NCBI GenBank assembly: GCA_001783565.1
Contig: MFMT01000023.1
Coordinates: forward strand, 1 to 42,512
Direction of reading: 5' to 3'
Origin: Candidatus Kaiserbacteria bacterium RIFOXYD1_FULL_42_15
GTDB taxonomy: Bacteria; Patescibacteriota; Minisyncoccia; Phycocordibacterales; UBA918
Length of the DNA: 42,512 bases
Of the stretch, positions 1 through 42,512 are shown in pieces. The translations under genes and the position numbers were made by a program. Each line of letters starts with the position of its first letter. Within the stretch, counting starts at the first letter, position 1. A model generated the notes under the pieces. That model saw only the letters and a program-made list of their open reading frames with translations, searched no databases and had not been told where the DNA came from.

Positions 1-32
1 AACAATTTGCTATACTGTTAAAATCAAAATTT

Positions 33-263
33 ATGACAACCCAACCAAATAATCCACTTCATGGCATCACCCTAAAAGCGCAAGTTGAGGGATTGGTTGA
101 AAGATATGGTTGGGAGAAGCTCGGTCAACGAATCGCTATCAAATGTTTTATTGATAAACCTAGCATTTCATCGAGCTTAACTTTTCTCCGCAAAACCCCC
201 TGGGCAAGAACAAAAGTAGAACGCCTCTACCTACAAACCCGCAGCCCAAAGAAAAATAAATAA
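33..263 (+). CDS. small VF530/DUF2132-family protein
   Basis: 76-aa [27 protein letters not shown]...[13 protein letters not shown] matches my recollection of the DUF2132/VF530 four-helix family. -10-like boxes lie just upstream. Confidence 0.55.
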
Positions 264-301
264 TGGTTGATATACGGTGTTAGAAAATTAATTATAAATT
301 T

Positions 302-916
302 ATGACAAATATTATTGAGGTGGAGATGAGAGGGCCGATAGGCTTGTCCGACAAGCAACGAGTTTCTGAATTTCTTGGTAAGGAGGGTATTTTTAAGACA
401 AAGAAAGAAAGAGTCTTAATTGATTACTCAATGTTTTTACCAAATCAAGGTATTTCTCAAAGAACAAAGGACATCAGACTTCGGACGACTAACGGTGTGT
501 CAGAAATTGTAATTAAAACCGGCTCATGGGGAGGCAACGACCAAAGAAACGAATATAGTGCCAAAACTGAAAGTACTTTTGATAATTTAGTTCAGATATA
601 TAAGCTACTGGGTTATAGCAAGGGTATGTTGTGTGTGCGATACACTAACGTTTTTGAGTACAAAGGAATTGAAATAGCCATAGTGGAAGTTCCAAATCAT
701 AGTTATTACTTTGAGGCCGAGTTAGAACTTCAGCCTGGTGATGATGTTAATAAAGCGCAGGAAGAAATAAATACAGTATTAAAAGAATTGCAGCTGGAAT
801 CATTTTCTGATGAAGAATATTTCAAATATATCGAAACCCTGAATAAGGAAGTAAACACCGTTTTTGATGCCAATCTTGTAGAAAATGATTATTTTAGGAA
901 AAACTACAACGTCTAA
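302..916 (+). CDS. CYTH-domain protein (triphosphate tunnel metalloenzyme / class IV adenylyl cyclase-like)
   Basis: 204-aa ORF. It has an N-terminal ExExR strand (IIEVEMRG) and alternating charged beta-strand motifs (DIRLRT, EIVIKT, YYFEAELE) typical of CYTH. The family call is from memory only. Confidence 0.5.
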   Translation: MTNIIEVEMRGPIGLSDKQRVSEFLGKEGIFKTKKERVLIDYSMFLPNQGISQRTKDIRLRTTNGVSEIVIKTGSWGGNDQRNEYSAKTESTFDNLVQIYKLLGYSKGMLCVRYTNVFEYKGIEIAIVEVPNHSYYFEAELELQPGDDVNKAQEEINTVLKELQLESFSDEEYFKYIETLNKEVNTVFDANLVENDYFRKNYNV

Positions 917-1020
917 ACTTAAATTTAATTTAAACAAACCGGACACAAGCACAACTGGCGCTGGGTTTGTTTATTCGGTATCTTTCTAAATGGCACTATA
1001 TCTGCTAAGCTAGCGAAGAT

Positions 1021-2118
1021 ATGTCACTATCAGTCGGGATTGTTGGGTTACCAAATGTCGGGAAATCGACGCTTTTTAATGCCCTTACAAAAAACTCAGT
1101 GCCAATGGAGAATTATCCGTTTTGTACTATTGACCCAACTGTGGGGGTGGTAGCTGTACCTGATGGGCGGTTGGCTACTCTGGCCGGAATCTCTGGTACT
1201 GATACTATTATCCCAGCCATTGTGGAATTTGTTGATATTGCTGGACTCGTAAAGGGTGCTTCGGCTGGTGAAGGGCTGGGAAATAAATTCCTGGCCAATA
1301 TTCGTGAGACGGATATGATTTTGGAAGTGGTGCGTATTTTTGAGGATAGTGATATTCATCATGTCTCGGGACAGGTAGACCCACTCGGTGATATTGAGGT
1401 AATAAATCTAGAATTAATACTAGCTGACGCCGAGACAGTAGCCAAACGTTTGAATAATGTTGAACGTGACGCTAAGCGTGGAGACAAGGATGTAATTGTT
1501 GAGCGTGATGTTTTGGCACGAATGTTGCCACATCTCGAAGCTGGACAGCTGGCCAATCAGCTTGAAATGAACGAAGCGGAAGTCAAGGCGGTCAAGAGTA
1601 TTCACCTCCTGAGCATGAAGCCGTTTTTGTATATTTGCAATAAGAAAACTGATGCCTTTAATCTCGATGAACAAAATGACGATCGTTGGCAATCATTGCT
1701 TGAGTTTTTTGAAAACACTAATAGCGAATACGTGGTGGTTGACGCAGGGATGGAGCACGAGCTCAAGGATCTTTCTGACGATGAAAAAAATGAATTTCGT
1801 CGCGAATATGGAGCGCAGGATAGTGGGGTAGGGACACTTATTCGCGCTTGCTACGACCGTCTCGGATTGATGTCTTATTTTACCACTGGAGAAAAAGAGA
1901 CTCGCGCTTGGACAGTGCCTATCGGTAGTACCGGACCAAAGGCGGCCACCGCCATCCATACAGATTTTGAAAAGAAATATATTCGCGCTCAAGTAGTGAC
2001 GTTTGATGACTTGGCAGCCGCCGGTTCAAAAACTGTGGCCAAAGAGCAAGGCAAAATGCGTACTGAGGGTAAGGATTATATCGTAAAAGATGGTGATGTG
2101 ATTGAGTTTATGATTTAA
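1021..2118 (+). CDS. ychF: redox-regulated / ribosome-binding ATPase YchF (Obg-like)
   Basis: 365 aa, full length. It has the P-loop GIVGLPNVGKSTLFNALT and a C-terminal TGS-like end ...KDYIVKDGDVIEF. Confidence 0.93.
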   Translation: MSLSVGIVGLPNVGKSTLFNALTKNSVPMENYPFCTIDPTVGVVAVPDGRLATLAGISGTDTIIPAIVEFVDIAGLVKGASAGEGLGNKFLANIRETDMILEVVRIFEDSDIHHVSGQVDPLGDIEVINLELILADAETVAKRLNNVERDAKRGDKDVIVERDVLARMLPHLEAGQLANQLEMNEAEVKAVKSIHLLSMKPFLYICNKKTDAFNLDEQNDDRWQSLLEFFENTNSEYVVVDAGMEHELKDLSDDEKNEFRREYGAQDSGVGTLIRACYDRLGLMSYFTTGEKETRAWTVPIGSTGPKAATAIHTDFEKKYIRAQVVTFDDLAAAGSKTVAKEQGKMRTEGKDYIVKDGDVIEFMI

Positions 2119-2129
2119 GAATATGAAGA

Positions 2130-2312
2130 CGGACGACGTGGATTGCTCAGCTCTGACTCGCAAAGACGACGAAGACGGATGGTGTGGATTGCCGCGCTCC
2201 CGCTCGCAAAGACGGACGATGGTGGTTTATGTCGAGCGTTGACGTCTTTGCGAGTCATTACACCACAGTGGAATGACGTGGCAATCCATGACGGACGTGG
2301 ATTGCCACGTTC
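2130..2312. repeat. cluster A of the GTGGATTGC-N-CTCGCAAAGACG inverted-repeat family
   Basis: Units lie at 2138-2168 (+), 2184-2214 (+) and 2243-2289 (-, 47-nt long form), with a half unit at 2297-2306. The same module recurs at five other intergenic loci. Confidence 0.85.
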
Positions 2313-2462
2313 ATTTGTATTAGCATACAGATTTCACTCACTCGGTCATAAAAATAAAACTACACTACGTTACGTCTTATTTTTACGACACTCGTTCGTT
2401 CATCTGTAGGGGATGACGGGGCGATCTAGGGTGTCATAAATTACTTGTCACAAAAAATTTAA

Positions 2463-2481
2463 TTAGGGGTTAAACCCCTAA
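2463..2481. repeat. orphan REP-like hairpin TTAGGGGTTAAACCCCTAA
   Basis: It has the same core as the hairpins flanking the RAYT gene (30971-30997, 31635-31661). It lies 2 nt beyond the stop of the minus-strand gene 2484-2753 and is followed on the minus strand by a T run. Confidence 0.7.
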
Positions 2482-2483
2482 CT

Positions 2484-2753
2484 CTAGCTCCCCTCCATCG
2501 GAGGATTGGCGCGCTGGACTGGGCTAATGATTGTCGGCTTCCACTCTGCTGTTATTTCTGTATTTTCCTTTTCGTACTCTCTGATTTGATGGGTGAGGTA
2601 TTGTTGGAGACGTTTGGCGTGCTGTGGAGTGAGTGAATAGATTGTGCCTTGATTTCCTGAGCTGATACCCATCACGAAAAACTCTGGTGTGAAGGCGATG
2701 TTGATACTTTCGGCAAACAACTTCGGAGCATTTTTTAAGTCATCTGGTTTCAT
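2484..2753 (-). CDS. DUF3467-family protein
   Basis: 89-aa ORF. ...INIAFTPEFFVMGI...LTPQHAKRLQQYLTHQIREYEKE resembles DUF3467 as I recall it. It is one of only two clear minus-strand protein genes. Confidence 0.55.
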   Translation of the reverse strand: MKPDDLKNAPKLFAESINIAFTPEFFVMGISSGNQGTIYSLTPQHAKRLQQYLTHQIREYEKENTEITAEWKPTIISPVQRANPPMEGS

Positions 2754-2835
2754 ATCTATGCATTATAACGCTGAATGTCTAAATGTGATAATAAACAACA
2801 ACTTTACCTTGAAAACAGGAGTATAATATTAGTAT

Positions 2836-3735
2836 ATGGAAAAAAATACAGCCAAGCACTTTGTGCTACAACTCGGGTCACTTATTAGTTTATATTTATC
2901 TTTATCATTTTTAATCACACTTTTATTCGGAATAATTAATCTCACGTTCCCTAATGCCAGTGAGGGCTATTGGGTTATCGAGAGTGCCAGCAATAGCGTG
3001 CGTCTTGGTATTGCAATGGTGATAGTGTTTTTTCCAACTTACTTAGTACTAACCAGAGCGGTCAATCGCACCAGGCGCTCTGATACAGACCACGCTTATT
3101 TAGCACTAACCAAATGGCTAATTTATCTGTCACTCCTAGTCGGCGGTGGAATTTTGCTTGGTGATTTAGCTGTTGTCATTATGACTTTTCTTAATGGTGA
3201 CATAACCATGCGCTTTATCTTGAAGGCCGTCACTATGTTGGTTATCATCGGCTTCGCCTTTTACTACTACCTTCTAGACGCCCAGGGGTACTGGATAAAG
3301 AACGAGAAGAAATCAGTCGGGTATGGTGTTGTCGTTACAATCATTGTTTTGGCCGTAATTGTATTTGGATTTTTCCATATTGCCACGCCAGGCATGGTTG
3401 CTGCTATGAAATTGGATGAAAAACAAATTCAAGACTTGCAACAAATCCAATGGAAAATAGAATCAGTAATCACCACTACTTCAGCGCTACCGACAACTCT
3501 AGAAGATGCTTTCGCTGGGTTTGCCATACCAACAGCGCCGGCAGGGCGAGAAGATTATACTTACCAAGTAACTGATGTCGGGTTCCAACTTTGTGCCACT
3601 TTCTCGCAGGCCAGTGAGGGTCAAATGGGTGTAGATATTTACGCCAACCCAGTTGATTTAACTAGACCGGTTAAAAATGCCGACAGTTGGCAATACAAGG
3701 CCGGACGTTACTGCTTTGAACGAATCGTAAAGTAG
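2836..3735 (+). CDS. integral membrane protein, DUF5671-like N-terminal region
   Basis: 299 aa with about 5 predicted TM helices in the first 190 aa and a soluble C-terminal domain. TATAAT at 2822-2827 lies 8 nt before the ATG. Confidence 0.5.
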   Translation: MEKNTAKHFVLQLGSLISLYLSLSFLITLLFGIINLTFPNASEGYWVIESASNSVRLGIAMVIVFFPTYLVLTRAVNRTRRSDTDHAYLALTKWLIYLSLLVGGGILLGDLAVVIMTFLNGDITMRFILKAVTMLVIIGFAFYYYLLDAQGYWIKNEKKSVGYGVVVTIIVLAVIVFGFFHIATPGMVAAMKLDEKQIQDLQQIQWKIESVITTTSALPTTLEDAFAGFAIPTAPAGREDYTYQVTDVGFQLCATFSQASEGQMGVDIYANPVDLTRPVKNADSWQYKAGRYCFERIVK

Positions 3736-3752
3736 TATAATTTAGTCTGAGT

Positions 3753-3788
3753 GTTAAGGCCGGCGCATGGCGCCGGCCTTAACTTTTT
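3753..3788 (+). terminator. rho-independent terminator
   Basis: A perfect 13-14 bp GC-rich stem (G)TTAAGGCCGGCGC-ATG-GCGCCGGCCTTAA(C) is followed by TTTTT. Confidence 0.85.
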
Positions 3789-3856
3789 ACATAGCATAAA
3801 ACTCATGGCATACTAATGAATACATTATTTATTTTCCAGTAAGCGTTTGGCGGAAT

Positions 3857-6727
3857 ATGCATAAAAAAATCAATCACCAAGAAATTGAAGCAAAGTGGCA
3901 AAAGCAGTGGGCAAATAGCGCGATCTATCACACTACTGAAAATCCTGACAAACCAAAAACCTTCGTGCTCGACATGTTTCCTTATCCATCGGGAGAAGGT
4001 CTTCATGTTGGACATCCCAAAGGATATATTGCCACCGACATCTACTCTCGTTTCAAACGCATGACGGGACATGAAGTACTTCACCCAATGGGATGGGATG
4101 CTTTTGGCTTACCGGCCGAGAACTACGCCATCAAGAATAAAGTACATCCCCGAGTGGCAGTAGAAAAAAATGTTGCGCGCTTCAAGGAACAGCTTGGTGT
4201 TCTTGGTTTTGATTATGATTGGGATAGAGAAATAAATACTACCGACCCTGCCTACTATAAATGGACGCAGTGGATTTTTCTACAACTGTTTAAAAAGGGG
4301 TTGGCTTATGAGTCGTATGAACCTATCAACTGGTGCCCTGGTTGTCAGACAGGATTGGCAAACGAGGATCTCGAGAGTGATGGCACTTGTGAGCGTTGCG
4401 GTAGTGTAGTTGAAAAGAGACCGATGCGTCAGTGGGTATTAAAGATTCGTGAATATGCGGACCGAATGCTCGATGACCTAGACATGCTTGAGTGGCCAGA
4501 ACATATCAAAGAAGCTCAGCGTAATTGGATAGGCAGGTCAAAAGGAGCAGAGATAGATTTCAAACTTTTCTCACCTAGGACATCCGATGTCCTAGGTGAG
4601 AATGAAGAAATTGGCGAAGTTACAGTTTTTACGACTCGACCAGATACTCTCTACGGGGCGACTTATTTAGTGCTGGCTCCCGAACATCCATTTATAGAAA
4701 ATGAGATAGAGAAAATTGAAAATAGAAAAGAAGTGGATGATTACATTGCTAAAGCTAAACAAAAAAATGAACAAGATCGCCTTGATGCTACCAAAGAAAA
4801 GACTGGGGTGAAATTGGAAGGTGTTACAGCAATCAACCCAGGAAGTGGAGAAGAGATACCGGTATATATTGCGGATTATGTGCTCGCCAGTTATGGCACC
4901 GGCGCCATTATGGCTGTCCCAGCACATGATGAACGTGATTTTGAGTTTGCTACTAAATTCGGTGTTGAGATAAAGCAGGTGGTAGCACCATTCATTAAAG
5001 CTGATGGTGAGGACTCACCCAGAGATGGTCTTGAGACTTTAGAAAGACCCTGTATAGACATAATTATTGAGCATCCAAATAATGGTACTTTCTTAATACA
5101 GAAAGAAAAGGATGGGGATAGAAACCTTATACATTTTGTAGGAGGCGGTGTTGATGGAGAGGATGATATGACAGCTGTGACTAGAGAGCTCTTAGAGAAG
5201 ACAGGATTTTCCGAATTTGAATTTATGTCGAATAAACCAGTATTTACTACAAAATCCATTGGTTATCGTCATAGTAAGAACAAGAATCAGCAAGGCGTTA
5301 GTAATTTTTATCACATTAAACTAACTGGTCTGGGGCAGGTACGTTCGGAGATAGAAGATGGTAAACATACAGTTGAGTGGCTGACGAGAGAAGAGATTAC
5401 AAAACAAATAACCTGGGCCTGGCATGCAAGATCTTGGGCTGCCTTGAATGGAGAAATGGTATCCACCAATTTGGGAGTTTTAGTAAATTCTGGAGAATTT
5501 GACGGAATGAATTCAGAGGAAGCTAAGAAAGCTATCGTTGAAAAAGTTGGTGGGCGGATGACTAATACTTATAAAATTCGTGATTGGGTGTTTTCACGTC
5601 AGCGTTATTGGGGAGAGCCAATTCCGATTGTTCATTGTGAGAAATGTGGACCAGTAGCTGTTCCTGAAGATCAATTGCCAATAACTCTACCAGAAGTCGA
5701 ACGCTACGAGCCGGCTGGAGACGGACAGTCGCCACTCTCAACTATTCCCGACTGGGTCAACACCACTTGTCCGCAGTGTGGAGAAGCAGGCAAGCGCGAG
5801 ACCAACACAATGCCACAGTGGGCGGGCTCGTCTTGGTACTACCTACGCTACATGGATCCAAAAAATGACCGAGAGCTAGTATCAAAGGAACGTGAAAAAT
5901 ATTGGGCACCGGTTGATATTTACGTTGGCGGTGACCATGCCGTGCGCCACCTTATTTACGCGCGGTTCTGGCATAAATTCTTGTATGACATTGGTGTTGT
6001 ATCTACCGTAGAACCATTCCAACGACTCGAATTCCTTGGTTTTATTCTAGCTGAAGACGGACGAAAAATGAGTAAGCGGTGGGGAAATGTTATCAATCCT
6101 GACGACATTGTGGCGTTAGTGGGGGCAGACAGTTTGCGTGTCTATGAAATGTTCATGGGTCCGTTTGAAAATACTATCGCCTGGTCCAAAGACGGACTGG
6201 CGGGGGCCTGCCGTTTCTTGGAACGAGTTAATGGATTAAGTGCCCACCTGACTGACAATGAATCAGAATCAGTACAGAGACAACTTCATAAGACTATTAG
6301 GAAGGTGGTCGAAGATATTGAAAGCTTCAAATTCAACACGGCCGTCAGTGCCATGATGATATTTATTAATGAAGCGGAAAAGAATGGGTTGTCACAAAAG
6401 ACTTTTGAGCAATTCTTGCAAATTCTGGCACCATTTGCACCACACTTGACTGAGGAACTTTGGCAAGAACTCGGTCACAGCAACTCCATTCATCTGGAGT
6501 CGTTCCCTGTCGCAGACGAGGAATTAGCCAAGGACACAACAGTTGAGATTGGAGTTCAGATTAATGGCAAACTACGTGGCAGTATTGAGGTAGCTCCTGA
6601 TGCCCCGGAGAGTACTGTAACCGACATGGCCAAGGGCAATAGTGTAATCGCCAAGTACCTTGATCAGGCGGAGATTAAGAAAGTGGTCTACGTACCCGGA
6701 CGCATTCTTAATTTCATTATTAATTAG
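3857..6727 (+). CDS. leuS: leucine--tRNA ligase with an extra Nudix-like inserted domain
   Basis: 956 aa. It has the HIGH motif (HVGH), the CP1 editing motifs TTRPDT and GTGAIMAVPAHDERD, KMSKR, and WYYLRY. An extra ~140 aa lies between EFATKFGVEIKQVV and GVLVNSGEFDG. Confidence 0.95.
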   Translation: MHKKINHQEIEAKWQKQWANSAIYHTTENPDKPKTFVLDMFPYPSGEGLHVGHPKGYIATDIYSRFKRMTGHEVLHPMGWDAFGLPAENYAIKNKVHPRVAVEKNVARFKEQLGVLGFDYDWDREINTTDPAYYKWTQWIFLQLFKKGLAYESYEPINWCPGCQTGLANEDLESDGTCERCGSVVEKRPMRQWVLKIREYADRMLDDLDMLEWPEHIKEAQRNWIGRSKGAEIDFKLFSPRTSDVLGENEEIGEVTVFTTRPDTLYGATYLVLAPEHPFIENEIEKIENRKEVDDYIAKAKQKNEQDRLDATKEKTGVKLEGVTAINPGSGEEIPVYIADYVLASYGTGAIMAVPAHDERDFEFATKFGVEIKQVVAPFIKADGEDSPRDGLETLERPCIDIIIEHPNNGTFLIQKEKDGDRNLIHFVGGGVDGEDDMTAVTRELLEKTGFSEFEFMSNKPVFTTKSIGYRHSKNKNQQGVSNFYHIKLTGLGQVRSEIEDGKHTVEWLTREEITKQITWAWHARSWAALNGEMVSTNLGVLVNSGEFDGMNSEEAKKAIVEKVGGRMTNTYKIRDWVFSRQRYWGEPIPIVHCEKCGPVAVPEDQLPITLPEVERYEPAGDGQSPLSTIPDWVNTTCPQCGEAGKRETNTMPQWAGSSWYYLRYMDPKNDRELVSKEREKYWAPVDIYVGGDHAVRHLIYARFWHKFLYDIGVVSTVEPFQRLEFLGFILAEDGRKMSKRWGNVINPDDIVALVGADSLRVYEMFMGPFENTIAWSKDGLAGACRFLERVNGLSAHLTDNESESVQRQLHKTIRKVVEDIESFKFNTAVSAMMIFINEAEKNGLSQKTFEQFLQILAPFAPHLTEELWQELGHSNSIHLESFPVADEELAKDTTVEIGVQINGKLRGSIEVAPDAPESTVTDMAKGNSVIAKYLDQAEIKKVVYVPGRILNFIIN

Positions 6728-6760
6728 TTTGTTTGAATAAAGTACCTGTGCTAGTTAAAC

Positions 6761-6980
6761 GTGGATTGCCACGTCACTCCGCTATCGCTCCATTCCTCGC
6801 AAAGACGGCCAGCGTAGCTGACCGTCGACGACTAAAACTAAAGTTTTAGTCGTCTTTACGAGTGAAACGCAGCAATCCACGTCGTCGTCCCGTCTGTCTT
6901 TGCCTGCCTGCCCTGCATGCCATGCCTGCGCATGCAGGGCAGGCATGGCATGCAGGCGAGTGGCAACGAAGCAATTTACG
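6761..6980. repeat. cluster B of the GTGGATTGC-N-CTCGCAAAGACG family
   Basis: Units are 6761-6807 (+, long form) and 6851-6880 (-). A degenerate minus unit at 6891-6979 has a nested GC-rich palindrome. A perfect 12-bp hairpin lies at 6827-6854 between the first two units. Confidence 0.85.
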
Positions 6981-7093
6981 TTTGATTAACATTGGTGTCT
7001 ATAACTATGTTGACGTATATCAATTCGCATGATATAAATACACTCACGCATTGAGCTACAAAACTCACCCATAGATTAAATACCCTTAATATT

Positions 7094-8119
7094 ATGATTT
7101 CATTCAAACCAAAACAAGTTACAAAAAAATTGCTTTCAGCTCTACCTGAACGCGCTCGTGATGTTCTCACCAAACGCTATGGTCTTGGCCAAGATAATGA
7201 AACTTACACTCTTGAATCAATTGGTCAGACTTATGGAATCACTCGAGAACGAGTACGACAGATTGAAAACTATGGTATTGCCGCTATTCGTAAATCCGCC
7301 ATTTATACAGAAAATACGGCTATGTTTGAAGAATTACGTAGTCTTATTAAACAGCTAGGTAACGGTGTTGTGGCTGAAAAAGTTTTACTTGATTCCTTAA
7401 CTAAGGATGTTGTCATTCGTAATCACCTTTATTTTCTTTTGATAATTGGTGATGCCTTCTCTAAGGGTAAAGAAAACCCTCTCTATACTAGCCGTTGGTT
7501 TACAGAAAAGAAAATTGCTGAAATAGTTGAAAAAGCACTCAAGAATGTACATGGTACTCTCAATCGAGATGACTTAATTAGTGAGCAGGAAATTCTAAAT
7601 CGTTTTCGTAATGAATTGATTGAAATCGCCGATAAACAGGACGATGAAACATTAAAGCGATGGCTGATGATTTCCAAACAAATTGGTCAAAACCCTCTTG
7701 GAGACTGGGGTCCAGCTGATAGTCCCAACGTCCGAGTAAAGGGAATTCGTGATTATGCTTATTTAGCGGTGAAGCGACATGGATCGCCAATGCATTTCAA
7801 GGAGGTTTCGGTAGCCATTAGTGATTTATTTAACCATAATGCACATGTAGCTACCACTCACAATGAACTGATCAAAGATGCACGCTTTGTTCTAGTGGGA
7901 CGTGGTCTCTATGCTCTAACTGAATGGGGATATACCGCCGGAGTGGTTAAGGATGTTTTGCGTGAAATTTTGCAAGCTGAAGGACCGCTTTCTCGTGAAG
8001 AATTGATTGATAAAGTACGTAAGGAACGATATGTTAAAGACAACACTATTGTGGTAAATCTACAGGATGCCAATCTTTTCAAGCATTTAAGTAACGGTTC
8101 TTATACACTAGCTGAATAA
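7094..8119 (+). CDS. sigma-70 region-4-like HTH plus HARE-HTH domain protein
   Basis: 341 aa. The N-terminus LPERARDVLTKRYGL...TLESIGQTYGITRERVRQIENYGI resembles sigma70 region 4. A later segment (GSPMHFKEV...DARFVLVGRGLYALTEWGY) resembles the HARE-HTH/RpoE N-terminal domain. Confidence 0.55.
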   Translation: MISFKPKQVTKKLLSALPERARDVLTKRYGLGQDNETYTLESIGQTYGITRERVRQIENYGIAAIRKSAIYTENTAMFEELRSLIKQLGNGVVAEKVLLDSLTKDVVIRNHLYFLLIIGDAFSKGKENPLYTSRWFTEKKIAEIVEKALKNVHGTLNRDDLISEQEILNRFRNELIEIADKQDDETLKRWLMISKQIGQNPLGDWGPADSPNVRVKGIRDYAYLAVKRHGSPMHFKEVSVAISDLFNHNAHVATTHNELIKDARFVLVGRGLYALTEWGYTAGVVKDVLREILQAEGPLSREELIDKVRKERYVKDNTIVVNLQDANLFKHLSNGSYTLAE

Positions 8120-8199
8120 AATTTACAATTTTGAAAATAAATAGATTACAGTGGAACAACTCTCCACTGTATTTTGTTTTAATGTACAATAGTAAATAC

Positions 8200-9525
8200 A
8201 TGGCGGATTTATTTAAGATACTACTTAGTGCGATAGCTGCTCCAATTTTGTTGGTGGTGGCATTTGTCGTTATGCGCTACACCTTTGCAATTATAGGGGT
8301 AGATTTTGGGCTGATAATATCAATTACCATCGCTTTAACTCCTATATGGTTACCGTTTGTTTTATTCTTTCTTCTCTTTGAACGCTGGATGGATTTTGTT
8401 CACTTAAAATTTTCTCTTGATAATGGACGAACGACTCTTCGTATCAAACTACCACAGGAAGTCCTGAAATCACCCGAAGCAATGGAGAGTGTATTTGCTT
8501 TAATTCACAACCCCAATAATTCAGACAATCTTTGGCAAACATACATTGACGGTCGACTACCTTTGATATTCAGTTTTGAATTAGTTTCAATTGGTGGTGA
8601 CGTGCGTTTTTATATAAACATACCTACCAAGAAAACCAAAAATCTTATTGAAGCCCAGCTTTATGCCCAATTTCCCGGCATTGAAGTTACTGAAGAGATG
8701 GTTGATTATTCATCAGAGGTGGTTTGGAATCCAAAAAAATGGGAGATGATGGTCTTCCATATTGGAAAAAAGGAAGATCAAGTGTTCCCAGTCAAAACCT
8801 ATATAGATTTTGGACTTGATAAACAGCCCAAAGAAGAACTTAAATTTGAGCCGATGGCGGCCATGCTAGAACAACTTAGTACCGCCAAGCCACATGAACG
8901 TTTCTGGATTCAAATTCTATGTAAGCCACACGTAAAGCGAAACTTTAAGAGTGGTTTTTTGAAATCCAAAGCTAGTTGGGAAGGTGATGTTTTCGCTAAA
9001 ATTAGTGAGATGTTAGGTCGTGATCCTAAAAAGAAAACTGGTCCGGTAGAATTTGAAGAACAGCCACGCTTAACTGCTGGTGAACGTGACACGGTTGCGG
9101 CTATGGAGCGCAATGCTGGTAAATATGCCTACGAAACAGCCATTCGTTATGTGTATATTACCCCATTAGGAAAATTTGATGGTAACGCTCTGTTATTGTT
9201 AAAAACATTTTCCCAGTATGACATTATTAAGCGTAACGGATTAGGTGTTCGTTGGCGTACCGACTTTGATTACAACTGGTTCTCAGATTGGTCAGGAAGA
9301 AAAAAAATGGAACTAAAGAAAAAGGAACTTGAAGATTACAAAAAGCGCGTCTATACAGTCAGAGAGCCCATATCAAGGGTGGATGAACTGAAGATATTTA
9401 CTGCCGAAGAATTGGCAACTATTTACCATATTCCGGGTAGCTCGGTTATTACCCCTGGACTATCCCGTATTCCATCAGCCAGACGTGAAGCACCGGCTAA
9501 TTTACCAGTTGAATTACCTCAATAA
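8200..9525 (+). CDS. membrane-anchored protein of unknown function
   Basis: I prefer the ATG at 8200 (MADLFKILL...) over the upstream TTG at 8131. Two N-terminal TM helices are followed by a large soluble domain (LRIKLPQEVLKSPEAMESVFALIH...). I cannot assign a family. Confidence 0.5.
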   Translation: MADLFKILLSAIAAPILLVVAFVVMRYTFAIIGVDFGLIISITIALTPIWLPFVLFFLLFERWMDFVHLKFSLDNGRTTLRIKLPQEVLKSPEAMESVFALIHNPNNSDNLWQTYIDGRLPLIFSFELVSIGGDVRFYINIPTKKTKNLIEAQLYAQFPGIEVTEEMVDYSSEVVWNPKKWEMMVFHIGKKEDQVFPVKTYIDFGLDKQPKEELKFEPMAAMLEQLSTAKPHERFWIQILCKPHVKRNFKSGFLKSKASWEGDVFAKISEMLGRDPKKKTGPVEFEEQPRLTAGERDTVAAMERNAGKYAYETAIRYVYITPLGKFDGNALLLLKTFSQYDIIKRNGLGVRWRTDFDYNWFSDWSGRKKMELKKKELEDYKKRVYTVREPISRVDELKIFTAEELATIYHIPGSSVITPGLSRIPSARREAPANLPVELPQ

Positions 9526-9544
9526 AATAAAAGTATTTAATTAT

Positions 9545-10543
9545 ATGGAGCAAACAGTAACCCCAGAAATTCCCGAGAAAAAAACAAATCAGCTCAGATT
9601 TATTTTGTTAAGCATTATAATTTCTGCTTTATTACTATCTATAATAATTTGGTATATTACTTATTTTAAAAAACCTCCAGCTGAATTTCCGGTCGGTGAA
9701 CCGATAGAGGTTACTCGAGGTATGAACATGGAAGGCATTTCGCACCTACTACAGGTGCGAAATGTTGTCCGCTCTAGTTTATTTTTGAATTTTGTTCTTT
9801 TAACTAAATATAATCCAGCCGATATTAAGGCCAGCACCTATGTTTTTTCTGAACCATTAGATGTTTTTGGTGTAGCAAAACGTTTATCGGAGGGTGATTT
9901 TAATTCCAATTTGGTCAGGTTCACTCACCGTGAAGGAGAGAGGGCACTATATATTGCCGAGACGGCTAAAAAACAGTTGGTAAATTTTGATCAAAATAGT
10001 TTTTTGAAAGAAGCTATCCCTTTGGAAGGAAAATTATTTCCAGATACGTATTTTATTCCCACAAATTATACCGCCCATGAATTGATAACCACTATGTTGG
10101 ATAATTATGAAAAAAATATTAATCCCTTGCGTGATGACATTATCAAAAGTGGCTTAACCGAACAAGAAATTATTACTTTAGCATCAATTGTTGAAAGAGA
10201 GGCAAATTCTTCAGAATCAATGGGGCTAGTGTCAGGTATTCTTCGTAATCGCTTAGAATTAGGTATGGCCTTACAGGTAGATGCCTCAATAGAATATGTA
10301 CTTGATAAAAGTTTGCAGGAACTATCTCCTTCTGACCTAGAATTAGATTCACTCTACAATACTTATAATCACCCCGGCTTACCACCAAGTCCGATTGGCA
10401 ATCCTGGTTTAGAATCAATTCAAGCGGTATTGAATCCAACCAATTCAAAATATTTGTATTATCTGACTGACTCTGAAGGTATTTTTCACTATGCTAATTC
10501 CTTTGAGGAACATAAAGAGAACATTGCTCTTTACTTGAGATAG
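9545..10543 (+). CDS. mltG: endolytic murein transglycosylase MltG (YceG-like)
   Basis: The ATG at 9545 is in frame with the 9485 ORF. It has an N-terminal TM helix plus the motifs LFPDTYFIP, LASIVEREA, LQVDASIEY and YNTYNHPGLPPSPIGNPG. Confidence 0.85.
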   Translation: MEQTVTPEIPEKKTNQLRFILLSIIISALLLSIIIWYITYFKKPPAEFPVGEPIEVTRGMNMEGISHLLQVRNVVRSSLFLNFVLLTKYNPADIKASTYVFSEPLDVFGVAKRLSEGDFNSNLVRFTHREGERALYIAETAKKQLVNFDQNSFLKEAIPLEGKLFPDTYFIPTNYTAHELITTMLDNYEKNINPLRDDIIKSGLTEQEIITLASIVEREANSSESMGLVSGILRNRLELGMALQVDASIEYVLDKSLQELSPSDLELDSLYNTYNHPGLPPSPIGNPGLESIQAVLNPTNSKYLYYLTDSEGIFHYANSFEEHKENIALYLR

Positions 10544-10572
10544 TTAAAAAATATGGTAGCGTACTATGAATT

Positions 10573-11637
10573 ATGAACAAACAAATAACCGTTTTTGTTG
10601 GTCTTTCCGGTGGAGTAGACTCATCGGTAGCCGCTCTGCGTCTTTTAAAGCAAGGATATAAAGTGGTCGGAGTTTTTATCAAGGTTTGGCATCCGGATTT
10701 TTTGGTTTGCAACTGGGAAGCCGAGCGACTTGACGCCATGCGAGTGGCCGCCAAACTAGGCATTCCATTTTTAACCTGTGATGCTATCAATACTTATCGT
10801 GACGCTGTTGCTAAATATTTTATTGAAAGTTATCAAGCCGGACGAACACCAAACCCTGATGTTATGTGCAACAAGGAAGTCAAATTTGGAGTTTTTATGG
10901 ACTTTGCCAAGAAACGTGGTGCAGACTTTGTGGCTACTGGACACTATGCCCAAAATAAGTTTATAAACGGCAAGCACTGGCTTGCTCGTGGTGTTGATAC
11001 TAACAAAGATCAAAGTTATTTTTTGTGGACACTAACTCAGTCACAGTTAAAACATATTCTGTTCCCAGTTGGCAATTCATCTAAGGATGTAATTCGTAAA
11101 GAAGCGACTAAGGCAGGTTTGATAACTGCCCAAAAGAAAGACAGCCAAGGTGTTTGTTTTCTTGGTCATATTGATATTCCTGATTTTCTTTCACACTACA
11201 TTGATCTTAAACCAGGTCATGTTCTCGACGAGGTTGGTAATGTAGTAGGTGAACACCAAGGTGCCTTTGTCTACACCATTGGTCAAAGACACGGCTTTAC
11301 TCTAAATTCACCAGATAGTAATCGCGGACCACATTATGTTGTAGAAAAAGATCTATCAAAAAACCATTTGGTTGTGTCTGCGATTAAACCAATCATAAAT
11401 ACTAAAGAGAATCTAACACTTAGTGAGGTGCAATTAAATAATTCTCTACCGAAACAAGGAGAAATCCTAGCACAGACTCGTTATCGTCAAAATCCATTTT
11501 CAGTTACGGTAGCAATAAATAATGACAAGGATAAACTCTTATTAACAATAAATGAAACCACTGAAGTTCCAGCTATTGGTCAGTCCTGTGTATTATATCA
11601 AGGTGAAATTGTGCTAGGAGGTGGTATTATTTCATAG
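10573..11637 (+). CDS. mnmA: tRNA 2-thiouridine(34) synthase MnmA
   Basis: 354 aa. It has the PP-loop VGLSGGVDSSVAA, plus DQSYFLW and QGVCFLG. Confidence 0.93.
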   Translation: MNKQITVFVGLSGGVDSSVAALRLLKQGYKVVGVFIKVWHPDFLVCNWEAERLDAMRVAAKLGIPFLTCDAINTYRDAVAKYFIESYQAGRTPNPDVMCNKEVKFGVFMDFAKKRGADFVATGHYAQNKFINGKHWLARGVDTNKDQSYFLWTLTQSQLKHILFPVGNSSKDVIRKEATKAGLITAQKKDSQGVCFLGHIDIPDFLSHYIDLKPGHVLDEVGNVVGEHQGAFVYTIGQRHGFTLNSPDSNRGPHYVVEKDLSKNHLVVSAIKPIINTKENLTLSEVQLNNSLPKQGEILAQTRYRQNPFSVTVAINNDKDKLLLTINETTEVPAIGQSCVLYQGEIVLGGGIIS

Positions 11638-12482
11638 TGTCAATTTCTGTTCTTAAAGCTGATGGAACTACTGAATACTTCAAAATTGAGAAGTTGCGTC
11701 GTTCCTTACGTCGAGCAGGGGCAAACAATCAAGAGATTGTAACTGTTATTGAGGCGGTTGAATCTCACTTGTATGATGGTATTAAGACTCAAGAAATCTA
11801 TCGTTTTGCTTTTGAAAGATTACGACAAGAGGGAATACCAGCAGCCACCAGATATTCTCTTCGTCGGGCCTTATTTGGTTTAGGCCCAACTGGTTTTCCG
11901 TTTGAACGTTTTTTGGGCAGGATGTTTAAGGCCGAAGGTTACAACACCGAAACCGGTATTATTATAAGTGGTCATTGTGCCACACACGAAATAGATATTG
12001 CTGCCTATAAAAGTGACCATAGTTTTATTGGTGAAGCAAAATTTCATGCCAGACCAGGTATGAAGTCCGATCTTCAGGTAGCCCTTTATTCTTATGCTCG
12101 GTTACTTGATTTACGTGATGCGCGTATTTGTGTTGATGATGTCTGCGGAGTGAAAGAATTCTGGCTAATTACTAATACCAAATTTACCACCTCGGCTGAA
12201 AAATATGGCCTCTGTGTCGGATTGAAAATGCTCAGTTGGGACTTTCCTCGAAAAAATAACTTGCATGACCGCATTGAACGGGCTAAGGTCTACCCAATTA
12301 CCGTTTTGCATACTTTAACACCATCACAGATTTCCACTCTTTTTGAACATGATGTTATCCTTTGCAGTGAGATCATCAATAATCCTCATTACTTACACAC
12401 CCTACACATAAATGAAGTTAAAGCCCAAGAAATTATTATAGAAGCAAATAACATCATAAATAATAACTCCACAAGCACCTAA
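11637..12482 (+). CDS. ATP-cone domain fused to an Mrr-like restriction endonuclease domain
   Basis: 281 aa. The GTG start shares one nt with the mnmA stop. The N-terminus VLKADGTTEYFKIEKLRRSL... resembles an ATP-cone. The middle FPFERFLGRMFKAEGY...HEIDIAAY...IGEAKFH fits a PD-(D/E)xK (Mrr_cat-like) core. Confidence 0.65.
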   Translation: MSISVLKADGTTEYFKIEKLRRSLRRAGANNQEIVTVIEAVESHLYDGIKTQEIYRFAFERLRQEGIPAATRYSLRRALFGLGPTGFPFERFLGRMFKAEGYNTETGIIISGHCATHEIDIAAYKSDHSFIGEAKFHARPGMKSDLQVALYSYARLLDLRDARICVDDVCGVKEFWLITNTKFTTSAEKYGLCVGLKMLSWDFPRKNNLHDRIERAKVYPITVLHTLTPSQISTLFEHDVILCSEIINNPHYLHTLHINEVKAQEIIIEANNIINNNSTST

Positions 12483-12572
12483 ATCTGAGTGGCTGTCAAT
12501 ATTCTTACCAAGCAGTGTTGATGTTATACTTATTAGGTAAGGATTTTATTTCAGCAATTCACAAAAAACAAT

Positions 12573-13127
12573 ATGTCAGAAAAAAAAGAAGAGACTCAAA
12601 AGACGGTAATAGCGTTTATAGTCGGTTTACTTATCGGAGGATTACTAGTTTGGGCATTTAGTGGTACCGAAAGCGTCGCACCAAAAAGTACTACTGATGA
12701 CAAGGTTGACACCACTGCCACAACTGATAGTAAGTCAGACGATACAAAAACCGCTACTATAGATGAGAAAAAAATAGTAGTTACACCAGAGCCTACAGCC
12801 GTCCTACCAGTAGGAGATGGTTCAGTTAAGGTTGCAGATGACCAGGCAGCTGGATCAAGAGTTGCTTTAGCATCAGCTACATTCCCAATCAAAGAAGGTT
12901 GGATTGGTGTTCGTGACTATGACAATGGTAATCTAGGTGGTCTTCTCGGCGTTGTTCGCTTTAGTGAGGAACAAGGTTTGGTACCAACCACAATTATCCT
13001 GCAACGGGCAACTGTAGCCGGAAATACTTACGCAGTTATTTTCTATACCGAAAGCGGCGACCGTAAATTCAGTCTGGCTAACGATGTTCAGGTTGATAAG
13101 ATTTTTGCCACCTTTACTGCCAAATAA
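12573..13127 (+). CDS. membrane-anchored extracytoplasmic protein, unknown function
   Basis: 184 aa. An N-terminal TM helix (VIAFIVGLLIGGLLVWAF) is followed by a T/D/K-rich linker and a beta-rich C-terminal domain. Confidence 0.5.
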   Translation: MSEKKEETQKTVIAFIVGLLIGGLLVWAFSGTESVAPKSTTDDKVDTTATTDSKSDDTKTATIDEKKIVVTPEPTAVLPVGDGSVKVADDQAAGSRVALASATFPIKEGWIGVRDYDNGNLGGLLGVVRFSEEQGLVPTTIILQRATVAGNTYAVIFYTESGDRKFSLANDVQVDKIFATFTAK

Positions 13128-13145
13128 AACCTGCTGAGATGTTTG

Positions 13146-13176
13146 AAAAATCCCTCGCATGAGGGATTTTTCTTTA
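13146..13176 (+). terminator. rho-independent terminator
   Basis: AAAAATCCCTC-GCAT-GAGGGATTTTTCTTT: a 7-bp stem plus a T tract, 19 nt after the stop of the preceding gene. Confidence 0.7.
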
Positions 13177-13261
13177 TGGCATGGAACCAATACTAAATTG
13201 CCCTGAATTGGCGCGTCGTTGCGTTGACACTCCATTTTTTGCAATGACAAACAGTGGTAAG

Positions 13262-13386
13262 CAAACGTGGATTGCTTCACTCCGTTCGCCTGTCTGCCAT
13301 GCCTGCGCATGCAGGGCAGACAGGCAAAGACGGTTGTCTGTTCTGCCTGTTCGTCTTTGCGAGGAGCTTGTGACGAAGCAATCCAG
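13262..13386. repeat. cluster C of the GTGGATTGC-N-C(A/T)..GCAAAGACG family
   Basis: Units are 13267-13332 (+) and 13352-13386 (-). The + unit carries the GC-rich core CTGCCATGCCTGCGCATGCAGGGCAG, also seen in cluster B. Confidence 0.85.
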
Positions 13387-13456
13387 AGTCTAATAAGTTA
13401 AATCTTTCCAAGAATTGTGGGTGGTAATTGGTGAAGGTATCGGTATAATGATTGAT

Positions 13457-14251
13457 ATGGCTGATTATACAAAAAAATATAACCCAAATAGAAGTACTGA
13501 GTGGAATTACGGCGGAGACAAGTGGCGACTCTCTCGCTCTAAGATTGATTTTTTTGTTGAATGTCCTCGTTGTTTTTACCTTGATAATAAACTCGGTACT
13601 AAACGTCCCGGCTTTCCATCATTTAACTTGAATCTTGCCGTTGACGAGCTTTTCAAAAAAGAGTTTGATGTTCACCGAAAAAATAAGACCCCCCACCCAG
13701 TAATGGAGCAATACAAAATAAAGGCAGTTCCTTTTCAACATGAAAAAATGGATGTTTGGCGTGACAACTTTGTCGGTATCGAATACGCCCATCCCGAGAC
13801 TGGCATGACCGTTTCAGGCGCAATTGACGATATCTGGATAACGCCGTCCGGAAAACTTATCATTGTGGATTATAAATCAACCTCAAAAGACGGTTCGATT
13901 ACAGAACTGTCAGACAGCCCTTGGGACCAACAATACAAGCGTCAGCTCGGCGTTTACAAATGGCTGCTGGAGAAAAACGGCTTCAAGGTCGAGGATGTCG
14001 GTTACCTAGTGTATGCCAATGCCAGTAAAGATGAGGTTGGTTTTGATAACAAACTGGTTTTTGAAACCACCATGGTCCCTGTCGAGGCAGAAACGGAATG
14101 GATTGAGCCAACTTTGAAAAAAATTAAGACCTGTCTTGATGACGAACACCTACCCGCTATAGGGGAGAAGTGTGAATTTTGTCCCTATCGTGAGGCCTGT
14201 GGCAAAAAACTGCAACATATCCACGCACGCCAATTAGCTCAAAGTAAATAA
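13457..14251 (+). CDS. PD-(D/E)XK nuclease, Cas4/RecB-like, with a 4-Cys cluster
   Basis: The ATG at 13457 lies 7 nt after TATAAT (13444-13449). It has an N-terminal Cys (CPRCFYL), the core DDIWITPSGKLIIVDYKS, and a C-terminal CEFCPYREAC. Confidence 0.7.
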   Translation: MADYTKKYNPNRSTEWNYGGDKWRLSRSKIDFFVECPRCFYLDNKLGTKRPGFPSFNLNLAVDELFKKEFDVHRKNKTPHPVMEQYKIKAVPFQHEKMDVWRDNFVGIEYAHPETGMTVSGAIDDIWITPSGKLIIVDYKSTSKDGSITELSDSPWDQQYKRQLGVYKWLLEKNGFKVEDVGYLVYANASKDEVGFDNKLVFETTMVPVEAETEWIEPTLKKIKTCLDDEHLPAIGEKCEFCPYREACGKKLQHIHARQLAQSK

Positions 14252-14307
14252 GAAATTTACGGGTCTCACCCTTAAATTTGAAACAAAGATATAGAACTAG
14301 TTATTTT

Positions 14308-14565
14308 ATGACCTTATTTCGGGAAAAAGTAAAAGATATCGTCTGTTCAATTCCAGCTGGCAAGACCATGTCATATAGCGAGGTGGCAGCCAAGGCAGGG
14401 TATCCACGAGCTGCCCGTGCAGTTGCTAATATCATGGCTACCAATTATGATCCAGATATACCTTGCCACCGAGTAATCCGCTCTAATGGCCAATTAGGCG
14501 GGTATAATCGTGGCGGAGAAGAAGCCAAACGTGTTATATTAGAAACAGAAAAAATTAAATTATAA
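14308..14565 (+). CDS. MGMT-family protein (methylated-DNA--protein-cysteine methyltransferase DNA-binding/active-site domain only)
   Basis: The ATG at 14308 is in frame with the TTG at 14278. The active-site motif IPCHRVI is present. The protein is about 85 aa and has only the C-terminal domain. Confidence 0.75.
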   Translation: MTLFREKVKDIVCSIPAGKTMSYSEVAAKAGYPRAARAVANIMATNYDPDIPCHRVIRSNGQLGGYNRGGEEAKRVILETEKIKL

Positions 14566-14570
14566 TTCTT

Positions 14571-14855
14571 ATGTTTATTACAGATTCAACACTACAACGT
14601 TTAGAGAAAGACCGGAATACACTTATTACAAATCAAACCGAAATGCGACGAGACGCCAATACCCTTCGTGCTCAGATGCAGGTAAAGATTCAAGAAGTAC
14701 AACGTGATTTTGAGTATCGAATTGAAAAAATCGAACACGACCTTGATGAAATTGAAAGGAAGATTCCAGCTCTTACACATCAAATTGAGCAACGAGGCAA
14801 AGAAGTGCAAAAGAAATATGACGATGAGCAGAAAGAATTAAATAAAGCAGTATAA
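14571..14855 (+). CDS. coiled-coil protein, unknown function
   Basis: 94-aa ORF rich in E/K/Q/R heptad-like sequence and tightly packed between neighbouring genes. No family recognised. Confidence 0.4.
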   Translation: MFITDSTLQRLEKDRNTLITNQTEMRRDANTLRAQMQVKIQEVQRDFEYRIEKIEHDLDEIERKIPALTHQIEQRGKEVQKKYDDEQKELNKAV

Positions 14856-14873
14856 CAATTGCTATCAAGCTTT

Positions 14874-15473
14874 ATGTACTCCTACCGCATTGAACAAGCT
14901 ATCCGCGCTGCTGCGGTACTCCATCGTGAGCAATCACGAAATGGTTCAGTACCTTTTCCGTTTGTAACTCATCTGTTTTCGGTAGCAATGTTTTTGCTCG
15001 ATTTTACCAAAGACGAAGACGTGATTATAGCAGCACTACTGCACGATACTATTGAAGATACTGACTACACGATTGAAGAGCTGAAAGAAGACTTTGGTGA
15101 AAAAGTAACGGAAATAGTATCGACACTAACCGAACCCAAATACCACAAAGATAAAAAGCTAAACTGGGTTGAAAGTAAAACGGCCTACGCAAAACAGTTA
15201 AAAAATGGTCCCACTGAAGCAGTACTAATTGCAGCGGCTGATAAAATTCACAATTTTCGCTCCAGCGTAGAAGAATACTACGATGATCACAATCGCTTTC
15301 TGCAAGATTTCGGCAAACATTTAGATGAACGCCTAGAAGTTTACCAAACTATTTCTAACGTATTTAATAATCGGCTCGACGGTCCTTTACTTAAGGAATA
15401 CAACCACGTTTTTGACGAATATAAGAATTTCATTTATGACATCCAAAAATCACAACGACAAGAAAAATTTTAA
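14874..15473 (+). CDS. HD-domain (p)ppGpp hydrolase-like protein (SpoT/Mesh1-type small alarmone hydrolase)
   Basis: AAAVLHREQSRNGSVPF..THLFSVA...IIAALLHDTIEDTDYTIEELKEDFGEKV matches the RelA/SpoT hydrolase HD domain. No synthetase domain is present. Confidence 0.75.
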   Translation: MYSYRIEQAIRAAAVLHREQSRNGSVPFPFVTHLFSVAMFLLDFTKDEDVIIAALLHDTIEDTDYTIEELKEDFGEKVTEIVSTLTEPKYHKDKKLNWVESKTAYAKQLKNGPTEAVLIAAADKIHNFRSSVEEYYDDHNRFLQDFGKHLDERLEVYQTISNVFNNRLDGPLLKEYNHVFDEYKNFIYDIQKSQRQEKF

Positions 15474-17289
15474 CTACACCATCACAACAAATCTTCCTAA
15501 ATTAGGCACAATTAAAAATGAGTGGGATTTAAAAAAGCAGTACTATACTAGCCACACCGACACACAAATTGAAGCAGACGTCCTAGCTACCGAAAAAGCA
15601 CTCAAAAACTTTGCTAAAAAGTGGCGTAGTAAAAAATTTACTACCGATGTAAGACTTCTTAAACAGGCCCTGACTGAAAGTGAAGTAATGTCAGGTAATC
15701 CAACATTCTCAAGACCAATGCGCTATTTTAGTCTTGTCACCGCACTTAATACCGCAGACTCAGTTGCCGAAAAACAAATATCGCTTATTGGTAACAGACT
15801 GCGTAAAGCGAGTAACCAAGTACTTTTTTTTACGCTCGAATTAGGCAAGATATCCAAAGCTGAACAAAAAAAACTGATAAACCATGCTGACCTTACACAT
15901 TTTCGTTACTACCTTGAAGAACTTTTTGCTAGCGCCAAGTATCATTTGACAGAAGACCAAGAAAAAATTATTAGCTTGAAAAGCCGTCAATCATACGGGC
16001 GCTGGGTTGACATGACTGACAAAATTATTAGTCAACGTCACATTGTCTGGAAAGATAAAAGTGTTGCCTTACCCGAGGCGATCGAAATGGTTAACCTACA
16101 GACATTCGCCAATAAGCCGAAGCTCTGGGGACTAATAGTCGATCAACTTGAACAAATCAGTGAAATTGCAGAACATGAATTCAATGCCATTATCACTGAT
16201 GTCCGCACCGAAGACGAACTTCGGGGTTACAAAAAACCCTATAGTGCCACTGTGTTGAATTACCAAGACAACGAAATAGCGCTTGAAAGACTATTGGCGG
16301 CGGTAACTGGTACCGGATTTAAACTTAGTCATAAGTTTTATAAACTGAAGGCAAAATATCACGGCGTAGAAAAACTCGAATATAGTCAAAGGAATGAAAG
16401 TGCTGGTGAAAGTGTGTCGATTTCTTATGATCAGGCCGTGACAGTTTGCCGTGACGTGTTCTATAGCGTCCACAAAGATTACGGCGAATTTTTTGACTCA
16501 ATGCTAGAGAACGGCCAAATTGATGTTTGGCCAAAACCAGGCAAGACTGGTGGCGCTTTTATGTCTGCGGAGAATGGTCACCCCACCAATGTCATGCTTA
16601 ATCATGTGACAAACTTTCAAGCACTTGAAACACTGGCTCATGAGATGGGCCACGCTATTCATGCCATGCGAAGTAAAAAACAAACACCGTTTTATTCAAA
16701 TCACTCTATAGTGACAGCCGAAACTGCCAGCACATTATTTGAGAACTTAGTTTTTGATGCGGTTTTTGCGCAAGTGAGTAATGATGAAAAAGCCATTCTC
16801 CTCCATGACCGTATCCTTCGCGATATATCAACCATCCAACGCCAAATTGCATTTTTTAATGCCGAACTCGAAATTCATAACACCATTCACTTAAAAGGGG
16901 GGATGAGTGGCGAAGAGTTGCGGAACTGCATGCAAAAACACCTTCAGTCCTACCTTGGGGCAGCTGTAAATGTAACTGAAAAAGACGGCTACACATACGT
17001 TTATGTCGGCCATCTTCGCTACGGTTTCTATGTGTATTCATACGCTTATGGACTTATGATGAGTAGCATTATGTCGGGTAGATATCGCGAAGATAACAAC
17101 TACGTTGAAAAGATTGACGAGTTTTTGTCACTTGGTGAATCAATGCTAATTAAGGACATTTACAAGAAAGTTGGTATTGATACCTCAAAAATTGATACTT
17201 TTGAAAACGCTCTCAAAAAACTTGGGGATGATATTGCTATGTTTGATAAACTACTAAAGAAAAAGAAGAAGCCCAGTAATGTTAAATAA
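15436..17289 (+). CDS. pepF: oligoendopeptidase F family (M3B) metallopeptidase
   Basis: About 617 aa from the ATG at 15436, overlapping the upstream gene by 38 nt. The zinc motif HEMGHAIH is present and length and architecture fit M3B. Confidence 0.85.
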   Translation: MTSKNHNDKKNFNYTITTNLPKLGTIKNEWDLKKQYYTSHTDTQIEADVLATEKALKNFAKKWRSKKFTTDVRLLKQALTESEVMSGNPTFSRPMRYFSLVTALNTADSVAEKQISLIGNRLRKASNQVLFFTLELGKISKAEQKKLINHADLTHFRYYLEELFASAKYHLTEDQEKIISLKSRQSYGRWVDMTDKIISQRHIVWKDKSVALPEAIEMVNLQTFANKPKLWGLIVDQLEQISEIAEHEFNAIITDVRTEDELRGYKKPYSATVLNYQDNEIALERLLAAVTGTGFKLSHKFYKLKAKYHGVEKLEYSQRNESAGESVSISYDQAVTVCRDVFYSVHKDYGEFFDSMLENGQIDVWPKPGKTGGAFMSAENGHPTNVMLNHVTNFQALETLAHEMGHAIHAMRSKKQTPFYSNHSIVTAETASTLFENLVFDAVFAQVSNDEKAILLHDRILRDISTIQRQIAFFNAELEIHNTIHLKGGMSGEELRNCMQKHLQSYLGAAVNVTEKDGYTYVYVGHLRYGFYVYSYAYGLMMSSIMSGRYREDNNYVEKIDEFLSLGESMLIKDIYKKVGIDTSKIDTFENALKKLGDDIAMFDKLLKKKKKPSNVK

Positions 17290-17432
17290 TTCCTTAATAC
17301 AGCACTGAAGACCATTATTTAAGCGTCTATTATAATGATGTATATTTGCCTTAGTTATAATAGTTTAAACAATAACCCTCGCCAATCCTATTAAATTTGC
17401 TATAGTAACAGAGTTACAAATAGTTATTTTCT

Positions 17433-19319
17433 ATGAGTGGAAATGAAATTCGTGCTAAGTTCCTGGCCTTTATGGAGTCCCGCGGTCACGCCATTATACC
17501 GTCGGCGTCTTTAGTGCCCCAAAATGACCCTTCGGTGCTTTTTAACACTGCCGGGATGCAGCCGTTAGTGCCATACCTGATGGGACAACCCCACGCGAGT
17601 GGCAGAAAGCGTATCGCCGACTCACAAAAATGTGTCCGCACCAATGACATTGACGAGGTGGGGGACAACACCCACTTGACCTTCTTCGAAATGCTTGGCA
17701 ATTGGTCTTTGGGAGATTATTTCAAACAGGAAGCCCTGACCTGGAGTTTTGAACTACTGACTTCAAAGACCGAAGGATTTGGCCTTGACCCCAAGCGCCT
17801 ATACGTCACTGTATTTCAGGGTGACGAAAACGCTCCTCGTGATGAGGAGGCCTATGTAATCTGGAAAGAAATCTTTGAAAAAGCTGGGCTCGATCCTGGG
17901 AAACGCATTTTCTTTATGGATGCAGACTCCAACTGGTGGAGCCCGGGGGACAATGGTCCATGTGGCCCAGACAGTGAAATGTTTTATGACGTGTCCGGCA
18001 CCTTAACCGAGGGGCTGACAAGAGAAGAATTTATTGCCGCTGACGACCGCCAAGACATTGTTGAAATCTGGAACGATGTGTTTATGGAGTACGAGAAAAA
18101 GGACGGTAAGGTAGTGGGGAAGCTTGCCAAACAAAATGTCGACACTGGTTCGGGCCTAGAACGAGTCACCGCCGTAGTGCAAGGGAAGAGTGATGTTTTC
18201 GCTACTGACTTGTTCGTACCAATCCTTGATAAAATTGCCGAACACAGTTCCAAAGCTGACCCACGAGCAGCCAGGGTTATTGCTGACCACATTCGCGCCT
18301 CCACTTTCTTAATCGCCGACGGCGTCGCACCAGGCAACACCGACCAGGGCTATATTTTGCGTCGCTTGATGCGCCGGGCTATTCGTTATGCTGATACTCT
18401 CGGAATGCCGGCTGGTTCACTGGTGACACTAGTACCAGTTATCGTTAATTTGTATGGTGAAGCTTATCCCGAAGTGGCCGTCAATGAACAGAATATTGCT
18501 AGAGTAATAAGTACCGAAGAGGAACAGTTCCGCAAAACATTGGAAAACGGTCTAAAACAATTTAATAAAATCACTCTGCAGATTCATATGGTCAGCAAGA
18601 TTGTTGACGGTAAAAAAGTAATTGACACTTCAGTTGCTCCGACCACTAAACAAGCCATCAGTGGTCAGAATGCTTTTGACCTATACACCACTTATGGTTT
18701 TCCAATCGAACTAACCGAAGAAATTGCCGCCGAAAAGGGTCTGGTAGTGGAGCGGAAAGGTTTTGACAAACTAATGATAGAACACCGTGACCTTTCACGG
18801 GCTGGAGCCGAGCAAAAGTTCAAAGGCGGTCTAGCTGACCATTCCGACCAAGTGGTCCAATACCACACTACCCACCACCTACTCCTTCGGGCCCTACAAA
18901 TGGTTCTGGGTGACCAGGTAAAGCAACGCGGGTCAAACATCACTAACGAGCGTCTTCGTCTTGATTTCAGCAACGACACCAAAATGACCGATGAACAAAA
19001 AACCGAAGTCGAGAAAATTGTGAACGAGAAAATCGCTGCCGGTCTGCCTGTTATTCTCAACACCTTACCAAAAGAAGAAGCTGAACAACTTGGTGCTGAG
19101 CACGAGTTCGGTGCGAAGTATCCCGATACCGTCACCGTCTACTCGATCGGTCCAGTGGGCGCCACGGTTGAAAATCCAGATTTTGCAAACGCATTCTCGC
19201 TCGAATTCTGCGGCGGCCCTCATGTTACCAACACCTCTGACATTAAAGGAATTTTTAAAATCCAAAAAGAAGAATCATCATCGGCAGGTATAAGGCGGAT
19301 TAAGGGGGTTCTCGGTTAA
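17433..19319 (+). CDS. alaS: alanine--tRNA ligase lacking the C-Ala domain
   Basis: 628 aa. It has the N-terminal FLAFMESRGHAIIPSASLVPQNDPSVLFNTAGM and the editing-domain motifs HTTHHLL and CGGPHV. It ends at ...GIRRIKGVLG, where the coiled-coil/C-Ala region normally begins. Confidence 0.93.
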   Translation: MSGNEIRAKFLAFMESRGHAIIPSASLVPQNDPSVLFNTAGMQPLVPYLMGQPHASGRKRIADSQKCVRTNDIDEVGDNTHLTFFEMLGNWSLGDYFKQEALTWSFELLTSKTEGFGLDPKRLYVTVFQGDENAPRDEEAYVIWKEIFEKAGLDPGKRIFFMDADSNWWSPGDNGPCGPDSEMFYDVSGTLTEGLTREEFIAADDRQDIVEIWNDVFMEYEKKDGKVVGKLAKQNVDTGSGLERVTAVVQGKSDVFATDLFVPILDKIAEHSSKADPRAARVIADHIRASTFLIADGVAPGNTDQGYILRRLMRRAIRYADTLGMPAGSLVTLVPVIVNLYGEAYPEVAVNEQNIARVISTEEEQFRKTLENGLKQFNKITLQIHMVSKIVDGKKVIDTSVAPTTKQAISGQNAFDLYTTYGFPIELTEEIAAEKGLVVERKGFDKLMIEHRDLSRAGAEQKFKGGLADHSDQVVQYHTTHHLLLRALQMVLGDQVKQRGSNITNERLRLDFSNDTKMTDEQKTEVEKIVNEKIAAGLPVILNTLPKEEAEQLGAEHEFGAKYPDTVTVYSIGPVGATVENPDFANAFSLEFCGGPHVTNTSDIKGIFKIQKEESSSAGIRRIKGVLG

Positions 19320-19359
19320 CTTAAGCCATAGTAGGTAGTAATGGCGAGATGTCACACCT

Positions 19360-19403
19360 CTCGACGTCATTACGCCCGTCAGTACGTACGTACTGACGTC
19401 GAG
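19360..19403. promoter_or_regulatory. 44-bp nested palindrome abutting a TATAAT box (candidate operator or terminator)
   Basis: The outer arms are CTCGACGTCA and TGACGTCGAG. They enclose the 14-bp palindrome AGTACGTACGTACT. TATAAT at 19404-19409 follows immediately. Confidence 0.4.
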
Positions 19404-19483
19404 TATAATTATTGCTAGTTATCCTAAGTAGTGTACAAAAGGCGACACCAAGTGTGCTTACCTTGTATACTATATTTACTCAC

Positions 19484-20716
19484 ATGAGTTTATTTTCCTC
19501 AGGAAAAAATAATGTTCGTTTTGGAGCTCTGATTGAAATCGGTTCTGGTAGTGTTGTTGTTTCAATAATAAAATCAGATGCTACAAAAAAGAATCCAGAG
19601 ATAATTTGGTCACAACGTGAATTTGCTTCTTTAAAGTCAATCAAATCTCACGAGCAAGACGACAAAAGTATCATGGCAGTTTTAATGAACGTTATTTTAC
19701 AAGTTAATAGCACTGGCTATAAAGTACTGAAAGCTTATGACCCAAATGCACGAATAGGACATGTGCAGATTTCAATCACAGCACCATGGTCATACACCAT
19801 CAGCAAGACAATTGAATACTCAGAAGATCAAGAGTTTACTATTACGGCCGAATTAATAAATAACCTAATAGCCACCGCCCAAAAGAAGGTTGACAAAAAC
19901 AAAACAGAAAAGGAAATCGCCAGCGAACACGGACTGACTGTCTTAACTAGAAGTGTCACCGACATTAGGTCTAATGGTTACAAGACCACCAAGCCATTGA
20001 ATCAAAAGGCAAAAGCTATATCTATCACTCAGATTAGTGCCATCGCAGAAACAGCTATCACGGATGCTGTCATAGATTTACAGAGAAAAATACTTCCAAA
20101 CGCTAATTTGAAAACGTTCTCCTTTATGATGATGTTTCAGGCCTTGGTACGAAAATTATATCCACAAACAAATGACTTTTGCTTAATTGATGTGACATAT
20201 GAAGCTACCGAAATAGCCATTATCAGAAATGACACTCTTAAGTACTGCACCCAAACTGCTATTGGTGTAAACACTTTGGCACGAGGGTTGGCCAAAGTTT
20301 TAAGTATACCTCACGAAGAGGCACTGGCTTTTATGCGGGAGCCTTATTATTCAACAGCCCTCAAAACTCTTCCCGATAGTAAAATAATGGCCATGAAAGA
20401 AGTTTTGAAGAATTACCAAGTACAACTGGTAAAATTATTCAAAGAGACCGGTGATAATCTTTCCATACCACGGACTATGTTTTTACACGGTTCTGCGGGT
20501 TCAGACGGCATCTTACAAACACAAATGATGGATGAGGCCAAAATTGCCACCAGTTCTTCTTATGCTATATTCGAAATCTCAAGTGAGATTTTAACAAAAT
20601 CCTACACTGCTGAACAAAAGAAAACACTATTTTCTGTCACCTCAGATACCAGTGTTTTGTTGGCAGCGCAGTTTTTCCACACAAAAGAGAGTCGGGGTAA
20701 CTTTATTAGTAAATAA
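19484..20716 (+). CDS. divergent actin-like ATPase (FtsA/PilM-like)
   Basis: I prefer the ATG at 19484. The phosphate-1-like motif GALIEIGSGSVVVSI and the second motif CLIDVTYEATEIAIIRND...AIGVNTLARGLA resemble the ASKHA/FtsA fold. The assignment is weak. Confidence 0.4.
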   Translation: MSLFSSGKNNVRFGALIEIGSGSVVVSIIKSDATKKNPEIIWSQREFASLKSIKSHEQDDKSIMAVLMNVILQVNSTGYKVLKAYDPNARIGHVQISITAPWSYTISKTIEYSEDQEFTITAELINNLIATAQKKVDKNKTEKEIASEHGLTVLTRSVTDIRSNGYKTTKPLNQKAKAISITQISAIAETAITDAVIDLQRKILPNANLKTFSFMMMFQALVRKLYPQTNDFCLIDVTYEATEIAIIRNDTLKYCTQTAIGVNTLARGLAKVLSIPHEEALAFMREPYYSTALKTLPDSKIMAMKEVLKNYQVQLVKLFKETGDNLSIPRTMFLHGSAGSDGILQTQMMDEAKIATSSSYAIFEISSEILTKSYTAEQKKTLFSVTSDTSVLLAAQFFHTKESRGNFISK

Positions 20717-20740
20717 CCAGCTATACTGTACAATATACTT

Positions 20741-22078
20741 ATGACACAAAAATGGAATCTTCAAGATATCAGACCAGTCGAACCAAGACAGCGTCGCCGT
20801 TCAAGTACTATAAAAAATAGCGACCCTTCGGGTCAGTCTGATGTTATTGATACTAAGAATGGTTCAGAATTTGAGGTTTTACCATCTATATCCATTAACG
20901 ACGGCAAAAAAAAGAGTCCAAGGCAATTATTCGTGGCCATATTTATCTTTGTAGCCGTGGTGGGAACTGGTATTGGTGTTAGTGCCTTAACGGCAGGGGC
21001 AGTAATTACTTTATATCCAAAGGTTCGTGATATTAATGTCAATGCTGAATTTACCGCTCTTAATACCAAAAAAACTGACAGTTTGTCTTATGAAATAATG
21101 ACTATTGATGCTACAGGCGAACGACAAGTAACTGCCACTGGGCAGGAACAAGTGAAGAGTCAAGCTACAGGTGAAATTGAAATTACTAAAAGCACACCGG
21201 GAACCGAACGTCTAATTAAAAACACTAGATTTGCTACTACTGATGGTTTAGTATTTAGAATTCAAGAATCGGTGGTTATACCAGGAGCAGTAAAGAACGA
21301 GACTGGGGAAATGGTACCTGGAACCGTCAGAGCACAGGTCTTTGCCGATGAGGCCGGTGAAAACTATAATTTGCCTGCTAATACAATTCTTTCAGTCCCA
21401 GGTTTTAAGGAAGATGACTATACTGAACTTTACGATTCTATCAAAGCATCTAACTTGATGGCTTTTACGGATGGTTTTGACGGACCAAAGTTTATCATTG
21501 ATGAAAATGAACTTGCTACCGCTAAACAATCTTTACAGATGGAATTACGAGATACTTTAGTTGCTCGTGTGGTTAGTGAAAAGCCGGCAAATTTTACTTC
21601 TTTTGACAGCTCAATTGTTATTACTTATACAGACCTGCCTTCAGCTCAATATGGTGACACACTGGTTACTATTCGTGAACAAGCCACTTTACAAATTCCA
21701 CTTTTTAAAAATGCTGATTTTGCATCATTCATCGCCAAAGAAACAATAGTTGGCTATGATGCTAATGAATCAGTTCGGATTGATAACCTAGACACTCTAA
21801 CCTTCCTATATTCAACTGCCAGTACCTCACAAACAAATCTGGCCAATATTGATAGCTTTACCTTTAAAATATCAGGAATCCCCAAAATTGTTTGGACCGT
21901 TGATCAAGAGAGAATGAAGGTGGATTTAATTGGTATGGAAAAAACTGCCTTTCCTGGTATTTTGGGTAAATATAGTGGAATTACCAAAGGTGAAGTGAAG
22001 GTTCGTCCTTTTTGGAAACGTAGTTTCCCAGACAAACTTGACCAGATTAAAATCGTTGAAGTTTTATCAACACCGTAG
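20741..22078 (+). CDS. membrane-anchored protein, unknown function
   Basis: 445 aa. A basic N-terminus and a single TM helix (LFVAIFIFVAVVGTGIGVSAL) are followed by a large beta-rich extracytoplasmic domain. It starts 25 nt after the FtsA-like gene. Confidence 0.45.
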   Translation: MTQKWNLQDIRPVEPRQRRRSSTIKNSDPSGQSDVIDTKNGSEFEVLPSISINDGKKKSPRQLFVAIFIFVAVVGTGIGVSALTAGAVITLYPKVRDINVNAEFTALNTKKTDSLSYEIMTIDATGERQVTATGQEQVKSQATGEIEITKSTPGTERLIKNTRFATTDGLVFRIQESVVIPGAVKNETGEMVPGTVRAQVFADEAGENYNLPANTILSVPGFKEDDYTELYDSIKASNLMAFTDGFDGPKFIIDENELATAKQSLQMELRDTLVARVVSEKPANFTSFDSSIVITYTDLPSAQYGDTLVTIREQATLQIPLFKNADFASFIAKETIVGYDANESVRIDNLDTLTFLYSTASTSQTNLANIDSFTFKISGIPKIVWTVDQERMKVDLIGMEKTAFPGILGKYSGITKGEVKVRPFWKRSFPDKLDQIKIVEVLSTP

Positions 22079-22132
22079 TTGTCTAAAACTATTGACGTTA
22101 TGCGATTATTTTGATACACTCATGCCCGTCTA

Positions 22133-22360
22133 ATGGATCAATCAGATATATCAAAAAAGGATGACCTTATCAACGGTACAGTAGAGGAAGCGCTACCTAA
22201 TGCGCTTTTCCGTGTAATTCGTGATGATACAGGAGAATCACTTATTGCCTATCTGGCCGGCAAGATGAGACGTTTTAGAATTAGAGTTTTGGTGGGCGAC
22301 AAAGTTTGTATGGTCATTGACCCCTACGGCGGAAAAGCTCGCATTAGTAAACGCTTATAA
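22133..22360 (+). CDS. infA: translation initiation factor IF-1
   Basis: 75 aa. [14 protein letters not shown]...[20 protein letters not shown]...DPYGGKARI is a typical S1-like IF-1. Confidence 0.93.
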
Positions 22361-22370
22361 ATATCACCAC

Positions 22371-22487
22371 ATGAAAGTACGATCGTCAGTAAAAAAAATG
22401 AGTCCGGATGATATTATCGTCAAAAGACGTGGTGTTGTTTTTGTTATCAATAAAAAGAAACCCCGCCATAAACAGCGACAAGGATAA
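22371..22487 (+). CDS. rpmJ: 50S ribosomal protein L36 (Cys-less form)
   Basis: This 38-aa ORF is absent from the ORF track because it is too short. I translated it by hand as [38 protein letters not shown], with stop TAA at 22485-22487. It sits in the canonical position between infA and rpsM. Confidence 0.9.
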
Positions 22488-22498
22488 TTATCTATTAT

Positions 22499-22876
22499 AT
22501 GCGTATTTCAGGTATCAACATTCCCGACGACAAACAACTGGCTTATGGCTTAACTGCTATTTTTGGTATTGGTTTATCCAGATCTAAGGAAATTCTAAAG
22601 TCTCATAAAATTGATCCAACTATTAAGCCAACCGCTCTCACAACCGAACAAGAAAACGTCATTCGAGAAAGTGTGGAATTATTTACTATTGAGGGTGAAT
22701 TAAAACGTGATATTTCTAGTAATATTAAACGTCTCAAGGATATACAATCTTATCGTGGTTCACGTCACAGTAAGCGCTTACCGGTTCGCGGACAGAGAAC
22801 CAAGACTAATGCCCGCACTCTCAAGGGAGCCAAGAAAACTATGGGTAGTGGACGTCGTAAGCTCGAAAAGACTTAA
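22499..22876 (+). CDS. rpsM: 30S ribosomal protein S13
   Basis: 125 aa. MRISGINIPDDK...YRGSRHSKRLPVRGQRTKTNART. Confidence 0.95.
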   Translation: MRISGINIPDDKQLAYGLTAIFGIGLSRSKEILKSHKIDPTIKPTALTTEQENVIRESVELFTIEGELKRDISSNIKRLKDIQSYRGSRHSKRLPVRGQRTKTNARTLKGAKKTMGSGRRKLEKT

Positions 22877-22906
22877 AATTTAATTATTAAAATCACGTAT
22901 TGACAT

Positions 22907-23338
22907 ATGGGTAAGAAACGTATAACAAAAAAGAGTGGGGGTTCGGATGTAGCGGGTTCATCTCGTGCTCTTAATCGTATCCCTAAGCGCAAGGTGGTCA
23001 CTGGTAAATTAAATATCATGGCAACTTTTAATAATACTTTACTGACACTTTGTGACAACAAAGGAAATGCAGTCATGAGTGCCTCAAGTGGTGCGTTGGG
23101 ATTCAAAGGGTCACGTAAGAGTACTCCATTTGCTGCCGCCAAAGTTGGTGAAATTATTGGTGAGAAAGCTCAGCAGATGGGTATGAAGGATGCAGAAATA
23201 ATTGTCCGGGGAGTTGGTGCTGGTCGTGAATCTGCCCTGCGAGCCTTTGCTGGAAAGGGTATCGGGATTTTGAAAATCGTTGATATGACCCCTATTCCCT
23301 TTAATGGTGTGCGGGCACCTAAACCAAGACGTATTTAA
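22907..23338 (+). CDS. rpsK: 30S ribosomal protein S11
   Basis: 143 aa. ...ATFNNTLLTLCDNKGN...GFKGSRKSTPFAA...MTPIPFNGVRAPKPRR. Confidence 0.95.
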   Translation: MGKKRITKKSGGSDVAGSSRALNRIPKRKVVTGKLNIMATFNNTLLTLCDNKGNAVMSASSGALGFKGSRKSTPFAAAKVGEIIGEKAQQMGMKDAEIIVRGVGAGRESALRAFAGKGIGILKIVDMTPIPFNGVRAPKPRRI

Positions 23339-23356
23339 TTAAGTCATATATTCATT

Positions 23357-23962
23357 ATGAAAATTGGTCCTAAATATAAAATTGCGAAGCGCCTAGGTGC
23401 TCCAATCTTTGAAAAAACACAGTCAGCTAAATTTGCTCTTTCTGAAGCCAAGCAGGGTCGTAACCGCAAGCGTGGTGGAATGGCTAGTGACTACAAAAAG
23501 CAATTGATTGAAAAACAAAAAATGCGATTTACTTATGGTATTAGCGAGAAACAACTTAGTCGTTATGTTAGTGACGCCACCGAAAAAAGTAATCAACCTA
23601 TTTCAATTTTAATGGAACGTTTAGAGTTTCGCTTGGATAATGTTGTTTACCGCCTTGGTTTAGCTAAGACTCGTCGCTTTGCTCGCCAAATGGTAAACCA
23701 CGGTCATATTTTTGTTAATGGTCGCAGACTAGATATTCCGTCACATAAAGTTTCTGCTAATGATATCATCTCGGTTCGTGAGCAGAGTAAAGGTAAGGGA
23801 ATGTACACTTTTTTACCTGAAACTCATGAAAGTGTCAGTGTGCCAGTCTGGCTAAAATTTGATCTTAAATCCATGTCTGGAATAATAGTCGGCAGTCCGG
23901 TTTATCAAGCTACTGATTTCATGTTTGATCCAGAACAAGTGCTTGAGTATTATAGTCGATAG
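23357..23962 (+). CDS. rpsD: 30S ribosomal protein S4
   Basis: 201 aa. It contains the S4 RNA-binding domain RLDNVVYRLGLAKTRRFARQMVNHGHIFVNG. Confidence 0.95.
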   Translation: MKIGPKYKIAKRLGAPIFEKTQSAKFALSEAKQGRNRKRGGMASDYKKQLIEKQKMRFTYGISEKQLSRYVSDATEKSNQPISILMERLEFRLDNVVYRLGLAKTRRFARQMVNHGHIFVNGRRLDIPSHKVSANDIISVREQSKGKGMYTFLPETHESVSVPVWLKFDLKSMSGIIVGSPVYQATDFMFDPEQVLEYYSR

Positions 23963-23995
23963 AAAGCGTGGTTTATTAAAGTAATTTATAACATT

Positions 23996-24955
23996 ATGTT
24001 AGAAACAAATGTCACCCTACCTTCAAAGCCACGCGTTGTGTCGGAGGTTAATTTCCAAGGTGTTTATGAAATTGACGGGCTTTACCCCGGATATGGACAT
24101 ACACTAGGTAATTCGTTGCGCCGAATAATTCTTGCTTCGCTTCCCGGGGCGACTATCACTCAAGTCAAAATTGACGGGGTACAACATGAATTTTCTACAA
24201 TCTCTGGTATTAACGAGGATGTTATTACTATTCTTCTAAATTTGAAAAGAGTACGCTTTCAGCTTCACGGTGATGAGGCAATGACTGTCACCCTTAAAAA
24301 GAAGGGTGTCTGCGAAGTTACCGCTACTGACATTACTTGCCCTTCTCAAGTCGAAATCCTAAATCCCAGCCAACATATCGCCGAGTTAACCGCAAAGAAT
24401 GCTAACTTAGATATGGAAATCAAAATTGAGCATGGACTTGGTTATGTTCCTCGTGAAATTCATCAACGTGATAAGGTAGAAATCGGAACAATAGCCCTTG
24501 ATGCCGTCTTTACCCCTATCAGACGCGCCAACTACGAAGTGGAAAACATGCGAGTTGGTGACCGAACAGACTACAATCGTCTCCGTATCTTTATTGAAAC
24601 AGATGGTACTCTAACTCCACGCGAGGCGCTAGAAAAGTCAATTGAAATTATGATTCACCAACTTAATGCTATTATTGGTTTTCAAAATCAAGTTGATACA
24701 CCGACAGTTAAAGCCGAAGCCAGTCAAGCAGTAGAAGCGAAAACAATTGACAATGAGATCTTAAAAACAAGAATCGAGACACTAGAACTTTCCTCTAGAA
24801 CTCTACAGGCTCTTGAGCTTGCCAGCATCAGGACTGTCGGAGGGCTTGTGCGAAAGAGAAAAGATGATATTCTAGCTCTCGATGGAATTGGACCAAAAGG
24901 GGTTGAAGAAATTGTTATGCTCCTGGAAAAAATGAGTCTATCTCTGACTGAATAA
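23996..24955 (+). CDS. rpoA: DNA-directed RNA polymerase subunit alpha
   Basis: 319 aa. It has the N-terminal domain motifs GHTLGNSLRRILL.. and a C-terminal domain LELSSRTLQALELASIRTVGGL. Confidence 0.95.
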   Translation: MLETNVTLPSKPRVVSEVNFQGVYEIDGLYPGYGHTLGNSLRRIILASLPGATITQVKIDGVQHEFSTISGINEDVITILLNLKRVRFQLHGDEAMTVTLKKKGVCEVTATDITCPSQVEILNPSQHIAELTAKNANLDMEIKIEHGLGYVPREIHQRDKVEIGTIALDAVFTPIRRANYEVENMRVGDRTDYNRLRIFIETDGTLTPREALEKSIEIMIHQLNAIIGFQNQVDTPTVKAEASQAVEAKTIDNEILKTRIETLELSSRTLQALELASIRTVGGLVRKRKDDILALDGIGPKGVEEIVMLLEKMSLSLTE

Positions 24956-24958
24956 ATT

Positions 24959-25315
24959 ATGCAACACGGAAATAAAAATCGAACCTTTGGGCGAGTGCGC
25001 AGTCAGCGGACGGCTTTAATGCGTGGATTGGCGGTGTCACTTATTCGTGATGGTAAAATCAAAACCACTGAAGCAAAAGCCAAGGAGCTAAGACCACTGA
25101 TTGAACGCCTCGTAACCTACGGAAAGAAGAACACGCTCTCAGCTCGCCGTATTGTCGCTAGCCGTCTTGGTGAACCAAACACCAGCATCGTCAAGAAGGT
25201 ATTTGATGTTATTGCACCAAAATTTACTGAGAGAGCTGGGGGTTATACAAGAATTATTAAAATGGGACGTACCCCAGCTGGACGGGACGAGGCAGTAATC
25301 GAATTTGTAGAATAA
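24959..25315 (+). CDS. rplQ: 50S ribosomal protein L17
   Basis: 118 aa. ...RTFGRVRSQRTALMRGLAVSLIRDGKIKTTEAKAKELRP. Confidence 0.93.
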   Translation: MQHGNKNRTFGRVRSQRTALMRGLAVSLIRDGKIKTTEAKAKELRPLIERLVTYGKKNTLSARRIVASRLGEPNTSIVKKVFDVIAPKFTERAGGYTRIIKMGRTPAGRDEAVIEFVE

Positions 25316-25319
25316 TTAT

Positions 25320-25682
25320 ATGACTACAGAAATTACAAAAAAAGAATATTCTATTGATGCCTCAAACATGCGTTTGGGTACTTTGGCTACTCAGGCAGCT
25401 GCTATTTTACTTGGTAAAAAAACTCCTGATTATGCCCGCCATCTGACAGCCGATGTTAATCTTACAATTACCAATGTCAGTAAGCTCGACATTACTGAAA
25501 AGAAGAAGCAGGAAATTTATCAATCTTATTCTGGTTACCCAGGTGGTCGCAAGACTGAAACTCTTGACCATCTAGGAAATAGATTGGGTTATGCAGAGGT
25601 AGTGCGCCGCACGATTGCCGGCATGCTTCCAAATAATAAATTAAAGAAACCGATGCTTAAAAACCTAGTAATTACTGAATAA
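25320..25682 (+). CDS. rplM: 50S ribosomal protein L13 (short form)
   Basis: 120 aa. ...IDASNMRLGTLATQAAAILLGK...YSGYPGG...IAGMLPNNKL. It starts 4 nt after rplQ. Confidence 0.9.
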   Translation: MTTEITKKEYSIDASNMRLGTLATQAAAILLGKKTPDYARHLTADVNLTITNVSKLDITEKKKQEIYQSYSGYPGGRKTETLDHLGNRLGYAEVVRRTIAGMLPNNKLKKPMLKNLVITE

Positions 25683-25683
25683 T

Positions 25684-26094
25684 ATGGCTACCAAAACAAC
25701 TGAACGCTATATCGAAGGACTAGGACGTCGTAAAACTGCGACAGCTCGGGTGCGTCTTACACCGGCCAAGGAAACAACTATTTTGGTAAATGAGAAAGAA
25801 TTGTCTGATTATTTCTCATATGCTGCTTTGCAACAAGATGTTACTTCTGTACTCAAGACAGAAGAAGCGGGAATTGAACATTATGCAATTACTGCCAAAG
25901 TGCTCGGTGGCGGACTTTCTTCGCAAGCCGAAGCTATCAGACTCGGAATTGCTCGCGCGTTGGTAAAGGAAAAAGCTACCCGCCGAATTGCTCTCAAGAA
26001 AGCCGGCTTCCTCAAACGAGATCCACGTTCAGTCGAGAGAAAGAAGTTCGGACTTCTCAAAGCTCGCAAGCGACCGGCCTGGAGTAAACGATAA
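25684..26094 (+). CDS. rpsI: 30S ribosomal protein S9
   Basis: 136 aa. GLGRRKTATARVRL...RDPRSVERKKFGLLKARKRPAWSKR. Confidence 0.95.
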   Translation: MATKTTERYIEGLGRRKTATARVRLTPAKETTILVNEKELSDYFSYAALQQDVTSVLKTEEAGIEHYAITAKVLGGGLSSQAEAIRLGIARALVKEKATRRIALKKAGFLKRDPRSVERKKFGLLKARKRPAWSKR

Positions 26095-26243
26095 ATTCTG
26101 CAATCTGGCGTTGTCGCTACGAAAAATAAGATGTTCGCTGGACTATTTGTCCCACTCTCATTTTGTTTTCCTAGGCCCCTGGCCACATAGCAAAATATAT
26201 CGTTTCCTAATTTAAAAATAAACGCGCAGCTTCATACGCTACG

Positions 26244-26287
26244 AAAAAAGACTCTGCCCGGACAGCTGTCCCCGTCGGGTCTTTTTT
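26244..26287. terminator. bidirectional terminator-like hairpin
   Basis: AAAAAAGAC-[26 nt containing the palindrome GGACAGCTGTCC]-GTCTTTTTT. The A and T tracts on both sides allow termination in either direction. It lies 150 nt after rpsI. Confidence 0.5.
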
Positions 26288-26678
26288 CCTGTTTCCTACA
26301 GAAACTGTCCACTCACTCACTACTTTGTTTCACTTTCAGTTCATAAAGTTGCAGTGTGAGTCTTGCGAAGTGACATTAAATCACTTCTCACGCATCACTC
26401 TGCATCTTACAAATAACGTTTCGTACATTGTTATAGGCACACTCTTATGGCGGTTAACTATACAACACTTCATTGAGTGTCTTCCCATCAAGTCCACAGT
26501 GTTCAAGGTTGTTATTATTCCACAGGCGGATTTTATTTTTAAGTTGTGTCGGATTTGAGAATGTATTTTTCTGATAAAACTTCTCCTCATCTTCACGATG
26601 GGAACGGCCATAAACACAAGAACTAAAGCCACAGTGGCAACACTGCGGCTTTCCATATTAATGCTACAATAAAACCAT

Positions 26679-27125
26679 ATGAACACCTCACCAAATATTC
26701 AGCTGATCCTCGATATTCTTAAAAATGAAGCTGATGGCAATGTAAAAGTAGCTTTAACTAAAATGACCAAAGATTACAAAATGACCTGGATGTACCAAGG
26801 AAAAGAAGATTTATTTCCGACTACCAGTAATGATGTAGATGCTGAACTCGAAGATGTCTATCCTATCAAGGGTCGTGAGTATGATATTCGTAACATTGCC
26901 GAAGGTGAAAATGTCGTGATGATTGAAATGATTGAAAGTTATCCCGATCCAGACGATGGACAAATGTATCGAACGCCGCAAGTGATTGTTCTTGAGTTAA
27001 AGGACGGTTTGATTCGTACCGGCAGACACTATACTGACCCACGATTGTCGTTTATGAAACTGACGAGGGAGCAGCTGGACAGTGTTTTGCGCGATACAAA
27101 AACCAAGAAAATAATCTCGGAATAA
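26679..27125 (+). CDS. NTF2/SnoaL-like fold protein
   Basis: 148-aa ORF whose size and pattern (...VVMIEMIESYPDPDDGQMYRTPQVIVLELKDGLIRTGRHYTDP) are consistent with a SnoaL/ketosteroid-isomerase-like fold. TACAAT lies 8 nt before the ATG. Confidence 0.4.
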   Translation: MNTSPNIQLILDILKNEADGNVKVALTKMTKDYKMTWMYQGKEDLFPTTSNDVDAELEDVYPIKGREYDIRNIAEGENVVMIEMIESYPDPDDGQMYRTPQVIVLELKDGLIRTGRHYTDPRLSFMKLTREQLDSVLRDTKTKKIISE

Positions 27126-27255
27126 TTTCTCGGGTGTAGTCAGATATGATTTATACTTGCATGACCCAGTAATCACGTTTGAAAAATTACTTTTGATTTG
27201 TTTATTCCTCCCTAAAGTTCAATACTATTGAACTGTGAGAGAATTTTTTGTTTCT

Positions 27256-27284
27256 TTGACACCATTGCTTTTCAGCGTTATAAT
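27256..27284 (+). promoter_or_regulatory. consensus sigma-70-type promoter of the grpE-dnaK operon
   Basis: TTGACA (27256-27261), an exact 17-nt spacer, then TATAAT (27279-27284). The grpE ATG at 27291 lies only 6 nt downstream. Confidence 0.65.
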
Positions 27285-27290
27285 GTAAAT

Positions 27291-27896
27291 ATGGTGAACA
27301 AAAAAGAACACAATCCCAATCAGGATGACATCGAAATCACCAGCGAATCGTCTGAAATTATGGAACCTGAATTGGAGGATGTTGAAAATACAGCAAATCA
27401 AAAAATTAAAATTTTACGAGATAAACTTAAAGAAACAGAAGCTAAACTAATGGACTTACGTGAAGAACTTCAGCGCTCGAAAGCAGATTTTTTAAACGCT
27501 AAACGGCGGCTTGAGGAGGAACGTTTACAAGATCGTAAACGCACGATAAATAAACACATAGAAAAACTACTCCCCATTTGCGACAGTTTTTATCTAGCCA
27601 TGTTAGATAAAGAAACTTGGGCTAAAGCCGATGAAAAGTGGCGATTGGGTATAGAGGGGATTTATAGTCAATTAATGTCGCTATTGAACTCTTATCAAGT
27701 TTCTGGCTATGACCCAACTGGTGAAGTGTTTGATCATAATCGCCATGAGGCACTAGCTATGGTACCTGTTACAGAACCCGAACAAGACAACCATGTATTA
27801 ACCGTTATTCAACTTGGTTATGAAATTATCAACAGTGATCATACTGACATAATCAGACCAGCTCGAGTGACTGTTGGAGAATTAAAAAGTAATTAA
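27291..27896 (+). CDS. grpE: nucleotide exchange factor GrpE
   Basis: I prefer the ATG at 27291, because the upstream part of the 27228 ORF covers the promoter. It has a coiled-coil N-terminus and the GrpE core ...DSFYLAM...GYDPTGEVFDHNRHEALAMV. Confidence 0.9.
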   Translation: MVNKKEHNPNQDDIEITSESSEIMEPELEDVENTANQKIKILRDKLKETEAKLMDLREELQRSKADFLNAKRRLEEERLQDRKRTINKHIEKLLPICDSFYLAMLDKETWAKADEKWRLGIEGIYSQLMSLLNSYQVSGYDPTGEVFDHNRHEALAMVPVTEPEQDNHVLTVIQLGYEIINSDHTDIIRPARVTVGELKSN

Positions 27897-27926
27897 ATTT
27901 ATAAATAAAAAATTAACTTTAACATT

Positions 27927-29822
27927 ATGGCAAAAATTTTAGGAATTGATCTTGGAACTACTAACTCAGCTATGGCCATCATTGAGGCAGGTGAACCAAC
28001 CATTATTGAAAATATTGAAGGTGTCCGCACTACGCCATCTGTGGTGGCGATATCAAAAACCAATGAGCGTTTGGTGGGACAAATTGCTAAACGCCAAGCC
28101 GTAACTAACCCTACCAACACTATCTATGGTATCAAGCGCTTCATGGGGCACACCTTTGATGAAGAAGCGGTGCAAAAAGACAAAGCTATCGTACCGTACG
28201 AGATAAAGAAAGGAAGCGACGGTGGCGCAATAGTGGTAATGGGTGGCAAGGATTATCGACCAGAGGAAGTATCAGCTATGATTCTTACTAAGTTGAAGGC
28301 AGACGCAGAAGCAAAGACTGGTGAGAAAATAACCGAAGCAGTTATTACAGTGCCAGCTTATTTTAATGACTCACAGCGAAAAGCGACCCAAGATGCTGGC
28401 AAGATTGCTGGACTCGAAGTTAGACGAATCATAAATGAGCCAACTGCGGCTGCTCTGGCTTACGGCTTCAATAAAAAAAAGGAAGAGAAGATTGTTGTTT
28501 TTGACTTTGGTGGTGGAACCTTTGATGTGTCAGTACTTGAAGTCGGTGATGATGTCATAGAAGTACAATCTTCAGATGGTGATGCCCATATGGGTGGACG
28601 TGATATTGATCAGGATATTGTGCAATACTTAATTGACACTTTCAAAGGCTCTGACGGCATCGATCTTAAAAAGGACAAGTTGGCCCTGCAACGACTCGAT
28701 GAAGCAGCCGAAAAGGCTAAATTGGAGCTTTCAACTACCAGTGAAACTGAGGTTAACATCCCTTTTATTTCTTCTGATAGTGACGGCCCAAAACATTTAC
28801 AAATAAAGATTAGTCGTGCCAAGCTTGAGGAAATTGCTCACGAATATATTGACCGTTCAATTGAGATTACCAAACGCTCTATGGAAGCATCTGGATTGAA
28901 AATTTCAGAAATTGATGAAATTATTTTAGTTGGTGGTCAGACTCGTATGCCAGCCATCATATCAGCAGTTAAAGAATTATTTGGCAAAGAGCCAAATAAA
29001 AGCATAAATCCAGACGAGGTGGTCGCTCTCGGAGCTGCCATTCAAGCTGGTATTTTCCAAGGAGACGTTCAGGACATTACACTGGTAGACGTGATTCCTC
29101 TCTCACTAGGTATCGAAACCATGGGTGGAGTAACCACAAAATTAATTGAGCGAAATACTCATATTCCAACCAAAAAGGAACAAGTATTCTCGACCGCAGC
29201 TGACAATCAGACTTCGACTGAAATTCACATCACTCAGGGTGAGAGATCGATGGCTACTGATAACAAATCACTGGGACGATTTGTGCTTGATGGTATTCCA
29301 CCAGCACCACGAGGTATTCCGCAAATCGAGGTGGCCTTTGATGTTGATAGTAACGGTGTGCTTAAGGTGACTGCTAAAGATAAAGCCACTGGAAAAGTTC
29401 AATCGATTAAAATTGAAGCTAGTTCAGGTTTATCAGACACTGATATTGAGCGCATGAAAAAAGAGGCGGATGATCACGCCGATGAAGACACCAAGAAAAA
29501 AGAGCTCATCGATACAAAAAATCATGCCGAACAAATGATCTATACAGCCGAAAAAGCTTTGAAGGATCATGGCGATAAAGTTTCATCTGAAATTAAAGAT
29601 GATGTTACTGCTAAGATTACATCCCTAAATGATGTGAAATCCAAGGATAACAAAGAGGATATTGCCACCGCCACCGAAGCGCTCAGTTCAGCCATGCAGA
29701 AAATTGGTGAAACGATGAATAAAGAGACAGCTACTGAAACATCCACAGAAGCTACTAAGGACGGAGAACAAGTACGCGATGCGGAAGTTAAAGAAGAAAA
29801 CTCAGACAATACTGGAAAATAG
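27927..29822 (+). CDS. dnaK: molecular chaperone DnaK (Hsp70)
   Basis: 631 aa. [19 protein letters not shown], and full-length Hsp70 architecture. Confidence 0.97.
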
Positions 29823-29826
29823 TGCT

Positions 29827-29865
29827 AGAAAATGAGTGCAAATTTTATTTTTGCACTCATTTTCT
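29827..29865 (+). terminator. perfect 16-bp stem hairpin between dnaK and dnaJ (attenuator or terminator)
   Basis: AGAAAATGAGTGCAAA-TTTTATT-TTTGCACTCATTTTCT. A CATAAT -10-like box follows at about 29874. Confidence 0.6.
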
Positions 29866-29889
29866 AACTGTGGCATAATTACCTAAACT

Positions 29890-30966
29890 ATGAAAGATTA
29901 CTATCAAATTCTCGGACTTCAAAAAGGTGCCTCTCGCGAGGAGGTTAAGAAAGCTTTTCGCAAGCTTTCTTCGCAGTATCACCCCGACAAGAAAACTGGT
30001 GACGAATCCAGATACAAGGAAATAACCGAGGCCTACGCTACCTTAGGCGATGAAAAGAAAAAGGCCGAATATGATACCTATGGTCATTCATTTAGTGGCG
30101 GAGGCGGTAATACTGGTGGTGGTGGACAAGGATTTGGTGGTTTTAATTGGGCTGATTTTCAGAACGCTGGCCAGGGTGGGGAATTTGAATTTGACATTAG
30201 TGATATTTTTGAAAACTTTGGCTTTGGTGGTGGTAGACAAAAAACTGCGCGCGGGCGAGACATTTCAATTGACATTAATTTAGGATTTGAGGAATCAATT
30301 TTCGGAGTGATTCGTAAGGTTCTTCTCACTAAAAATAATATTTGTCAATCATGTAACGGTACTGGTGCTAAGACTGGGACAGAAATGAAAACCTGTACCA
30401 CCTGCAATGGAGCAGGAAAAATCCACGAAACCCGTCAAAGTATCATGGGAAGTTTTTCAACTGTCCGTGAATGTTCAGCTTGTAATGGTACTGGCAAAGT
30501 TCCTAAGGAACGTTGCCCACACTGTGCTGGTGCGGGGATTGCGCGCACTCAAGAAGAAATTGAGATTAAGATACCGACCGGAATTCAAAATGGGGAAGTC
30601 ATTCGTATGACTGGGCGAGGTGAAGCTATGCCCCATGGACAACCCGGCGATTTATATATCAAGGTTCATGTCGAGCCCCATGCCAACATTAAGCGTGACG
30701 GCACTACCTTACTGACAAAATTACCAATAAAAATTACTGACGCTCTACTTGGTGGCAACTACAAAGTTGAAACCCTAGATGGGGTAGTTGAAATAAAAAT
30801 ACCGGCCGGCATCACCCATGGCGAGTTTCTTCGCATCAAAAACAAAGGCGTTCCAATTGACAACCGTCGCGGTGAATTCCTAGTCAAAATAGAAATCGAA
30901 ACCCCCAAACAACTATCCCGCAAAGCCAAGAAACTAATCGAAGACCTCCGCGCCGAAGGCATCTAA
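29890..30966 (+). CDS. dnaJ: molecular chaperone DnaJ
   Basis: 358 aa. It has a J domain with HPD (YHPDK), a G/F-rich region, and four CxxCxGxG zinc-finger repeats. Confidence 0.95.
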   Translation: MKDYYQILGLQKGASREEVKKAFRKLSSQYHPDKKTGDESRYKEITEAYATLGDEKKKAEYDTYGHSFSGGGGNTGGGGQGFGGFNWADFQNAGQGGEFEFDISDIFENFGFGGGRQKTARGRDISIDINLGFEESIFGVIRKVLLTKNNICQSCNGTGAKTGTEMKTCTTCNGAGKIHETRQSIMGSFSTVRECSACNGTGKVPKERCPHCAGAGIARTQEEIEIKIPTGIQNGEVIRMTGRGEAMPHGQPGDLYIKVHVEPHANIKRDGTTLLTKLPIKITDALLGGNYKVETLDGVVEIKIPAGITHGEFLRIKNKGVPIDNRRGEFLVKIEIETPKQLSRKAKKLIEDLRAEGI

Positions 30967-30970
30967 CCCT

Positions 30971-30997
30971 AAACTTAGGGGTTAAACCCCTAAGTTT
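30971..30997. repeat. REP-like hairpin, left flank of the RAYT gene
   Basis: AAACTTAGGGG-TTAAA-CCCCTAAGTTT, an 11-bp stem. It overlaps the RAYT stop codon by 1 nt and lies 4 nt after the dnaJ stop. Confidence 0.85.
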
Positions 30998-31626
30998 TAC
31001 TCTAGGGTATCGGATGATTTTGATTTTAGTCTCCTTAAATAAATATCATTAGCCAGAAATACGGCGTCTTTAAACGAGTAATCAACCTGTTCAACACTGT
31101 ATAATAGCTTGCTTCTAGATATATTTTGATAGTGCAGTGAACTGGAGTGACATATTTCTCTCTCCATTTTTATATTATGCACAAAATGATTTTCATTTAC
31201 ATATGCGAGTAGATAGTTGTATTGTTCATCTGAGTTAACATGAACTCGCTTAAATGTTCCCTGGAACAATGCTCCTGATCTATCATTATCTAAATTGTAA
31301 TAACTAGTATACCCACCACTGACTCTTTTCATGAACTCACTAATACCACCATCGATATTTTGTTTTAAAATTAAATGAATGTGATTAGGTAATAGAGAGT
31401 ATGCCTTTATATTCACCAAACGTTCAGCATTTGTGAATATCTTTTTGTGGGCTAATGCAAAATCAAAATTGATTACTGGTTCTATTGAATTAAACAAATC
31501 AAGTGATTGATAAAAACGTAAATAGTCACGTTTTGATGCAAAAACTTCCCGTTTATCAACACCACGATTAAACACGTGGTATATTTCACCAGTCAGCAAT
31601 GGAACAATTTTTCTTGACATAACCAT
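30997..31626 (-). CDS. REP-associated tyrosine transposase (RAYT, IS200/IS605-like HUH Y1 transposase)
   Basis: 209 aa. It has the N-terminal YHVFNRGVDKREVF, the HUH motif LLPNHIHLIL, and a C-terminal catalytic-Tyr region LAYVNENHFVH. Confidence 0.85.
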   Translation of the reverse strand: MVMSRKIVPLLTGEIYHVFNRGVDKREVFASKRDYLRFYQSLDLFNSIEPVINFDFALAHKKIFTNAERLVNIKAYSLLPNHIHLILKQNIDGGISEFMKRVSGGYTSYYNLDNDRSGALFQGTFKRVHVNSDEQYNYLLAYVNENHFVHNIKMEREICHSSSLHYQNISRSKLLYSVEQVDYSFKDAVFLANDIYLRRLKSKSSDTLE

Positions 31627-31634
31627 ATTATATC

Positions 31635-31661
31635 AAACTTAGGGGTTTAACCCCTAAGTTT
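31635..31661. repeat. REP-like hairpin, right flank of the RAYT gene
   Basis: AAACTTAGGGG-TTTAA-CCCCTAAGTTT is the exact reverse complement of the left hairpin. It lies 8 nt upstream of the RAYT ATG. Confidence 0.85.
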
Positions 31662-31721
31662 TTATCCCAAGGTGATAAAGCGCTAGCTGTTGATTAATCT
31701 TATAATGTAGATAAGTAAACT

Positions 31722-32207
31722 ATGGACACGGCATACATATTTAGTATTCTTCAGGAACTGATTTATATCTTGGTAGTCTTTGGTTTTTTTCTTGGTTATG
31801 CCATTTTTCGGGGCCGGCAAGCAATCATTAATTTGATTACCGGACTTTATTTAGCATTACTTATTTCATTGGAATTTCCGTACTACGACATCCTCCTCTC
31901 ACAAGCAACAACTGCTCATAGTCAATCAATAGTGAAGCTAATTCTATTTGCTATATTTACATTATTAACTACTATTCTAGTCACTCGGATTATGCCTGAT
32001 GAATACCGAGAGAAAAAAATTGAAAGCATTTTCAAAAAAATACTTTTAGCAATGGCAGGCACCATACTCATCACGGTCTTTAGTTTTCATGTCCTACCCG
32101 TCACCGAATTCCTTACCCCTGGCACACCCATCCAATCTCTCTTTGCCCCCGCTCAATACTTCTTCTGGTGGCTGTTAGCTCCGTTGCTAGTTTTGTATTT
32201 GAATTAA
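31722..32207 (+). CDS. integral membrane protein (4-5 TM), unknown function
   Basis: 161-aa hydrophobic ORF. It is possibly CvpA-like, but I cannot support that assignment. Confidence 0.45.
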   Translation: MDTAYIFSILQELIYILVVFGFFLGYAIFRGRQAIINLITGLYLALLISLEFPYYDILLSQATTAHSQSIVKLILFAIFTLLTTILVTRIMPDEYREKKIESIFKKILLAMAGTILITVFSFHVLPVTEFLTPGTPIQSLFAPAQYFFWWLLAPLLVLYLN

Positions 32208-32242
32208 ATACAACAAAAACCCATTTTGGGTCTTTTAAAACA

Positions 32243-32270
32243 TTGACATTTATCTACAGTAGTGTATAAT
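32243..32270 (+). promoter_or_regulatory. sigma-70-type promoter upstream of the AdoMetDC-like gene
   Basis: TTGACA (32243-32248), a 16-nt spacer, then TATAAT (32265-32270). This leaves an ~80-nt leader before the ATG at 32356. Confidence 0.5.
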
Positions 32271-32355
32271 CTAAATACAAATTATATATTATCAATGCAG
32301 GTTGTTCATATTCTGATATTGACAAAATGAGCATTCTAACCAAGTATACTAAAGT

Positions 32356-32763
32356 ATGAAAAATGATTTGAAAGTTGAACAGTTTGGAATTCACTATATG
32401 TTGGATGGTTATGGAGCAGATGCTGTGATACTCAGTGACGCGGTAGCTCTTCGTCATATACTTGATACTCTACCAACCAAAATGGGCATGCACGCCATAA
32501 ACGAACCGGTAGTGGTGGAAGTTGGTGCTAAAAACCGCAAAGATCCAGGGGGTATCAGTGGTTTTGTGATGATTGCTGAAAGTCATATTAGTTTTCACAC
32601 TTTTCCGAAGCGTGGTTTTGTGACAATTGATGTCTACACTTGCCAAAATGAGCTTGATACAGACAAACTCACTCGTGAATTCACTGAGTTTTTCAAATTA
32701 AAAGAAGTTGACGAGTATACAAAAAAGAGGGGGACGAAATACCCTGTTGAGAATATTTACTAA
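32356..32763 (+). CDS. pyruvoyl-dependent S-adenosylmethionine decarboxylase family proenzyme (class 1b, SpeH/SpeD-like)
   Basis: 135 aa. The self-cleavage/active-site signature VMIAESHISFHTFPKRGFVTIDVYTC is present. Substrate specificity cannot be read from the sequence. Confidence 0.85.
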   Translation: MKNDLKVEQFGIHYMLDGYGADAVILSDAVALRHILDTLPTKMGMHAINEPVVVEVGAKNRKDPGGISGFVMIAESHISFHTFPKRGFVTIDVYTCQNELDTDKLTREFTEFFKLKEVDEYTKKRGTKYPVENIY

Positions 32764-32780
32764 GATAATTACTGTAAGAC

Positions 32781-33821
32781 ATGCCTAAAATCAACAAAGG
32801 TGGATATTTGAAGGAGAAAATTGAACACATTGATATCAAAAAGCATGATACTCGTGCGCTGATTAATGATATGAGTAAAATGTCATTTTCTGCTCGTGAC
32901 CTAGCTCGAGCAAGTGATATTTATGACATGATGTTGAAGGATAAGAAATGTACAATCTTCCTTACGTTAGCTGGTAGTACTAGCGTCGCTGGTTGCATGC
33001 AGGTGTATGTGGACATGGTTAAAAATAATATGGTTGATGCTATCGTTTCTACTGGTGCATCAATAGCTGATATGGATTTTTTTGAAGCATTAGGAAATAG
33101 ACACTATAAAGGGACACCCGAGGTTGATGACGCTGATCTCCGCAATCACTTAGTTGACCGTATATACGATACTTTTATCGATGAAGAGGCACTTGAAAAA
33201 AGTGATTTGACGATTAAAGAAATCGCTGACGGTCTAGAGGCTAGAACGTACGCACCATGGGAGCTAATTTATGAAATGGGAAAATGGCTATCCAATAATC
33301 CAAAGAGAGCCAAAAAACAAGATTCTTTAATACAGGTTGCCTACGAACACAACGTTCCTATTTTCTGCCCAAGCTTTTCTGATAGTGGTGCTGGTTTTGG
33401 TATTGCTCTTCACTATATGGGAAGACCTGACTCACACCTTGTTATTGACACCACCCTAGACTTCATTTCGATTACTAAACTTAAAATACAAGCTGAAACC
33501 ACTGGTTTATTAATGGTTGGTGGTGGTGTTCCAAAGAATTTTACTCAAGATACCGTCATAGCAGCAGAAATGTTTGGCAAGGTAGTAGACATGCACAAAT
33601 ACACCGTTCAAATTACCGTGGCTGATGTTAGAGATGGAGCACTTTCTAGTTCAACTCTCAAGGAAGCAGGGTCATGGGGAAAGGTAAGCAAAACTTATGA
33701 GCAAATGGTATTTTCCGAAGCTACTATGTCCGTACCACTTTTAGCTGCTTATGGCTATCACAGTGGCGGTTGGAAAAAAAGAAAACACCATAATTATATT
33801 AAATTCTTAAAACGCGTCTAG
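32781..33821 (+). CDS. deoxyhypusine synthase family protein (DHS-like / homospermidine-synthase-like)
   Basis: 346 aa. It has LAGSTSVAGC, DAIVSTGASIADMD and GGGVPKNF, and a catalytic-Lys context EAGSWGKV comparable to EAVSWGK of DHS. Confidence 0.85.
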   Translation: MPKINKGGYLKEKIEHIDIKKHDTRALINDMSKMSFSARDLARASDIYDMMLKDKKCTIFLTLAGSTSVAGCMQVYVDMVKNNMVDAIVSTGASIADMDFFEALGNRHYKGTPEVDDADLRNHLVDRIYDTFIDEEALEKSDLTIKEIADGLEARTYAPWELIYEMGKWLSNNPKRAKKQDSLIQVAYEHNVPIFCPSFSDSGAGFGIALHYMGRPDSHLVIDTTLDFISITKLKIQAETTGLLMVGGGVPKNFTQDTVIAAEMFGKVVDMHKYTVQITVADVRDGALSSSTLKEAGSWGKVSKTYEQMVFSEATMSVPLLAAYGYHSGGWKKRKHHNYIKFLKRV

Positions 33822-33881
33822 AGTCATTAACACTGATAACACTTACTGTTGAACGTTAAAAAAAATTGAAATGATCTAGGC

Positions 33882-34970
33882 ATGACAATAGCAATAATAT
33901 CTACAGCCATTAGTTCTGTTTGCATGGCCCTAATGATTGTAACTGATAAACTGATGCTGAATCAGTGCTATGAAAGTAAACCTAGACAAGCATGGTTTAT
34001 TAGTTCTCTTGCCGGTTCAGTATTTGGATTGATTCTTACATTTATAATGTGGGGAGCTATTGCTGCAGTTAGTACCAGTGGTACGTTTATCATGTTGCTT
34101 TCTGCAAGTATAGACCTATTCTTTTGGCAGGGTTTAGTTGTTTTAGTGGCTGGTATTTTGGGTATTCAAATATTATTTCACTATTTTAATTGTTTTGGTG
34201 AAGAAGCGAGCTCAGCTTCAGTAGCTGCCTGGATTGCAGCCACACCAATTTTTATATTACTTACTTTTGTATTTTTAGGTCTTATCAGCCAACTTACAGG
34301 TTTCTACACAGCTTCCACACTTACCCAGTCAATACATCCTATTTTTGTAATTAGTACCATAATAACAACCTTTGCTTTAATTGGTTTTGAATATGTTTCT
34401 AATTCGGATAAAATTTTTCAAAACAAATACCGCAAAAGTTTGATACTATTGATAAGTTATAATGTTTTTTACAGTATATTACTTCAATATGTACTTAGTA
34501 GTGAACCATGGAAGTATAGTCATAGCATGTATGTTTTAGCCCTACTACCATATCTATGGGTTGGTTTTGCAACTGGTACTAGGGATATTTTAAACAAAAA
34601 TAGGAGAAAGGAAATTTTTGACAATTGGCACTTGAATGTTAAAAAATATTGGAAACTTATTTTAATGGCTGAAATAATTGGAATGTTTGTCTTTTACTTT
34701 GAGTACTTCGGTTTGGCTGACCTGAACGCTGCCTATGTTAGCGTAATTATTGGTGCTCATGTACTACTGGTATACCTATTGGACTTTCTCTTACTTTTGT
34801 ATATACACAGCAAACACAATCATTTTATTAAAATTAATAAAACTCAAACACTGATAATTGATGAAACCATTCCTTTGTATCAGGTAAAAACTATAAAAGC
34901 AAGAATTGTTGAAATTCTTTTTTTAACAACTACGGTTGTTGGTATTATTGTTACCACAATGTATATATAA
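33882..34970 (+). CDS. polytopic membrane protein (~10 TM), possible transporter
   Basis: 362-aa very hydrophobic ORF with two halves of about 5 TM each. No family motif recognised. Confidence 0.55.
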   Translation: MTIAIISTAISSVCMALMIVTDKLMLNQCYESKPRQAWFISSLAGSVFGLILTFIMWGAIAAVSTSGTFIMLLSASIDLFFWQGLVVLVAGILGIQILFHYFNCFGEEASSASVAAWIAATPIFILLTFVFLGLISQLTGFYTASTLTQSIHPIFVISTIITTFALIGFEYVSNSDKIFQNKYRKSLILLISYNVFYSILLQYVLSSEPWKYSHSMYVLALLPYLWVGFATGTRDILNKNRRKEIFDNWHLNVKKYWKLILMAEIIGMFVFYFEYFGLADLNAAYVSVIIGAHVLLVYLLDFLLLLYIHSKHNHFIKINKTQTLIIDETIPLYQVKTIKARIVEILFLTTTVVGIIVTTMYI

Positions 34971-35079
34971 ACTACTTGGTGGGCTTTATAGCTGTAGATA
35001 AACAACTTGAGAAACTCATACATTACTGTATCTTATAGAGGTACAGTGATGTTTGTCGGTTGTTGTCATACCGCTTTAC

Positions 35080-35238
35080 ATGGATACAAAATCTAAAATA
35101 TTAATTGTTCTGTTGGTAATTCTGATAGTACTTTCCGTCTCAGCTACGTACTATAGGTTTTTTGTTTTCAAAGATTACGAAACATTCTTTGATAATTATG
35201 ATGAAGAGGCACTAGATAGCACAACACTAGGAGAATAA
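35080..35238 (+). CDS. small single-pass membrane protein
   Basis: The ATG at 35080 gives 52 aa: MDTKSKILIVLLVILIVLSVSATYYRFF... with an acidic tail. It fits tightly between flanking genes. Confidence 0.35.
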   Translation: MDTKSKILIVLLVILIVLSVSATYYRFFVFKDYETFFDNYDEEALDSTTLGE

Positions 35239-35244
35239 TTTTAC

Positions 35245-35778
35245 ATGCAAATTTCTTGGTTCAATAAAAAGCTCGAGACGCGAAAATCACCGATTTCTGG
35301 AACTGGGGTTTTCGCGAAAAAACAAATCGCAAGAGGAGAGACGGTAGCAGTCTTTGGTGGCTTTGTCGTTGACGTAGATACTCTAAAAAAAAATAAGACT
35401 ACATGCCCGAAAGAGTATAAGACGATTTTAGAAATTGGATATCAAATTACAGATAATTTAATTTATGCACCAACTACAAAGGCACAGTTTTCAGTTATTG
35501 AGTACCTTAATCATAACTGTGACCCAAATTGCGGTTTCGAGGATGCAATAACGCTCGTTGCAATGAGAGATATACCTAAAAATACAGAAATAAGCATGGA
35601 CTATGCAATGTGCGTGTCACTCAAGATGTTTGAGATGAAGTGTGAATGTGGGAGTAGTATTTGCAGGGGTTTTGTACATTTTAATGACTGGAAGATCAAA
35701 GAGCTGCAGAAAAAATACAAAAAATTTTTTCAGCCATATATAAGGAAAAAGATTAAGTTGCTTAATGTAAAAAAATGA
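35245..35778 (+). CDS. SET-domain protein-lysine methyltransferase
   Basis: 177 aa. It has SPISGTGVFA, the NH(S/N)C motif YLNHNCDPNC, ISMDY, and a post-SET-like Cys cluster CECGSSICRG. Confidence 0.8.
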   Translation: MQISWFNKKLETRKSPISGTGVFAKKQIARGETVAVFGGFVVDVDTLKKNKTTCPKEYKTILEIGYQITDNLIYAPTTKAQFSVIEYLNHNCDPNCGFEDAITLVAMRDIPKNTEISMDYAMCVSLKMFEMKCECGSSICRGFVHFNDWKIKELQKKYKKFFQPYIRKKIKLLNVKK

Positions 35779-35779
35779 T

Positions 35780-37441
35780 ATGGAACAATTACTCTGTCCA
35801 TGGGACGCACCAAACTGGCTATTTTTTTCAGAAAATGTGCCAAATATGCTTTTTTATTCACACTTTACCGCACTTCTAGCTATTTTCATCATAGGGTCAT
35901 TTCTGTTTTTTAAAGATAGGAAAAACCTTACCGTTCGTATTTTAACAGGTCTTTTTATTTTGTTTTTTGTATGGACAATAATTGACGTTATTATTTGGGC
36001 GACAAACAGGTCGGACTTGGTTTTGTTTTTGTGGGCAATGATTGTACTGATTGAACCAATTATTTATATACTCGCTTTTTACACTTTGTTTAGTTTTTCC
36101 TACAACAAAACACCCGCTTTCATCATCAACCTTTTTGTAACTCTTTTACTTCTTCCTCTTATATTGTTTATACCAACTAATTTGAATCTTAGTGGTATCA
36201 ATTTGTATGACTGTAATGCTATAGAAGGTCCATTAGCCAGTGTTTACACATATTTCCTTGAAATATTGTTTATTTTTGGGATAATATTTGTTGCTACAAA
36301 AAAGATTGTTTCATTAGAAACTCGAAAAGAAAGAGTAAAGATTTTGTTTTTTGCCCTTGGTCTACTAGCGTTCTTGGCTGCTTTTGCTTCTGGAAATATT
36401 ATTGGTAGTGTAACTGGTGATTGGATACTAGCACAGTATGGACTGCTTGGTATGCCAATCTTTGTGGGATTTCTAACCTACCTTATTGTTGAATACAAAA
36501 TCTATAATTTAAATATCCTTGGCGCCCAAGCACTCATTGTAACCCTCTGGTTTTTGATTGGATCACTATTATTTGTTGCGCAATCAATTCAAACCAAAAT
36601 TGTGTCGGGTTTTACACTTTTAGTTGCTGTTGTCTTGGGAATAATTTTGGTTCGTAGTATTAAAAATACTGTCCACCAACGTGAAGAGATTGAAAAACTG
36701 GCGATTAAACTGGAGAAAACTAATGTTCGCCTTAAGATACTTGATAAGCAAAAATCTGAATTCGTTTCCATTGCTAGCCACCAATTACGCAGTCCACTGA
36801 CTTCTATTCGTGGTTATATTTCTATGATGCAAGAGGGAAGTTTTGGGGCTGTGACTGCCAAAATGATTGAACCGCTCCAACGAATCAACGAATCGGCCTC
36901 CATGATGGCTACTTCCATTGAGGATTTTCTCAGTGTATCTCGTATTGAGTCAGGTAATATGAAATATGAATATTCTGACTTTAATCTGCGTGACCAAGCC
37001 GAACATATCGTTGATGACCTGCGACCAGAAGCACTTAAAAAAGGACTATTGCTATTATTCCGCACCGATCTAAACTGCCAAGGAATAGTTAAAGCCGATG
37101 TCGGTAAAATACAACAAATTCTTCATAACCTTATTAACAACTCTCTCAAGTATACACCCAAAGGAACTATTACAGTCTACGTTCACGACGATAAGAAACG
37201 AAAATTATTGTACGTTGAGATAATTGACACTGGCATCGGTATGAGTCAGGTGACAATAGACTCTTTGTTTGAGAAATTCACTCGGGCACAAAATGCCAAC
37301 TCAGTTAATATAAAAGGCACTGGATTAGGACTCTTTATTGCCCGAGAAATGGCTCGGGCTATGAAGGGTGATGTCACTGCTCACTCTGAGGGGGAAGGTA
37401 AGGGTTCTCACTTTATTTTTACTATTCCATTTCAGCAATAA
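35780..37441 (+). CDS. sensor histidine kinase with a polytopic membrane N-terminus
   Basis: 553 aa. About 8 TM helices are followed by the HisKA H-box FVSIASHQLRSPLTSIRGY and HATPase_c N/G boxes (LHNLINNSLKYT, DTGIGM, GTGLGLFIA). No response regulator is present in the window. Confidence 0.9.
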   Translation: MEQLLCPWDAPNWLFFSENVPNMLFYSHFTALLAIFIIGSFLFFKDRKNLTVRILTGLFILFFVWTIIDVIIWATNRSDLVLFLWAMIVLIEPIIYILAFYTLFSFSYNKTPAFIINLFVTLLLLPLILFIPTNLNLSGINLYDCNAIEGPLASVYTYFLEILFIFGIIFVATKKIVSLETRKERVKILFFALGLLAFLAAFASGNIIGSVTGDWILAQYGLLGMPIFVGFLTYLIVEYKIYNLNILGAQALIVTLWFLIGSLLFVAQSIQTKIVSGFTLLVAVVLGIILVRSIKNTVHQREEIEKLAIKLEKTNVRLKILDKQKSEFVSIASHQLRSPLTSIRGYISMMQEGSFGAVTAKMIEPLQRINESASMMATSIEDFLSVSRIESGNMKYEYSDFNLRDQAEHIVDDLRPEALKKGLLLLFRTDLNCQGIVKADVGKIQQILHNLINNSLKYTPKGTITVYVHDDKKRKLLYVEIIDTGIGMSQVTIDSLFEKFTRAQNANSVNIKGTGLGLFIAREMARAMKGDVTAHSEGEGKGSHFIFTIPFQQ

Positions 37442-37477
37442 GTGGCTGATTCTGGTTAAATTTGTTACTATTGGTGC

Positions 37478-38431
37478 ATGAAGACAACAACCATACTCAC
37501 TGGATTACAACCATCTGGTGACCTGCATATTGGGAATTATTTTGGGTCAATCAAACCATTTCTTGATTTATATGACGAACAAAAGGACTCTGCCAAATTT
37601 TATTTAATGGTGGCTGATTATCATGCTTTGACATCGGTACGAGACGGCAGTGCCTTACGTCGCAATATCTACAACATCGTGCGTGATTATTTGGCTACTG
37701 GCGTTGACCCAGAGCACGTGACTTTATTCCGTCAATCAGATAACCCTGACCACATGGAATTGGGATGGATTCTTGACTGCATGGTATCTGTACCATTTTT
37801 AATGCAAGCCCATTCATATAAAGATAAGGTAACAAGGGGTCTCGATGCTAATGCCGGGCTCTTTACCTACCCGATGCTAATGGCGGCCGACATCTTACTT
37901 TACAATACTGACTTAGTACCAGTCGGGGAGGATCAACGCCAACACCTAGAATACACTCGTGAAGCCGTGACGAAATTCAACAACAACTACGGAGAAATAC
38001 TTAAAGAACCCAAGGAAGTTATTCTTAAAAATGTTGGTGTTGTACCGGGAACAGATGGTCAAAAAATGAGCAAGAGCTACGGGAACACTATTCCACTTTT
38101 TGGTACCCGTGAGGAAATTCAAAAAGCCGTGATGAGTATTGTCACCGACTCAACCGGAGACCGTCCTGAAAATGTCTACGCTATTCATTCATTATTCAGA
38201 AGCAAGGGGCAATTGGAGAGCTTGTACTCTGAACATACTGGAAAGTACAAATATCTAAAGGAAGCGTTGATCGAGGACATAGATTCGTTAATCGCACCAA
38301 TGCGCGAAAAACGCAATGACATCAACGATGGCGATATCCGCAAAATACTGGCTGCCGGAGCTGAGAAGGCAAGAGGAATATCGTCAATAACCATGGAGAA
38401 AATCAGGGATGTGATTGGAATTAATATTTAG
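37478..38431 (+). CDS. trpS: tryptophan--tRNA ligase
   Basis: 317 aa. LTGLQPSGDLHIGNYFG (HIGH region), GEDQRQH, KMSKS. Confidence 0.95.
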   Translation: MKTTTILTGLQPSGDLHIGNYFGSIKPFLDLYDEQKDSAKFYLMVADYHALTSVRDGSALRRNIYNIVRDYLATGVDPEHVTLFRQSDNPDHMELGWILDCMVSVPFLMQAHSYKDKVTRGLDANAGLFTYPMLMAADILLYNTDLVPVGEDQRQHLEYTREAVTKFNNNYGEILKEPKEVILKNVGVVPGTDGQKMSKSYGNTIPLFGTREEIQKAVMSIVTDSTGDRPENVYAIHSLFRSKGQLESLYSEHTGKYKYLKEALIEDIDSLIAPMREKRNDINDGDIRKILAAGAEKARGISSITMEKIRDVIGINI

Positions 38432-38493
38432 AAAATCTAGGAATAGATTCAAGTGCTGTGGCCCGCCCCGTTAGAAACTATGTTTCAAACAGG

Positions 38494-38739
38494 GCTCGCA
38501 AAAACGACGTTAACGAAAACGTGGATTGCCACGTTGCGACTCGCAAAGACGACGGTGGGTATGAGATGTTTATTGCGTCGTCTTCGCGAGGAGGGAGCTC
38601 GCAAGCGAGTGACGTGGCGATCCATGGTGGTTTGACGGTGTGGATTGCTTCGTTGCGACTCGCAAAGACGGCGTTGACGAACGACGTGGCAATCCATAAT
38701 GTACGAAAACGTGGATTGCCTAATAACCTCACGAAGACG
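38494..38739. repeat. cluster D of the GTGGATTGC-N-CTCGCAAAGACG family
   Basis: Units are 38521-38551 (+), 38579-38625 (-), 38640-38670 (+) and 38711-38739 (+). Half units lie at 38494-38505 and 38689-38697. Confidence 0.85.
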
Positions 38740-38780
38740 TATTTGATGCGGTCATTAAAAAAATGAGGTACAATATAAAA

Positions 38781-39106
38781 ATGCCACTGAAGCAGCCGAC
38801 ACTGCTGAGGCGAGAGAAGAAAAGTGAGCAAATAAGCGTAGCGATTATTGCGAACTTTGTTCCCGATTTGTCCCTTCTTAAGGCAAATTGCTGGAACGAC
38901 CAGTAACAAAATTCAATACGTTGTCTATTTTCACCTTAGTAGAACTCTCCGGGAGCGCCCGACATCGCGCTAAAAAAGATGCTGTTGGTTAAATAAACTG
39001 TAACCAACAAGCAAGTAGGGTGGTACCGCGCAGTAATCGCAAGATTGCAATCGCCCCTACAAATGTATTATTAGCTTAATATATTTGTAGGGGCGATTTT
39101 GTTTCT
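38781..39106 (+). promoter_or_regulatory. T-box riboswitch leader with intrinsic terminator, controlling aspS
   Basis: The T-box core AGTAGGGTGGTACCGCG lies at 39014-39030. The antiterminator helix GTAGGG/CCCTAC carries a UGGUACC bulge. The Stem III hairpin is TGTTGGTTA..TAACCAACA (about 38983-39009). The terminator is AATCGCCCCTACAAAT..ATTTGTAGGGGCGATT plus TTTGTTT (39049-39106). A candidate Stem I lies at 38836-38971 with GAC-A at 38961-38964. TACAAT sits at 38769-38774. Confidence 0.85.
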
Positions 39107-39137
39107 ACAAAACAATTATTATAAAGTAAATAGAAAT

Positions 39138-40487
39138 ATGACTAGGACATTAATTAGAGAGTTAAAAGAGAATATTGAAAAAGAGATAACCATTAAAGGT
39201 TGGGTGGATGTGGCCAGACTACAGGGCAAAATGGCTTTCTTTGATTTTCGTGATAGAAGTGGAAAAATTCAGGGAGTGGTTTTTGGTAAGCCAGAAGTGC
39301 TGAAAGTGGCCGAAACACTACGACAGGAGTGGGTAGTAGAAGTAAGTGGTGTGGTGCATTCTCGTCCAGAGAAAATGGTAAATACAACTGTTGAAAATGG
39401 CGATATTGAGCTAGAAATTACTAAAATCACTGTCTTGGCACAGGCAGAACCGTTACCGTTTGACATGTCGTTAGAAGGTTATAATTTGGATTTAGCAACC
39501 GAATTGGATCATAGAGCATTGACATTGCGCCACCCAAAACTACAAGCCATATTCAAAGTACAAAGTGTCATAATTGACTCTTTCCGTGAATTTATGAAGA
39601 AAAATGATTTCTTCGAATTTCAGGCGCCATCTATTACTCCAGCAACAGCTGAGGGTGGGGCAGAGGTTTTCCAAGTGAATTACTTTGATAAGAAAGCATA
39701 TCTGACACAATCACCTCAACTTTACAAGCAAATTGTCATGACGGCTTTTGAGCGAGTTTTTTCTGTTAATAAGGTCTTCAGAGCCGAACCAAGTGCTACA
39801 ACACGCCACATTACAGAAATTGTTTCTCTCGACGCAGAAATGGGCTTTATTGATTCCTGGTTGGATGTGCGTGACATGTCCGAAAATACAGTGCGATATA
39901 TTCTTAATGAAGTGGCCGAAAAATGCTCCCCTGAGTTCAAACTCCTTAACACTACTCTACCTACGATTATAGACAAAACTCCAACTTATTCGTTGACTGA
40001 AGCACAAGAACTAATCTTTCAAAAGTCCGGTCGCGATGTGCGTGGAGAAAAGGATTTAAACCCAGAAGATGAACGTACCCTCTGTGACATTATTAAAAAA
40101 GAGACCGATTCGGACTTTGTTTATGTTTATGGATATCCAACGCGTCAAAAACCATTTTACGTTTTTCCAAATCCGGAGAAACCTGAGTTCAACGAAGGAG
40201 TTGATTTGCTTTGTCGAGGAATTGAGTGGCTCTCTGGCGGTCGGCGCATTAACAACTACGCCCAATTATGTGAACATGTAAAGACCTGGGAAATGGATCC
40301 AAACTCCATTACTATGTTCCTGGAAGCATTCAAATATGGCGTACCGCCAGAAGGTGGTTTTGCTTTCGGTGCCGAACGAATGACAATGCAAATTCTTGGT
40401 TTAAAAAATATCCGTGAAGCTACAATGTTTCCTCGCGATATGAATAGAATTGATATGTTGTTGTCTGGTGCAGAAAAAGAAGTTTAA
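39138..40487 (+). CDS. aspS: aspartate--tRNA ligase, archaeal/eukaryotic type (possibly non-discriminating)
   Basis: I prefer the ATG at 39138, because the TTG at 39099 lies inside the terminator stem. About 449 aa. Motifs are TEGGAEVF, YLTQSPQLYKQ and FRAEPSATTRHITE, with class II motif 3 GFAFGAERM. SPQLYKQ argues for AspRS rather than AsnRS. Confidence 0.9.
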   Translation: MTRTLIRELKENIEKEITIKGWVDVARLQGKMAFFDFRDRSGKIQGVVFGKPEVLKVAETLRQEWVVEVSGVVHSRPEKMVNTTVENGDIELEITKITVLAQAEPLPFDMSLEGYNLDLATELDHRALTLRHPKLQAIFKVQSVIIDSFREFMKKNDFFEFQAPSITPATAEGGAEVFQVNYFDKKAYLTQSPQLYKQIVMTAFERVFSVNKVFRAEPSATTRHITEIVSLDAEMGFIDSWLDVRDMSENTVRYILNEVAEKCSPEFKLLNTTLPTIIDKTPTYSLTEAQELIFQKSGRDVRGEKDLNPEDERTLCDIIKKETDSDFVYVYGYPTRQKPFYVFPNPEKPEFNEGVDLLCRGIEWLSGGRRINNYAQLCEHVKTWEMDPNSITMFLEAFKYGVPPEGGFAFGAERMTMQILGLKNIREATMFPRDMNRIDMLLSGAEKEV

Positions 40488-40506
40488 CGGTTGAATAGTT
40501 GATTAT

Positions 40507-40690
40507 GTCGTTGCGAGTCGCAACGTGGCAATCCACAGCGAAGGCAGACGTGGATCGCTTCGTTGCGACTCGCGAAGACGAAGTTGACCGGACGGATATG
40601 GATTGCCACCTGCCGCGCTTCGCTCGCAGCTAAAGGCGCTCGCAAAGACGGACGTGACAGACGTGGATTGCTTCGTGTGCTCGCAAAGAC
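40507..40690. repeat. cluster E of the GTGGATTGC-N-CTCGCAAAGACG family
   Basis: Units are 40507-40536 (-), 40550-40580 (+), 40598-40650 (+, with an internal duplication of the CGCTCGCA arm) and 40663-40690 (+). Confidence 0.85.
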
Positions 40691-40777
40691 TCATGTGGTG
40701 GATGTAGCGATATGCGATCAACCAGCAATACTCATTTCGAAAACTAAATTAAATACCAAACATGATAGAATTACTGT

Positions 40778-41521
40778 ATGAGTTTGACTGCCAACACGTT
40801 TGATTTCTCTATTAAAACCAACGTCTTTGAAGGACCGCTGGAGCTTTTGATTGAGTTGGTGGAAAAGCGCAAGCTACTGATTAATGATATTTCGCTGGCA
40901 GAAGTTACAGACGAATACCTTAACCGCGTGAGTGAGATGCAAGAAATGTCATTACCGAATACCGCCCAGTTTATACAACTCGCTGCGACACTTCTTTTGA
41001 TAAAATCAAAGTCGTTATTACCAGTCCTTGAGCTCACCTCTGAAGAGGAGACGGTTATTGGCGACCTGGAGGAACGACTGAGGATATATCAAGTCTATCG
41101 TACCGGAGGACAGTATTTAGCTAGTGTTTTCGGTCAAGCACCGCTGTATGGACCAAGGTTTGTACCGCCTAAAAATCCCATGTTTGTTACCGATGAATGG
41201 TGTACTATCACAGCTCTACATGAAGCGATGTTAGGTGTGTTGCAGAATCTTCCTAAAAAAGAATTCAAGCCAAAGGTACAAGTAAAGGCAACCATCTCGC
41301 TTGAAGACATGATGATCAGCTTGCAAAAACGAATAGAAAAACACATCAGAACTAAATTCTCCGAACTACGTGCCGAAGCTACAGAACACAAAACTGTGAT
41401 TGTGAGTTTTCTGGCTATTTTGGAGTTATTCAAACAAGGGAATGTATTGGTAACACAACTAGGGCGATACGGTGATATTGAAATTGTGCTAGAGCAGGGA
41501 AGTACGCCGAGGTATTATTGA
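40778..41521 (+). CDS. scpA: segregation and condensation protein A
   Basis: 247 aa. FEGPLELLIELVEKRKLLINDISLAEVTDEYL is the typical ScpA kleisin N-terminus. Confidence 0.9.
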   Translation: MSLTANTFDFSIKTNVFEGPLELLIELVEKRKLLINDISLAEVTDEYLNRVSEMQEMSLPNTAQFIQLAATLLLIKSKSLLPVLELTSEEETVIGDLEERLRIYQVYRTGGQYLASVFGQAPLYGPRFVPPKNPMFVTDEWCTITALHEAMLGVLQNLPKKEFKPKVQVKATISLEDMMISLQKRIEKHIRTKFSELRAEATEHKTVIVSFLAILELFKQGNVLVTQLGRYGDIEIVLEQGSTPRYY

Positions 41522-41612
41522 ATATAAGAAAGAGGATAGGGAAAGGGGAGGGGGTTTAATGGTTGAATAGTTAAATAGTTGCATGGTTGCAAAGTTTAAT
41601 AGTAACGTGGTT

Positions 41613-41878
41613 GTGGACTGCTTCGCGAGCTTGCGGTGACGACTTACTTTCGTCTTTACGAGGAATGGAGCGATAGCGGAATGACGTGGCAATCCATGGT
41701 AATGACGAACGGTGTGGATTGCTTCCTTACAGGAACTGTTCAGGTTGTCACTATTTTTGCAAAATAGCAGGCAACCTCTTGCGAAGCTCCAAGTGTTCGC
41801 TTCTCACGTGCGACTCGCAAAGACGACGAGGAGGGGCGATGGTGAGACGGATTGTTGTGACAGGGTTGGGCAATCCAT
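41613..41878. repeat. cluster F of the GTGGATTGC-N-CTCGCAAAGACG family
   Basis: There is a degenerate unit at 41613-41643. Unit 41651-41697 (-) matches 44 of 47 nt of the reverse complement of unit 6761-6807. Unit 41714-41825 (+) has its arms separated by an ~80-nt insert. Half units lie at 41847-41857 and 41870-41878. Confidence 0.85.
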
Positions 41879-41892
41879 TTTAATAAATATAT

Positions 41893-41938
41893 AAAAAGAA
41901 AAGGCTGTTGCAATGTCGATGAATCGATTGCAACAGCC
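41893..41938 (-). terminator. strong rho-independent terminator on the minus strand
   Basis: A 12-bp stem GGCTGTTGCAAT/ATTGCAACAGCC (41903-41938) is followed on the minus strand by TTTTCTTTTT (41902-41893). Confidence 0.75.
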
Positions 41939-42355
41939 CTGACGGTCAGTTTAAGATTTTTCTCTCGAAGGGAAAACTGCCAACCCCTTGCCACTTTACC
42001 ACCGCCATGCGGTGTCATGTGGCGAATTCATACATCGGAACATTTTCATGTCCCTCTCCCTTTCTCTTTCTTTTCTGATCGTTTTGGCGTTGGGAGAAAC
42101 CCGGTTGGGTTCCCCCCTCAAAAGACCTGAGGTGTCCGTTGCGATTAGGTTGCTAAAGAGCAACTACATCGCATAGTCACCTCGGCCGGCGCCGACGCAT
42201 CAGGTCGATGCGGTCGGCAGAATCACGGCACCCAGGTCGACAAAAAATTCAACACTCATTTGCATCGCCATATACTGCGGCGAGAAGTTGGTTTTCATTT
42301 CAATCCTCCACTTGCTTGAGCTACACCACACGATTGTGATGTTTCTTGCTCAAGT
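41895..42355 (-). ncRNA. candidate ~460-nt structured transcript (unknown RNA, or a carrier of small ORFs) in the scpA-scpB gap
   Basis: It is bounded by the promoter at 42362-42390 and the terminator at 41893-41938. It is a GC-rich island with many local hairpins, a 26-nt purine-only tract, and no ORF of 60 aa or more. Its identity is unknown. Confidence 0.4.
42200..42298 (-). CDS. hypothetical 32-aa peptide with a canonical Shine-Dalgarno
   Basis: GGAGG (complement of 42305-42309) is followed by a 6-nt spacer and ATG. I translated it by hand as MKTNFSPQYMAMQMSVEFFVDLGAVILPTAST. Its GC-rich codons differ from the rest of the window. Coding status is unproven. Confidence 0.3.
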   Translation of the reverse strand: MKTNFSPQYMAMQMSVEFFVDLGAVILPTAST

Positions 42356-42361
42356 CTTAAT

Positions 42362-42390
42362 ATATTATCATACTATACCATAAAAGTCAA
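42362..42390 (-). promoter_or_regulatory. near-consensus extended -10 promoter on the minus strand
   Basis: Read on the minus strand: TTGACT (42390-42385), a 17-nt spacer ending in TGA, then TAATAT (42367-42362). Confidence 0.6.
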
Positions 42391-42476
42391 GCAATTTTGT
42401 TAAAAATTGGCAGTTGTGCACAAAAAGAGCGGAAAAACTTTGTTTTTCAGCCCTAAAACTGTGTTAAAATACCCAC

Positions 42477-42512
42477 ATGCCTTTAGATATCCTCATTGAA
42501 GGACTGCTTTTT
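42477..42512 (+). CDS. scpB: segregation and condensation protein B, 5' end only (runs off the window)
   Basis: The hand translation MPLDILIEGLLF resembles the ScpB N-terminus (..IEALLF). TAAAAT lies 6 nt upstream, and this is the expected partner of scpA. Confidence 0.55.
   Translation, partial: MPLDILIEGLLF

What the first reader, a model, noticed from the sequence alone, without database searches (positions are those of the whole stretch)
2130..2312. Dispersed GC-rich inverted-repeat family (GTGGATTGC-N-CTCGCAAAGACG): family definition and cluster 1 of 6
Six intergenic loci are built from one module: 2130-2312, 6761-6980, 13262-13386, 38494-38739, 40507-40690 and 41613-41878. Together they cover about 1.2 kb, roughly 3% of the window. 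The module is 5'-GTGGATTGC(C/T)-[10-26 nt]-CTCGCAAAGACG-3'. The short form is 31 nt (approximately GTGGATTGCYWCGTTGCGACTCGCAAAGACG) and the long form is 47 nt. I count about 19-20 units in both orientations. They are usually paired head-to-head, so each locus can fold into long imperfect hairpins. The 5' arm can itself form ACGTGG-ATTG-CCACGT. All loci are clearly GC-richer than the flanks and sit just downstream of + strand genes (ychF, leuS, 12573-13127, trpS, aspS, scpA). They also create spurious ORFs with recurring peptides (WIA(S/T)LRLAKT, VAIHG). They are not CRISPR and lack U tracts, so they are not simple terminators. They look like a REP/BIME- or MITE-like family, or a family of structured RNAs. 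I recall similar junk-ORF-generating repeats in metagenomic CPR contigs, but I know of no assigned function. In this cluster the units are 2138-2168 (+), 2184-2214 (+) and 2243-2289 (-), with a half unit at 2297-2306.
Basis: seen in the sequence. Interest (0 to 1): 0.7.

Follow-up and report, generated by a model that had tools for sequence, protein, structure and literature searches.

The report
Hairpin repeats of Ssn ssDNA nucleases
The dispersed GC-rich repeats are real, and they belong to a recently described kind of bacterial repeat: the hairpin motifs that flank, and are cut as single-stranded DNA by, tiny GIY-YIG "Ssn" nucleases. Here they are a sequence variant that the published motif definition misses, in a candidate-phyla-radiation bacterium, with no nuclease gene in the sequence available.

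Summary
About 17 full and 6 partial or degenerate units of TGGATTGCY-[10-95 nt]-CTCGCAAAGACG lie in six intergenic clusters, far above chance.

The units do behave like REP/BIME/MITE repeats, but the partner is not the RAYT-like ORF. That ORF is flanked by a different palindrome.

The same two-box module occurs across bacterial phyla and in viral contigs. Read on the other strand it is CGTC[A/T]TTGCGAG-var-GCAATCCA[G/C]. In that form it is the inverted terminal repeat of a mini-element whose only gene is a ~95-aa GIY-YIG nuclease (32 of 80 loci chosen by the protein alone).

This matches the Ssn/NTS/SRM system of Chenal et al. 2025 (PMC11893778). There the nuclease binds the hairpin only as ssDNA and cuts just upstream.

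Close Kaiserbacteria relatives carry intact unit-ssn-unit elements at the orthologous positions of window clusters 5 and 6. Other relatives have an ORF-less doublet or an empty site. Cluster 1 is absent, half-sized or full-sized in relatives.

The published SRM search pattern matches none of these units, and no ssn gene lies in the 48 kb available. Verdict: a new variant of a known kind, of moderate interest.

The parts
2138..2168 (+). Cluster 1, unit 1 (31 nt; reads GTGGATTGC-TCAGCTCTGA-CTCGCAAAGACG on +). The Ssn-type reading CGTCTTTGCGAG..GCAATCCAC is on the - strand.
   Evidence: It is conserved in the 96% relative L343.
2184..2214 (+). Cluster 1, unit 2 (31 nt)
   Evidence: It is absent from L343 and belongs to the ~127-nt segment that the window has in addition.
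2243..2289 (-). Cluster 1, unit 3 (47-nt long form). The + strand reads CGTCTTTGCGAG-TCATTACACCACAGTGGAATGACGTG-GCAATCCAT. Its middle forms its own hairpin.
   Evidence: ssDNA fold -11 kcal/mol, z = -3.1. Absent from L343.
2297..2310 (+). Cluster 1, half unit (left box GTGGATTGCCACGT only)
   Evidence: Present in diverged form in L343.
6761..6807 (+). Cluster 2, long-form unit (47 nt). It is 96% complementary to the unit at 41651-41696.
   Evidence: (I1)
6851..6880 (-). Cluster 2, short unit (right box CTCGTAAAGACG)
6896..6979 (-). Cluster 2, degenerate long unit. Its middle is a nested GC-rich palindrome (GTCTTTGCC-TGCCTGCCCTGCATGCC...GGCATGCAGGCGAG...GCAATTTAC).
   Evidence: D6, I9, I10
13267..13332 (+). 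Cluster 3, 66-nt unit with the same GC-rich palindrome in its middle and a degenerate right box (CAGGCAAAGACG)
   Evidence: ssDNA fold z = -4.1.
13352..13386 (-). Cluster 3, 35-nt unit
38495..38506 (+). Cluster 4, right box only (CTCGCAAAAACG)
38521..38551 (+). Cluster 4, short unit (GTGGATTGCCACGTTGCGACTCGCAAAGACG = WIATLRLAKT)
   Evidence: It is one of the two direct repeats that bound the segment missing in assembly L002.
38579..38625 (-). Cluster 4, long-form unit (boxes TGGATCGC / CTCGCGAAGACG)
   Evidence: (D7)
38640..38670 (+). Cluster 4, short unit
38684..38697 (-). Cluster 4, left-box half unit (ACGTGGCAATCCAT on +)
38711..38739 (+). Cluster 4, unit with a degenerate right box (CTCACGAAGACG)
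40506..40536 (-). Cluster 5, unit. The + strand reads GTCGTTGCGAG-TCGCAACGTG-GCAATCCAC. It is the left arm of an ORF-less head-to-head doublet just upstream of scpA.
   Evidence: Relatives L206 and L214 have an ssn ORF between the equivalent arms at this site.
40550..40580 (+). Cluster 5, unit; right arm of the doublet (13-nt spacer). Its middle is nearly identical to that of the left arm.
   Evidence: (I7)
40598..40650 (+). Cluster 5, 53-nt unit
40663..40691 (+). Cluster 5, 29-nt unit
41613..41643 (+). Cluster 6, degenerate unit (GTGGACTGC...GGTGACGAC)
41651..41697 (-). Cluster 6, long-form unit, downstream of scpA
   Evidence: (I1). Relative L206 has a full unit-ssn-unit element in the scpA-scpB spacer.
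41714..41825 (+). Cluster 6, unit with a 95-nt middle insert between intact boxes
41869..41878 (-). Cluster 6, left box only

Best explanation
The module is an Ssn-related hairpin repeat. I call this sequence type 'class A'.

Anatomy. Read on the functional strand, a unit is 5'-C-GTC-[A/T]TTGC-GAG-(variable, expandable middle)-GCAAT-C-CA(G/C)-3'. It has a short basal stem (ATTGC/GCAAT; in the window TTGC/GCAA closed by a mismatch). It also has an invariant GTC 5' of the stem and an invariant C 3' of it.

Context in other genomes. In many bacteria two such units in inverted orientation bracket a single ~95-aa GIY-YIG gene (ssn). This forms an IS-like mini-element. ORF-less inverted doublets and mosaic arrays of units are scattered through intergenic DNA. 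The window holds only such ORF-less units.

How it most likely works (by homology with Neisseria SsnA/NTS and three other tested pairs). When the DNA is single-stranded (replication, repair, uptake of foreign DNA), the functional strand folds. An Ssn nuclease, encoded elsewhere in the genome or formerly at these sites, binds the stem plus the flanking GTC and C. It nicks the ssDNA a few nucleotides 5' of the motif. dsDNA, RNA and the complementary strand are not substrates.

How the repeats accumulate. They accumulate by insertion and expansion and by recombination between units.

Basis of each step.
- Shown here: the repeat family, its spread across phyla, its physical linkage to ssn genes, co-diversification of nuclease and repeat class, and gain/loss at orthologous sites.
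- Taken from the literature: the biochemistry, which was tested only on class-B-like motifs.
- Inferred: that class-A units are cut by class-A-linked Ssn; that this Kaiserbacteria genome still encodes one; how the units spread; and what they do for the cell.
For: The hits span Alpha-, Beta- and Gammaproteobacteria, Bacteroidales, Clostridia, Synergistaceae, Deferribacteraceae and several CPR lineages.

(2) All 4 small GIY-YIG genes in those 836 kb lie 22-102 nt from a unit.

(3) Unbiased test: 80 metagenome loci were chosen only for encoding this protein. In 35 a unit (strict definition) lies within 200 nt. The usual layout is unit(-) 14-60 nt upstream and unit(+) 17-30 nt downstream. With a looser class assignment, 32 loci are class A, 36 are class B (GTC-ATTCCCGCG-AAA-CGCGGGAAT-CCAG, i.e. 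NTS-like) and 11 have neither.

(4) Six of the 80 loci contain exact matches to the published NTS consensus and 25 match the SRM pattern. The protein set is therefore the published Ssn family. The nearest PDB relatives are the stand-alone UPF0213 GIY-YIG proteins 1ywl and 1zg2.

(5) For 64 of 68 proteins, the nearest neighbour carries the same repeat class.

(6) In ORF-containing elements the two arms are 79% identical in their variable middles (11 of 26 identical), against 50% for random pairs.

(7) Relatives of the window organism. L206 (ScpA 77% identical) has CGTCTTTGCGAG..GCAATCCAG-ssn-TGGATTGC..CTCGCAA[T/A]GA[C/A]G both upstream and downstream of scpA. These are the positions of window clusters 5 and 6. 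L214 also has ssn upstream of scpA, L208 has an ORF-less doublet there, and L207 is empty.

(8) Cluster 1 site: no units in relatives with 84-88% YchF identity; unit 1 plus the half unit in the 96% relative; 3.5 units in the window.

(9) Within single genomes, near-identical 140-150-nt doublet elements sit at unrelated sites.

(10) Comparative pair counts support a small inner helix: covariation 0.108 against 0.043 in shuffles, with 0 of 500 shuffles reaching the observed value.

(11) The published biochemistry matches the conserved positions. GTC upstream of the palindrome is needed for cleavage, the C after it for binding, and the loop tolerates extensions.
Against: - No ssn gene or remnant lies in the window or in the 5.9-kb extension (hmmsearch E >= 0.13). 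I could not determine whether the genome has one elsewhere.
- The published SRM pattern matches 0 of 17 window units and 0 of 329 class-A units.
- The window's units are thermodynamically weak hairpins. Their basal stem is 4 bp with an A.A (T.T) mismatch where other members have an A:T pair.
- Cleavage has been shown only for class-B-like motifs in Neisseria and Wolbachia, and there changing the stem sequence abolished activity.
- In ORF-less doublets the two units are no more alike than random pairs (54% against 50%). Doublets are therefore not all simple recent deletions of the ORF.
- Only 1 of 120 viral loci that carry units has an ssn homologue.
Confidence: 0.72

Rival explanations
1. Orphan relics. 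The units are decaying footprints of Ssn mini-elements whose nuclease has been lost from this genome. They now only serve as substrates for homologous recombination or replication slippage and have no protein partner.
For: - No ssn gene in the 48 kb examined.
- Many half and degenerate units.
- One assembly lacks exactly the stretch between two direct units (L002).
- Weak single-unit hairpins.
- Orphan units greatly outnumber ssn genes everywhere.
Against: - The two boxes are almost invariant across 17 units while the middles differ freely. This suggests selection or recent activity.
- Units were gained recently relative to a relative with 96% YchF identity.
- Relatives keep intact ssn genes at the same sites.
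- In the published survey, 81% of genomes with more than 200 SRMs encode an Ssn.
Confidence: 0.2
2. REP/REPIN system. The units are bound and mobilised by the RAYT-like Y1 transposase encoded at 30997-31626.
For: - The ORF has a Y1_Tnp domain (24.4 bits) and a weak RAYT hit.
- Units form inverted doublets and BIME-like arrays.
Against: - The ORF is flanked by a different perfect palindrome, TTAGGGGTT(A/T)AACCCCTAA, at 30971-30997 and 31635-31661. None of the GTGGATTGC units lies near it.
- No homologue of it occurs in 1.22 Mb of unit-bearing loci.
- The protein that is bracketed by units across phyla is GIY-YIG, not HUH/Y1.
- The units have no GTAG-type 5' motif.
Confidence: 0.03
3. RNA-level elements. 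The units would be structured RNAs, mRNA 3'-end stabilisers or non-canonical terminators acting on the upstream genes.
For: - All clusters lie just downstream of + strand genes.
- Hairpin potential and compensatory changes in the inner helix.
Against: - Nearly all genes in the window are on the + strand, so position downstream of + strand genes carries no information.
- Full units occur in both orientations (11 + and 6 -).
- No U tracts.
- No Rfam match at gathering score, nor at E<=1 on cluster 4, the one cluster tested at that threshold.
- Most single units fold no better than shuffled sequence.
- Sequence conservation across phyla is tied to a DNA nuclease that does not act on RNA.
- Relatives do without the units at the same sites.
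Confidence: 0.05

Closest known systems
Ssn nucleases with NTS/SRM hairpin repeats (Chenal et al., Nat Commun 2025, PMC11893778)
   Same: - A single-domain ~94-aa GIY-YIG gene bracketed by inverted hairpin repeats (NTS-ssnA-NTS).
- The same repeats dispersed and clustered in intergenic DNA.
- An oriented motif with a conserved GTC 5' and C 3' of the palindrome, and a loop that tolerates extension.
- Distribution across phyla.
- My protein-selected loci include exact NTS matches.
   Different: - The window's stem sequence (TTGCGAG...GCAAT) differs from NTS (ATTCCCGCG...CGCGGGAAT).
- The published SRM pattern matches none of the window's units.
- The basal stem is only 4-5 bp, with a large variable middle of 10-95 nt.
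- No cleavage data exist for this class.
- No ssn gene lies in the window.
- The host is a CPR bacterium in which no role (for example in natural transformation) is known.
Neisseria dRS3 repeats and neisserial intergenic mosaic elements (NIMEs)
   Same: Intergenic mosaic arrays built from short palindromic repeats in both orientations. They are now understood as partly NTS, that is, Ssn sites.
   Different: The dRS3 core is ATTCCC-N8-GGGAAT, and no such sequence occurs in the window's units. dRS3 is also a phage integration target; nothing comparable was examined here.
REP/BIME elements and REPINs with RAYT (Y1/HUH) transposases
   Same: - Hairpin repeats recognised as ssDNA.
- Inverted doublets as the commonest unit (97 of 140 adjacent pairs).
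- Mosaic clusters.
- The nuclease gene flanked by its own repeats.
- A single-gene, IS-like layout.
   Different: The enzyme is of the GIY-YIG fold, not HUH/Y1. There is no GTAG motif. REPs are species-specific, whereas this module keeps about 20 invariant bases across phyla. The window's own RAYT-like gene carries different flanking palindromes.
MITEs derived from insertion sequences
   Same: Genome-specific 140-150-nt copies with extended terminal inverted repeats at unrelated sites. Sites are empty or filled among relatives.
   Different: No target-site duplication was seen. There is no DDE transposase. The only bracketed ORF is a 95-aa nuclease with no known strand-transfer activity.

Membership tests
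Ssn-related motif (SRM/NTS) repeats | The repeats flank genes for single-domain GIY-YIG Ssn nucleases as inverted repeats | tested here: met
   For the repeat class: 32 of 80 protein-selected loci carry class-A units at the ORF. Kaiserbacteria relatives L206 and L214 carry them with the window's box type.
Ssn-related motif (SRM/NTS) repeats | An ssn gene is present in the same genome or next to the repeats | tested here: inconclusive
   None in the window or the 5.9-kb extension (tblastn, hmmsearch E >= 0.13).
Ssn-related motif (SRM/NTS) repeats | An oriented hairpin with a conserved GTC 5' of the palindrome and a C immediately 3' of it | tested here: met
   GTC and the C after GCAAT are invariant in the full units. 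The basal stem ATTGC/GCAAT never varies. The inner helix shows compensatory changes. However, single window units fold weakly.
Ssn-related motif (SRM/NTS) repeats | Match to the published NTS consensus or to the SRM search pattern HGTCWYN(0-2)YYVSBRHN(0-5)WNVSBRGN(0-2)RNCYNB | tested here: not met
   0 matches in the window and 0 of 329 class-A units. The pattern does match class-B units and 25 of 80 Ssn loci.
Ssn-related motif (SRM/NTS) repeats | Intergenic, clustered, many copies per genome | tested here: met
   0 of 17 units in genes, with 14.6% of the window intergenic; six clusters in 42.5 kb. The copy number in the whole genome could not be measured.
Ssn-related motif (SRM/NTS) repeats | Bound and cleaved by the cognate Ssn as ssDNA, on one strand only; not as dsDNA or RNA | not testable with these tools
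   This needs biochemistry. It has been shown only for the Neisseria and Wolbachia pairs.
REP/BIME-RAYT (REPIN) | The RAYT gene is flanked by the repeat family | tested here: not met
   The RAYT-like ORF is flanked by TTAGGGGTT(A/T)AACCCCTAA. No RAYT homologue occurs in 1.22 Mb of loci.
REP/BIME-RAYT (REPIN) | Inverted doublets as the predominant arrangement | tested here: met
   97 of 140 adjacent pairs are head-to-head, with a modal spacer of 21-24 nt.
IS-derived MITE | Terminal inverted repeats plus a target-site duplication and a cognate transposase-encoding IS | tested here: inconclusive
   Terminal inverted repeats are present. No target-site duplication is evident in the flanks. The only bracketed ORF is GIY-YIG.
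Known structured RNA family or intrinsic terminator | An Rfam covariance-model match, or a stem followed by a U tract in the sense orientation | tested here: not met
   No Rfam hit at gathering score, nor at E<=1 over cluster 4. Units lie in both orientations and have no T runs.
CRISPR array | Direct repeats of one orientation with regular spacing and unique spacers | tested here: not met
   Mixed orientations, with spacers of 13-45 nt between units.

The most novel reading that the evidence does not exclude
Class-A units together with their ssn gene would form a distinct, hugely successful specificity class of a GIY-YIG-driven mobile element that has not been described. This element would actively insert and expand in intergenic DNA across bacterial phyla, CPR included. 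The Kaiserbacteria series (empty site, full element, ORF-less doublet, expanded array) would capture that life cycle. If so, it would be the first bacterial transposon-like element powered by a GIY-YIG ssDNA nuclease. It would also explain one of the commonest junk-ORF-generating repeats in metagenomes.
Probability: 0.3. Interest if true: 0.7.

Novelty: new variant of a known kind. Interest (0 to 1): 0.4.

Why it matters
(1) Annotation. This module and its AATGAC sibling generate recurrent spurious ORFs in genomes and metagenomes (WIATLRLAKT, LDCFVASLLAKT/LAMT, SLRAKRSNP, FARSEATKQSR). Several assemblies of this organism also end inside cluster 4. Recognising the module would remove those ORF calls.

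(2) Scope of the Ssn system. The published SRM pattern finds only 25 of 80 Ssn loci in my sample. Classes A and B together account for 68 of 80. The published association is therefore probably an underestimate, and class A offers a second, sequence-distinct nuclease/site pair for ssDNA tools.

(3) Biology. CPR bacteria have tiny genomes, yet here they carry about 3% of a 42-kb region as such repeats. The orthologous-site series in Kaiserbacteria is a natural experiment on how these elements are gained, lose their ORF and expand.

It is not a new kind of system.

Tried and rejected
- Full-text searches for the junk peptides and for the DNA strings found nothing relevant. Two keyword searches on GIY-YIG with repeats or terminal inverted repeats did not surface the system. 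It was found only through 'dRS3'.
- A first neighbourhood clustering around exact units showed only junk ORFs. The GIY-YIG link appeared only when I looked at ORFs bracketed by units.
- Rfam gave nothing at gathering score on the window, L001 and L206, nor at E-value threshold on cluster 4.
- RAYT link: rejected. The small ORF 2484-2753(-) next to cluster 1 is not a RAYT fragment.
- Ideas discarded on reading the sequence: a DnaA box (TGTGGAT..), integron attC (R''/R' cores), CRISPR type I-C repeat ends (..GTGGATTGAAAC). Flanks and spacing do not fit any of them.
- Attempt to find an ssn gene of the window's own genome through protein names and cluster members: uninformative.
- Supplementary tables of the Ssn paper are not held, so I could not check whether the 29 curated SRMs include a class-A example.
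- Viral contigs carry many units but almost no ssn. I did not pursue this.
- NCBIfam has no model for this protein.
Full report
**1.

The two conserved boxes are strongly over-represented. CTCGCAAAGACG (up to 2 mismatches) occurs 21 times against 2.2 expected. GTGGATTGCY (up to 1 mismatch) occurs 23 times against 4.4 expected. No shuffle reaches either count.

Pairing the boxes gives 17 full units of 28-112 nt plus about 6 half or degenerate units. The coordinates given for cluster 1 are exact.

None of the 17 full units touches a gene, although only 14.6% of the window is intergenic. The flanking genes are ychF, leuS, trpS, aspS and scpA. The ORFs that read through clusters have no Pfam match.

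One point needs correcting. Single units are poor hairpins as ssDNA: most z-scores are near 0 and only 4 of 16 are at or below -2.3. The long hairpins come from inverted pairs of units.

**2. Source organism and within-population variation.**

The window belongs to Candidatus Kaiserbacteria bacterium RIFOXYD1_FULL_42_15, a CPR organism from Rifle groundwater.

Independent assemblies are about 99.9% identical to the window, with one exception. One assembly (L002) lacks exactly 38552-38639, the stretch between two direct 31-nt units. Several contigs also end inside cluster 4.

**3. The family is pan-bacterial.**

I scanned one genome per species with TGGATTGC-N10-40-CTCGCAAAGACG. Hosts include:
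- Methylobacterium, Bradyrhizobium and sphingomonads;
- Legionella, Coxiellaceae and Thiobacillus;
- Bacteroidales, Clostridia, Synergistaceae and Deferribacteraceae;
- Saccharibacteria, Kaiserbacteria, Campbellbacteria and Gracilibacteria.

Between the invariant boxes the middle varies and often forms its own small hairpin. With relaxed matching, AAAGAC and AATGAC boxes occur side by side.

The dominant arrangement is a head-to-head inverted doublet: 97 of 140 adjacent pairs, with a modal spacer of 21-24 nt.

Within single genomes, near-identical 140-150-nt doublet elements with extra genome-specific terminal inverted repeats sit at unrelated sites. More than 120 viral or proviral contigs also carry units.

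**4. The partner is a GIY-YIG nuclease.**

No real protein family recurred next to exact units. ORFs bracketed by units told a different story: they included the same ~95-aa GIY-YIG protein in unrelated genomes. All four such genes in the 836 kb of loci lie 22-102 nt from a unit.

For an unbiased test I fetched 80 metagenome loci selected only by this protein. In 35 of them a unit (strict definition) lies within 200 nt. The usual layout is one unit upstream and one downstream, in inverted orientation.

The anatomy is GTCATTGCGAG-var-GCAATCCAG, then an RBS, the ORF and the stop codon, then CTGGATTGC-var-CTCGCAATGAC. The two arms of an ORF-containing element are 79% identical in their variable middles, with 11 of 26 identical. 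Random pairs are 50% identical.

The loci that lacked my unit carry a related inverted repeat, GTC-ATTCCCGCG-AAA-CGCGGGAAT-CCAG, or variants with compensatory stem changes. The general form is therefore GTC-[hairpin]-CCAG.

Among the 80 loci, 32 are class A (the window's type), 36 are class B and 11 have neither. For 64 of 68 proteins the nearest neighbour carries the same repeat class.

**5. This is a published system.**

ATTCCC-N8-GGGAAT is the Neisseria dRS3 repeat. Searching for it led to Chenal et al. 2025 (PMC11893778). Their findings:
- SsnA is a 94-aa single-domain GIY-YIG protein (cd10448).
- It binds the hairpin repeat NTS (CGTCATTCCCGCGMAVGCGGGAATCYRG) only as ssDNA and only on one strand.
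- It cuts a few nucleotides upstream of the motif.
- The three bases 5' of the palindrome matter for cleavage. The C just 3' of it matters for binding. The loop can be extended.
- RNA and dsDNA are not substrates.
- ssnA genes are typically flanked by such 'Ssn-related motifs' (SRM). The authors themselves noted that this layout is IS-like.
- 81% of genomes with more than 200 SRMs encode an Ssn.
- In meningococci the system restricts incoming ssDNA during transformation. Its role elsewhere is unknown.

My protein-selected loci include 6 with exact NTS matches and 25 matching the SRM pattern, so they are the same protein family. The nearest solved structures are the UPF0213 stand-alone GIY-YIG proteins. 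A 2006 survey treated these as vertically inherited Slx1-like repair proteins.

**6. Membership of the window's units.**

- Met: linkage of this repeat class to ssn genes; the oriented GTC...C flanks; intergenic clustering.
- Not met: the published SRM search pattern and the NTS consensus match none of the window's units and 0 of 329 class-A units.
- Inconclusive: whether this genome has an ssn gene. There is none in the window or in the 5.9-kb extension, and name and cluster look-ups did not help.
- Not testable here: cleavage.

Comparative pair counts on 40 distinct 35-nt class-A units give the following:
- The inner-helix pairs 15:21 and 16:20 survive 8 and 3 double changes.
- The covariation score is 0.108 against 0.043 in shuffles; 0 of 500 shuffles reach it, and slid structures score 0.067 or less.
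- The basal stem never varies.
- Its closing A:T pair is a mismatch in the window's AAAGAC variant.

I therefore file the units as working like an SRM, as linked to Ssn-type genes, and as a variant outside the published motif definition.

**7. Evidence from close relatives.**

Site upstream and downstream of scpA:
- L206 (ScpA 77% identical, same gene order) carries two intact elements of the window's box type. One lies immediately upstream of scpA and one downstream, exactly where the window has clusters 5 and 6.
- A second lineage (L214-216) also has ssn upstream of scpA.
- L208 has an ORF-less doublet there.
- L207 has a 24-nt spacer and no units in 20 kb.
- The window's cluster 5 begins with a doublet whose arms are nearly identical, as expected after recent loss of the ORF.

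Site of cluster 1, downstream of ychF:
- Relatives with 84-88% YchF identity have no units.
- The 96% relative has only unit 1 plus the half unit, in otherwise near-identical flanks.
- The window has about 127 nt more, carrying units 2 and 3.

The units are therefore gained, expanded and lost on short evolutionary time scales.

**8. Rival explanations.**

RAYT/REPIN: the Y1 ORF at 30997-31626 is flanked by a different perfect palindrome. It is a weak RAYT match. It has no homologues in 1.22 Mb of loci.

RNA element or terminator:
- Units lie in both orientations.
- They have no U tracts.
- There are no Rfam hits.
- Single units fold weakly.
- Relatives lack them at the same sites.

Relics without a nuclease: this cannot be excluded, because no ssn was found and many units are degenerate. 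Against it stand the near-invariance of the boxes and the recent gains.

A caveat on the 'MITE = deleted element' idea: in ORF-less doublets the two units are generally no more alike than random pairs (54% against 50%). Usually one is short and one is long. Doublets are therefore largely an independent non-autonomous lineage.

**9. Verdict.**

The specific partner and the claim of 'no known function' were wrong.

The clusters are arrays of Ssn-type ssDNA-nuclease hairpin sites, of a sequence class that the published pattern misses, in a CPR genome.

Novelty: a new variant of a known kind. Interest: moderate.

Noticed in passing
window 30971-30997, 31635-31661, 2463-2481 (weaker copy 14253-14280): The Y1-transposase/RAYT-like ORF (30997-31626, - strand) is bracketed by a perfect 27-nt palindrome, AAACTTAGGGGTT(A/T)AACCCCTAAGTTT. 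A third copy lies just after cluster 1, next to a conserved 89-aa ORF on the - strand. It may be this gene's own REP, or a bidirectional terminator.
   Followed up: partly
window 38815-39061 (+), terminator hairpin 39049-39098: A divergent T-box leader lies upstream of aspS. It has the AGTAGGGTGGTACCGCG motif followed by a terminator with 22-nt arms. Rfam RF00230 matches over its full length but far below threshold (23 bits against 93, E = 0.006). CPR T-boxes may be missed by standard annotation.
   Followed up: partly
window 6896-6979 and 13285-13325; L082:400-470, 580-665: Some units carry a nested GC-rich palindrome in their middle (CCTGCATGCCATGCCTGCGCATGCAGGGCAGGCA in the window; GACCTGCCTGCCGGCAGGCAGGTC in a Campbellbacteria genome). 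This looks like a secondary expansion of the hairpin loop region.
   Followed up: no
window 38552-38639 versus L002: One independent assembly of the same population lacks exactly the stretch between two direct 31-nt units. Other contigs end inside cluster 4 (at window positions 38555, 38645 and 38746). This is either real recombinational polymorphism or assembly collapse at the repeats.
   Followed up: partly
window 41880-42476 (L001:14044-14999); L206:7640-8268; L207:10745-11400; L208:10742-11351: The scpA-scpB spacer stays 600-1100 nt long in relatives even without units (about 105 nt in L209). It has no Rfam match even at E<=1. It may hold an unannotated small gene or ncRNA.
   Followed up: partly
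L126-L205 (80 Ssn loci): The published SRM search pattern matches only 25 of 80 Ssn-encoding loci. A two-class description (class A GTCATTGCGAG..GCAATCCAG; class B GTCATTCCCGCG..CGCGGGAATCCAG) covers 68 of 80. The two classes appear to correspond to the two commonest junk-peptide families that I recall from metagenome proteins. The LAMT/RNDG/AKQS type was seen. The PAKAGIQ type occurs in the extended ORF call of L144; the AGMT type is from my memory only.
   Followed up: partly
window 13415-14251: A PD-(D/E)XK / Cas4-like nuclease gene starts 29 nt after cluster 3. I did not examine whether this adjacency recurs in other genomes.
   Followed up: no
L343:3019-3133: The 96% relative carries two units between the YkuD-domain gene and the VF530 gene, upstream of ychF. 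The corresponding DNA lies at or before the start of the window, so I did not compare it.
   Followed up: no

Follow-up and report, generated by a model that had tools for sequence, protein, structure and literature searches.

The window analyzed here, a stretch of 42,512 nucleotides, carries a gene for a bacterial-type leucyl-tRNA synthetase (LeuRS) whose CP1 editing domain is split by a Nudix domain (Table 1). The protein scores 1002.8 bits against the bacterial LeuRS model TIGR00396 (leuS_bact; cut-off 548.4), in a match that the insert breaks into two stretches, and it aligns with the Thermus thermophilus LeuRS 1h3n with an E value of 2.7e-221. Its database record, OGG88309.1 (Candidatus Kaiserbacteria bacterium RIFOXYD1_FULL_42_15), names it only 'leucine--tRNA ligase', and the exact 956-residue sequence is present in several public assemblies. 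Aminoacyl-tRNA synthetases (aaRS) are among the most conserved of enzymes, and the domain architecture of bacterial aaRS is generally taken as fixed; our literature search found no paper describing a Nudix-bearing LeuRS. A six-frame HMM search found no second Nudix gene in the window. No tRNA genes were found there either, nor any leader RNA or T-box upstream of leuS (no Rfam match anywhere in the window).

Table 1. Coordinates of the LeuRS gene, its motifs and its insert in the window (aa, residues of the LeuRS)
Feature	Position (nt)	Strand	Basis or remark
Bacterial-type LeuRS ORF, 956 aa	3857..6727	+	ORF list; TIGR00396; 1h3n alignment
HIGH signature of the synthetic site (HVGH, aa 50-53)	4004..4015	+	Aligned with Thermus HMGH
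CP1 editing domain, N-terminal part (aa 222-376)	4520..4984	+	PF13603
Editing motifs in N-terminal CP1: TTRPDT (aa 259-264) and GTGAIMAVPAHDERD (aa 347-361)			
Exchanged cassette, no detectable DNA similarity to the syntenic L007 LeuRS gene	4960..5484	+	blastn
Insert of 163 aa with Nudix domain (aa 377-539)	4985..5473	+	Translation; Pfam; Thermus alignment
Nudix module proper (aa 389-531)	5021..5449	+	Co-linear with free-standing 143-aa Nudix protein P0129
Nudix box G429-X5-E435-X7-R443-E444-L-L-E447-K448-T-G450-F451	5141..5209	+	DNA and translation
K448 codon AAG	5198..5200	+	One transition from GAG; otherwise near-invariant Glu
C-terminal part of CP1 into the catalytic body (GVLVNSGEFDG...YKIRDWV, aa 540-578)	5474..5590	+	Thermus alignment from residue 380
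KMSKS-type loop (KMSKR, aa 737-741)	6065..6079	+	Aligned with MSKS of the Thermus KMSKS loop

A Nudix domain at the tip of a CP1 hairpin

The host enzyme retains the motifs of both of its active sites. In an alignment of 43 LeuRS relatives, HVGH and KMSKR are invariant, as are most residues of TTRPDT and GTGAIMAVPAHDERD, the others being at least 90% conserved; across the relatives the editing motif takes the form GTGA.MAVP.HD, with conserved and mostly invariant residues. The editing-domain profile PF13603 covers residues 222-379 (profile positions 1-143 of 185), and beyond the insert G540 is invariant while conservation is 90% or higher at L542, S545 and F548. Judged by these intact synthetic and editing motifs, the window LeuRS is a fully functional bacterial host enzyme.

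The insert translates to exactly 163 residues (APFIKADG...MVSTNL), bounded by EFATKFGVEIKQVV on its N-terminal side and by GVLVNSGEFDG on its C-terminal side. In the Thermus alignment, residue 377 pairs with T. thermophilus residue 363 and residue 539 with residue 380, so that about 17 Thermus residues are exchanged for 163 in the window LeuRS. Close LeuRS relatives that are free of the insert have 6-48 residues at this site, and among relatives more generally the loop without a Nudix domain ranges from 6 to 81 residues. The insertion point is the tip of a CP1 β-hairpin, the flanking LeuRS residues 376-381 and 540-542 forming β-strands in the AF2 model, and lies about 16 residues past the conserved editing-site Asp, D358 (AVPAHD). 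Residues 2-141 of the free-standing protein P0129 align to residues 389-530 of the LeuRS, and linkers of about 12 and 8 residues join the module to its host; free-standing relatives of the insert are 143-190 residues long. In a comparison with the PDB, none of the solved LeuRS structures has a domain at this CP1 loop. An intein or other self-mobile element was also considered and rejected. NUDIX is the sole Pfam domain in the insert, with no Hint domain, and the insert begins APF and ends STNL just ahead of G540, without splice-junction residues; no terminal repeats or target-site duplications were found at its DNA borders.

The inserted segment is a complete Nudix domain. On its own it matches Pfam NUDIX (PF00293) with an E value of 1.9e-9 and 38.1 bits over profile positions 4-128 of 134, and in the whole protein the match covers residues 398-525 at 33.7 bits; since both scores exceed the gathering score of 21.1, a chance match is excluded. 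An AF2 model of the insert has a pLDDT of 91.5 and a pTM of 0.85, with pLDDT values of 83-98 across the Nudix module and of 83-94 for the Nudix blocks in the full-length model, and it places RELLEK on a helix (residues 437-449), the Nudix helix. A Foldseek search of the PDB with this model gave 441 matches at E ≤ 0.001, and the best 50 of the 441 are all Nudix enzymes. The closest is the Enterococcus faecalis protein 2azw (E 1.7e-9, target TM 0.80), which also matches the insert's sequence profile at 1.3e-13, and the top matches further include YmfB/NudJ, NudI, the Aquifex Ap4A hydrolase and RppH. An earlier note on this DNA had reported a segment of about 163 residues ahead of GVLVNSGEFDG, had judged its extra length to fit an entire Nudix fold, and had taken it for an added module rather than a sign of gene decay. 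Translation and the Thermus alignment confirm the first point, the profile, AF2 and Foldseek results the second, and the intact LeuRS motifs, conserved in the 43 relatives, the third.

Comparison with named families places the insert less precisely. It reaches none of the named NCBIfam equivalog thresholds. Among named families, RppH/NudH (NF001936 and related models) comes closest for 24 of 35 inserts, always far below threshold, and gives the window insert 24.8-25.1 bits against a cut-off of 118. The MutT 8-oxo-dGTP diphosphatase models (NF008044, TIGR00586) match 13 of the 35 inserts, all weakly, and score the window insert at 13.9 bits against a cut-off of 148. Membership of an anti-phage defence system was considered and rejected: at E ≤ 0.01 neither the insert nor the full-length protein matched a PADLOC-DB model, and PHROGs returned only generic MutT/NUDIX at an E value of 2e-4.

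The Nudix box and the E448K substitution

The box, GGGVDGEDDMTAVTRELLEKTGF, follows GX5EX7REUXEEXGU everywhere but at one position, where K448 stands in place of the EE pair's second Glu. This is how the earlier note had read it, and the codon bears it out. The three Glu residues of REUXEE are ligands of the catalytic metals. The complete box is found in the insert family and is absent from the window copy. In 85 inserts, the window's included, with a mean pairwise identity of 28%, E444 and E447 are each present in 85 of 85 and G430 in 84; position 448 is Glu in 83 of the 85, and the two with Lys are the window protein and a fragment of it. The subtype to which the window insert belongs has 51 positions out of 163 with a conservation of 85% or more, and the window insert departs from the consensus at two of the 51, T432V and E448K. 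By this comparison the Glu-to-Lys change is not a family trait and is unique to the window lineage among the 85 inserts. Because the Lys is unique and the departures are so few, the family looks catalytic and the window copy a recent single-residue exception.

Since E448K removes one of the three glutamates of the box, we predict that the window copy is strongly impaired in hydrolysis and still folded. There is a precedent in the REFGKK and AEFGKK mutants of NUDT9 and nvTRPM2, which are inactive yet fold and bind ADPR (PMC6461439). By analogy, the window copy is probably crippled by its substitution and, with K448 in place, probably still able to bind a ligand. The precedent is a double EE-to-KK change, and a single Glu-to-Lys change could retain residual activity.

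The same mutants lend themselves to a different reading, in which the module is a non-catalytic nucleotide-binding or regulatory domain that, like NUDT9-H of vertebrate TRPM2, senses a metabolite and modulates LeuRS. Loss of a metal-binding Glu in a Nudix domain whose remainder is well maintained would suit such a role, as would the ADPR binding that the EE-to-KK proteins retain (PMC6461439). We regard this reading as quite improbable, however, because the Lys is found in the window lineage alone, all three Glu residues are retained in 83 of 85 inserts, and conservation of these Glu residues across a family is a signature of catalysis and not of binding alone. The dispensability of the module between near-identical strains, described below, likewise speaks against an integral regulatory role.

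Occurrence and exchange of the insert among related genomes

Among the listed 120 nearest homologues of the LeuRS (Kaiserbacteria/Paceibacteria, the taxonomic spread being based on the source names of the sequences), 84 have a Nudix insert at this same site, which answers the earlier note's proposal to align the orthologs. Relatives were gathered by a full-length protein search and an exhaustive HMMER search, and in the latter nearly every long relative of the insert's Nudix family lies within a LeuRS. Related LeuRS proteins carry Nudix domains at at least two further sites, as assigned by motif landmarks; a single protein can have as many as three, and one of these related LeuRS bears a Ham1/ITPase domain besides. 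With the insert as sole query, a word-index protein search returned one relative only, and a single-protein scan of GTDB genomes two loci only.

This distribution bears on whether the insert could be a neutral passenger in a permissive loop or the product of chimeric metagenome assembly. The variable length of the loop in relatives that have no Nudix domain, the metagenomic origin of all the sequences and the presence of at least five frameshifts in one LeuRS-Nudix gene (L001) could be taken that way. Yet the identical protein recurs in several assemblies and the same architecture in most of the homologues listed, the reading frame is intact and the fold confidently predicted, and the catalytic residues and the 51 subtype positions are strongly conserved. 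A passenger or artefact is thus already disfavoured, and we consider it highly improbable.

Comparison of syntenic loci shows that the insert behaves as an exchangeable cassette. Between the window and locus L007, the flanks of the cassette share 89-90% DNA identity and the next 6.2 kb share 97% by blastn, and identity at third codon positions is 35% in the insert versus 51-99% in the LeuRS body. The borders of the exchange fall in the conserved LeuRS flanks, where there are no repeats. Two further loci, L010 and L011, are 95.7% identical upstream and 97.9% identical downstream of a gap of about 500 nt, and L007, which has an insert, is 99.8% identical over 8.1 kb downstream to L009, which has none. 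LeuRS genes with 96-98% DNA identity can hold Nudix domains between which no DNA similarity is detectable. More broadly, insert identity does not correlate with identity in the LeuRS body (Spearman -0.14), and in 59 of 83 cases the neighbour nearest by LeuRS body has another insert type or none. At this one site there are at least eight sequence types, 16-26% identical to the window's type-A insert, a count that is approximate because types become chained to one another in single-linkage clustering at 40% identity. The type-A sequences compared share 67% DNA identity, with synonymous sites saturated. Because near-identical genomes have different Nudix domains or none, we conclude that an essential LeuRS is probably the carrier of an exchangeable accessory enzyme.

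Turnover of this kind might reflect protection or "immunity" under diversifying selection, with each Nudix or Ham1 module destroying its own nucleotide-like LeuRS inhibitor or conflict-related nucleotide in an arms race. A locus with replaced cassettes, presence/absence polymorphism and mosaic divergence, in genomes that are otherwise 97-99.8% identical, would fit such a history, as would the persistence of several ancient cassette types at one site. The adenylate mimic agrocin 84/TM84 is moreover a toxin known to target LeuRS, and for toxins of the aminoacyl-nucleotide kind there are dedicated detoxifying enzymes, such as the MccE2 GNAT and the MccH HIT hydrolase (PMC8323819). That aaRS-enzyme fusions exist is seen from the NCBIfam model NF040702, an IleRS with an N-acetyltransferase domain. 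TM84-type phosphoramidates are, however, atypical Nudix substrates, and no PADLOC defence model was matched. Mosaicism also extends into neighbouring genes, with block edges at REP-like repeats, so the region may simply be prone to recombination, and an upstream membrane-protein gene (DUF5671) within the same divergent block as the LeuRS cassette could be the real target of selection. We therefore judge a protective function decidedly unlikely. Similarly doubtful in our view is the broader proposition that the LeuRS of Kaiserbacteria/Paceibacteria is a chassis for exchangeable nucleotide-hydrolase cassettes (many Nudix types, as many as three in one protein, sometimes Ham1/ITPase) whose diversity is kept by selection, for example because they shield the synthetase from nucleotide-mimic inhibitors or other conflict-related nucleotides; if true, it would amount to a hitherto unrecognised form of accessory-gene "island" inside an essential gene.

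Proposed role of the module and related architectures

We propose that a Nudix pyrophosphohydrolase of the free-standing type (about 143 residues plus short linkers) was spliced into the surface β-hairpin of CP1. Because its metal-binding glutamates are conserved in the family, the module would be an autonomous Mg2+-dependent hydrolase, presumably acting on a nucleotide-type substrate. Its nearest likeness, below threshold, is to RppH/NudH- and MutT/NudI-like NTP or dinucleoside-polyphosphate pyrophosphatases. LeuRS would serve as a constitutively expressed carrier, the module having no part in aminoacylation or editing chemistry, and homologous recombination in the conserved LeuRS flanks would swap or delete it, even between near-identical genomes. 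Taken whole, with the window copy impaired by E448K, we hold this account to be, on balance, the probable one. The suggested substrate class leans on weak similarities (for RppH, 24.8 bits versus 118), which tells against the account.

The location of the domain inside the editing domain also raises the possibility, suggested in the earlier note, that it is coupled to LeuRS chemistry, hydrolyzing in cis compounds that the synthetase generates, such as Ap4A/Ap3A (from Leu-AMP and ATP) or non-cognate aminoacyl-adenylates. RppH/NudH, the commonest weak NCBIfam likeness of the inserts, also cleaves Ap4A and Ap5A; the fold matches include PDB 7sp3 ("RppH bound to Ap4A"), the Ap4A hydrolases 3i7u, 4ijx and 1f3y are among the structural and sequence matches, and the association with LeuRS is specific and recurs in many lineages and sites. 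But the insert is dispensable, as the L007 and L009 alleles illustrate, and the multiplicity of same-site types argues against one fixed LeuRS-tied substrate. Because the domain also occupies at least two other loops, there is no one conserved geometry toward the active sites. The thresholds of the Ap4A-hydrolase families are not reached, and aminoacyl-AMP is an acyl-phosphate and not a nucleoside diphosphate-X, the substrate of Nudix chemistry. Given presence and absence, replacement by unrelated types and the other sites used in relatives, we consider coupling unlikely. Against a mere carrier role, the LeuRS-bound Nudix family and the relative with Ham1/ITPase hint at a LeuRS-specific functional link.

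In the window, then, the proofreading domain of an essential LeuRS contains a complete second enzyme. Recombination brings in, removes or substitutes this module as quickly as strains diverge, and related enzymes have up to three copies. If the modules are active, bacteria of the candidate phyla radiation such as this one, with their tiny genomes, could produce accessory nucleotide hydrolases, and trade them, with no need of separate genes; if they act on LeuRS substrates or inhibitors, they would add a new layer of translation quality control or protection. The natural alleles, with the insert, without it, with different inserts and with E448K, can be compared biochemically.

In its architecture the window LeuRS resembles several known systems and differs from each. 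Canonical LeuRS enzymes (T. thermophilus 1H3N/2BYT, E. coli 4AQ7) share their domain order with the window LeuRS, as well as the HIGH/KMSK and editing motifs, but where Thermus has a CP1 loop of about 17 residues (363-380) the window protein has a segment containing a whole Nudix domain. Small Nudix hydrolases (2AZW, NudI, YmfB/NudJ, RppH/NudH and the Aquifex Ap4A hydrolase) share the alpha/beta/alpha fold and the Nudix helix of the insert at a target TM of 0.65-0.80; they are only 14-20% identical to it in sequence and have REUXEE where the window has REUXEK, and the insert is embedded in another enzyme. The NMN adenylyltransferase/ADP-ribose pyrophosphatase NadM-Nudix (NF003785/NF003786), whose models one insert matches weakly and below threshold, likewise joins a Nudix domain to a nucleotidyltransferase, and the NadM nucleotidyltransferase has a class I aaRS-like (HxGH) fold. 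That protein, however, is an end-to-end fusion with a defined logic in NAD metabolism, whereas the LeuRS module is an internal insertion. In ileS_w_GNAT (NF040702), another class Ia aaRS carries a domain from a small-molecule-modifying enzyme; the likeness is one of architecture only, the domain there being GNAT and the host IleRS. NUDT9-H of TRPM2 is likewise a Nudix domain that forms part of a bigger protein with an unrelated function; some lineages have a catalytic version and others a degenerate Nudix box, and there Lys in the EE pair abolishes catalysis while sparing folding and binding (PMC6461439). TRPM2, however, carries its domain as a C-terminal fusion that serves as a ligand sensor, whereas the LeuRS insert is internal, has a box of catalytic type at the family level and is exchanged between strains.

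The LeuRS insert and its predicted fold

The leuS product of the window is a bacterial leucyl-tRNA synthetase (TIGR00396 at 1002.8 bits, cut-off 548.4; T. thermophilus LeuRS, 1h3n, at E 2.7e-221), deposited as OGG88309.1 of Candidatus Kaiserbacteria bacterium RIFOXYD1_FULL_42_15 under the sole name leucine--tRNA ligase. It has HVGH, KMSKR, TTRPDT and GTGAIMAVPAHDERD; when 43 relatives are aligned, every residue of these motifs is either invariant or conserved to at least 90%. This conservation upholds the view of the earlier note that the editing and synthetic motifs are intact, and the host enzyme itself is intact. The gene sits in the normal leuS locus of the chromosome, and the order of genes there (YchF, a small reverse-strand ORF, DUF5671, LeuRS, a sigma-70 region-4 protein, DUF8128, YceG, MnmA) is common to alleles with and without the insert. 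Other genes of the window encode AlaRS, S13, S11, S4, RpoA and L17.

Features of the window and Nudix sites in LeuRS (nucleotide positions unless marked aa; aa in window numbering)
Feature	Position	Strand	Remarks
LeuRS ORF	3857..6727	+	956 aa
LeuRS insert	4985-5473	+	translation, 163 residues
Nudix box	5141-5209	+	encodes GGGVDGEDDMTAVTRELLEKTGF
K448 codon AAG	5198-5200	+	replaces second Glu of EE pair
Nudix site 1	~aa 212-255		at or before CP1 start; Pfam and landmarks
Nudix site 2			CP1 site of the window insert; Pfam and landmarks
Nudix site 3	~aa 635-647		after second zinc knuckle; Pfam and landmarks
DUF5671 membrane-protein gene	2836-3735		upstream of leuS
Sigma-70 region-4 protein	7094-8119		341 aa
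Palindrome	6900-6957		~56 nt
ATP-cone protein	11637-12482		281 aa
Alanyl-tRNA synthetase	17433-19319		628 aa
Two adjacent large ORFs	19412-22078		434 and 445 aa
REP-like repeat clusters	2117-2290, 6762-6890, 13214-13361, 38497-38670, 40571-40691, 41651-41825		~46-nt repeat

Alignment to the Thermus enzyme stops at query 377/target 363 and restarts at query 539/target 380; about 17 Thermus loop residues are replaced by 163, and translation agrees with the extra segment of about that length described previously. The Pfam model of the LeuRS editing domain is broken at position 143 of its 185, which places the insertion inside CP1, ~16 residues C-terminal of the conserved AVPAHD aspartate. Pfam NUDIX, the profile search proposed in the earlier note, scores 33.7 bits on the whole protein and 38.1 bits on the isolated insert (gathering score 21.1), with nearly the full model covered. 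The proposed structural comparison gave a similar picture: the region aa 370-548, modelled by AlphaFold2 from a 35-sequence alignment, is predicted with confidence (mean pLDDT 91.5, pTM 0.85), and the top Foldseek matches of this model in the PDB are exclusively Nudix hydrolases, with 2azw (E 1.7e-9, target TM 0.80) joined by YmfB/NudJ, NudI, Aquifex Ap4A hydrolase, RppH and ADP-ribose pyrophosphatases. Searching with a profile of the insert sequences recovers the same set. In the full-length LeuRS model (pLDDT 80.5, pTM 0.67; block confidences of 83-94 in the Nudix region), both flanking LeuRS strands are predicted as beta-strands, so that the insertion can be read as lying at a hairpin tip. 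Since P0129, a free-standing Nudix protein of 143 aa, is co-linear with aa 389-530 of the window LeuRS, the inserted piece amounts to an entire small Nudix protein with short linkers on either side. Profile, model, structural matches and co-linearity bear out the suggestion of a complete Nudix fold added to LeuRS, and we assign the insert as a Nudix domain.

Spread and residue conservation of the inserts

The orthologue alignment that the earlier note had proposed locates a Nudix-size insert (at least 143 aa) at this CP1 site in 84 of the best 120 LeuRS homologues listed, from sources named Paceibacteria, Kaiserbacteria and Parcubacteria. Lengths are mostly 143-170 aa, with a tandem double insert in P0016; of the remaining listed homologues, one has 81 aa at the site and 35 have 6-48 aa. 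The inserts are highly diverse (mean pairwise identity 28%). The window's Nudix box fits the motif with K448 as its sole change, as had been noted from the sequence. Across 85 inserts, the window's included, G430 is kept in 84 and both E444 and E447 in all; position 448 is Glu in 83, and the two with Lys are the window protein and a fragment of it. Position 435 is Glu in 66 and Gln in 15, and position 443 is Arg in 67 and Ala in 13. Because nvTRPM2 with an AEFGEE box is active (PMC6461439), inserts with Ala at 443 may still be functional.

The subtype to which the window insert belongs includes 31 other sequences, and conservation reaches at least 85% at 51 of the 163 insert positions; the window deviates at just two of these, T432V and E448K. 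The family thus looks like an active hydrolase, and E448K in the window copy looks like a recent and isolated substitution of a metal-binding residue. When both Glu residues of the EE pair are replaced by Lys, NUDT9 and nvTRPM2 are inactive, yet fold and bind ligand (PMC6461439); it is from this double mutant that we infer the effect of the single E-to-K change, which would weaken the Nudix module of the window copy.

A syntenic LeuRS-Nudix gene in another locus (L001 5227-8057, JGI 3300056599, 993-kb contig) has a canonical box, RELEEETGF, and at least 5 frameshifts in 2.8 kb; the rest of the locus, ~10 kb of neighbouring genes, is intact. Either the gene has decayed to a pseudogene, or the locus is polymorphic and its consensus sequence poor. 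Serine recombinase genes lie ~2.5-5 kb upstream of its leuS.

Exchange of the insert and mosaicism of the region

In comparisons that all rest on metagenomic assemblies, LeuRS-body identity (mean 75%) and insert identity are uncorrelated (Spearman -0.14, 3403 pairs), and 59 of 83 proteins have their closest body match in a LeuRS with another type of insert or with none. The window protein (type A) and P0003 (type D) are 94% identical in the body and 26% in the insert; bodies are 98% identical between P0010 (type A) and P0040 (type C) and 94% between P0032 (type B) and P0075 (without insert). At the DNA level, the contig of P0003 (L007) matches the window at 89.6% over 2792-4959, nowhere over 4960-5484, at 88.8% over 5485-6903 and at 97.2% over 6956-13178. 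At third codon positions, the two genes are 35% identical in the insert and, by blocks of 100 codons, 51-99% identical in the body. Two other loci, L010 and L011, differ by an unalignable ~500 nt flanked by 95.7% and 97.9% identity. L007 and the insert-free L009 are 99.8% identical over 8.1 kb from about codon 635 within leuS, and ~70% identical in the 5' two-thirds of leuS and the upstream gene. The insert thus behaves as an exchangeable cassette, and homologous recombination is the likely mechanism. The exchange borders lie in the conserved LeuRS flanks FAxKFG... and ...DGM(N/S)SEEA, and no repeats or duplications were found at them; a self-mobile element was rejected on these grounds.

Mosaicism reaches beyond leuS, and the region as a whole is therefore recombination-prone. 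The genome forms a mosaic relative to L007 and L009, with DNA identities of 70-90%, 97% and 84-89% in different blocks (2792-6903 versus 6956-13178 and 13444-14223). The upstream DUF5671 gene shares the divergent block of leuS and could itself be a target of diversifying selection. A clustered REP-like intergenic repeat, TGGATTGC-N28-CTCGCAAAGACG, occurs in both orientations; its core, CGCAAAGACG, has 17 matches at up to one mismatch (2.0 expected). The second and third clusters coincide exactly with the two ends of the block that the window shares with L007 and L009 at 97% identity, at junctions between blocks of differing divergence. Homology to both contigs is also broken at 6903-6956, at a nearly perfect GC-rich palindrome (GCCTGCCTGCCCTGCATGCCATGCCTGCGCATGCAGGGCAGGCATGGCATGCAGGC) just 3' of leuS; the intergenic sequence around it is AT-rich.

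The sigma-70 region-4 protein directly 3' of leuS is kept in all related loci; that domain is its sole one, with a faint HARE-HTH in relatives, and one database entry, P0116, has it fused to LeuRS. Elsewhere in the window, the alanyl-tRNA synthetase comprises the catalytic core and the second additional domain and is much shorter than the ~875 aa typical of bacteria. The ATP-cone protein has an AF1548-like, nuclease-like C-terminal domain, and Pfam identified no domain in the two adjacent ORFs at E<=1e-5.

Further Nudix sites and possible function

With the insert as query, an exhaustive HMMER search returned 96 proteins, and BLAST against the window LeuRS identified nearly all the long ones as LeuRS or pieces of it. 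Mapping of relatives by Pfam domains and landmarks places Nudix domains at three sites in LeuRS. Tandem pairs occur in P0016 and P0126, and three Nudix domains each in P0132, P0139 and P0163; P0052 has a Ham1/ITPase domain (aa 246-353) before CP1 plus a Nudix domain, and P0114 bears a PF06821 serine-hydrolase domain. Related Nudix sequences are also free-standing (143-190 aa).

The inserts matched no named Nudix family at threshold; the commonest weak matches were to RppH (24 of 35 inserts), MutT, YtkD and NudI. We propose that the insert is most likely an autonomous accessory pyrophosphohydrolase of the house-cleaning or dinucleoside-polyphosphate kind. In favour of this, its catalytic residues are conserved, strains that are nearly identical can do without it, a single site holds many divergent types, insertion has occurred at several sites, and Ham1, another NTP pyrophosphatase fold, is found alongside. 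The cis-coupling to LeuRS chemistry (Ap4A, adenylates) suggested in the earlier note fits less well with the polymorphism and multi-site occurrence of the insert. The turnover pattern would also allow a less probable reading, in which selection maintains the diversity of the cassettes, perhaps because they protect against LeuRS inhibitors that mimic nucleotides: LeuRS is the target of agrocin 84/TM84, and dedicated enzymes neutralise aminoacyl-nucleotide toxins (PMC8323819), although PADLOC gave no match. Under the preferred accessory-hydrolase reading, LeuRS would be the carrier of the module, which would not add a new step to aminoacylation or editing.

A full-text literature search, CPR taxa included, found no paper describing a LeuRS or other aaRS with an inserted Nudix domain. 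The Pfam combination is already visible in precomputed annotations, and these sequences are public, yet apparently undiscussed. The unexpected parts are the cassette exchange and the multi-site, multi-copy Nudix pattern; LeuRS-Nudix itself is classed with the synthetases bearing an added enzyme domain, a kind known before.

What the first reader, a model, noticed from the sequence alone, without database searches (positions are those of the whole stretch)
6761..6980. Repeat cluster B: 120-bp composite palindrome plus a nested GC-rich palindromic core downstream of leuS
Units 6761-6807 (+, long form) and 6851-6880 (-) face each other. Between them is a perfect 12-bp stem hairpin (GACGACTAAAAC-TAAA-GTTTTAGTCGTC, 6827-6854), giving a composite palindrome of about 120 bp. 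A third, degenerate minus unit (6891-6979) carries an insertion with overlapping perfect palindromes: CTGCCCTGCATGC...GCATGCAGGGCAG and CCTGCATGCCATGCC...GGCATGGCATGCAGG. The same CATGCCTGCGCATGCAGGGCAG core recurs in cluster C, 6.4 kb away. Unit 6761-6807 matches 44 of 47 nt of the reverse complement of unit 41651-41697, 35 kb away. That level of identity implies recent copying or strong constraint.
Basis: seen in the sequence. Interest (0 to 1): 0.6.

Follow-up and report, generated by a model that had tools for sequence, protein, structure and literature searches.

The report
Ssn-type hairpin repeat array after leuS
The palindromic cluster after leuS is one array of a genome-wide family of short DNA hairpin repeats of a known kind (CGTC-tagged REPs, the targets of small Ssn single-strand-DNA nucleases), and the GC-rich core nested in it is a separate 18-base palindrome that also inserts precisely into genes of other ultra-small bacteria.

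Summary
Cluster B is one of about 114 arrays, holding about 220 units, of one repeat family in this 757-kb Kaiserbacteria (CPR) genome.

- **What the units are.** Read on the other strand they are CGTC-(T/A)TTGC...GCAAT-CCAY. That is the architecture of CGTC-tagged REPs (Di Nocera 2013) and of NTS/SRM repeats of Ssn GIY-YIG ssDNA nucleases (Chenal 2025).
- **The nuclease gene.** The same genome carries one Ssn-type gene (contig C22), bracketed by these units. Its homologues elsewhere are bracketed by canonical NTS or by the same TTGC-type units.
- **Insertion.** The leuS-downstream site is empty in three same-genus relatives, so the array is a lineage-specific gain.
- **Differences from the published kind.** The published SRM search string misses the units. 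Single units fold weakly. They come in 28-, 44- and 50-nt classes.
- **The GC-rich core.** It is an expanded copy of the 18-nt palindrome CCTGCCTGCGCAGGCAGG. This palindrome is multi-copy in scattered CPR genomes, nests in SRM hairpins of different sequence, and is inserted precisely in frame (LPAQAG) in ychF and tig of a Saccharibacteria MAG. I found no paper on it.

The scan has already reported this repeat family in this window (e1-3793370) and Ssn-type hairpins in at least 72 other genomes. Cleavage and transcripts were not tested.

The parts
3857..6727 (+). leuS (956 aa, with a NUDIX insert). Its stop codon lies 33 nt before the array.
   Evidence: Pfam hits tRNA-synt_1_2, tRNA-synt_1, Anticodon_1 and NUDIX; ORF list.
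6761..6807 (-). Unit 1, long (44-nt) class. The CGTC-forward strand is the minus strand: CGTCTTTGCGAGGAATGGAGCGATAGCGGAGTGACGTGGCAATCCAC.
   Evidence: Sequence. One of 47 copies of the 44-nt class. Covarying pairs.
6804..6826 (.). Spacer hairpin A: GACGGCCAGC-GTA-GCTGACCGTC. Its left arm overlaps the CGTC end of unit 1.
   Evidence: Recurs in all 7 or more copies of the composite. It shows a compensatory T-A/C-G change and a flipped loop (GTA/TAC).
6827..6854 (.). Spacer hairpin B: perfect 12-bp stem GACGACTAAAAC-TAAA-GTTTTAGTCGTC. Its right arm overlaps the CGTC tag of unit 2.
   Evidence: Also found at C1:11492, C3:86, C4:3472, C22:10439, C28:13621 and C28:4456.
6851..6880 (+). Unit 2, short class, head-to-head with unit 1: CGTCTTTACGAGTGAAACGCAGCAATCCAC.
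6896..6979 (+). Unit 3, a short-class unit (GTCTTTG | CGAGTGGCAACGAAGCAAT-TTAC) split by the 54-nt GC-rich block. The 3' tail is degenerate (TT instead of CC).
   Evidence: Removing 6903-6956 restores a normal short unit with the same middle as C22:6413-6440.
6903..6956 (.). GC-rich block of six 9-mers. It is the 18-nt palindrome P (CCTGCCTGC|GCAGGCAGG, outer right arm altered) with two 18-nt P2 modules (CATGCCTGCGCATGCAGG and its reverse complement) nested at successive centres.
   Evidence: An identical 56-nt block lies at C42:11097-11152. The P family is documented.
7010..7038 (+). TTGACG-17 nt-TATAAA promoter-like site of the downstream gene. In relatives it starts 15-20 nt after the leuS stop.
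   Evidence: Conserved in L011, L012 and L015. The consensus scan did not call it.
7094..8119 (+). Downstream gene with Sigma70_r4 and weak HARE-HTH matches.
13267..13384 (.). Cluster C. A short unit with a 36-nt P+P2 block (13289-13324) at the same position in its tail, followed by an inverted 32-nt unit (13353-13384).
2130..2312 (.). Another array of the same family (cluster 1).
38490..38750 (.). Another array of the same family.
40500..40700 (.). Another array of the same family, including a 50-nt class unit.
41650..41850 (.). Another array. It includes the long unit that is 96% complementary to unit 1.

Best explanation
Cluster B is a head-to-head array of CGTC-tagged palindromic repeats, that is Ssn-related motifs of the NTS/dRS3 type. 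It was gained in this lineage between the leuS stop codon and the promoter of the next gene.

Each unit has a conserved 5' tag CGTC, a short basal stem (T/A)TTGC/GCAAT, a variable interior that defines the 28-, 44- and 50-nt classes, and a 3' tail CCA(C/T).

By analogy with Neisseria SsnA, the CGTC-forward strand folds when it is single-stranded. That can happen during replication, repair or DNA uptake. The folded strand is then bound by the genome's own 96-aa Ssn-family GIY-YIG nuclease (contig C22:10866-11153) and nicked a few bases 5' of the tag.

What is shown here: the repeat anatomy, covariation of the stems, genome-wide spread, the empty orthologous site, the nuclease gene bracketed by the repeats, and its homology to NTS-bracketed genes.

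What is inferred: binding and cleavage, the biological role (control of recombination of incoming ssDNA; ComEC and DprA are present), and how new copies arise.

The nested GC-rich core is not part of the unit. It is an expanded copy of a separate 18-nt palindrome (P) sitting just inside the basal stem, a position where the published enzyme tolerates extensions.
For: **Family.**
- There are 221-227 regex hits, and 158 exact matches against 0 for the reversed-pattern control.
- Only 14% of hits lie in crude long ORFs, which cover 69% of the genome.
- Neighbouring units are in opposite orientation 88 times and in the same orientation 25 times, with long and short classes alternating.

**Base pairing.**
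- The basal pair switches T-A to C-G together: Watson-Crick in 70/71 and 44/47 copies, against 60.8 and 27.7 expected.
- Apical pairs use 2-3 Watson-Crick types: 65-67 of 71 and 44-45 of 47, against 36-48 and 19-23 expected.
- Exceptions are 20 C.A against 5 G.T on the 'unit' strand. They are therefore wobbles on the CGTC-forward strand.

**Likeness to NTS.**
- NTS reads CGTC-ATTCCCGCG..CGCGGGAAT-CC and this family reads CGTC-TTTGC..GCAAT-CC.
- The CGTC tag, the A/T start of the stem, the CCA tail and head-to-head dimers with structured spacers are the features of CGTC REPs.

**Nuclease gene.**
- A single-domain GIY-YIG ORF of 96 aa lies on C22. Units lie 33 nt upstream and 7 nt downstream, with more beyond.
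- Y9, Y20 and E67 have the spacing of the catalytic Y6, Y17 and E64 of SsnA.
- It is 60% identical (E 1e-29) to a Povalibacter gene bracketed by 8 canonical NTS, and 45% identical to a Sphingorhabdus gene bracketed by NTS.
- It is 54-72% identical to genes bracketed by TTGC-type units in a same-genus genome and Methylobacterium, and followed by them in Campbellbacteria.

**Co-occurrence.**
- Among 41 relatives, the close homologue is found only in a repeat-bearing genome.
- Among 251 Patescibacteria, 11 of 12 genomes with 5 or more units have an Ssn homologue (E <= 1e-15), against 48 of 207 with none. Units abut the gene in at least 11 of them.

**Insertion.**
- G001, G018 and G024 have leuS stop, then 15-20 nt, then TTGACG..TATAAAT.

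**Tolerance of the interior.**
- The Ssn paper reports that loop identity is dispensable and that extensions are tolerated.
Against: - No biochemical data exist for this enzyme or motif.
- The published degenerate SRM string finds only 3 matches in the genome.
- Single units are not stable hairpins as ssDNA (z +0.1 to -1.8, against -4.8 for NTS). The strong fold of the cluster comes from unit-to-unit pairing, the spacer hairpins and the GC block.
- Three repeat-bearing relatives (G001 at 76% complete, G024, G029) show no close Ssn homologue.
- One Patescibacteria genome with 12 units has no Ssn homologue.
- Direct comparison with N. meningitidis SsnA was not made. N. lactamica NS19 gave no hit.
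- Kin are not independent, so the co-occurrence counts overstate the support.
Confidence: 0.8

Rival explanations
1. The array is a REP/BIME-type array mobilised by a RAYT or IS200-like Y1 transposase. The units would be REPs recognised and copied by one of the genome's HUH tyrosine transposases.
For: The architecture is BIME-like, with two unit types in alternating orientation. The genome has five Y1_Tnp matches. The Ssn paper itself notes the parallel with REP/RAYT.
Against: No unit lies within 2.7 kb of any Y1_Tnp gene. The RAYT-like gene in the window is bracketed by its own, unrelated 27-nt palindrome (I5). The units carry the CGTC tag, not GTAG. The IS200-like TnpA on C21 has no related hairpins. 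The GIY-YIG gene is the one bracketed by the units.
Confidence: 0.05
2. The array acts mainly at the RNA level, as a 3'-UTR structure of leuS. It would serve as a terminator, RNase barrier or insulator between leuS and the next promoter.
For: It sits directly after the leuS stop and before a conserved promoter. The fold is very stable. CGTC/GTAG REPs are often downstream of ORFs and have been proposed to act as RNA.
Against: There is no T-run terminator and no Rfam hit. Units occur equally on both strands (78 and 80). Three same-genus relatives do without any such element at this site. Covarying pairs show almost no G.U-type intermediates on the mRNA-sense 'unit' strand. This reading is not exclusive of the main explanation.
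Confidence: 0.1
3. The roughly 145-bp composite (unit, hairpin A, hairpin B, inverted unit) is itself a MITE. The units would be its terminal inverted repeats, moved by an unidentified transposase.
For: The composite recurs 7 or more times at 83-98% identity. The orthologous site is empty.
Against: The flanking units differ in class from copy to copy (44, 32, 28, 26 and 50 nt). Outer boundaries are not constant, and no target-site duplication is seen. Most units occur without this spacer.
Confidence: 0.05

Closest known systems
NTS / Ssn-related motifs with SsnA GIY-YIG ssDNA nucleases (Chenal et al., Nat Commun 2025, PMC11893778)
   Same: Oriented hairpin repeats with a CGTC 5' tag and a C-rich 3' tail. 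Hundreds of copies, mostly intergenic and clustered. A 94-96-aa single-domain GIY-YIG gene is bracketed by its own repeats. The protein is homologous to NTS-bracketed genes (E 1e-22 to 1e-29).
   Different: The stem is TTGC/GCAAT, only 4-5 bp, interrupted, with 28/44/50-nt interiors. The published SRM string misses it, and single units fold weakly. The host is a CPR bacterium. 'Patescibacteria' and 'candidate' do not occur in the paper's main text. Activity is untested.
CGTC-tagged REPs, families CGTC-1 to -4, including Neisseria dRS3 and Rickettsia RPE-4/-6 (Di Nocera et al. 2013, PMC3733652); Neisseria NIME arrays
   Same: CGTC tag, A/T at the first stem positions, 4-nt apical loops, CCA tail. 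Mostly head-to-head dimers, with spacers carrying two stem-loops. Nesting with other palindromes occurs.
   Different: Those families have contiguous 8-9-bp stems. They were reported in 5 phyla and mostly in Alphaproteobacteria. No dedicated enzyme was known in 2013.
E. coli REP/BIME with RAYT (TnpA-REP)
   Same: Mosaic arrays of two unit types in alternating orientation with defined linkers. The cognate gene is bracketed by its own repeats.
   Different: Those have a GTAG tag and a HUH Y1 transposase. Here the tag is CGTC and the associated gene is a GIY-YIG nuclease.
Rickettsia palindromic elements (in-frame selfish palindromes), for the 18-nt P module only
   Same: A palindromic repeat inserted in frame in conserved genes and tolerated as a peptide loop (LPAQAG). 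The taxonomic distribution is patchy.
   Different: P is 18 nt (RPEs, from my own knowledge, are roughly 100-150 bp). It is a perfect palindrome with no CGTC tag or CCA tail, and it nests inside other hairpin repeats.

Membership tests
Ssn-related motif (SRM/NTS) + Ssn system | Hairpin repeat made directional by conserved non-palindromic flanks (GTC/CGTC 5', C after the palindrome) | tested here: met
   The consensus is CGTC-(T/A)TTGC...GCAAT-CCA(C/T) across all size classes. In unit 3 of cluster B the 3' CC is replaced by TT.
Ssn-related motif (SRM/NTS) + Ssn system | Fits the published degenerate search string HGTCWYN(0-2)YYVSBRHN(0-5)WNVSBRGN(0-2)RNCYNB | tested here: not met
   There are only 3 matches in 757 kb and none in the ssn locus. 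The same regex finds 8 motifs around the Povalibacter homologue.
Ssn-related motif (SRM/NTS) + Ssn system | The unit forms a hairpin as single-stranded DNA | tested here: inconclusive
   Covariation supports a 4-5-bp basal stem plus 2-3 apical pairs. The predicted stability of single units is no better than shuffles (z +0.1 to -1.8, against -4.8 for NTS).
Ssn-related motif (SRM/NTS) + Ssn system | Single-domain GIY-YIG gene of about 95 aa in the same genome, flanked on both sides by the repeats | tested here: met
   The gene is at C22:10866-11153. Units lie 33 nt upstream and 7 nt downstream, and 9 units lie within 600 nt. The same layout is seen in G018 and Methylobacterium, with units downstream only in Campbellbacteria, and units abut the gene in at least 11 other CPR genomes.
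Ssn-related motif (SRM/NTS) + Ssn system | The protein belongs to the Ssn (cd10448) clade | tested here: inconclusive
   It is 45-60% identical (E 1e-22 to 1e-29) to genes bracketed by canonical NTS. The catalytic Y/Y/E spacing is conserved. Pfam gives only GIY-YIG and NCBIfam nothing specific. CDD and N. meningitidis SsnA itself were not compared.
Ssn-related motif (SRM/NTS) + Ssn system | ssDNA-specific, strand-specific binding, with cleavage a few nt 5' of the motif | not testable with these tools
   This needs purified protein and oligonucleotides.
CGTC-tagged REPs (Di Nocera 2013) | Terminal CGTC/TGTC tag, stem starting with A/T pairs, CCA tail | tested here: met
   consensus compared with the family description.
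CGTC-tagged REPs (Di Nocera 2013) | Contiguous stem of 8-9 bp with a 4-5-nt loop | tested here: not met
   The stem is 4-5 bp, followed by an internal loop and 2-3 apical pairs with a 4-nt loop.
CGTC-tagged REPs (Di Nocera 2013) | Predominantly head-to-head dimers | tested here: met
   88 opposite-orientation against 25 same-orientation neighbours. Units 1 and 2 of cluster B face each other with their CGTC ends.
REP/BIME with RAYT | GTAG tag, and a RAYT gene flanked by the repeats | tested here: not met
   There is no GTAG tag. The five Y1_Tnp genes are at least 2.7 kb from any unit. The RAYT-like gene in the window has its own palindrome.
Intrinsic terminator | GC-rich stem followed by a T-run | tested here: not met
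   No terminator-like sites in 6500-7300.
Described RNA families (Rfam 15) | Match at the gathering score | tested here: not met
   No matches in the window.

The most novel reading that the evidence does not exclude
The GC-rich core is a copy of an undescribed, tag-less 18-nt perfect palindrome (P, CCTGCCTGCGCAGGCAGG). P behaves as a minimal insertion element spreading among distant CPR lineages.

- It lands precisely, without disrupting the frame, in conserved genes.
- It lands inside the hairpins of unrelated Ssn-type repeats.
- It lands at the exact centre of earlier copies of itself (18, then 36, then 54 nt, as in cluster B).

It is presumably moved in trans by an enzyme that acts on hairpin DNA, and that enzyme is not yet identified.
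Probability: 0.45. Interest if true: 0.65.

Novelty: new variant of a known kind. Interest (0 to 1): 0.42.

Why it matters
For the array itself the gain is modest.

- The Ssn/CGTC-REP system extends into ultra-small CPR genomes. 29% of 251 sampled Patescibacteria carry an Ssn homologue.
- A widespread stem type (TTGC/GCAAT) escapes the published search string. It also occurs in Legionella, Methylobacterium and Anaerolineales MAGs. Surveys based on that string therefore undercount the family.
- The variable interiors and weak stems suggest that this enzyme reads mainly the tags plus a 4-5-bp stem. That is useful for anyone mining Ssn enzymes as ssDNA tools.
- About 1% of a 0.76-Mb streamlined genome is given over to these repeats, and they break the assembly (22 of 86 contig ends).

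The P module would matter more if confirmed. An 18-nt element with precise in-frame insertions would be among the smallest mobile DNAs known. It would also give a sequence-defined handle on how hairpin repeats multiply, which is still unexplained for CGTC REPs.

Tried and rejected
- **Rfam** at gathering score found nothing.
- **Terminator and promoter scan** found no terminator in the array.
- **NCBIfam** gave no informative family for the GIY-YIG proteins. PDB sequence search gave only distant UPF0213 and UvrC GIY-YIG domains.
- **RAYT/IS200 link** was rejected.
- **The other two small GIY-YIG genes** (C41, C27) were rejected as cognate. No units adjoin them, and they have no homologue among NTS-bearing loci.
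- **N. lactamica NS19** as a bridge to characterised SsnA gave no hit.
- **A coding reading of the units** (recurrent peptide-like frames) was rejected. Units occur on both strands, in tandem, with covarying stems.
- **A universal target site for P** (WTTG^ / ^CAA) fits this genome and the ychF site but not most copies in other genomes, so it was rejected as a general rule. Flanking direct repeats of 5 nt or more occur at 7 of 52 sites against 1.65 expected. Several of these are paralogous or palindromic hosts, so this is only suggestive.
- **Literature search** for P and LPAQAG returned no papers.

Full report
**1. Observation**

The sequence at 6761-6980 is as described.
- A 47-nt unit lies at 6761-6807 and an inverted 30-nt unit at 6851-6880.
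- A perfect 12-bp hairpin lies at 6827-6854.
- A degenerate third unit lies at 6891-6979 and encloses a 54-nt GC-rich block (6903-6956).

The shared end motifs are far above chance, both in the window (12 against 0.28 expected; 18 against 2.5 expected) and in the genome (163 against about 4; 125 against about 0.2). The cluster folds very strongly as single-stranded DNA on either strand (z -9.3 and -10.2).

**2. The family**

A loose pattern (GGATYGC ... TCGCRARGAC) finds 221-227 units in about 114 arrays. The exact pattern finds 158, and the reversed control finds 0.
- Units fall into length classes of 26-28 nt (104 copies), 43-46 nt (62 copies) and 50-53 nt (18 copies). Both ends are constant and the interior varies.
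- Only 14% of hits lie in crude long ORFs, which cover 69% of the genome. Most of those are spurious frames running through arrays, or false hits.
- Neighbouring units are inverted 88 times and direct 25 times. Long and short classes alternate.
- 22 of 86 contig ends have a unit within 600 nt, so the repeats break the assembly.

**3. Base pairing**

The two ends pair. The head T/C in GGAT[T/C]GC changes together with the tail A/G in GC[A/G]AAGAC. This pair is Watson-Crick in 70 of 71 and 44 of 47 distinct copies, against 60.8 and 27.7 expected if the columns were independent. Two to three apical pairs around a 4-nt loop use two or three Watson-Crick types (first seen by mutual information).

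They are therefore mostly G.T wobbles on the complementary strand, which suggests that strand is the one whose fold matters.

Single units are nevertheless weak hairpins (z +0.1 to -1.8). A canonical NTS folded the same way gives z -4.8. The strong fold of the whole cluster comes from pairing between inverted units, the two spacer hairpins and the GC block.

**4. Identity**

Read on the complementary strand, the unit is CGTC-(T/A)TTGC...GCAAT-CCA(C/T).
- Neisseria NTS is CGTC-ATTCCCGCG..CGCGGGAAT-CC. SsnA binds it only as ssDNA, on one strand, and cuts a few nt upstream. The three bases before the palindrome and the C after it are critical. The loop can be replaced or extended.
- The same architecture was defined in 2013 as CGTC-tagged REPs. 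Its features are the CGTC tag, A/T at the first stem positions, a CCA tail, mostly head-to-head dimers, and sometimes spacers with two stem-loops. Cluster B units 1 and 2 form exactly such a head-to-head dimer.

The published degenerate SRM string, however, matches this genome only 3 times. The reason is that TTGC has a G where the string demands pyrimidines.

**5. The nuclease gene**

The whole genome has four GIY-YIG matches. Three are small ORFs.

Only the one at C22:10866-11153 (96 aa) is embedded in the repeats. Two units end 33 nt upstream, one starts 7 nt downstream, and several more follow. A copy of the cluster-B composite lies about 350 nt upstream.

Evidence that this is an Ssn-family gene:
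- It is 60% identical (E 1e-29) to a Povalibacter uvarum gene bracketed by eight canonical NTS motifs, and 45% identical to a Sphingorhabdus gene bracketed by NTS.
- It is 72% identical to a gene in a same-genus genome and 54% to one in Methylobacterium aerolatum, both bracketed by TTGC-type units. It is 58% identical to one in Campbellbacteria GW2011_OD1_34_28 with TTGC-type units directly downstream.
- It is 52-54% identical to genes in two Legionella-family genomes that hold the same units.
- Y9, Y20 and E67 have the spacing of the SsnA residues whose mutation abolished cleavage.

The other two small GIY-YIG ORFs have no units nearby and no counterpart in NTS loci.

**6. Distribution**

Within 41 relatives the repeat is patchy: 158, 109, 15, 15 and 5 copies in five genomes, and none in 36. 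The close Ssn homologue occurs only in G018, which is one of the five.

In an even sample of 251 Patescibacteria:
- 72 have an Ssn homologue at E <= 1e-15 and 44 have at least one unit.
- 11 of the 12 genomes with 5 or more units have the gene, against 48 of 207 with no unit.
- Units directly abut the gene in at least 11 genomes of different families.

These genomes are related, so the counts are indicative only. G001 (109 units, 76% complete) and G029 (15 units, 99% complete) lack a close homologue.

**7. Empty site**

The leuS-to-next-gene order is conserved in the genus. In G001, G018 and G024 the leuS stop is followed after 15-20 nt by TTGACG-17-TATAAAT. The same promoter-like site lies at 7010-7038 here. 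The roughly 250-nt array is therefore a gain in this lineage. Even the repeat-rich G001 lacks it, so arrays were placed independently after divergence. The flanks are too diverged to see duplications.

**8. The composite**

The spacer with hairpins A and B recurs at 7 or more loci between convergent CGTC ends. It shows a compensatory change in hairpin A and a flipped loop. The units on either side differ in class from copy to copy. Each spacer hairpin overlaps the tag of one unit, so it lies where the Neisseria enzyme cuts. Whether that matters is unknown.

**9. The GC-rich core**

In this genome the block is built from the 18-nt palindrome P (CCTG[C/T]CTGC|GCAGGCAGG), with or without an 18-nt module P2 (CATGCCTGCGCATGCAGG, in either orientation) inserted at its exact centre. 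The insertion repeats recursively, giving 18, 36 and 54 nt.

I classified 26 copies in the tail of short or 50-nt units (between CTCG and CAAAGAC) and 7 in the head of mostly long-class units (GGATTG^). The 26 tail copies sit in 16 different unit variants, 10 of which also exist empty. Both positions are just inside the basal stem. One 'pure' unit, CGTCTTTG-P-CAATCCAC, lies next to ssn (C22:11360).

P is not found in 38 of 40 relatives, and the other two (G029, G038) hold a single copy each. Elsewhere it is multi-copy in scattered CPR genomes: 14 of 401 sampled, with the reversed control at 0.

Contexts in those other genomes:
- P sits inside SRM-type hairpins with at least six different stems. 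One of these lies 65 nt upstream of an ssn homologue.
- In a Saccharibacteria MAG, P sits inside ychF, tig, a methyltransferase gene and at one gene's C-terminus. In each of these it is read as LPAQAG.
- Orthologues of ychF in three relatives, and of tig in five, at about 61-74% amino-acid identity around the site, lack exactly these 18 nt.

P is therefore a genuine, precise insertion. It has no CGTC tag or CCA tail, so by the published rules it is not itself an Ssn substrate. I found no paper on it, no link to the IS200-like transposase, and no universal target site. How it moves is unexplained.

**10. Mechanism and limits**

The most likely working is as in the best explanation: hairpins on the CGTC-forward strand, in ssDNA, are recognised and nicked by the C22 Ssn enzyme.

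A role in limiting recombination of incoming DNA is plausible. ComEC and DprA are present, and natural transformation has been shown in Saccharibacteria (PMC10633639). That role is nonetheless pure inference here.

An added effect on leuS transcription cannot be excluded.

**11. Verdict**

This is a real feature and a known kind (CGTC REP / SRM). It appears here as a sequence and structure variant in a CPR host, now with its cognate gene identified. The scan has reported the same family in this window and Ssn-type hairpins in at least 72 other genomes, so the array by itself is of modest interest. The nested 18-nt palindrome is the less expected part.

Noticed in passing
G000 contigs C43:17399-17449 and C5:22326-22386 (not in window): Two units carry a different nested palindrome, CCCCGTTAGAAAC-ATAG-GTTTCTAACGGGG, in their interior. 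A similar palindrome lies at C21:~7650. In another CPR genome (G045), units carry CTTCAAATTTTTT-CTC-AAAAAATTTGAAG. Unit interiors seem to collect unrelated hairpins.
   Followed up: no
window 40600-40649; 17 further copies genome-wide: The 50-53-nt unit class has a conserved interior, CCTGCCGCGCTTCGCTCGCAGCTAAAGGCG, with an invariant CTAAAGG. Its structure and meaning were not examined.
   Followed up: no
L032-L151 (public contigs): The exact 26-nt Neisseria NTS consensus occurs in more than 120 contigs. These come from Bacteroidota, Chloroflexota, Planctomycetota, Nitrospirota, Acidobacteriota, Gemmatimonadota and many Proteobacteria. Such identity across phyla implies horizontal spread or very strong constraint.
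   Followed up: partly
L152 (Povalibacter uvarum C7:14373-17642): The ssn homologue is bracketed by two alternating SRM types (ATTCCCGCG and ACACCCGCG stems) in opposite orientation. This mirrors the alternation of short and long classes seen here.
   Followed up: no
window 3857-6727 (residues 398-525 of LeuRS): leuS carries a NUDIX domain inside the editing region (Pfam E 4e-8). The scan has already reported this (e1-3793376).
   Followed up: no
window 13415-14251: A PD-(D/E)XK / Cas4-like nuclease gene starts about 30 nt after cluster C.
   Followed up: no
G000 C41:4120-4332 and C27:2959-3147: Two further small GIY-YIG ORFs (84 and 86 aa) belong to other sub-families and have no repeat units around them.
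   Followed up: partly
L272 (G049:C3:78800-79700): The methyltransferase gene with a P insert (GGG-LPAQAG-PEY) has a second, degenerate LAAQAG motif about 90 residues downstream. This may be an older, decayed P copy.
   Followed up: no
G000, all contigs: 22 of 86 contig ends lie within 600 nt of a unit, and 19% of units lie there against 6.8% expected. The missing 16% of the genome may be enriched in such arrays, so copy numbers are lower bounds.
   Followed up: no
G041 (Neisseria lactamica NS19): This genome holds canonical NTS motifs, but a search with the C22 protein found no homologue at E <= 0.001.
   Followed up: no

What the first reader, a model, noticed from the sequence alone, without database searches (positions are those of the whole stretch)
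30967..31663. RAYT-type HUH transposase bracketed by perfectly inverted 27-nt hairpins (REPtron-like unit) inserted after dnaJ
The minus-strand gene 30997-31626 has the hallmarks of REP-associated tyrosine transposases: YHVFNRG, the HUH motif NHIHLIL, and a C-terminal Tyr region AYVNENH. It is flanked by AAACTTAGGGG-TTAAA-CCCCTAAGTTT (30971-30997) and AAACTTAGGGG-TTTAA-CCCCTAAGTTT (31635-31661). Each forms a hairpin with an 11-bp stem, and the two are exact reverse complements, which the asymmetric loop reveals. This is the organisation described for REPtrons in proteobacteria, here in a CPR-like genome. The left hairpin overlaps the RAYT stop and, followed by TTTT, probably also terminates dnaJ. 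Its cognate hairpin differs from the far more abundant GTGGATTGC family. This raises the question of which repeat family, if either, this enzyme mobilises.
Basis: partly seen in the sequence, partly recalled or inferred. Interest (0 to 1): 0.65.

Follow-up and report, generated by a model that had tools for sequence, protein, structure and literature searches.

The report
RAYT-like gene flanked by cognate palindromes
A small gene for a single-strand-DNA-cutting enzyme related to REP-associated transposases sits after dnaJ between two copies of its own 27-base palindrome; the same arrangement is inherited at this spot across many Patescibacteria, so it is a new, CPR-wide member of a known kind of domesticated transposase.

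Summary
Two 27-nt perfect palindromes (30971-30997, 31635-31661) differ only in the central base and bracket a 209-aa minus-strand gene.

The protein is a Y1 HUH enzyme:
- Pfam Y1_Tnp scores just above its cut-off.
- HUH (H82, H84) and Y142-x3-N146 are invariant in the family.
- The predicted fold matches the E. coli REP-associated transposase (4ER8) best.

In 78 homologous loci from Patescibacteria, SUP05 gammaproteobacteria and Chloroflexota, 51 carry the same lineage-specific palindrome on both sides. Only 1 of 254 control ORFs does. The flanking hairpin is therefore the cognate repeat, not the GTGGATTGC family.

The "inverted" orientation rests on one base and is not conserved (15 inverted, 14 direct).

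The unit is not a recent insertion. The order grpE-dnaK-dnaJ-[gene]-membrane gene is syntenic across diverse Patescibacteria. The gene's tree tracks DnaJ (Mantel r=0.66), and many relatives show empty sites, which read as losses.

The palindrome is dispersed at low copy: a third copy in the window, at least 8 other sites in metagenomes, and 4 exact copies in a 997-kb relative. All metagenome solo copies are intergenic, most next to a stop codon.

It fails the NCBIfam RAYT equivalog, and the window hairpin lacks a GT[AG]G foot.

Verdict: a new member of the REPtron/TIRtron kind. Interest is moderate.

The parts
30971..30997 (.). dnaJ-side palindrome AAACTTAGGGGTT-A-AACCCCTAAGTTT, downstream end of the gene. 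It overlaps the gene's stop codon by 1 nt and lies 4 nt after the dnaJ stop.
   Evidence: (I5); same position in orthologous loci
30997..31620 (-). Y1 HUH (RAYT-like) gene. The listed ORF runs to 31626 (209 aa); the probable start is the ATG at 31620 (M3). HUH = H82-I-H84; Tyr motif Y142-V-N-E-N146-H; conserved C-terminal tail with H160-S-S-S163.
31627..31635 (-). Extended -10-like element TGATATAAT, immediately downstream (gene orientation) of the upstream palindrome and 6 nt before the M3 ATG. Putative promoter of a leaderless or near-leaderless transcript (inferred).
   Evidence: Read. A TATAAT-like hexamer follows the upstream palindrome in about 12 of 14 close orthologous loci, by eye. 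Not called by the -35/-10 scan.
31635..31661 (.). Palindrome on the membrane-gene side, AAACTTAGGGGTT-T-AACCCCTAAGTTT, upstream end of the gene. It lies between divergent genes, so no transcript ends there.
2462..2482 (.). Solo copy of the same palindrome core (TTAGGGGTT-A-AACCCCTAA, 9-bp stem). It lies at the 3' end of the minus-strand DUF3467 gene, which converges with ychF.

Best explanation
The 691-bp unit 30971-31661 is a REPtron/TIRtron-type locus. It holds a single, vertically inherited, domesticated Y1 HUH (RAYT-like) enzyme gene, bounded on each side by its cognate short perfect palindrome.

Shown:
- The enzyme has the Y1 fold, with invariant HUH and Tyr-x3-Asn.
- The same palindrome flanks the gene in most homologues, and its sequence changes with lineage (co-evolution or concerted evolution).
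- Extra copies of the same palindrome lie elsewhere in the same genomes at low copy number, in intergenic DNA at or near gene 3' ends.
- The locus is syntenic and its tree follows DnaJ.

Inferred from IS608 TnpA and E. coli TnpA-REP:
- A dimer binds the palindrome when it is extruded as a hairpin on single-stranded DNA, for example the lagging-strand template.
- It cleaves next to the hairpin through a 5'-phosphotyrosyl link (Y142, with metal held by H82/H84/N146) and rejoins.
- This copies, homogenises or occasionally relocates the palindrome.
- Because the palindrome is perfect, both strands offer the same substrate.
- Two copies are at once direct and inverted repeats. That explains the cassette inversions (L004, L011), the frequent clean losses (empty sites) and the random loop orientation.

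The hairpins probably double as bidirectional terminators. The dnaJ-side copy occupies the place where RAYT-less relatives have an ordinary terminator. The upstream copy abuts the gene's own -10 box, which would allow autoregulation.
For: Protein:
- Pfam Y1_Tnp 24.4 bits against a cut-off of 23.
- AF2 model pLDDT 88.9.
- Foldseek best hit 4er8_A, E=4.9e-6, followed by IS608 and ISDra2 TnpA.
- Invariant H82, H84, Y142, N146, S162, S163 in 32 sequences.

Cognate association:
- 51 of 78 homologous loci share at least 16 nt between their two flanks, against 1 of 254 control ORFs. All 15 loci at 50% identity or more share 14-29 nt.
- AGGGGT-N3-ACCCCT occurs 27 times in 106 kb of RAYT+ dnaJ loci and 0 times in 220 kb of RAYT- loci.

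Inheritance:
- Synteny grpE-dnaK-dnaJ-[gene]-mem161 in 12 of the 14 closest loci (L001-L012, L014; partly seen in L009, L010).
- Mantel r=0.66, p=0.0003 between RAYT and DnaJ distances.
- RAYT+ lineages are basal and scattered in the DnaJ tree.
- Empty sites exist.
- The cassette is inverted in L004 and L011.

Dispersal:
- Third copy in the window.
- The exact 23-mer sits at 8 further distinct intergenic sites in metagenomes. For six of the eight an ORF stop lies within about 25 nt. Several of these contigs carry the window's lineage-specific GTGGATTGC repeats.
- 4 exact copies in a 997-kb Nomurabacteria contig.
- 5-7 copies in MAGs, sharing MAG-specific outer stems.
Against: - No biochemical evidence exists for this family.
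- It scores 28.9 against a cut-off of 80 for the NCBIfam REP_Tyr_transpos equivalog.
- Sequence searches of the PDB find nothing.
- The Y motif is YVNENH, not the class-2 Y---NP.
- The window palindrome has no GT[AG]G foot.
- Copy number is far below classical REPs, so active dispersal is weakly supported. Selection for a protein-binding site would also keep the copies alike.
- The window's own genome could not be scanned beyond 42.5 kb.
- Single-copy status per genome is inferred, not proven.
- The hairpins are not called as terminators by the simple scan.
Confidence: 0.7

Rival explanations
1. The 691-bp unit is an autonomous minimal IS200-like insertion sequence. Its two palindromes are its ends, and it repeatedly targets the hairpin or terminator site downstream of dnaJ.
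For: - Presence among close relatives is patchy, with clean empty sites.
- The cassette occurs in both orientations.
- The gene is AT-richer than its neighbours: GC 0.31-0.33 against about 0.40.
- At some solo sites the palindrome sits in the apex of a longer site-specific palindrome. This could reflect hairpin targeting.
Against: - The same site is occupied in lineages whose RAYT proteins are only 53-63% identical.
- RAYT distances track DnaJ distances.
- Each protein cluster is seen on only 1-8 contigs.
- There is no tnpB.
- The ends are identical palindromes, not distinct left and right ends.
- The Y motif is not the IS200 Y---Q (Table 1 of PMC6006769).
Confidence: 0.1
2. The protein now works mainly as a sequence-specific DNA-binding factor, either an autoregulator or a regulator of genes at the dnaK-operon boundary. 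The palindromes are double-stranded operator sites, and no DNA is moved.
For: - Perfect dyad symmetry is typical of operators for dimers.
- The upstream palindrome abuts an extended -10 (TGATATAAT) in the window, and a TATAAT-like box follows it in most orthologous loci.
- Copy number is very low.
- Linkage to grpE-dnaK-dnaJ is conserved, including a second position upstream of grpE in L017 and L018.
Against: - HUH, Tyr and Asn are invariant across the family, which argues for retained catalysis.
- Solo copies lie at or near gene 3' ends, not at promoters.
- In more distant homologues the palindrome is also inserted in-frame inside the gene itself. That is a footprint of mobility, not of regulation.
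Confidence: 0.1
3. The hairpins are ordinary intrinsic terminators that happen to flank a conserved gene. They have no specific link to the protein.
For: - They have an A-tract, G+C stem, T-tract design.
- The dnaJ-side copy replaces the terminator seen in empty-site relatives.
- Solo copies lie at or near gene 3' ends.
Against: - The upstream copy lies between divergent genes, where nothing terminates.
- Both flanks carry the same sequence in 51 of 78 loci against 1 of 254 controls.
- The motif is absent from 220 kb of RAYT-less relatives.
- The terminator scan calls none.
Confidence: 0.03

Closest known systems
E. coli REPtron: TnpA-REP/RAYT (YafM, PDB 4ER8) with flanking REPs; TnpAY1 subclass 2.2, Bertels Group 2
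   Same: - Y1 HUH fold; best structural match.
- Gene bracketed by its own palindromic repeat, with further copies in intergenic DNA.
- Low gene copy number and vertical inheritance, as described for RAYTs in PMC5581495 and PMC6006769.
- C-terminal tail with a conserved Ser-Ser.
   Different: - Only 14% identity in the structural alignment.
- Fails the NCBIfam equivalog (28.9 against 80).
- Y motif is YVNENH instead of YIHYNP.
- Short perfect palindromes with no GTAG foot, no bulges and no REPIN doublets.
- A few copies per genome instead of hundreds.
TIRYT/TIRtron (Di Nocera 2013, PMC3733652), roughly TnpAY1 subclass 2.1 (Quentin 2018), Bertels Group 1
   Same: - HuH NH[YF]H-type and an 'FQ' motif. 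More distant relatives in my loci have Y[IV]HLNP, as in subclass 2.1.
- The gene is flanked by identical repeats that are partly or wholly self-complementary.
- The published TIR consensus GGGGWSAS fits several orthologues' palindrome centres (GGGGTCAG, GGGGTGAC).
- Flanking repeats occur at low to moderate copy number.
   Different: - The window centre GGGGTTAA does not fit GGGGWSAS.
- No C-terminal HTH domain was detected by Pfam.
- The protein is shorter (209 against a median of 238 aa).
- Membership could not be tested against the published sequence sets.
TnpAY1 subclass 2.4 (Bertels Group 4) with 'double-foot' palindromic REPs and REP insertions inside tnpA
   Same: - Fully palindromic cognate repeats. 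Some orthologues even have GTAG...CTAC feet (L006, L009, L018).
- In-frame cognate palindromes lie inside the gene in 7 more distant homologues.
- HuH is NH[IFV]H.
- Chloroflexota relatives were found.
   Different: - The subclass has a WQ motif and YIxNNP, against FQ and YVNENH here.
- The window gene has no internal palindrome.
- The window hairpin foot is TTAG.
IS200/IS605 TnpA (IS608, ISDra2)
   Same: - Same fold and catalytic chemistry.
- Hairpin-flanked gene.
   Different: - No Y---Q motif.
- No tnpB.
- Identical rather than distinct end hairpins.
- Syntenic, diverging with the host instead of occurring as multiple near-identical copies.

Membership tests
Y1 HUH transposase superfamily (Pfam PF01797 Y1_Tnp) | Profile match at or above the gathering score | tested here: met
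   24.4 bits against a cut-off of 23, E=3.3e-5, residues 68-145. The margin is narrow. Most homologues carry a precomputed PF01797 hit.
Y1 HUH transposase superfamily (Pfam PF01797 Y1_Tnp) | HUH motif, and one catalytic Tyr on the C-terminal helix followed at +4 by a polar metal ligand | tested here: met
   H82-I-H84 and Y142-x3-N146 are invariant in 32 sequences. Y142 lies on helix 133-144 of the model.
Y1 HUH transposase superfamily (Pfam PF01797 Y1_Tnp) | TnpA/RAYT fold | tested here: met
   The model has pLDDT 88.9. Foldseek top hit is 4er8_A (E=4.9e-6, TM 0.48/0.58), followed by IS608, ISDra2 and IS200 TnpA.
REP-associated tyrosine transposase (NCBIfam NF047646; TnpAY1 class 2) | Equivalog profile score at or above the cut-off | tested here: not met
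   28.9 bits against a cut-off of 80.
REP-associated tyrosine transposase (NCBIfam NF047646; TnpAY1 class 2) | Y---NP signature (Quentin 2018, Table 1) | tested here: not met
   The window and close family have YVNENH: Asn is kept, Pro is replaced by His. Homologues at 30-47% identity have YIHxNP or YVHLNP.
REP-associated tyrosine transposase (NCBIfam NF047646; TnpAY1 class 2) | Gene flanked by its own family-specific palindromic repeat (REPtron arrangement) | tested here: met
   Window. Relatives: 51 of 78 loci against 1 of 254 control ORFs.
REP-associated tyrosine transposase (NCBIfam NF047646; TnpAY1 class 2) | Cognate repeat carries a 5' GT[AG]G foot | tested here: not met
   The window foot is TTAG. 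Some orthologues have GTAG...CTAC (L006, L009, L018); others have ACAG, TAAG or CGAG.
REP-associated tyrosine transposase (NCBIfam NF047646; TnpAY1 class 2) | Cognate repeat dispersed in many intergenic copies in the same genome | tested here: inconclusive
   Dispersed, but at low copy. There is 1 extra copy in the 42.5-kb window and 8 further sites in metagenomes. A 997-kb relative has 4 exact copies and MAGs have 5-7. The window's whole genome is not available.
REP-associated tyrosine transposase (NCBIfam NF047646; TnpAY1 class 2) | Low gene copy number and mainly vertical inheritance (Bertels 2017) | tested here: met
   Conserved synteny. Mantel r=0.66, p=0.0003. Protein clusters are on 1-8 contigs. 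Strict single-copy status was not proven.
IS200/IS605 insertion sequence | Y---Q motif, several near-identical copies, distinct left and right subterminal hairpins, often tnpB | tested here: not met
   The motif is YVNENH. There is no second copy in the window. The ends are identical palindromes. The neighbouring genes are dnaJ and a membrane protein.
TIRYT/TIRtron (subclass 2.1) | Flanking repeats with GGGGWSAS; NH[YF]H / FQ / Y[IV]HLNP; C-terminal HTH domain | tested here: inconclusive
   FQ is present. HuH is NHIH in the window and NH[FY]H in relatives. GGGGWSAS fits L003, L005, L006 and L013 but not the window (GGGGTTAA). No HTH domain was detected.

The most novel reading that the evidence does not exclude
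The enzyme is not a relic transposase but a host factor. It has been kept for a very long time at the boundary of the dnaK operon in ultra-small Patescibacteria genomes. Its job would be to create, repair and homogenise a small set of perfectly palindromic, bidirectional terminator hairpins, or to resolve such hairpins at replication forks. That would be a genome-maintenance role for a Y1 HUH nuclease, with palindrome-mediated inversion and deletion as side effects.
Probability: 0.15. Interest if true: 0.65.

Novelty: new member of a known kind. Interest (0 to 1): 0.4.

Why it matters
RAYT/REP systems have been studied almost only in Proteobacteria, with hundreds of REP copies per genome. This work shows several things:
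- A distinct RAYT-like clade with a YVNENH motif is widespread in Patescibacteria.
- It is syntenic at the dnaJ 3' end across several labelled groups.
- It always travels with a short perfect palindrome that co-evolves with it.
- It exists in genomes of about 1 Mb that keep few dispensable genes.

That makes it a clean, minimal system, with two flanking copies plus a handful of solo copies. It can be used to ask what domesticated Y1 enzymes do for the host, how palindrome pairs drive inversion and loss, and whether REP-like hairpins are installed as terminators. The practical gain for annotation is that these genes should not be counted as active IS elements in CPR genomes.

Tried and rejected
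- Sequence searches of the PDB, with the protein and with the family profile, gave only chance hits. Only the fold comparison linked it to 4ER8.
- I first scanned genome contigs with TTAGGGGTNNNACCCCTAA. The narrower pattern was complete.
- The window's own genome is not in the genome or JGI collections. The best orthologue is 63% identical, and the identical protein is found only on a 1.3-kb Logan contig. A genome-wide count for this organism was therefore impossible.
- I suspected the conserved 'GGGATAA/TTATCCCA' next to the upstream hairpin was a cleavage or guide site. It is also present in RAYT-less empty sites, so it belongs to the membrane gene's upstream region.
- I considered CIRCE, the heat-shock operator, because of the dnaK linkage. 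I rejected it because there is no 9-nt spacer and the sequence varies by lineage.
- The RAYT cassette is 99.7% identical to a relative whose dnaJ is 89% and mem161 81% identical. This looked like recent transfer. The sliding-window profile shows a generally 97-100% identical genome with divergent patches, so no claim is made.
- The similarity between 2463-2507 and 30975-31019 beyond the hairpin (D12) lies in the 3' ends of two non-homologous genes. I treat it as chance.
- A literature search for RAYTs in CPR found nothing relevant.

Full report
**Observation.** The sequence is as described.
- 30971-30997 reads AAACTTAGGGGTT-A-AACCCCTAAGTTT and 31635-31661 reads AAACTTAGGGGTT-T-AACCCCTAAGTTT.
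- Each is a perfect odd palindrome. As single-stranded DNA it folds into a 12-bp stem with a 3-nt loop, dG -11.3 to -13.6 kcal/mol, z about -5, and no shuffle folds as well.
- The two are exact reverse complements (I5). Because each is its own reverse complement except at the centre, that statement rests on one base, A against T.
- The 21-nt core has 3 matches in the window against 0.00 expected. The third is at 2462-2482, at the 3' end of a minus-strand DUF3467 gene that converges with ychF.
- The ORF 30997-31626 (-) encodes 209 aa with YHVFNRG, NHIHLIL and AYVNENH. Comparison with homologues places the likely start at M3, the ATG at 31620.
- Almost every other gene in the window is on the + strand.

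**The protein.**
- Pfam Y1_Tnp matches at 24.4 bits against a gathering score of 23.
- The NCBIfam equivalog for REP-associated tyrosine transposases reaches only 28.9 of the 80 bits needed.
- 932 homologues were found. The best are 55-67% identical, about 200-210 aa long, mostly from Patescibacteria, and some are labelled RayT by JGI.
- In an alignment of 32 sequences, H82 and H84 (HUH), Y142, N146 (Y-x3-N) and S162/S163 in a conserved C-terminal tail are invariant.
- Sequence searches of the PDB found nothing.
- An AlphaFold model (pLDDT 88.9, pTM 0.86) matches the E. coli REP-associated transposase bound to a REP hairpin best (4er8_A, E=4.9e-6). IS608, ISDra2 and IS200 TnpA follow.
- A profile search of 1.84 billion representatives gives 22,940 relatives at E<=1e-3 and 611 at E<=1e-30.

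**Are the hairpins tied to the gene?** I fetched 80 homologous loci from species-representative genomes.
- Most carry one and the same palindrome within a few nucleotides of both the start and the stop. The sequence differs between lineages. Examples are AATCTTAGGGGTTaAACCCCTAAGATT, AAATTAGGGGTCaGACCCCTAATTT, ATACAGGGGTCgGACCCCTGTAT, GTAAGGGATGtCATCCCTTAC in Patescibacteria, CTGAGCAGGCaagGCCTGCTCAG in SUP05/Thioglobus, and CCTTCCCGGAAGC-type in Chloroflexota.
- 51 of 78 genes share at least 16 exact nucleotides between their 100-nt flanks, against 1 of 254 other ORFs in the same loci. All 15 loci at 50% identity or more share 14-29 nt.
- In the dnaJ neighbourhood of related genomes, AGGGGT-N3-ACCCCT occurs 27 times in 106 kb where the gene is present. 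Twenty-six of these flank the gene. It occurs 0 times in 220 kb where the gene is absent.
- This is the signature of a REPtron and rules out 'ordinary terminators'.
- Among loci where it can be scored, the loop orientation of the two copies is inverted in 15 and direct in 14. The 'perfectly inverted' arrangement is therefore not a family feature.

**Age and inheritance.**
- The order grpE-dnaK-dnaJ-[gene, antisense]-161-aa membrane protein is the same as in the window in 12 of the 14 closest loci (L001-L012, L014; only partly seen in L009 and L010). Their MAGs are labelled Kaiserbacteria, Saccharibacteria, Minisyncoccia and Paceibacterota.
- DnaJ identity falls from 82% to 59% while the RAYT-like protein falls from 63% to 53%.
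- Pairwise distances of the two proteins correlate (Mantel r=0.66, p=0.0003) and the trees share their main clades.
- Using DnaJ as bait, many close relatives have dnaJ followed directly by the membrane gene. Between them is an ordinary G+C-rich terminator hairpin and a TTATCCCA motif. That motif also follows the right palindrome in the window.
- These are empty sites. They define the unit precisely as 30971-31661.
- In the DnaJ tree the occupied sites are scattered and include most basal branches of the syntenic clade. This favours ancient presence with repeated loss.
- In L004 and L011 the cassette lies in the opposite orientation relative to dnaJ. In L017 and L018 a 43%-identical homologue sits upstream of grpE.
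- A 94.5%-identical environmental relative (L293, L295) has the same cassette, with 2 synonymous differences and none that change the protein. The background there is mosaic, so I draw no conclusion about transfer.

**Dispersal.**
- The exact 23-mer of the window hairpin occurs in 23 metagenome contigs. Two are the orthologous cassette. The other 21 collapse to 8 distinct sites.
- All 8 sites are intergenic. For six of the eight an ORF stop lies within about 25 nt, in one case between convergent genes.
- Contigs from four of these sites also carry the GTGGATTGC/CTCGCAAAGAC repeats. These are abundant in the window and almost absent from 740 kb of relatives' loci, so these contigs come from the window's lineage.
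- At three sites the flanks extend the palindrome with site-specific sequence, as if the unit sat in the apex of an older hairpin.
- A complete scan for TTAGGGGTCNGACCCCTAA finds 4 exact copies in a 997-kb Nomurabacteria contig, two of them flanking its gene. Several MAGs have 5-7 copies, and these share the MAG-specific outer stem of the gene-flanking copies.
- The family is dispersed but small. That is closer to the 12-14 copies reported for RAYT Groups 1 and 4 than to the 57-140 of Groups 2 and 3 (PMC5581495).

**Other anatomy.**
- In gene orientation, the upstream palindrome is followed directly by TGATATAAT (31635-31627). The M3 ATG follows 6 nt later. A TATAAT-like box occupies this place in about 12 of 14 close loci, read by eye. 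This suggests a leaderless or near-leaderless transcript and possible autoregulation. Both points are inferred.
- The dnaJ-side palindrome begins 4 nt after the dnaJ stop and overlaps the gene's own stop. The simple scan does not call it a terminator because the T-run is part of the stem.
- The gene is AT-richer than its neighbours, GC 0.31-0.33.

**Which repeat family?**
- The GTGGATTGC repeats form G+C-rich clusters in six intergenic regions of the window.
- They occur once in 106 kb around orthologues.
- No second Y1 gene is in the window.
- The cognate repeat of this enzyme is therefore the flanking palindrome.

**Comparison with the literature.** Quentin et al. 2018 (PMC6006769) divide TnpAY1 into classes.
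- Class 2 (RAYTs) has Y---NP.
- Subclass 2.1 has NH[YF]H, FQ and Y[IV]HLNP and corresponds to the TIRYTs of Di Nocera et al. 2013, whose genes are flanked by repeats with GGGGWSAS (PMC3733652).
- Subclass 2.4 has fully palindromic 'double-foot' REPs and REP insertions inside the gene.
- The window family has NH[IFY]H, FQ, the Ser-Ser tail and Y-x3-N, but His in place of Pro. More distant homologues in my loci have YIHxNP or YVHLNP.
- Several orthologues' palindrome centres fit GGGGWSAS, and some have GTAG...CTAC feet.
- Seven more distant homologues carry their cognate palindrome in frame inside the gene, at two hot spots.
- The family therefore sits among the atypical class-2 RAYTs (2.1/2.4-like). 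I could not test membership against the published sets.
- None of these papers mentions CPR, and literature searches found no description of RAYTs in Patescibacteria.

**Mechanism.**
- Shown: fold, catalytic residues, co-varying flanking palindromes, low-copy dispersal in intergenic DNA at or near gene 3' ends, vertical inheritance, inversion and loss.
- Inferred by analogy with IS608 TnpA and E. coli TnpA-REP: a dimer binds the hairpin extruded on single-stranded DNA, cleaves beside it through a 5'-phosphotyrosine at Y142 with metal on H82/H84/N146, and rejoins. This copies or homogenises the palindrome.
- Perfect symmetry makes both strands substrates. It also makes any two copies both direct and inverted repeats, which accounts for the inversions, deletions and random loop orientation.

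**Verdict.** The unit is an old, domesticated locus rather than a fresh insertion, and the orientation argument is weak. It is a new member, a Patescibacteria-wide clade, of the known REPtron/TIRtron kind. Interest is moderate (0.4).

Noticed in passing
window 2119-2320, 6750-6990, 13260-13375, 38490-38750, 40505-40700, 41650-41845: G+C-rich composite repeats fill six intergenic regions. Their units are built from GTGGATTGC(CACGT) and CTCGCAAAGACG / CGTCTTTGCGAG, so they are CGTC/GACG-tagged and partly self-complementary. They are specific to this lineage: 12 and 10 motif hits in the window, against 1-2 in 740 kb of relatives' loci. No transposase for them lies in the window.
   Followed up: partly
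window 4568-4602 (inside leuS, 3857-6727): A perfect 35-nt palindrome, TTCTCACCTAGGACATCcGATGTCCTAGGTGAGAA, lies in frame inside leucyl-tRNA synthetase. It encodes FSPRTSDVLGEN at the start of the editing domain. Its core GGACATC-c-GATGTCC resembles the cognate hairpin of a RAYT paralogue in L016. It may be an intragenic REP of a second family.
   Followed up: partly
window 3857-6727: The leucyl-tRNA synthetase carries a NUDIX domain (aa 398-525) inserted after the editing domain.
   Followed up: no
L015, L016, L017, L018, L055, L061, L070: More distant RAYT-like genes (36-53% identical) contain a third copy of their own flanking palindrome in frame inside the coding sequence. It sits either in the variable loop before the HUH strand (aa about 65-74) or just after the Tyr motif (aa about 148-164).
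   Followed up: yes
L004 and L011 versus the window and L001-L014: The whole cassette between the palindromes is inverted relative to dnaJ and the membrane gene in two non-sister lineages. In L017 and L018 a homologue lies divergently upstream of grpE instead of after dnaJ.
   Followed up: partly
L280-L302 (sites A, B, G: e.g. L298 4101, L281 2468, L290 1670): At some solo sites the flanks extend the shared palindrome with site-specific complementary arms, for example AAAACATAACCAAAAA-core-TTTTTGGTTATGTTTT. The core looks as if it was inserted into the apex of an older hairpin. Downstream copies at RAYT genes also have longer, locus-specific stems.
   Followed up: no
L145, L160, L303, L304, L309, L313, L318, L332, L345 (CP019169.1) and others: The same core TTAGGGGTCNGACCCCTAA is repeated many times in unrelated genomes. 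Betaproteobacteria bacterium GR16-43 has at least 10 stretches; others are Sutcliffiella horikoshii, several Clostridia and Actinomycetota MAGs, and a MAG labelled Pacearchaeota. I did not check whether these have their own RAYT/TIRYT.
   Followed up: no
L001 4646-5065, L005 4790-5209; gaps in L212, L222, L225: A 139-aa YigZ/IMPACT-like gene is variably present between dnaJ and the RAYT-like gene. In L001 it is itself bracketed by two copies of the palindrome (4622-4644 and 5119-5141).
   Followed up: no
window 31757-32156 and 30157-30356 versus L293/L295: A relative that is otherwise 97-100% identical drops to 72-86% in the membrane gene after the cassette, and to about 75% in the Gly-rich linker of dnaJ. 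This is mosaic divergence.
   Followed up: no
window 14253-14280 and 3753-3783: Two further intergenic hairpins. The first, AAATTTACGGGTctcACCCTTAAATTT, is a possible degenerate relative of the GTAAGGGGT-type palindromes of other lineages. The second, GTTAAGGCCGGCGCatgGCGCCGGCCTTAAC, lies between a 299-aa ORF and leuS.
   Followed up: no

What the first reader, a model, noticed from the sequence alone, without database searches (positions are those of the whole stretch)
32356..33821. AdoMetDC-family pyruvoyl enzyme adjacent to a deoxyhypusine-synthase-like gene, with no spermidine synthase nearby: atypical polyamine or hypusine-like module
The 135-aa gene has the class 1b AdoMetDC self-processing signature (AESHISFHTFP). 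Only 17 nt downstream is a 346-aa deoxyhypusine synthase family gene with a conserved catalytic-Lys context (EAGSWGKV) and an NAD-binding GGGVPKNF. No speE-type aminopropyltransferase is present in the window. DHS-family enzymes transfer aminobutyl groups. They make deoxyhypusine on a/eIF5A in archaea and eukaryotes, and homospermidine in some bacteria. I also recall, but cannot verify here, that some class 1b AdoMetDC homologues have been shown to be neofunctionalised ornithine or arginine decarboxylases. By inference the pair could be a two-gene route from ornithine or arginine to putrescine to homospermidine. Alternatively it could be an archaeal-like protein-modification system in a bacterium that has EF-P rather than eIF5A. 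The next genes are a ~10-TM membrane protein and a tiny membrane protein, which may handle transport.
Basis: partly seen in the sequence, partly recalled or inferred. Interest (0 to 1): 0.6.

Follow-up and report, generated by a model that had tools for sequence, protein, structure and literature searches.

The report
Agmatine-coupling operon lacking its hydrolase
A tiny-genome (Patescibacteria) bacterium carries a recently published two-enzyme route that joins two agmatine molecules, but it lacks the hydrolase that normally finishes the polyamine homospermidine and has a dedicated transporter gene instead, so it may stop at, and export, the bis-guanidino intermediate.

Summary
At 32356-32763 lies an AdoMetDC-fold pyruvoyl enzyme (SpeDh). 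17 nt later, at 32781-33821, lies a DHS-family gene.

The DHS-family gene is not a hypusine enzyme. It scores as SpeY/CdmS, the synthase that couples two agmatines into N1,N9-bis(guanidino)homospermidine (G44G). It has the catalytic Lys and the Phe/Leu pair of characterised Thermus CdmS.

SpeDh is most likely an AdoMetDC-derived arginine decarboxylase (SpeDA). The genome has no SpeE and no other ADC. Relatives 52-61% identical sit in 14 canonical speDA-speY-agmatinase clusters.

This makes it the published speDA-speY pathway (Li 2023, Kobayashi 2024, Li 2026). This scan has already met that pathway on other DNA.

What differs here:
- No ureohydrolase or iminohydrolase was found in this genome (84% complete) or in the two other genomes with the same architecture. 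All ten other SpeY genomes tested have one.
- A related Patescibacterium has agmatinase exactly between speY and the next gene.
- The next gene (33882-34970) is a rare DMT-fold transporter family that stays linked to speDh plus DHS-like genes across phyla.
- It was recently co-transferred with speY as a 2.2-kb block.

The likely end product is G44G rather than homospermidine. This is inferred, not shown.

The parts
32243..32270 (+). Promoter-like site (TTGACA-16-TATAAT, 12/12) in the 148-nt gap before speDh. It probably marks the operon start.
   Evidence: This is a consensus match only. A terminator-like hairpin at 32215-32235 follows the upstream gene.
32356..32763 (+). speDh: a class 1b AdoMetDC-fold pyruvoyl proenzyme (135 aa), inferred to be an arginine decarboxylase (SpeDA type). 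Self-processing and catalytic residues: Ser in ESH, His five residues later, Cys in YTC.
   Evidence: PF02675 E 2e-25. TIGR03330 scores 74.3 bits, under its 75.65 cut-off. It is the only PF02675 gene in the genome. The central motif is shared with members of speDh-speY-agmatinase clusters. dN/dS is 0.03.
32781..33821 (+). [quoted passage not shown] Catalytic Lys301. Other conserved site residues: Trp299, Glu295, Asp285, Asn253, Phe206, Leu288, Asp201, Glu135, Asp142.
   Evidence: NF002699 scores 521.8 bits against a cut-off of 500. DHS models score 140-286 bits against cut-offs of 304-434. Residues were mapped on human DHS and on 98 other SpeYs. Phe/Leu match Phe204/Leu286 of characterised CdmS. 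dN/dS is 0.11-0.18.
33882..34970 (+). Mem362: a 362-aa membrane protein with the DMT (drug/metabolite transporter) fold and no Pfam hit. Proposed transporter of the pathway's cationic product or substrate. Acidic residues are invariant or nearly so (D22, E170, E264, E274) and lie in predicted helices of this helical membrane protein.
   Evidence: No Pfam or NCBIfam hit. Only 17 homologues were found in 5.8 billion proteins. The AF2 model has pLDDT 84 and pTM 0.86. All top Foldseek hits are DMT transporters with probability 1.0. Homologues sit beside speDh plus DS genes in Patescibacteria and Acidimicrobiales.
35053..35238 (+). Small 61-aa single-helix membrane ORF. Whether it belongs to the module is uncertain.
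   Evidence: Small ORFs occupy the same position in relatives. Only its first about 50 nt lie inside the recombined block.
32900..35100 (.). A block 99-100% identical to metagenome contig L204, covering the body of speY, Mem362 and the start of the small ORF. Flanks are 71-84% (speDh) and 78% (histidine kinase) identical. This indicates a recently exchanged speY-transporter cassette.
   Evidence: pS is 0.73 in speDh, 0.065 in speY and 0.013 in Mem362.

Best explanation
A three-gene operon (promoter, then speDh, speY, Mem362) turns arginine into agmatine and couples two agmatines into the bis-guanidino triamine G44G.

Proposed steps:
1. SpeDh self-cleaves at the Ser of ESH to form its pyruvoyl cofactor and decarboxylates L-arginine. 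This step is inferred.
2. SpeY, with NAD, oxidises agmatine, carries the 4-guanidinobutyl group on Lys301 as an imine and passes it to a second agmatine. The mechanism is taken from characterised homologues. The residues are shown to be present here.
3. The usual last step, hydrolysis of both guanidino groups by a G44G ureohydrolase or iminohydrolase to give homospermidine, has no gene here. G44G is therefore probably the end product in this lineage.
4. The co-inherited DMT-fold protein probably moves G44G out of the cell, or exchanges arginine, agmatine or G44G.

The module is accessory. It sits in a variable slot between the dnaK-dnaJ genes and a histidine kinase, and it spreads by recombination.
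For: SpeY identity:
- NF002699 is over its cut-off and DHS models are far under theirs.
- Lys301, Trp299, Glu295, Asp285, Phe206, Leu288, Glu135 and Asp142 are present. Phe/Leu match Phe204/Leu286 of Thermus CdmS, which uses agmatine only.
- All SpeYs tested in PMC13625781 make G44G.

SpeDh as arginine decarboxylase:
- It lies 17 nt upstream of speY behind one strong promoter-like site.
- The genome has no SpeE and no AR-fold, AAT-fold or Pvl arginine decarboxylase.
- 14 relatives (52-61% identical) lie in speDh-speY-arginase clusters. Their central motif is near-identical and they score the same sub-threshold TIGR03330 value.
- G601, the one such genome checked, shows only a single PF02784 hit of about 418 aa and no AAT-fold or Pvl ADC.
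- The family is separated by a long branch from the Thermotoga and Aquifex AdoMetDCs.

Missing hydrolase:
- The own genome has no PF00491, PF04371, PF02274 or PF00795. A custom HMM of SpeY-linked ureohydrolases run at maximum sensitivity also found nothing.
- The two other genomes with this architecture gave no PF00491, PF04371 or PF02274 hit. All ten other SpeY genomes have a hydrolase, mostly adjacent to speY.
- L210 has agmatinase exactly between speY and the Mem362 homologue in the same syntenic slot. Its SpeY nests inside the clade.
- No agmatinase remnant remains between the genes.
- speY stays under purifying selection.

Transporter:
- DMT fold, linkage across phyla and co-transfer with speY.
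Against: - No enzyme activity was measured.
- ADC cannot be told from AdoMetDC by sequence. The Pro that Li et al. use to mark bona fide AdoMetDC is retained here.
- I could not obtain characterised SpeDA sequences for a tree.
- The genome is 84% complete. The completeness of the two sister genomes is unknown, and the three are related, so they are not independent cases.
- An unrelated, unrecognised hydrolase, or one supplied by a host cell, could finish the pathway.
- In Thermus, G44G was undetectable in vivo, so a physiological role for G44G as such has no precedent.
- The transporter's substrate and direction are unknown.
- The window's SpeY is the most diverged of its clade at positions that are otherwise invariant (11 of 113).
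Confidence: 0.58

Rival explanations
1. This is the ordinary agmatine-dependent homospermidine pathway. G44G is hydrolysed to homospermidine by an enzyme I did not see: one on unassembled DNA, one from an unrelated family, or one supplied by the host or partner cell.
For: The genome is 84% complete. The published pathway always ends in a hydrolase. Any SpeB homologue, even the E. coli one, can hydrolyse G44G. A close relative has the four-gene version with agmatinase.
Against: Three of three genomes with this architecture lack every known candidate family, against ten of ten others that have one. The position where the relative has agmatinase is a 60-nt spacer here, with no remnant. No hydrolase was seen on the four gene-called contigs with this architecture.
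Confidence: 0.25
2. One reading: SpeDh is an ornithine decarboxylase, and this SpeY clade couples two putrescines (or uses putrescine) to make homospermidine directly, so no hydrolase is needed.
For: Li et al. 2023 predicted ODC for SpeD homologues in genomes that lack an agmatine-to-putrescine route. The clade has its own substitutions at otherwise invariant SpeY positions, including the Asp316 equivalent.
Against: The protein has Val, Glu, Thr and Thr where I read the SpeDC ODC clade to have Gln, Thr, Phe and Tyr. Leu at the Asp316 equivalent is exactly the state of agmatine-specific CdmS. The modelled agmatine-binding residues are kept. SpeDh is the same type as in clusters that do contain agmatinase. 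No SpeY tested so far uses putrescine.
Confidence: 0.06
3. SpeDh is a bona fide AdoMetDC with a role outside polyamine synthesis, or one whose dcAdoMet feeds an unknown transferase. SpeY would get agmatine from the environment.
For: The ESH..H..P motif and the Pro are as in AdoMetDC. TIGR03330 scores only 1.4 bits under its cut-off.
Against: No aminopropyltransferase was found in this genome. In the ten patescibacterial genomes of the family with other partners there were only three marginal hits at E about 1e-5. The family is tightly coupled to the agmatine-using SpeY and to cation exporters. Trp70, Glu72 and Gly84 (Thermotoga numbering) are replaced throughout the family, and a 7-residue insertion is present.
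Confidence: 0.05
4. The core function is the decarboxylase plus transporter pair: arginine in, amine out, for pH homeostasis or membrane potential, as in decarboxylase/antiporter systems. SpeY would be an optional add-on that modifies the exported amine.
For: In the 80 nearest relatives SpeDh is next to a PACE exporter in 27, to EamA/DMT genes in about 10, and to Mem362 alone in 2. SpeY is present in only 16.
Against: Here the transporter was co-transferred with speY, not with speDh. No antiport activity is known for this family. This reading overlaps with the best explanation rather than excluding it.
Confidence: 0.05
5. A hypusine-like modification of a protein such as EF-P by the DHS-family enzyme.
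For: The enzyme is of the DHS family with its catalytic Lys. An EF-P-like ORF exists on another contig.
Against: DHS models score far below their cut-offs, and His288, Asp243 and Asp316 are replaced. There is no linkage to efp. The enzyme clusters with small-molecule SpeYs.
Confidence: 0.01

Closest known systems
speDA-speY-speB(DUH) or -aguA(DIH) clusters of the agmatine-dependent ('diagmatine') homospermidine pathway (Li et al., JBC 2023 PMC10407285; Li et al., JBC 2026 PMC13625781; e.g. Capsulimonas corticalis, Ca. Marinimicrobia, Gimesia maris)
   Same: An AdoMetDC-derived pyruvoyl decarboxylase lies directly upstream of a SpeY that passes the family cut-off. The genome has no SpeE and no canonical ADC. 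The distribution is patchy and shaped by HGT.
   Different: No ureohydrolase or iminohydrolase was found anywhere in the genome, although the 2026 paper argues that speY travels with one. A DMT-fold transporter gene travels with speY instead. The predicted product is G44G, not homospermidine.
Thermus thermophilus CdmS (TTHA1570) with SpeB, the caldomycin pathway (Kobayashi et al., Sci Rep 2024, PMC10981699)
   Same: The same enzyme family. It has the catalytic Lys, Phe and Leu in place of DHS Asp243 and Asp316, and the Glu proposed to bind the guanidino group.
   Different: In Thermus the intermediate is hydrolysed at once and is undetectable in vivo. Its arginine decarboxylase is the PLP-dependent SpeA.
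Deoxyhypusine synthase (human 1RLZ/6XXJ; archaeal 7CMC, 8PUT)
   Same: The fold, the NAD-site aspartates, and Lys329, Trp327 and Glu323.
   Different: His288 is Asn, Asp243 is Phe and Asp316 is Leu. DHS HMMs score far under their cut-offs. There is no a/eIF5A substrate in a bacterium.
Class 1b AdoMetDC (Thermotoga maritima 1TLU/1VR7, Aquifex 2III)
   Same: The fold and size, and the self-processing Ser, His and Cys.
   Different: About 35% identity. There is a 7-residue insertion before the 'KDPGG' strand. 'HTWPE' becomes 'HTFP(K/L/G/A)' and 'TCG' becomes 'TCQ'. No SpeE partner is present.
DMT-superfamily transporters (EamA/YddG 5I20, LicB 7B0K, nucleotide-sugar and triose-phosphate translocators)
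   Same: The predicted fold (Foldseek probability 1.0, TM 0.5-0.7). EamA genes occupy the same position in sister loci.
   Different: There is no sequence-level match to PF00892. The family is very small and is found beside speDh plus DHS-like genes.

Membership tests
[quoted passage not shown] | Scores over the curated equivalog cut-off of NF002699 and higher than on any DHS model | tested here: met
   521.8 bits against a cut-off of 500. The best DHS model gives 285.9 against 434. Clade mates score 542-567.
[quoted passage not shown] | Catalytic Lys (human Lys329, CdmS Lys299) with the Trp and Glu of the 'E..SWGK' motif | tested here: met
   Lys301, Trp299 and Glu295 are present.
[quoted passage not shown] | Hydrophobic residues in place of DHS Asp243 and Asp316 (CdmS Phe204 and Leu286) | tested here: met
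   Phe206 and Leu288 are present. Most SpeYs have Cys at the second site, whereas characterised CdmS has Leu.
[quoted passage not shown] | Entrance acidic pair proposed to bind the second agmatine (CdmS Glu136 and Asp143) | tested here: inconclusive
   Glu135 and Asp142 are invariant in 98 SpeYs and kept here. Their equivalence to the CdmS residues rests on my numbering offset, not on an alignment with CdmS.
[quoted passage not shown] | Makes G44G from agmatine | not testable with these tools
   This needs an enzyme assay or expression in E. coli lacking speB.
Agmatine-dependent homospermidine pathway (ADC + SpeY + DUH or DIH) | A G44G ureohydrolase (arginase family), or an iminohydrolase plus amidohydrolase, encoded in the genome | tested here: not met
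   The own genome has no PF00491, PF04371, PF00795 or PF02274, and a custom HMM found nothing. The two sister genomes gave no PF00491, PF04371 or PF02274 hit. Caveat: the own genome is 84% complete.
SpeDA (AdoMetDC-derived pyruvoyl arginine decarboxylase) | AdoMetDC fold with the self-processing Ser, His and Cys | tested here: met
   PF02675. ESH, His at +5 and Cys at +20 align with Thermotoga S63, H68 and C83.
SpeDA (AdoMetDC-derived pyruvoyl arginine decarboxylase) | An 'anomalous' SpeD: no SpeE and no canonical ADC or ODC in the genome, clustered with speY | tested here: met
SpeDA (AdoMetDC-derived pyruvoyl arginine decarboxylase) | Loss of the Pro that is invariant in bona fide AdoMetDC (gamma position of Li et al. 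2023) | tested here: inconclusive
   Pro is retained in 'HTFPK'. The paper says only that this Pro is not conserved in SpeDA, and I inferred which Pro is meant.
SpeDA (AdoMetDC-derived pyruvoyl arginine decarboxylase) | Groups with biochemically validated SpeDA proteins in a tree | not tested
   The validated sequences (accessions listed) could not be fetched with the tools available.
SpeDA (AdoMetDC-derived pyruvoyl arginine decarboxylase) | Decarboxylates L-arginine and not AdoMet, ornithine or lysine | not testable with these tools
   This needs an enzyme assay.
SpeDC (AdoMetDC-derived ornithine decarboxylase) | Four diagnostic residues Gln, Thr, Phe and Tyr around the pyruvoyl site | tested here: not met
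   The window has Val, Glu, Thr and Thr at the positions I derived from the fusion-protein alignment of the paper's supplement. The derivation of those positions is mine.
Bona fide class 1b AdoMetDC (TIGR03330) | Scores over the equivalog cut-off and has an aminopropyltransferase partner | tested here: not met
   74.3 bits against 75.65. No PF01564 was found in the genome.
Deoxyhypusine synthase | Scores over the DHS model cut-offs, has His288, Asp243 and Asp316, and has an a/eIF5A substrate | tested here: not met
   Only an EF-P-like ORF is present.
DMT (drug/metabolite transporter) superfamily, for Mem362 | The DMT fold | tested here: met
   The AF2 model has pTM 0.86. All 29 top Foldseek hits are DMT members. 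There is no Pfam EamA hit by sequence.

The most novel reading that the evidence does not exclude
In one patescibacterial lineage the homospermidine pathway has been cut short by loss of the hydrolase. The bis-guanidino triamine G44G (diagmatine, caldomycin), known so far only as a fleeting intermediate, would be the final product. A dedicated, previously undescribed DMT-fold transporter family that travels with speY would handle it, possibly exporting it towards the host cell or the cell surface.
Probability: 0.35. Interest if true: 0.6.

Novelty: new variant of a known kind. Interest (0 to 1): 0.42.

Why it matters
The agmatine/SpeY route to homospermidine was worked out only in 2024-2026. 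Its authors argue that speY spreads together with a G44G-specific hydrolase. A lineage that keeps speDA and speY under purifying selection, has dropped the hydrolase and has gained a pathway-specific transporter would show two things: that G44G can be an end product, and what a guanidino-polyamine does in ultra-small, probably symbiotic bacteria. It would also give a first functional lead for an orphan membrane-protein family. If the hydrolase is simply unseen, this is one more example of a known pathway.

Tried and rejected
1. Hypusine-like system: rejected on the HMM scores and on the replaced His288, Asp243 and Asp316.
2. ODC plus a putrescine-using SpeY: disfavoured.
3. Altered substrate pocket: I first read the clade-specific Cys288Leu change, at the Asp316 equivalent, this way. 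The Thermus paper shows that agmatine-specific CdmS has Leu there. The paired losses Cys141/Cys288 and Arg160/Glu230 look more like lost structural contacts. This is inference.
4. Relics of an agmatinase gene between speY and Mem362: searched in four loci. One weak tblastn hit in L094 (E 0.011) was not confirmed by the HMM.
5. Characterised SpeDA and SpeDC sequences for a tree: the paper's supplement lists accessions only. The PDB holds only bona fide AdoMetDCs. The phage collection gave only distant hits.
6. Two structural or biochemical papers on AdoMetDC and the crenarchaeal ADC are not held.
8. The genomes behind L208 and L209 are not held, so I could not ask whether the Acidimicrobiales trio also lacks a hydrolase.
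9. My first ORF filter hid SpeDh and its neighbours in high-GC loci. This was corrected with tblastn.
Full report
**Observation.** One is at 32356-32763 (135 aa, with 'IAESHISFHTFP'). The other is at 32781-33821 (346 aa, with 'GGGVPKNF' and 'EAGSWGKV'). They are 17 nt apart on the + strand. Pfam gives AdoMet_dc (E 2e-25) and DS (E 7e-90). They are followed by a 362-aa membrane protein without any Pfam hit, a 61-aa membrane ORF, a SET-domain gene and a histidine kinase. A perfect TTGACA-16-TATAAT site lies in the 148-nt gap before the first gene. The window is contig 23 of a 757-kb, 43-contig genome that is 84% complete. Its relatives are Patescibacteria.

[quoted passage not shown] Every deoxyhypusine synthase model stays far under its cut-off. 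This enzyme is SpeY/CdmS.
- In Thermus thermophilus it uses agmatine as its only substrate and joins two molecules to form G44G ('caldomycin'). A ureohydrolase then turns G44G into homospermidine (PMC10981699).
- Li et al. 2026 showed that SpeYs from many phyla all make G44G. They also showed that the SpeY-linked ureohydrolases (DUH) and iminohydrolases (DIH) are specific for G44G (PMC13625781).
- Mapping on human DHS and on 98 other SpeYs shows Lys301 (Lys329), Trp299, Glu295, Asp285 and Asp201. It also shows the SpeY-specific Asn253 (for His288), Phe206 (for Asp243) and Leu288 (for Asp316).
- Characterised CdmS has Phe204 and Leu286 at the last two sites.
- Glu135 and Asp142, probably the entrance pair proposed to bind the second agmatine, are kept.

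The hypusine reading and the putrescine route therefore do not hold.

**The AdoMetDC homologue (SpeDh).** It is the only PF02675 gene in the genome.
- The genome has no spermidine synthase and no alanine-racemase-fold, aminotransferase-fold or archaeal pyruvoyl arginine decarboxylase.
- It scores 74.3 bits on the AdoMetDC equivalog, just under the 75.65 cut-off.
- Li et al. 2023 showed that such 'anomalous' SpeDs are arginine (SpeDA) or ornithine (SpeDC) decarboxylases, and that most SpeDA genes lie in speY clusters (PMC10407285).
- Among its 80 nearest genomic relatives (47-78% identical), 14 from Pseudomonadota lie in speDh-speY-arginase clusters. One of these genomes, checked for other ADC folds, shows only a single PF02784 hit of about 418 aa.
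- These relatives share the window's central motif almost letter for letter and have the same sub-threshold TIGR03330 score.
- The whole family differs from the Thermotoga and Aquifex AdoMetDCs. It has a 7-residue insertion, 'HTFP(K/L/G/A)' for 'HTWPE', and 'TCQ' for 'TCG'. It is separated from them by a long branch.
- At the four positions I derived for the ODC clade (Gln, Thr, Phe, Tyr) from the paper's supplementary alignment, the window has Val, Glu, Thr and Thr.

Arginine decarboxylase is therefore the best-supported reading, but it rests on context. I could not fetch validated SpeDA sequences, and the Pro said to mark AdoMetDC is retained.

**The missing last step.**
- The own genome has no arginase-family, agmatine-deiminase, ADI/amidinotransferase-superfamily or CN-hydrolase gene.
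- An HMM built from nine SpeY-linked ureohydrolases, run without filters on all six frames, finds nothing better than E 0.04.
- SpeY is rare in Patescibacteria: 2 of 201 genomes sampled in the order and 4 of 401 in the phylum.
- Of twelve other SpeY-bearing genomes tested, the two with the speDh-speY-Mem362 arrangement (L100, L105) also lack both hydrolase families. All ten others have one, mostly next to speY.
- Four gene-called metagenome contigs with the arrangement show no hydrolase either.
- A related Patescibacterium (L210) has, in the same syntenic slot, speDh-speY-agmatinase-Mem362 homologue. The agmatinase there scores 218.7 bits on TIGR01230.
- The L210 SpeY nests within the Mem362-linked clade, with SH-aLRT 86-89.
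- In the window that position is a 60-nt spacer, and no relic of the gene is detectable.
- speY is still under purifying selection, with dN/dS 0.11-0.18.

The hydrolase-less state thus looks real and derived, not an assembly gap. The three genomes are related, however, and the completeness of two of them is unknown.

**The transporter.**
- Mem362 has only 17 homologues among 5.8 billion proteins, and none has a Pfam domain.
- An AlphaFold model built on their alignment is confident (pLDDT 84, pTM 0.86).
- Its top 29 PDB matches are all DMT-superfamily transporters: CMP-sialic acid and triose-phosphate translocators, PfCRT, LicB and YddG.
- Invariant or nearly invariant acidic residues (D22, E170, E264, E274) and aromatic residues lie in its predicted helices. 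This would fit a cationic substrate. That is inference.
- Homologues lie beside speDh plus DS genes in other Patescibacteria and, at 30-32% identity, beside a very divergent DHS-like gene and a SpeDh in Acidimicrobiales.
- Window and contig L204 are 71-84% identical through speDh and 78% through the kinase. They are 99-100% identical from about 32,900 to about 35,100, which covers the body of speY and Mem362. speY and the transporter were therefore exchanged recently as one block.

**Setting.**
- The slot between dnaK-dnaJ and a 161-aa membrane gene on one side and the histidine kinase and trpS on the other is variable.
- In sister lineages the same orthologous SpeDh is followed by an LPG_synthase_C-domain gene plus EamA, by a PurD-like ATP-grasp gene plus EamA, or by EamA alone.
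- Two genomes of the same genus lack speDh and speY altogether and hold other membrane genes there.
- In Pseudomonadota 27 of the relatives have a PACE-family exporter adjacent to the decarboxylase gene.
- The decarboxylase is therefore regularly coupled to export of, or further chemistry on, its amine product.

**Verdict.**
- The pair is a member of the published speDA-speY system. This scan has met that system several times on other DNA.
Its route and its product are not.
- What is new is the hydrolase-less, transporter-linked variant. It predicts G44G as the end product.
- My estimates: about 0.7 that the pair makes G44G, about 0.8 that no dedicated hydrolase is encoded, and about 0.35 that G44G is a functional, transported end product.

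Noticed in passing
L092:6001-8385, L097:6001-8780, L104, L106, L123, L153, L157 (same syntenic slot as window 32356-34970): The orthologous SpeDh of sister Patescibacteria is followed not by speY but by other genes. These are a stand-alone LPG_synthase_C (MprF C-terminal, aminoacyl-tRNA transferase-like) gene plus EamA, a PurD-like ATP-grasp gene plus EamA, or EamA alone. In a SpeDh tree these partners are interleaved within one clade (SH-aLRT 95), so partners are swapped in place. The products are unknown.
   Followed up: partly
L135:6457-6972, L113:6468-6959, L116:6426-6995, L138:6492-6995 and 23 further loci: In 27 of the 80 nearest SpeDh relatives, all from Pseudomonadota, a PACE-family (PF05232) efflux gene lies within a few kb of the decarboxylase gene. 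In the four loci examined it ends at or inside the decarboxylase ORF as I delimited it. No speY or speE was seen in the genomes checked.
   Followed up: partly
L208:5001-7614 and L209:5001-7608 (Acidimicrobiales): A Mem362 homologue (30-32% identical) lies head-to-head with an operon of a SpeDh (39% identical) and a very divergent DHS-family gene. That gene is 23% identical to SpeY and passes no NCBIfam model. This is a deep-branching version of the same gene trio in Actinomycetota. Whether a hydrolase is present could not be checked.
   Followed up: partly
window 32150-38431 against L204: The nucleotide identity between two strains is a mosaic: 71-84% in speDh, 99-100% in speY-Mem362, 78% in the kinase and trpS, and 89-94% further on. 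The SET-domain gene (35245-35778) is missing in L204.
   Followed up: partly
window 35245-35778: A 177-aa SET-domain (PF00856) protein gene lies in a Patescibacterium, overlapping the start of the histidine kinase gene. It is present at the same place in same-genus genomes but absent from contig L204.
   Followed up: no
window 30997-31626 (-): An IS200-like Y1 transposase-family gene (weak PF01797 hit) is kept at the same syntenic position in G158, L106 and L210 (49% identity in G158). It looks like a domesticated or REP-associated gene rather than a recent insertion.
   Followed up: no
L202:2545-4990 (G158, same genus) and L203:7358-8041 (G055): In same-genus genomes the slot that holds speDh-speY-Mem362 here carries other content. 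One has two paralogous 263- and 277-aa membrane proteins plus what looks like a small toxin-antitoxin pair (my reading, no family search). The other has one 227-aa membrane protein.
   Followed up: partly
SpeY positions 141, 160, 230, 288 (window 33201-33203, 33258-33260, 33468-33470, 33642-33644): Cys141, Arg160, Glu230 and Cys288 are conserved in 96-98 of 98 other SpeYs. All four are replaced in the whole Mem362-linked clade. Losing them in pairs suggests a Cys-Cys contact and an Arg-Glu contact that this clade has given up.
   Followed up: partly
G000:C40:26423-26521 (L197): The only EF-P-like gene found (a 199-aa frame) matches PF01132 only weakly (21.7 bits, under the cut-off). Its loop sequence is unusual, 'FRKQQRKPV', where E. 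coli (from memory) has 'KPGKGQ'.
   Followed up: no
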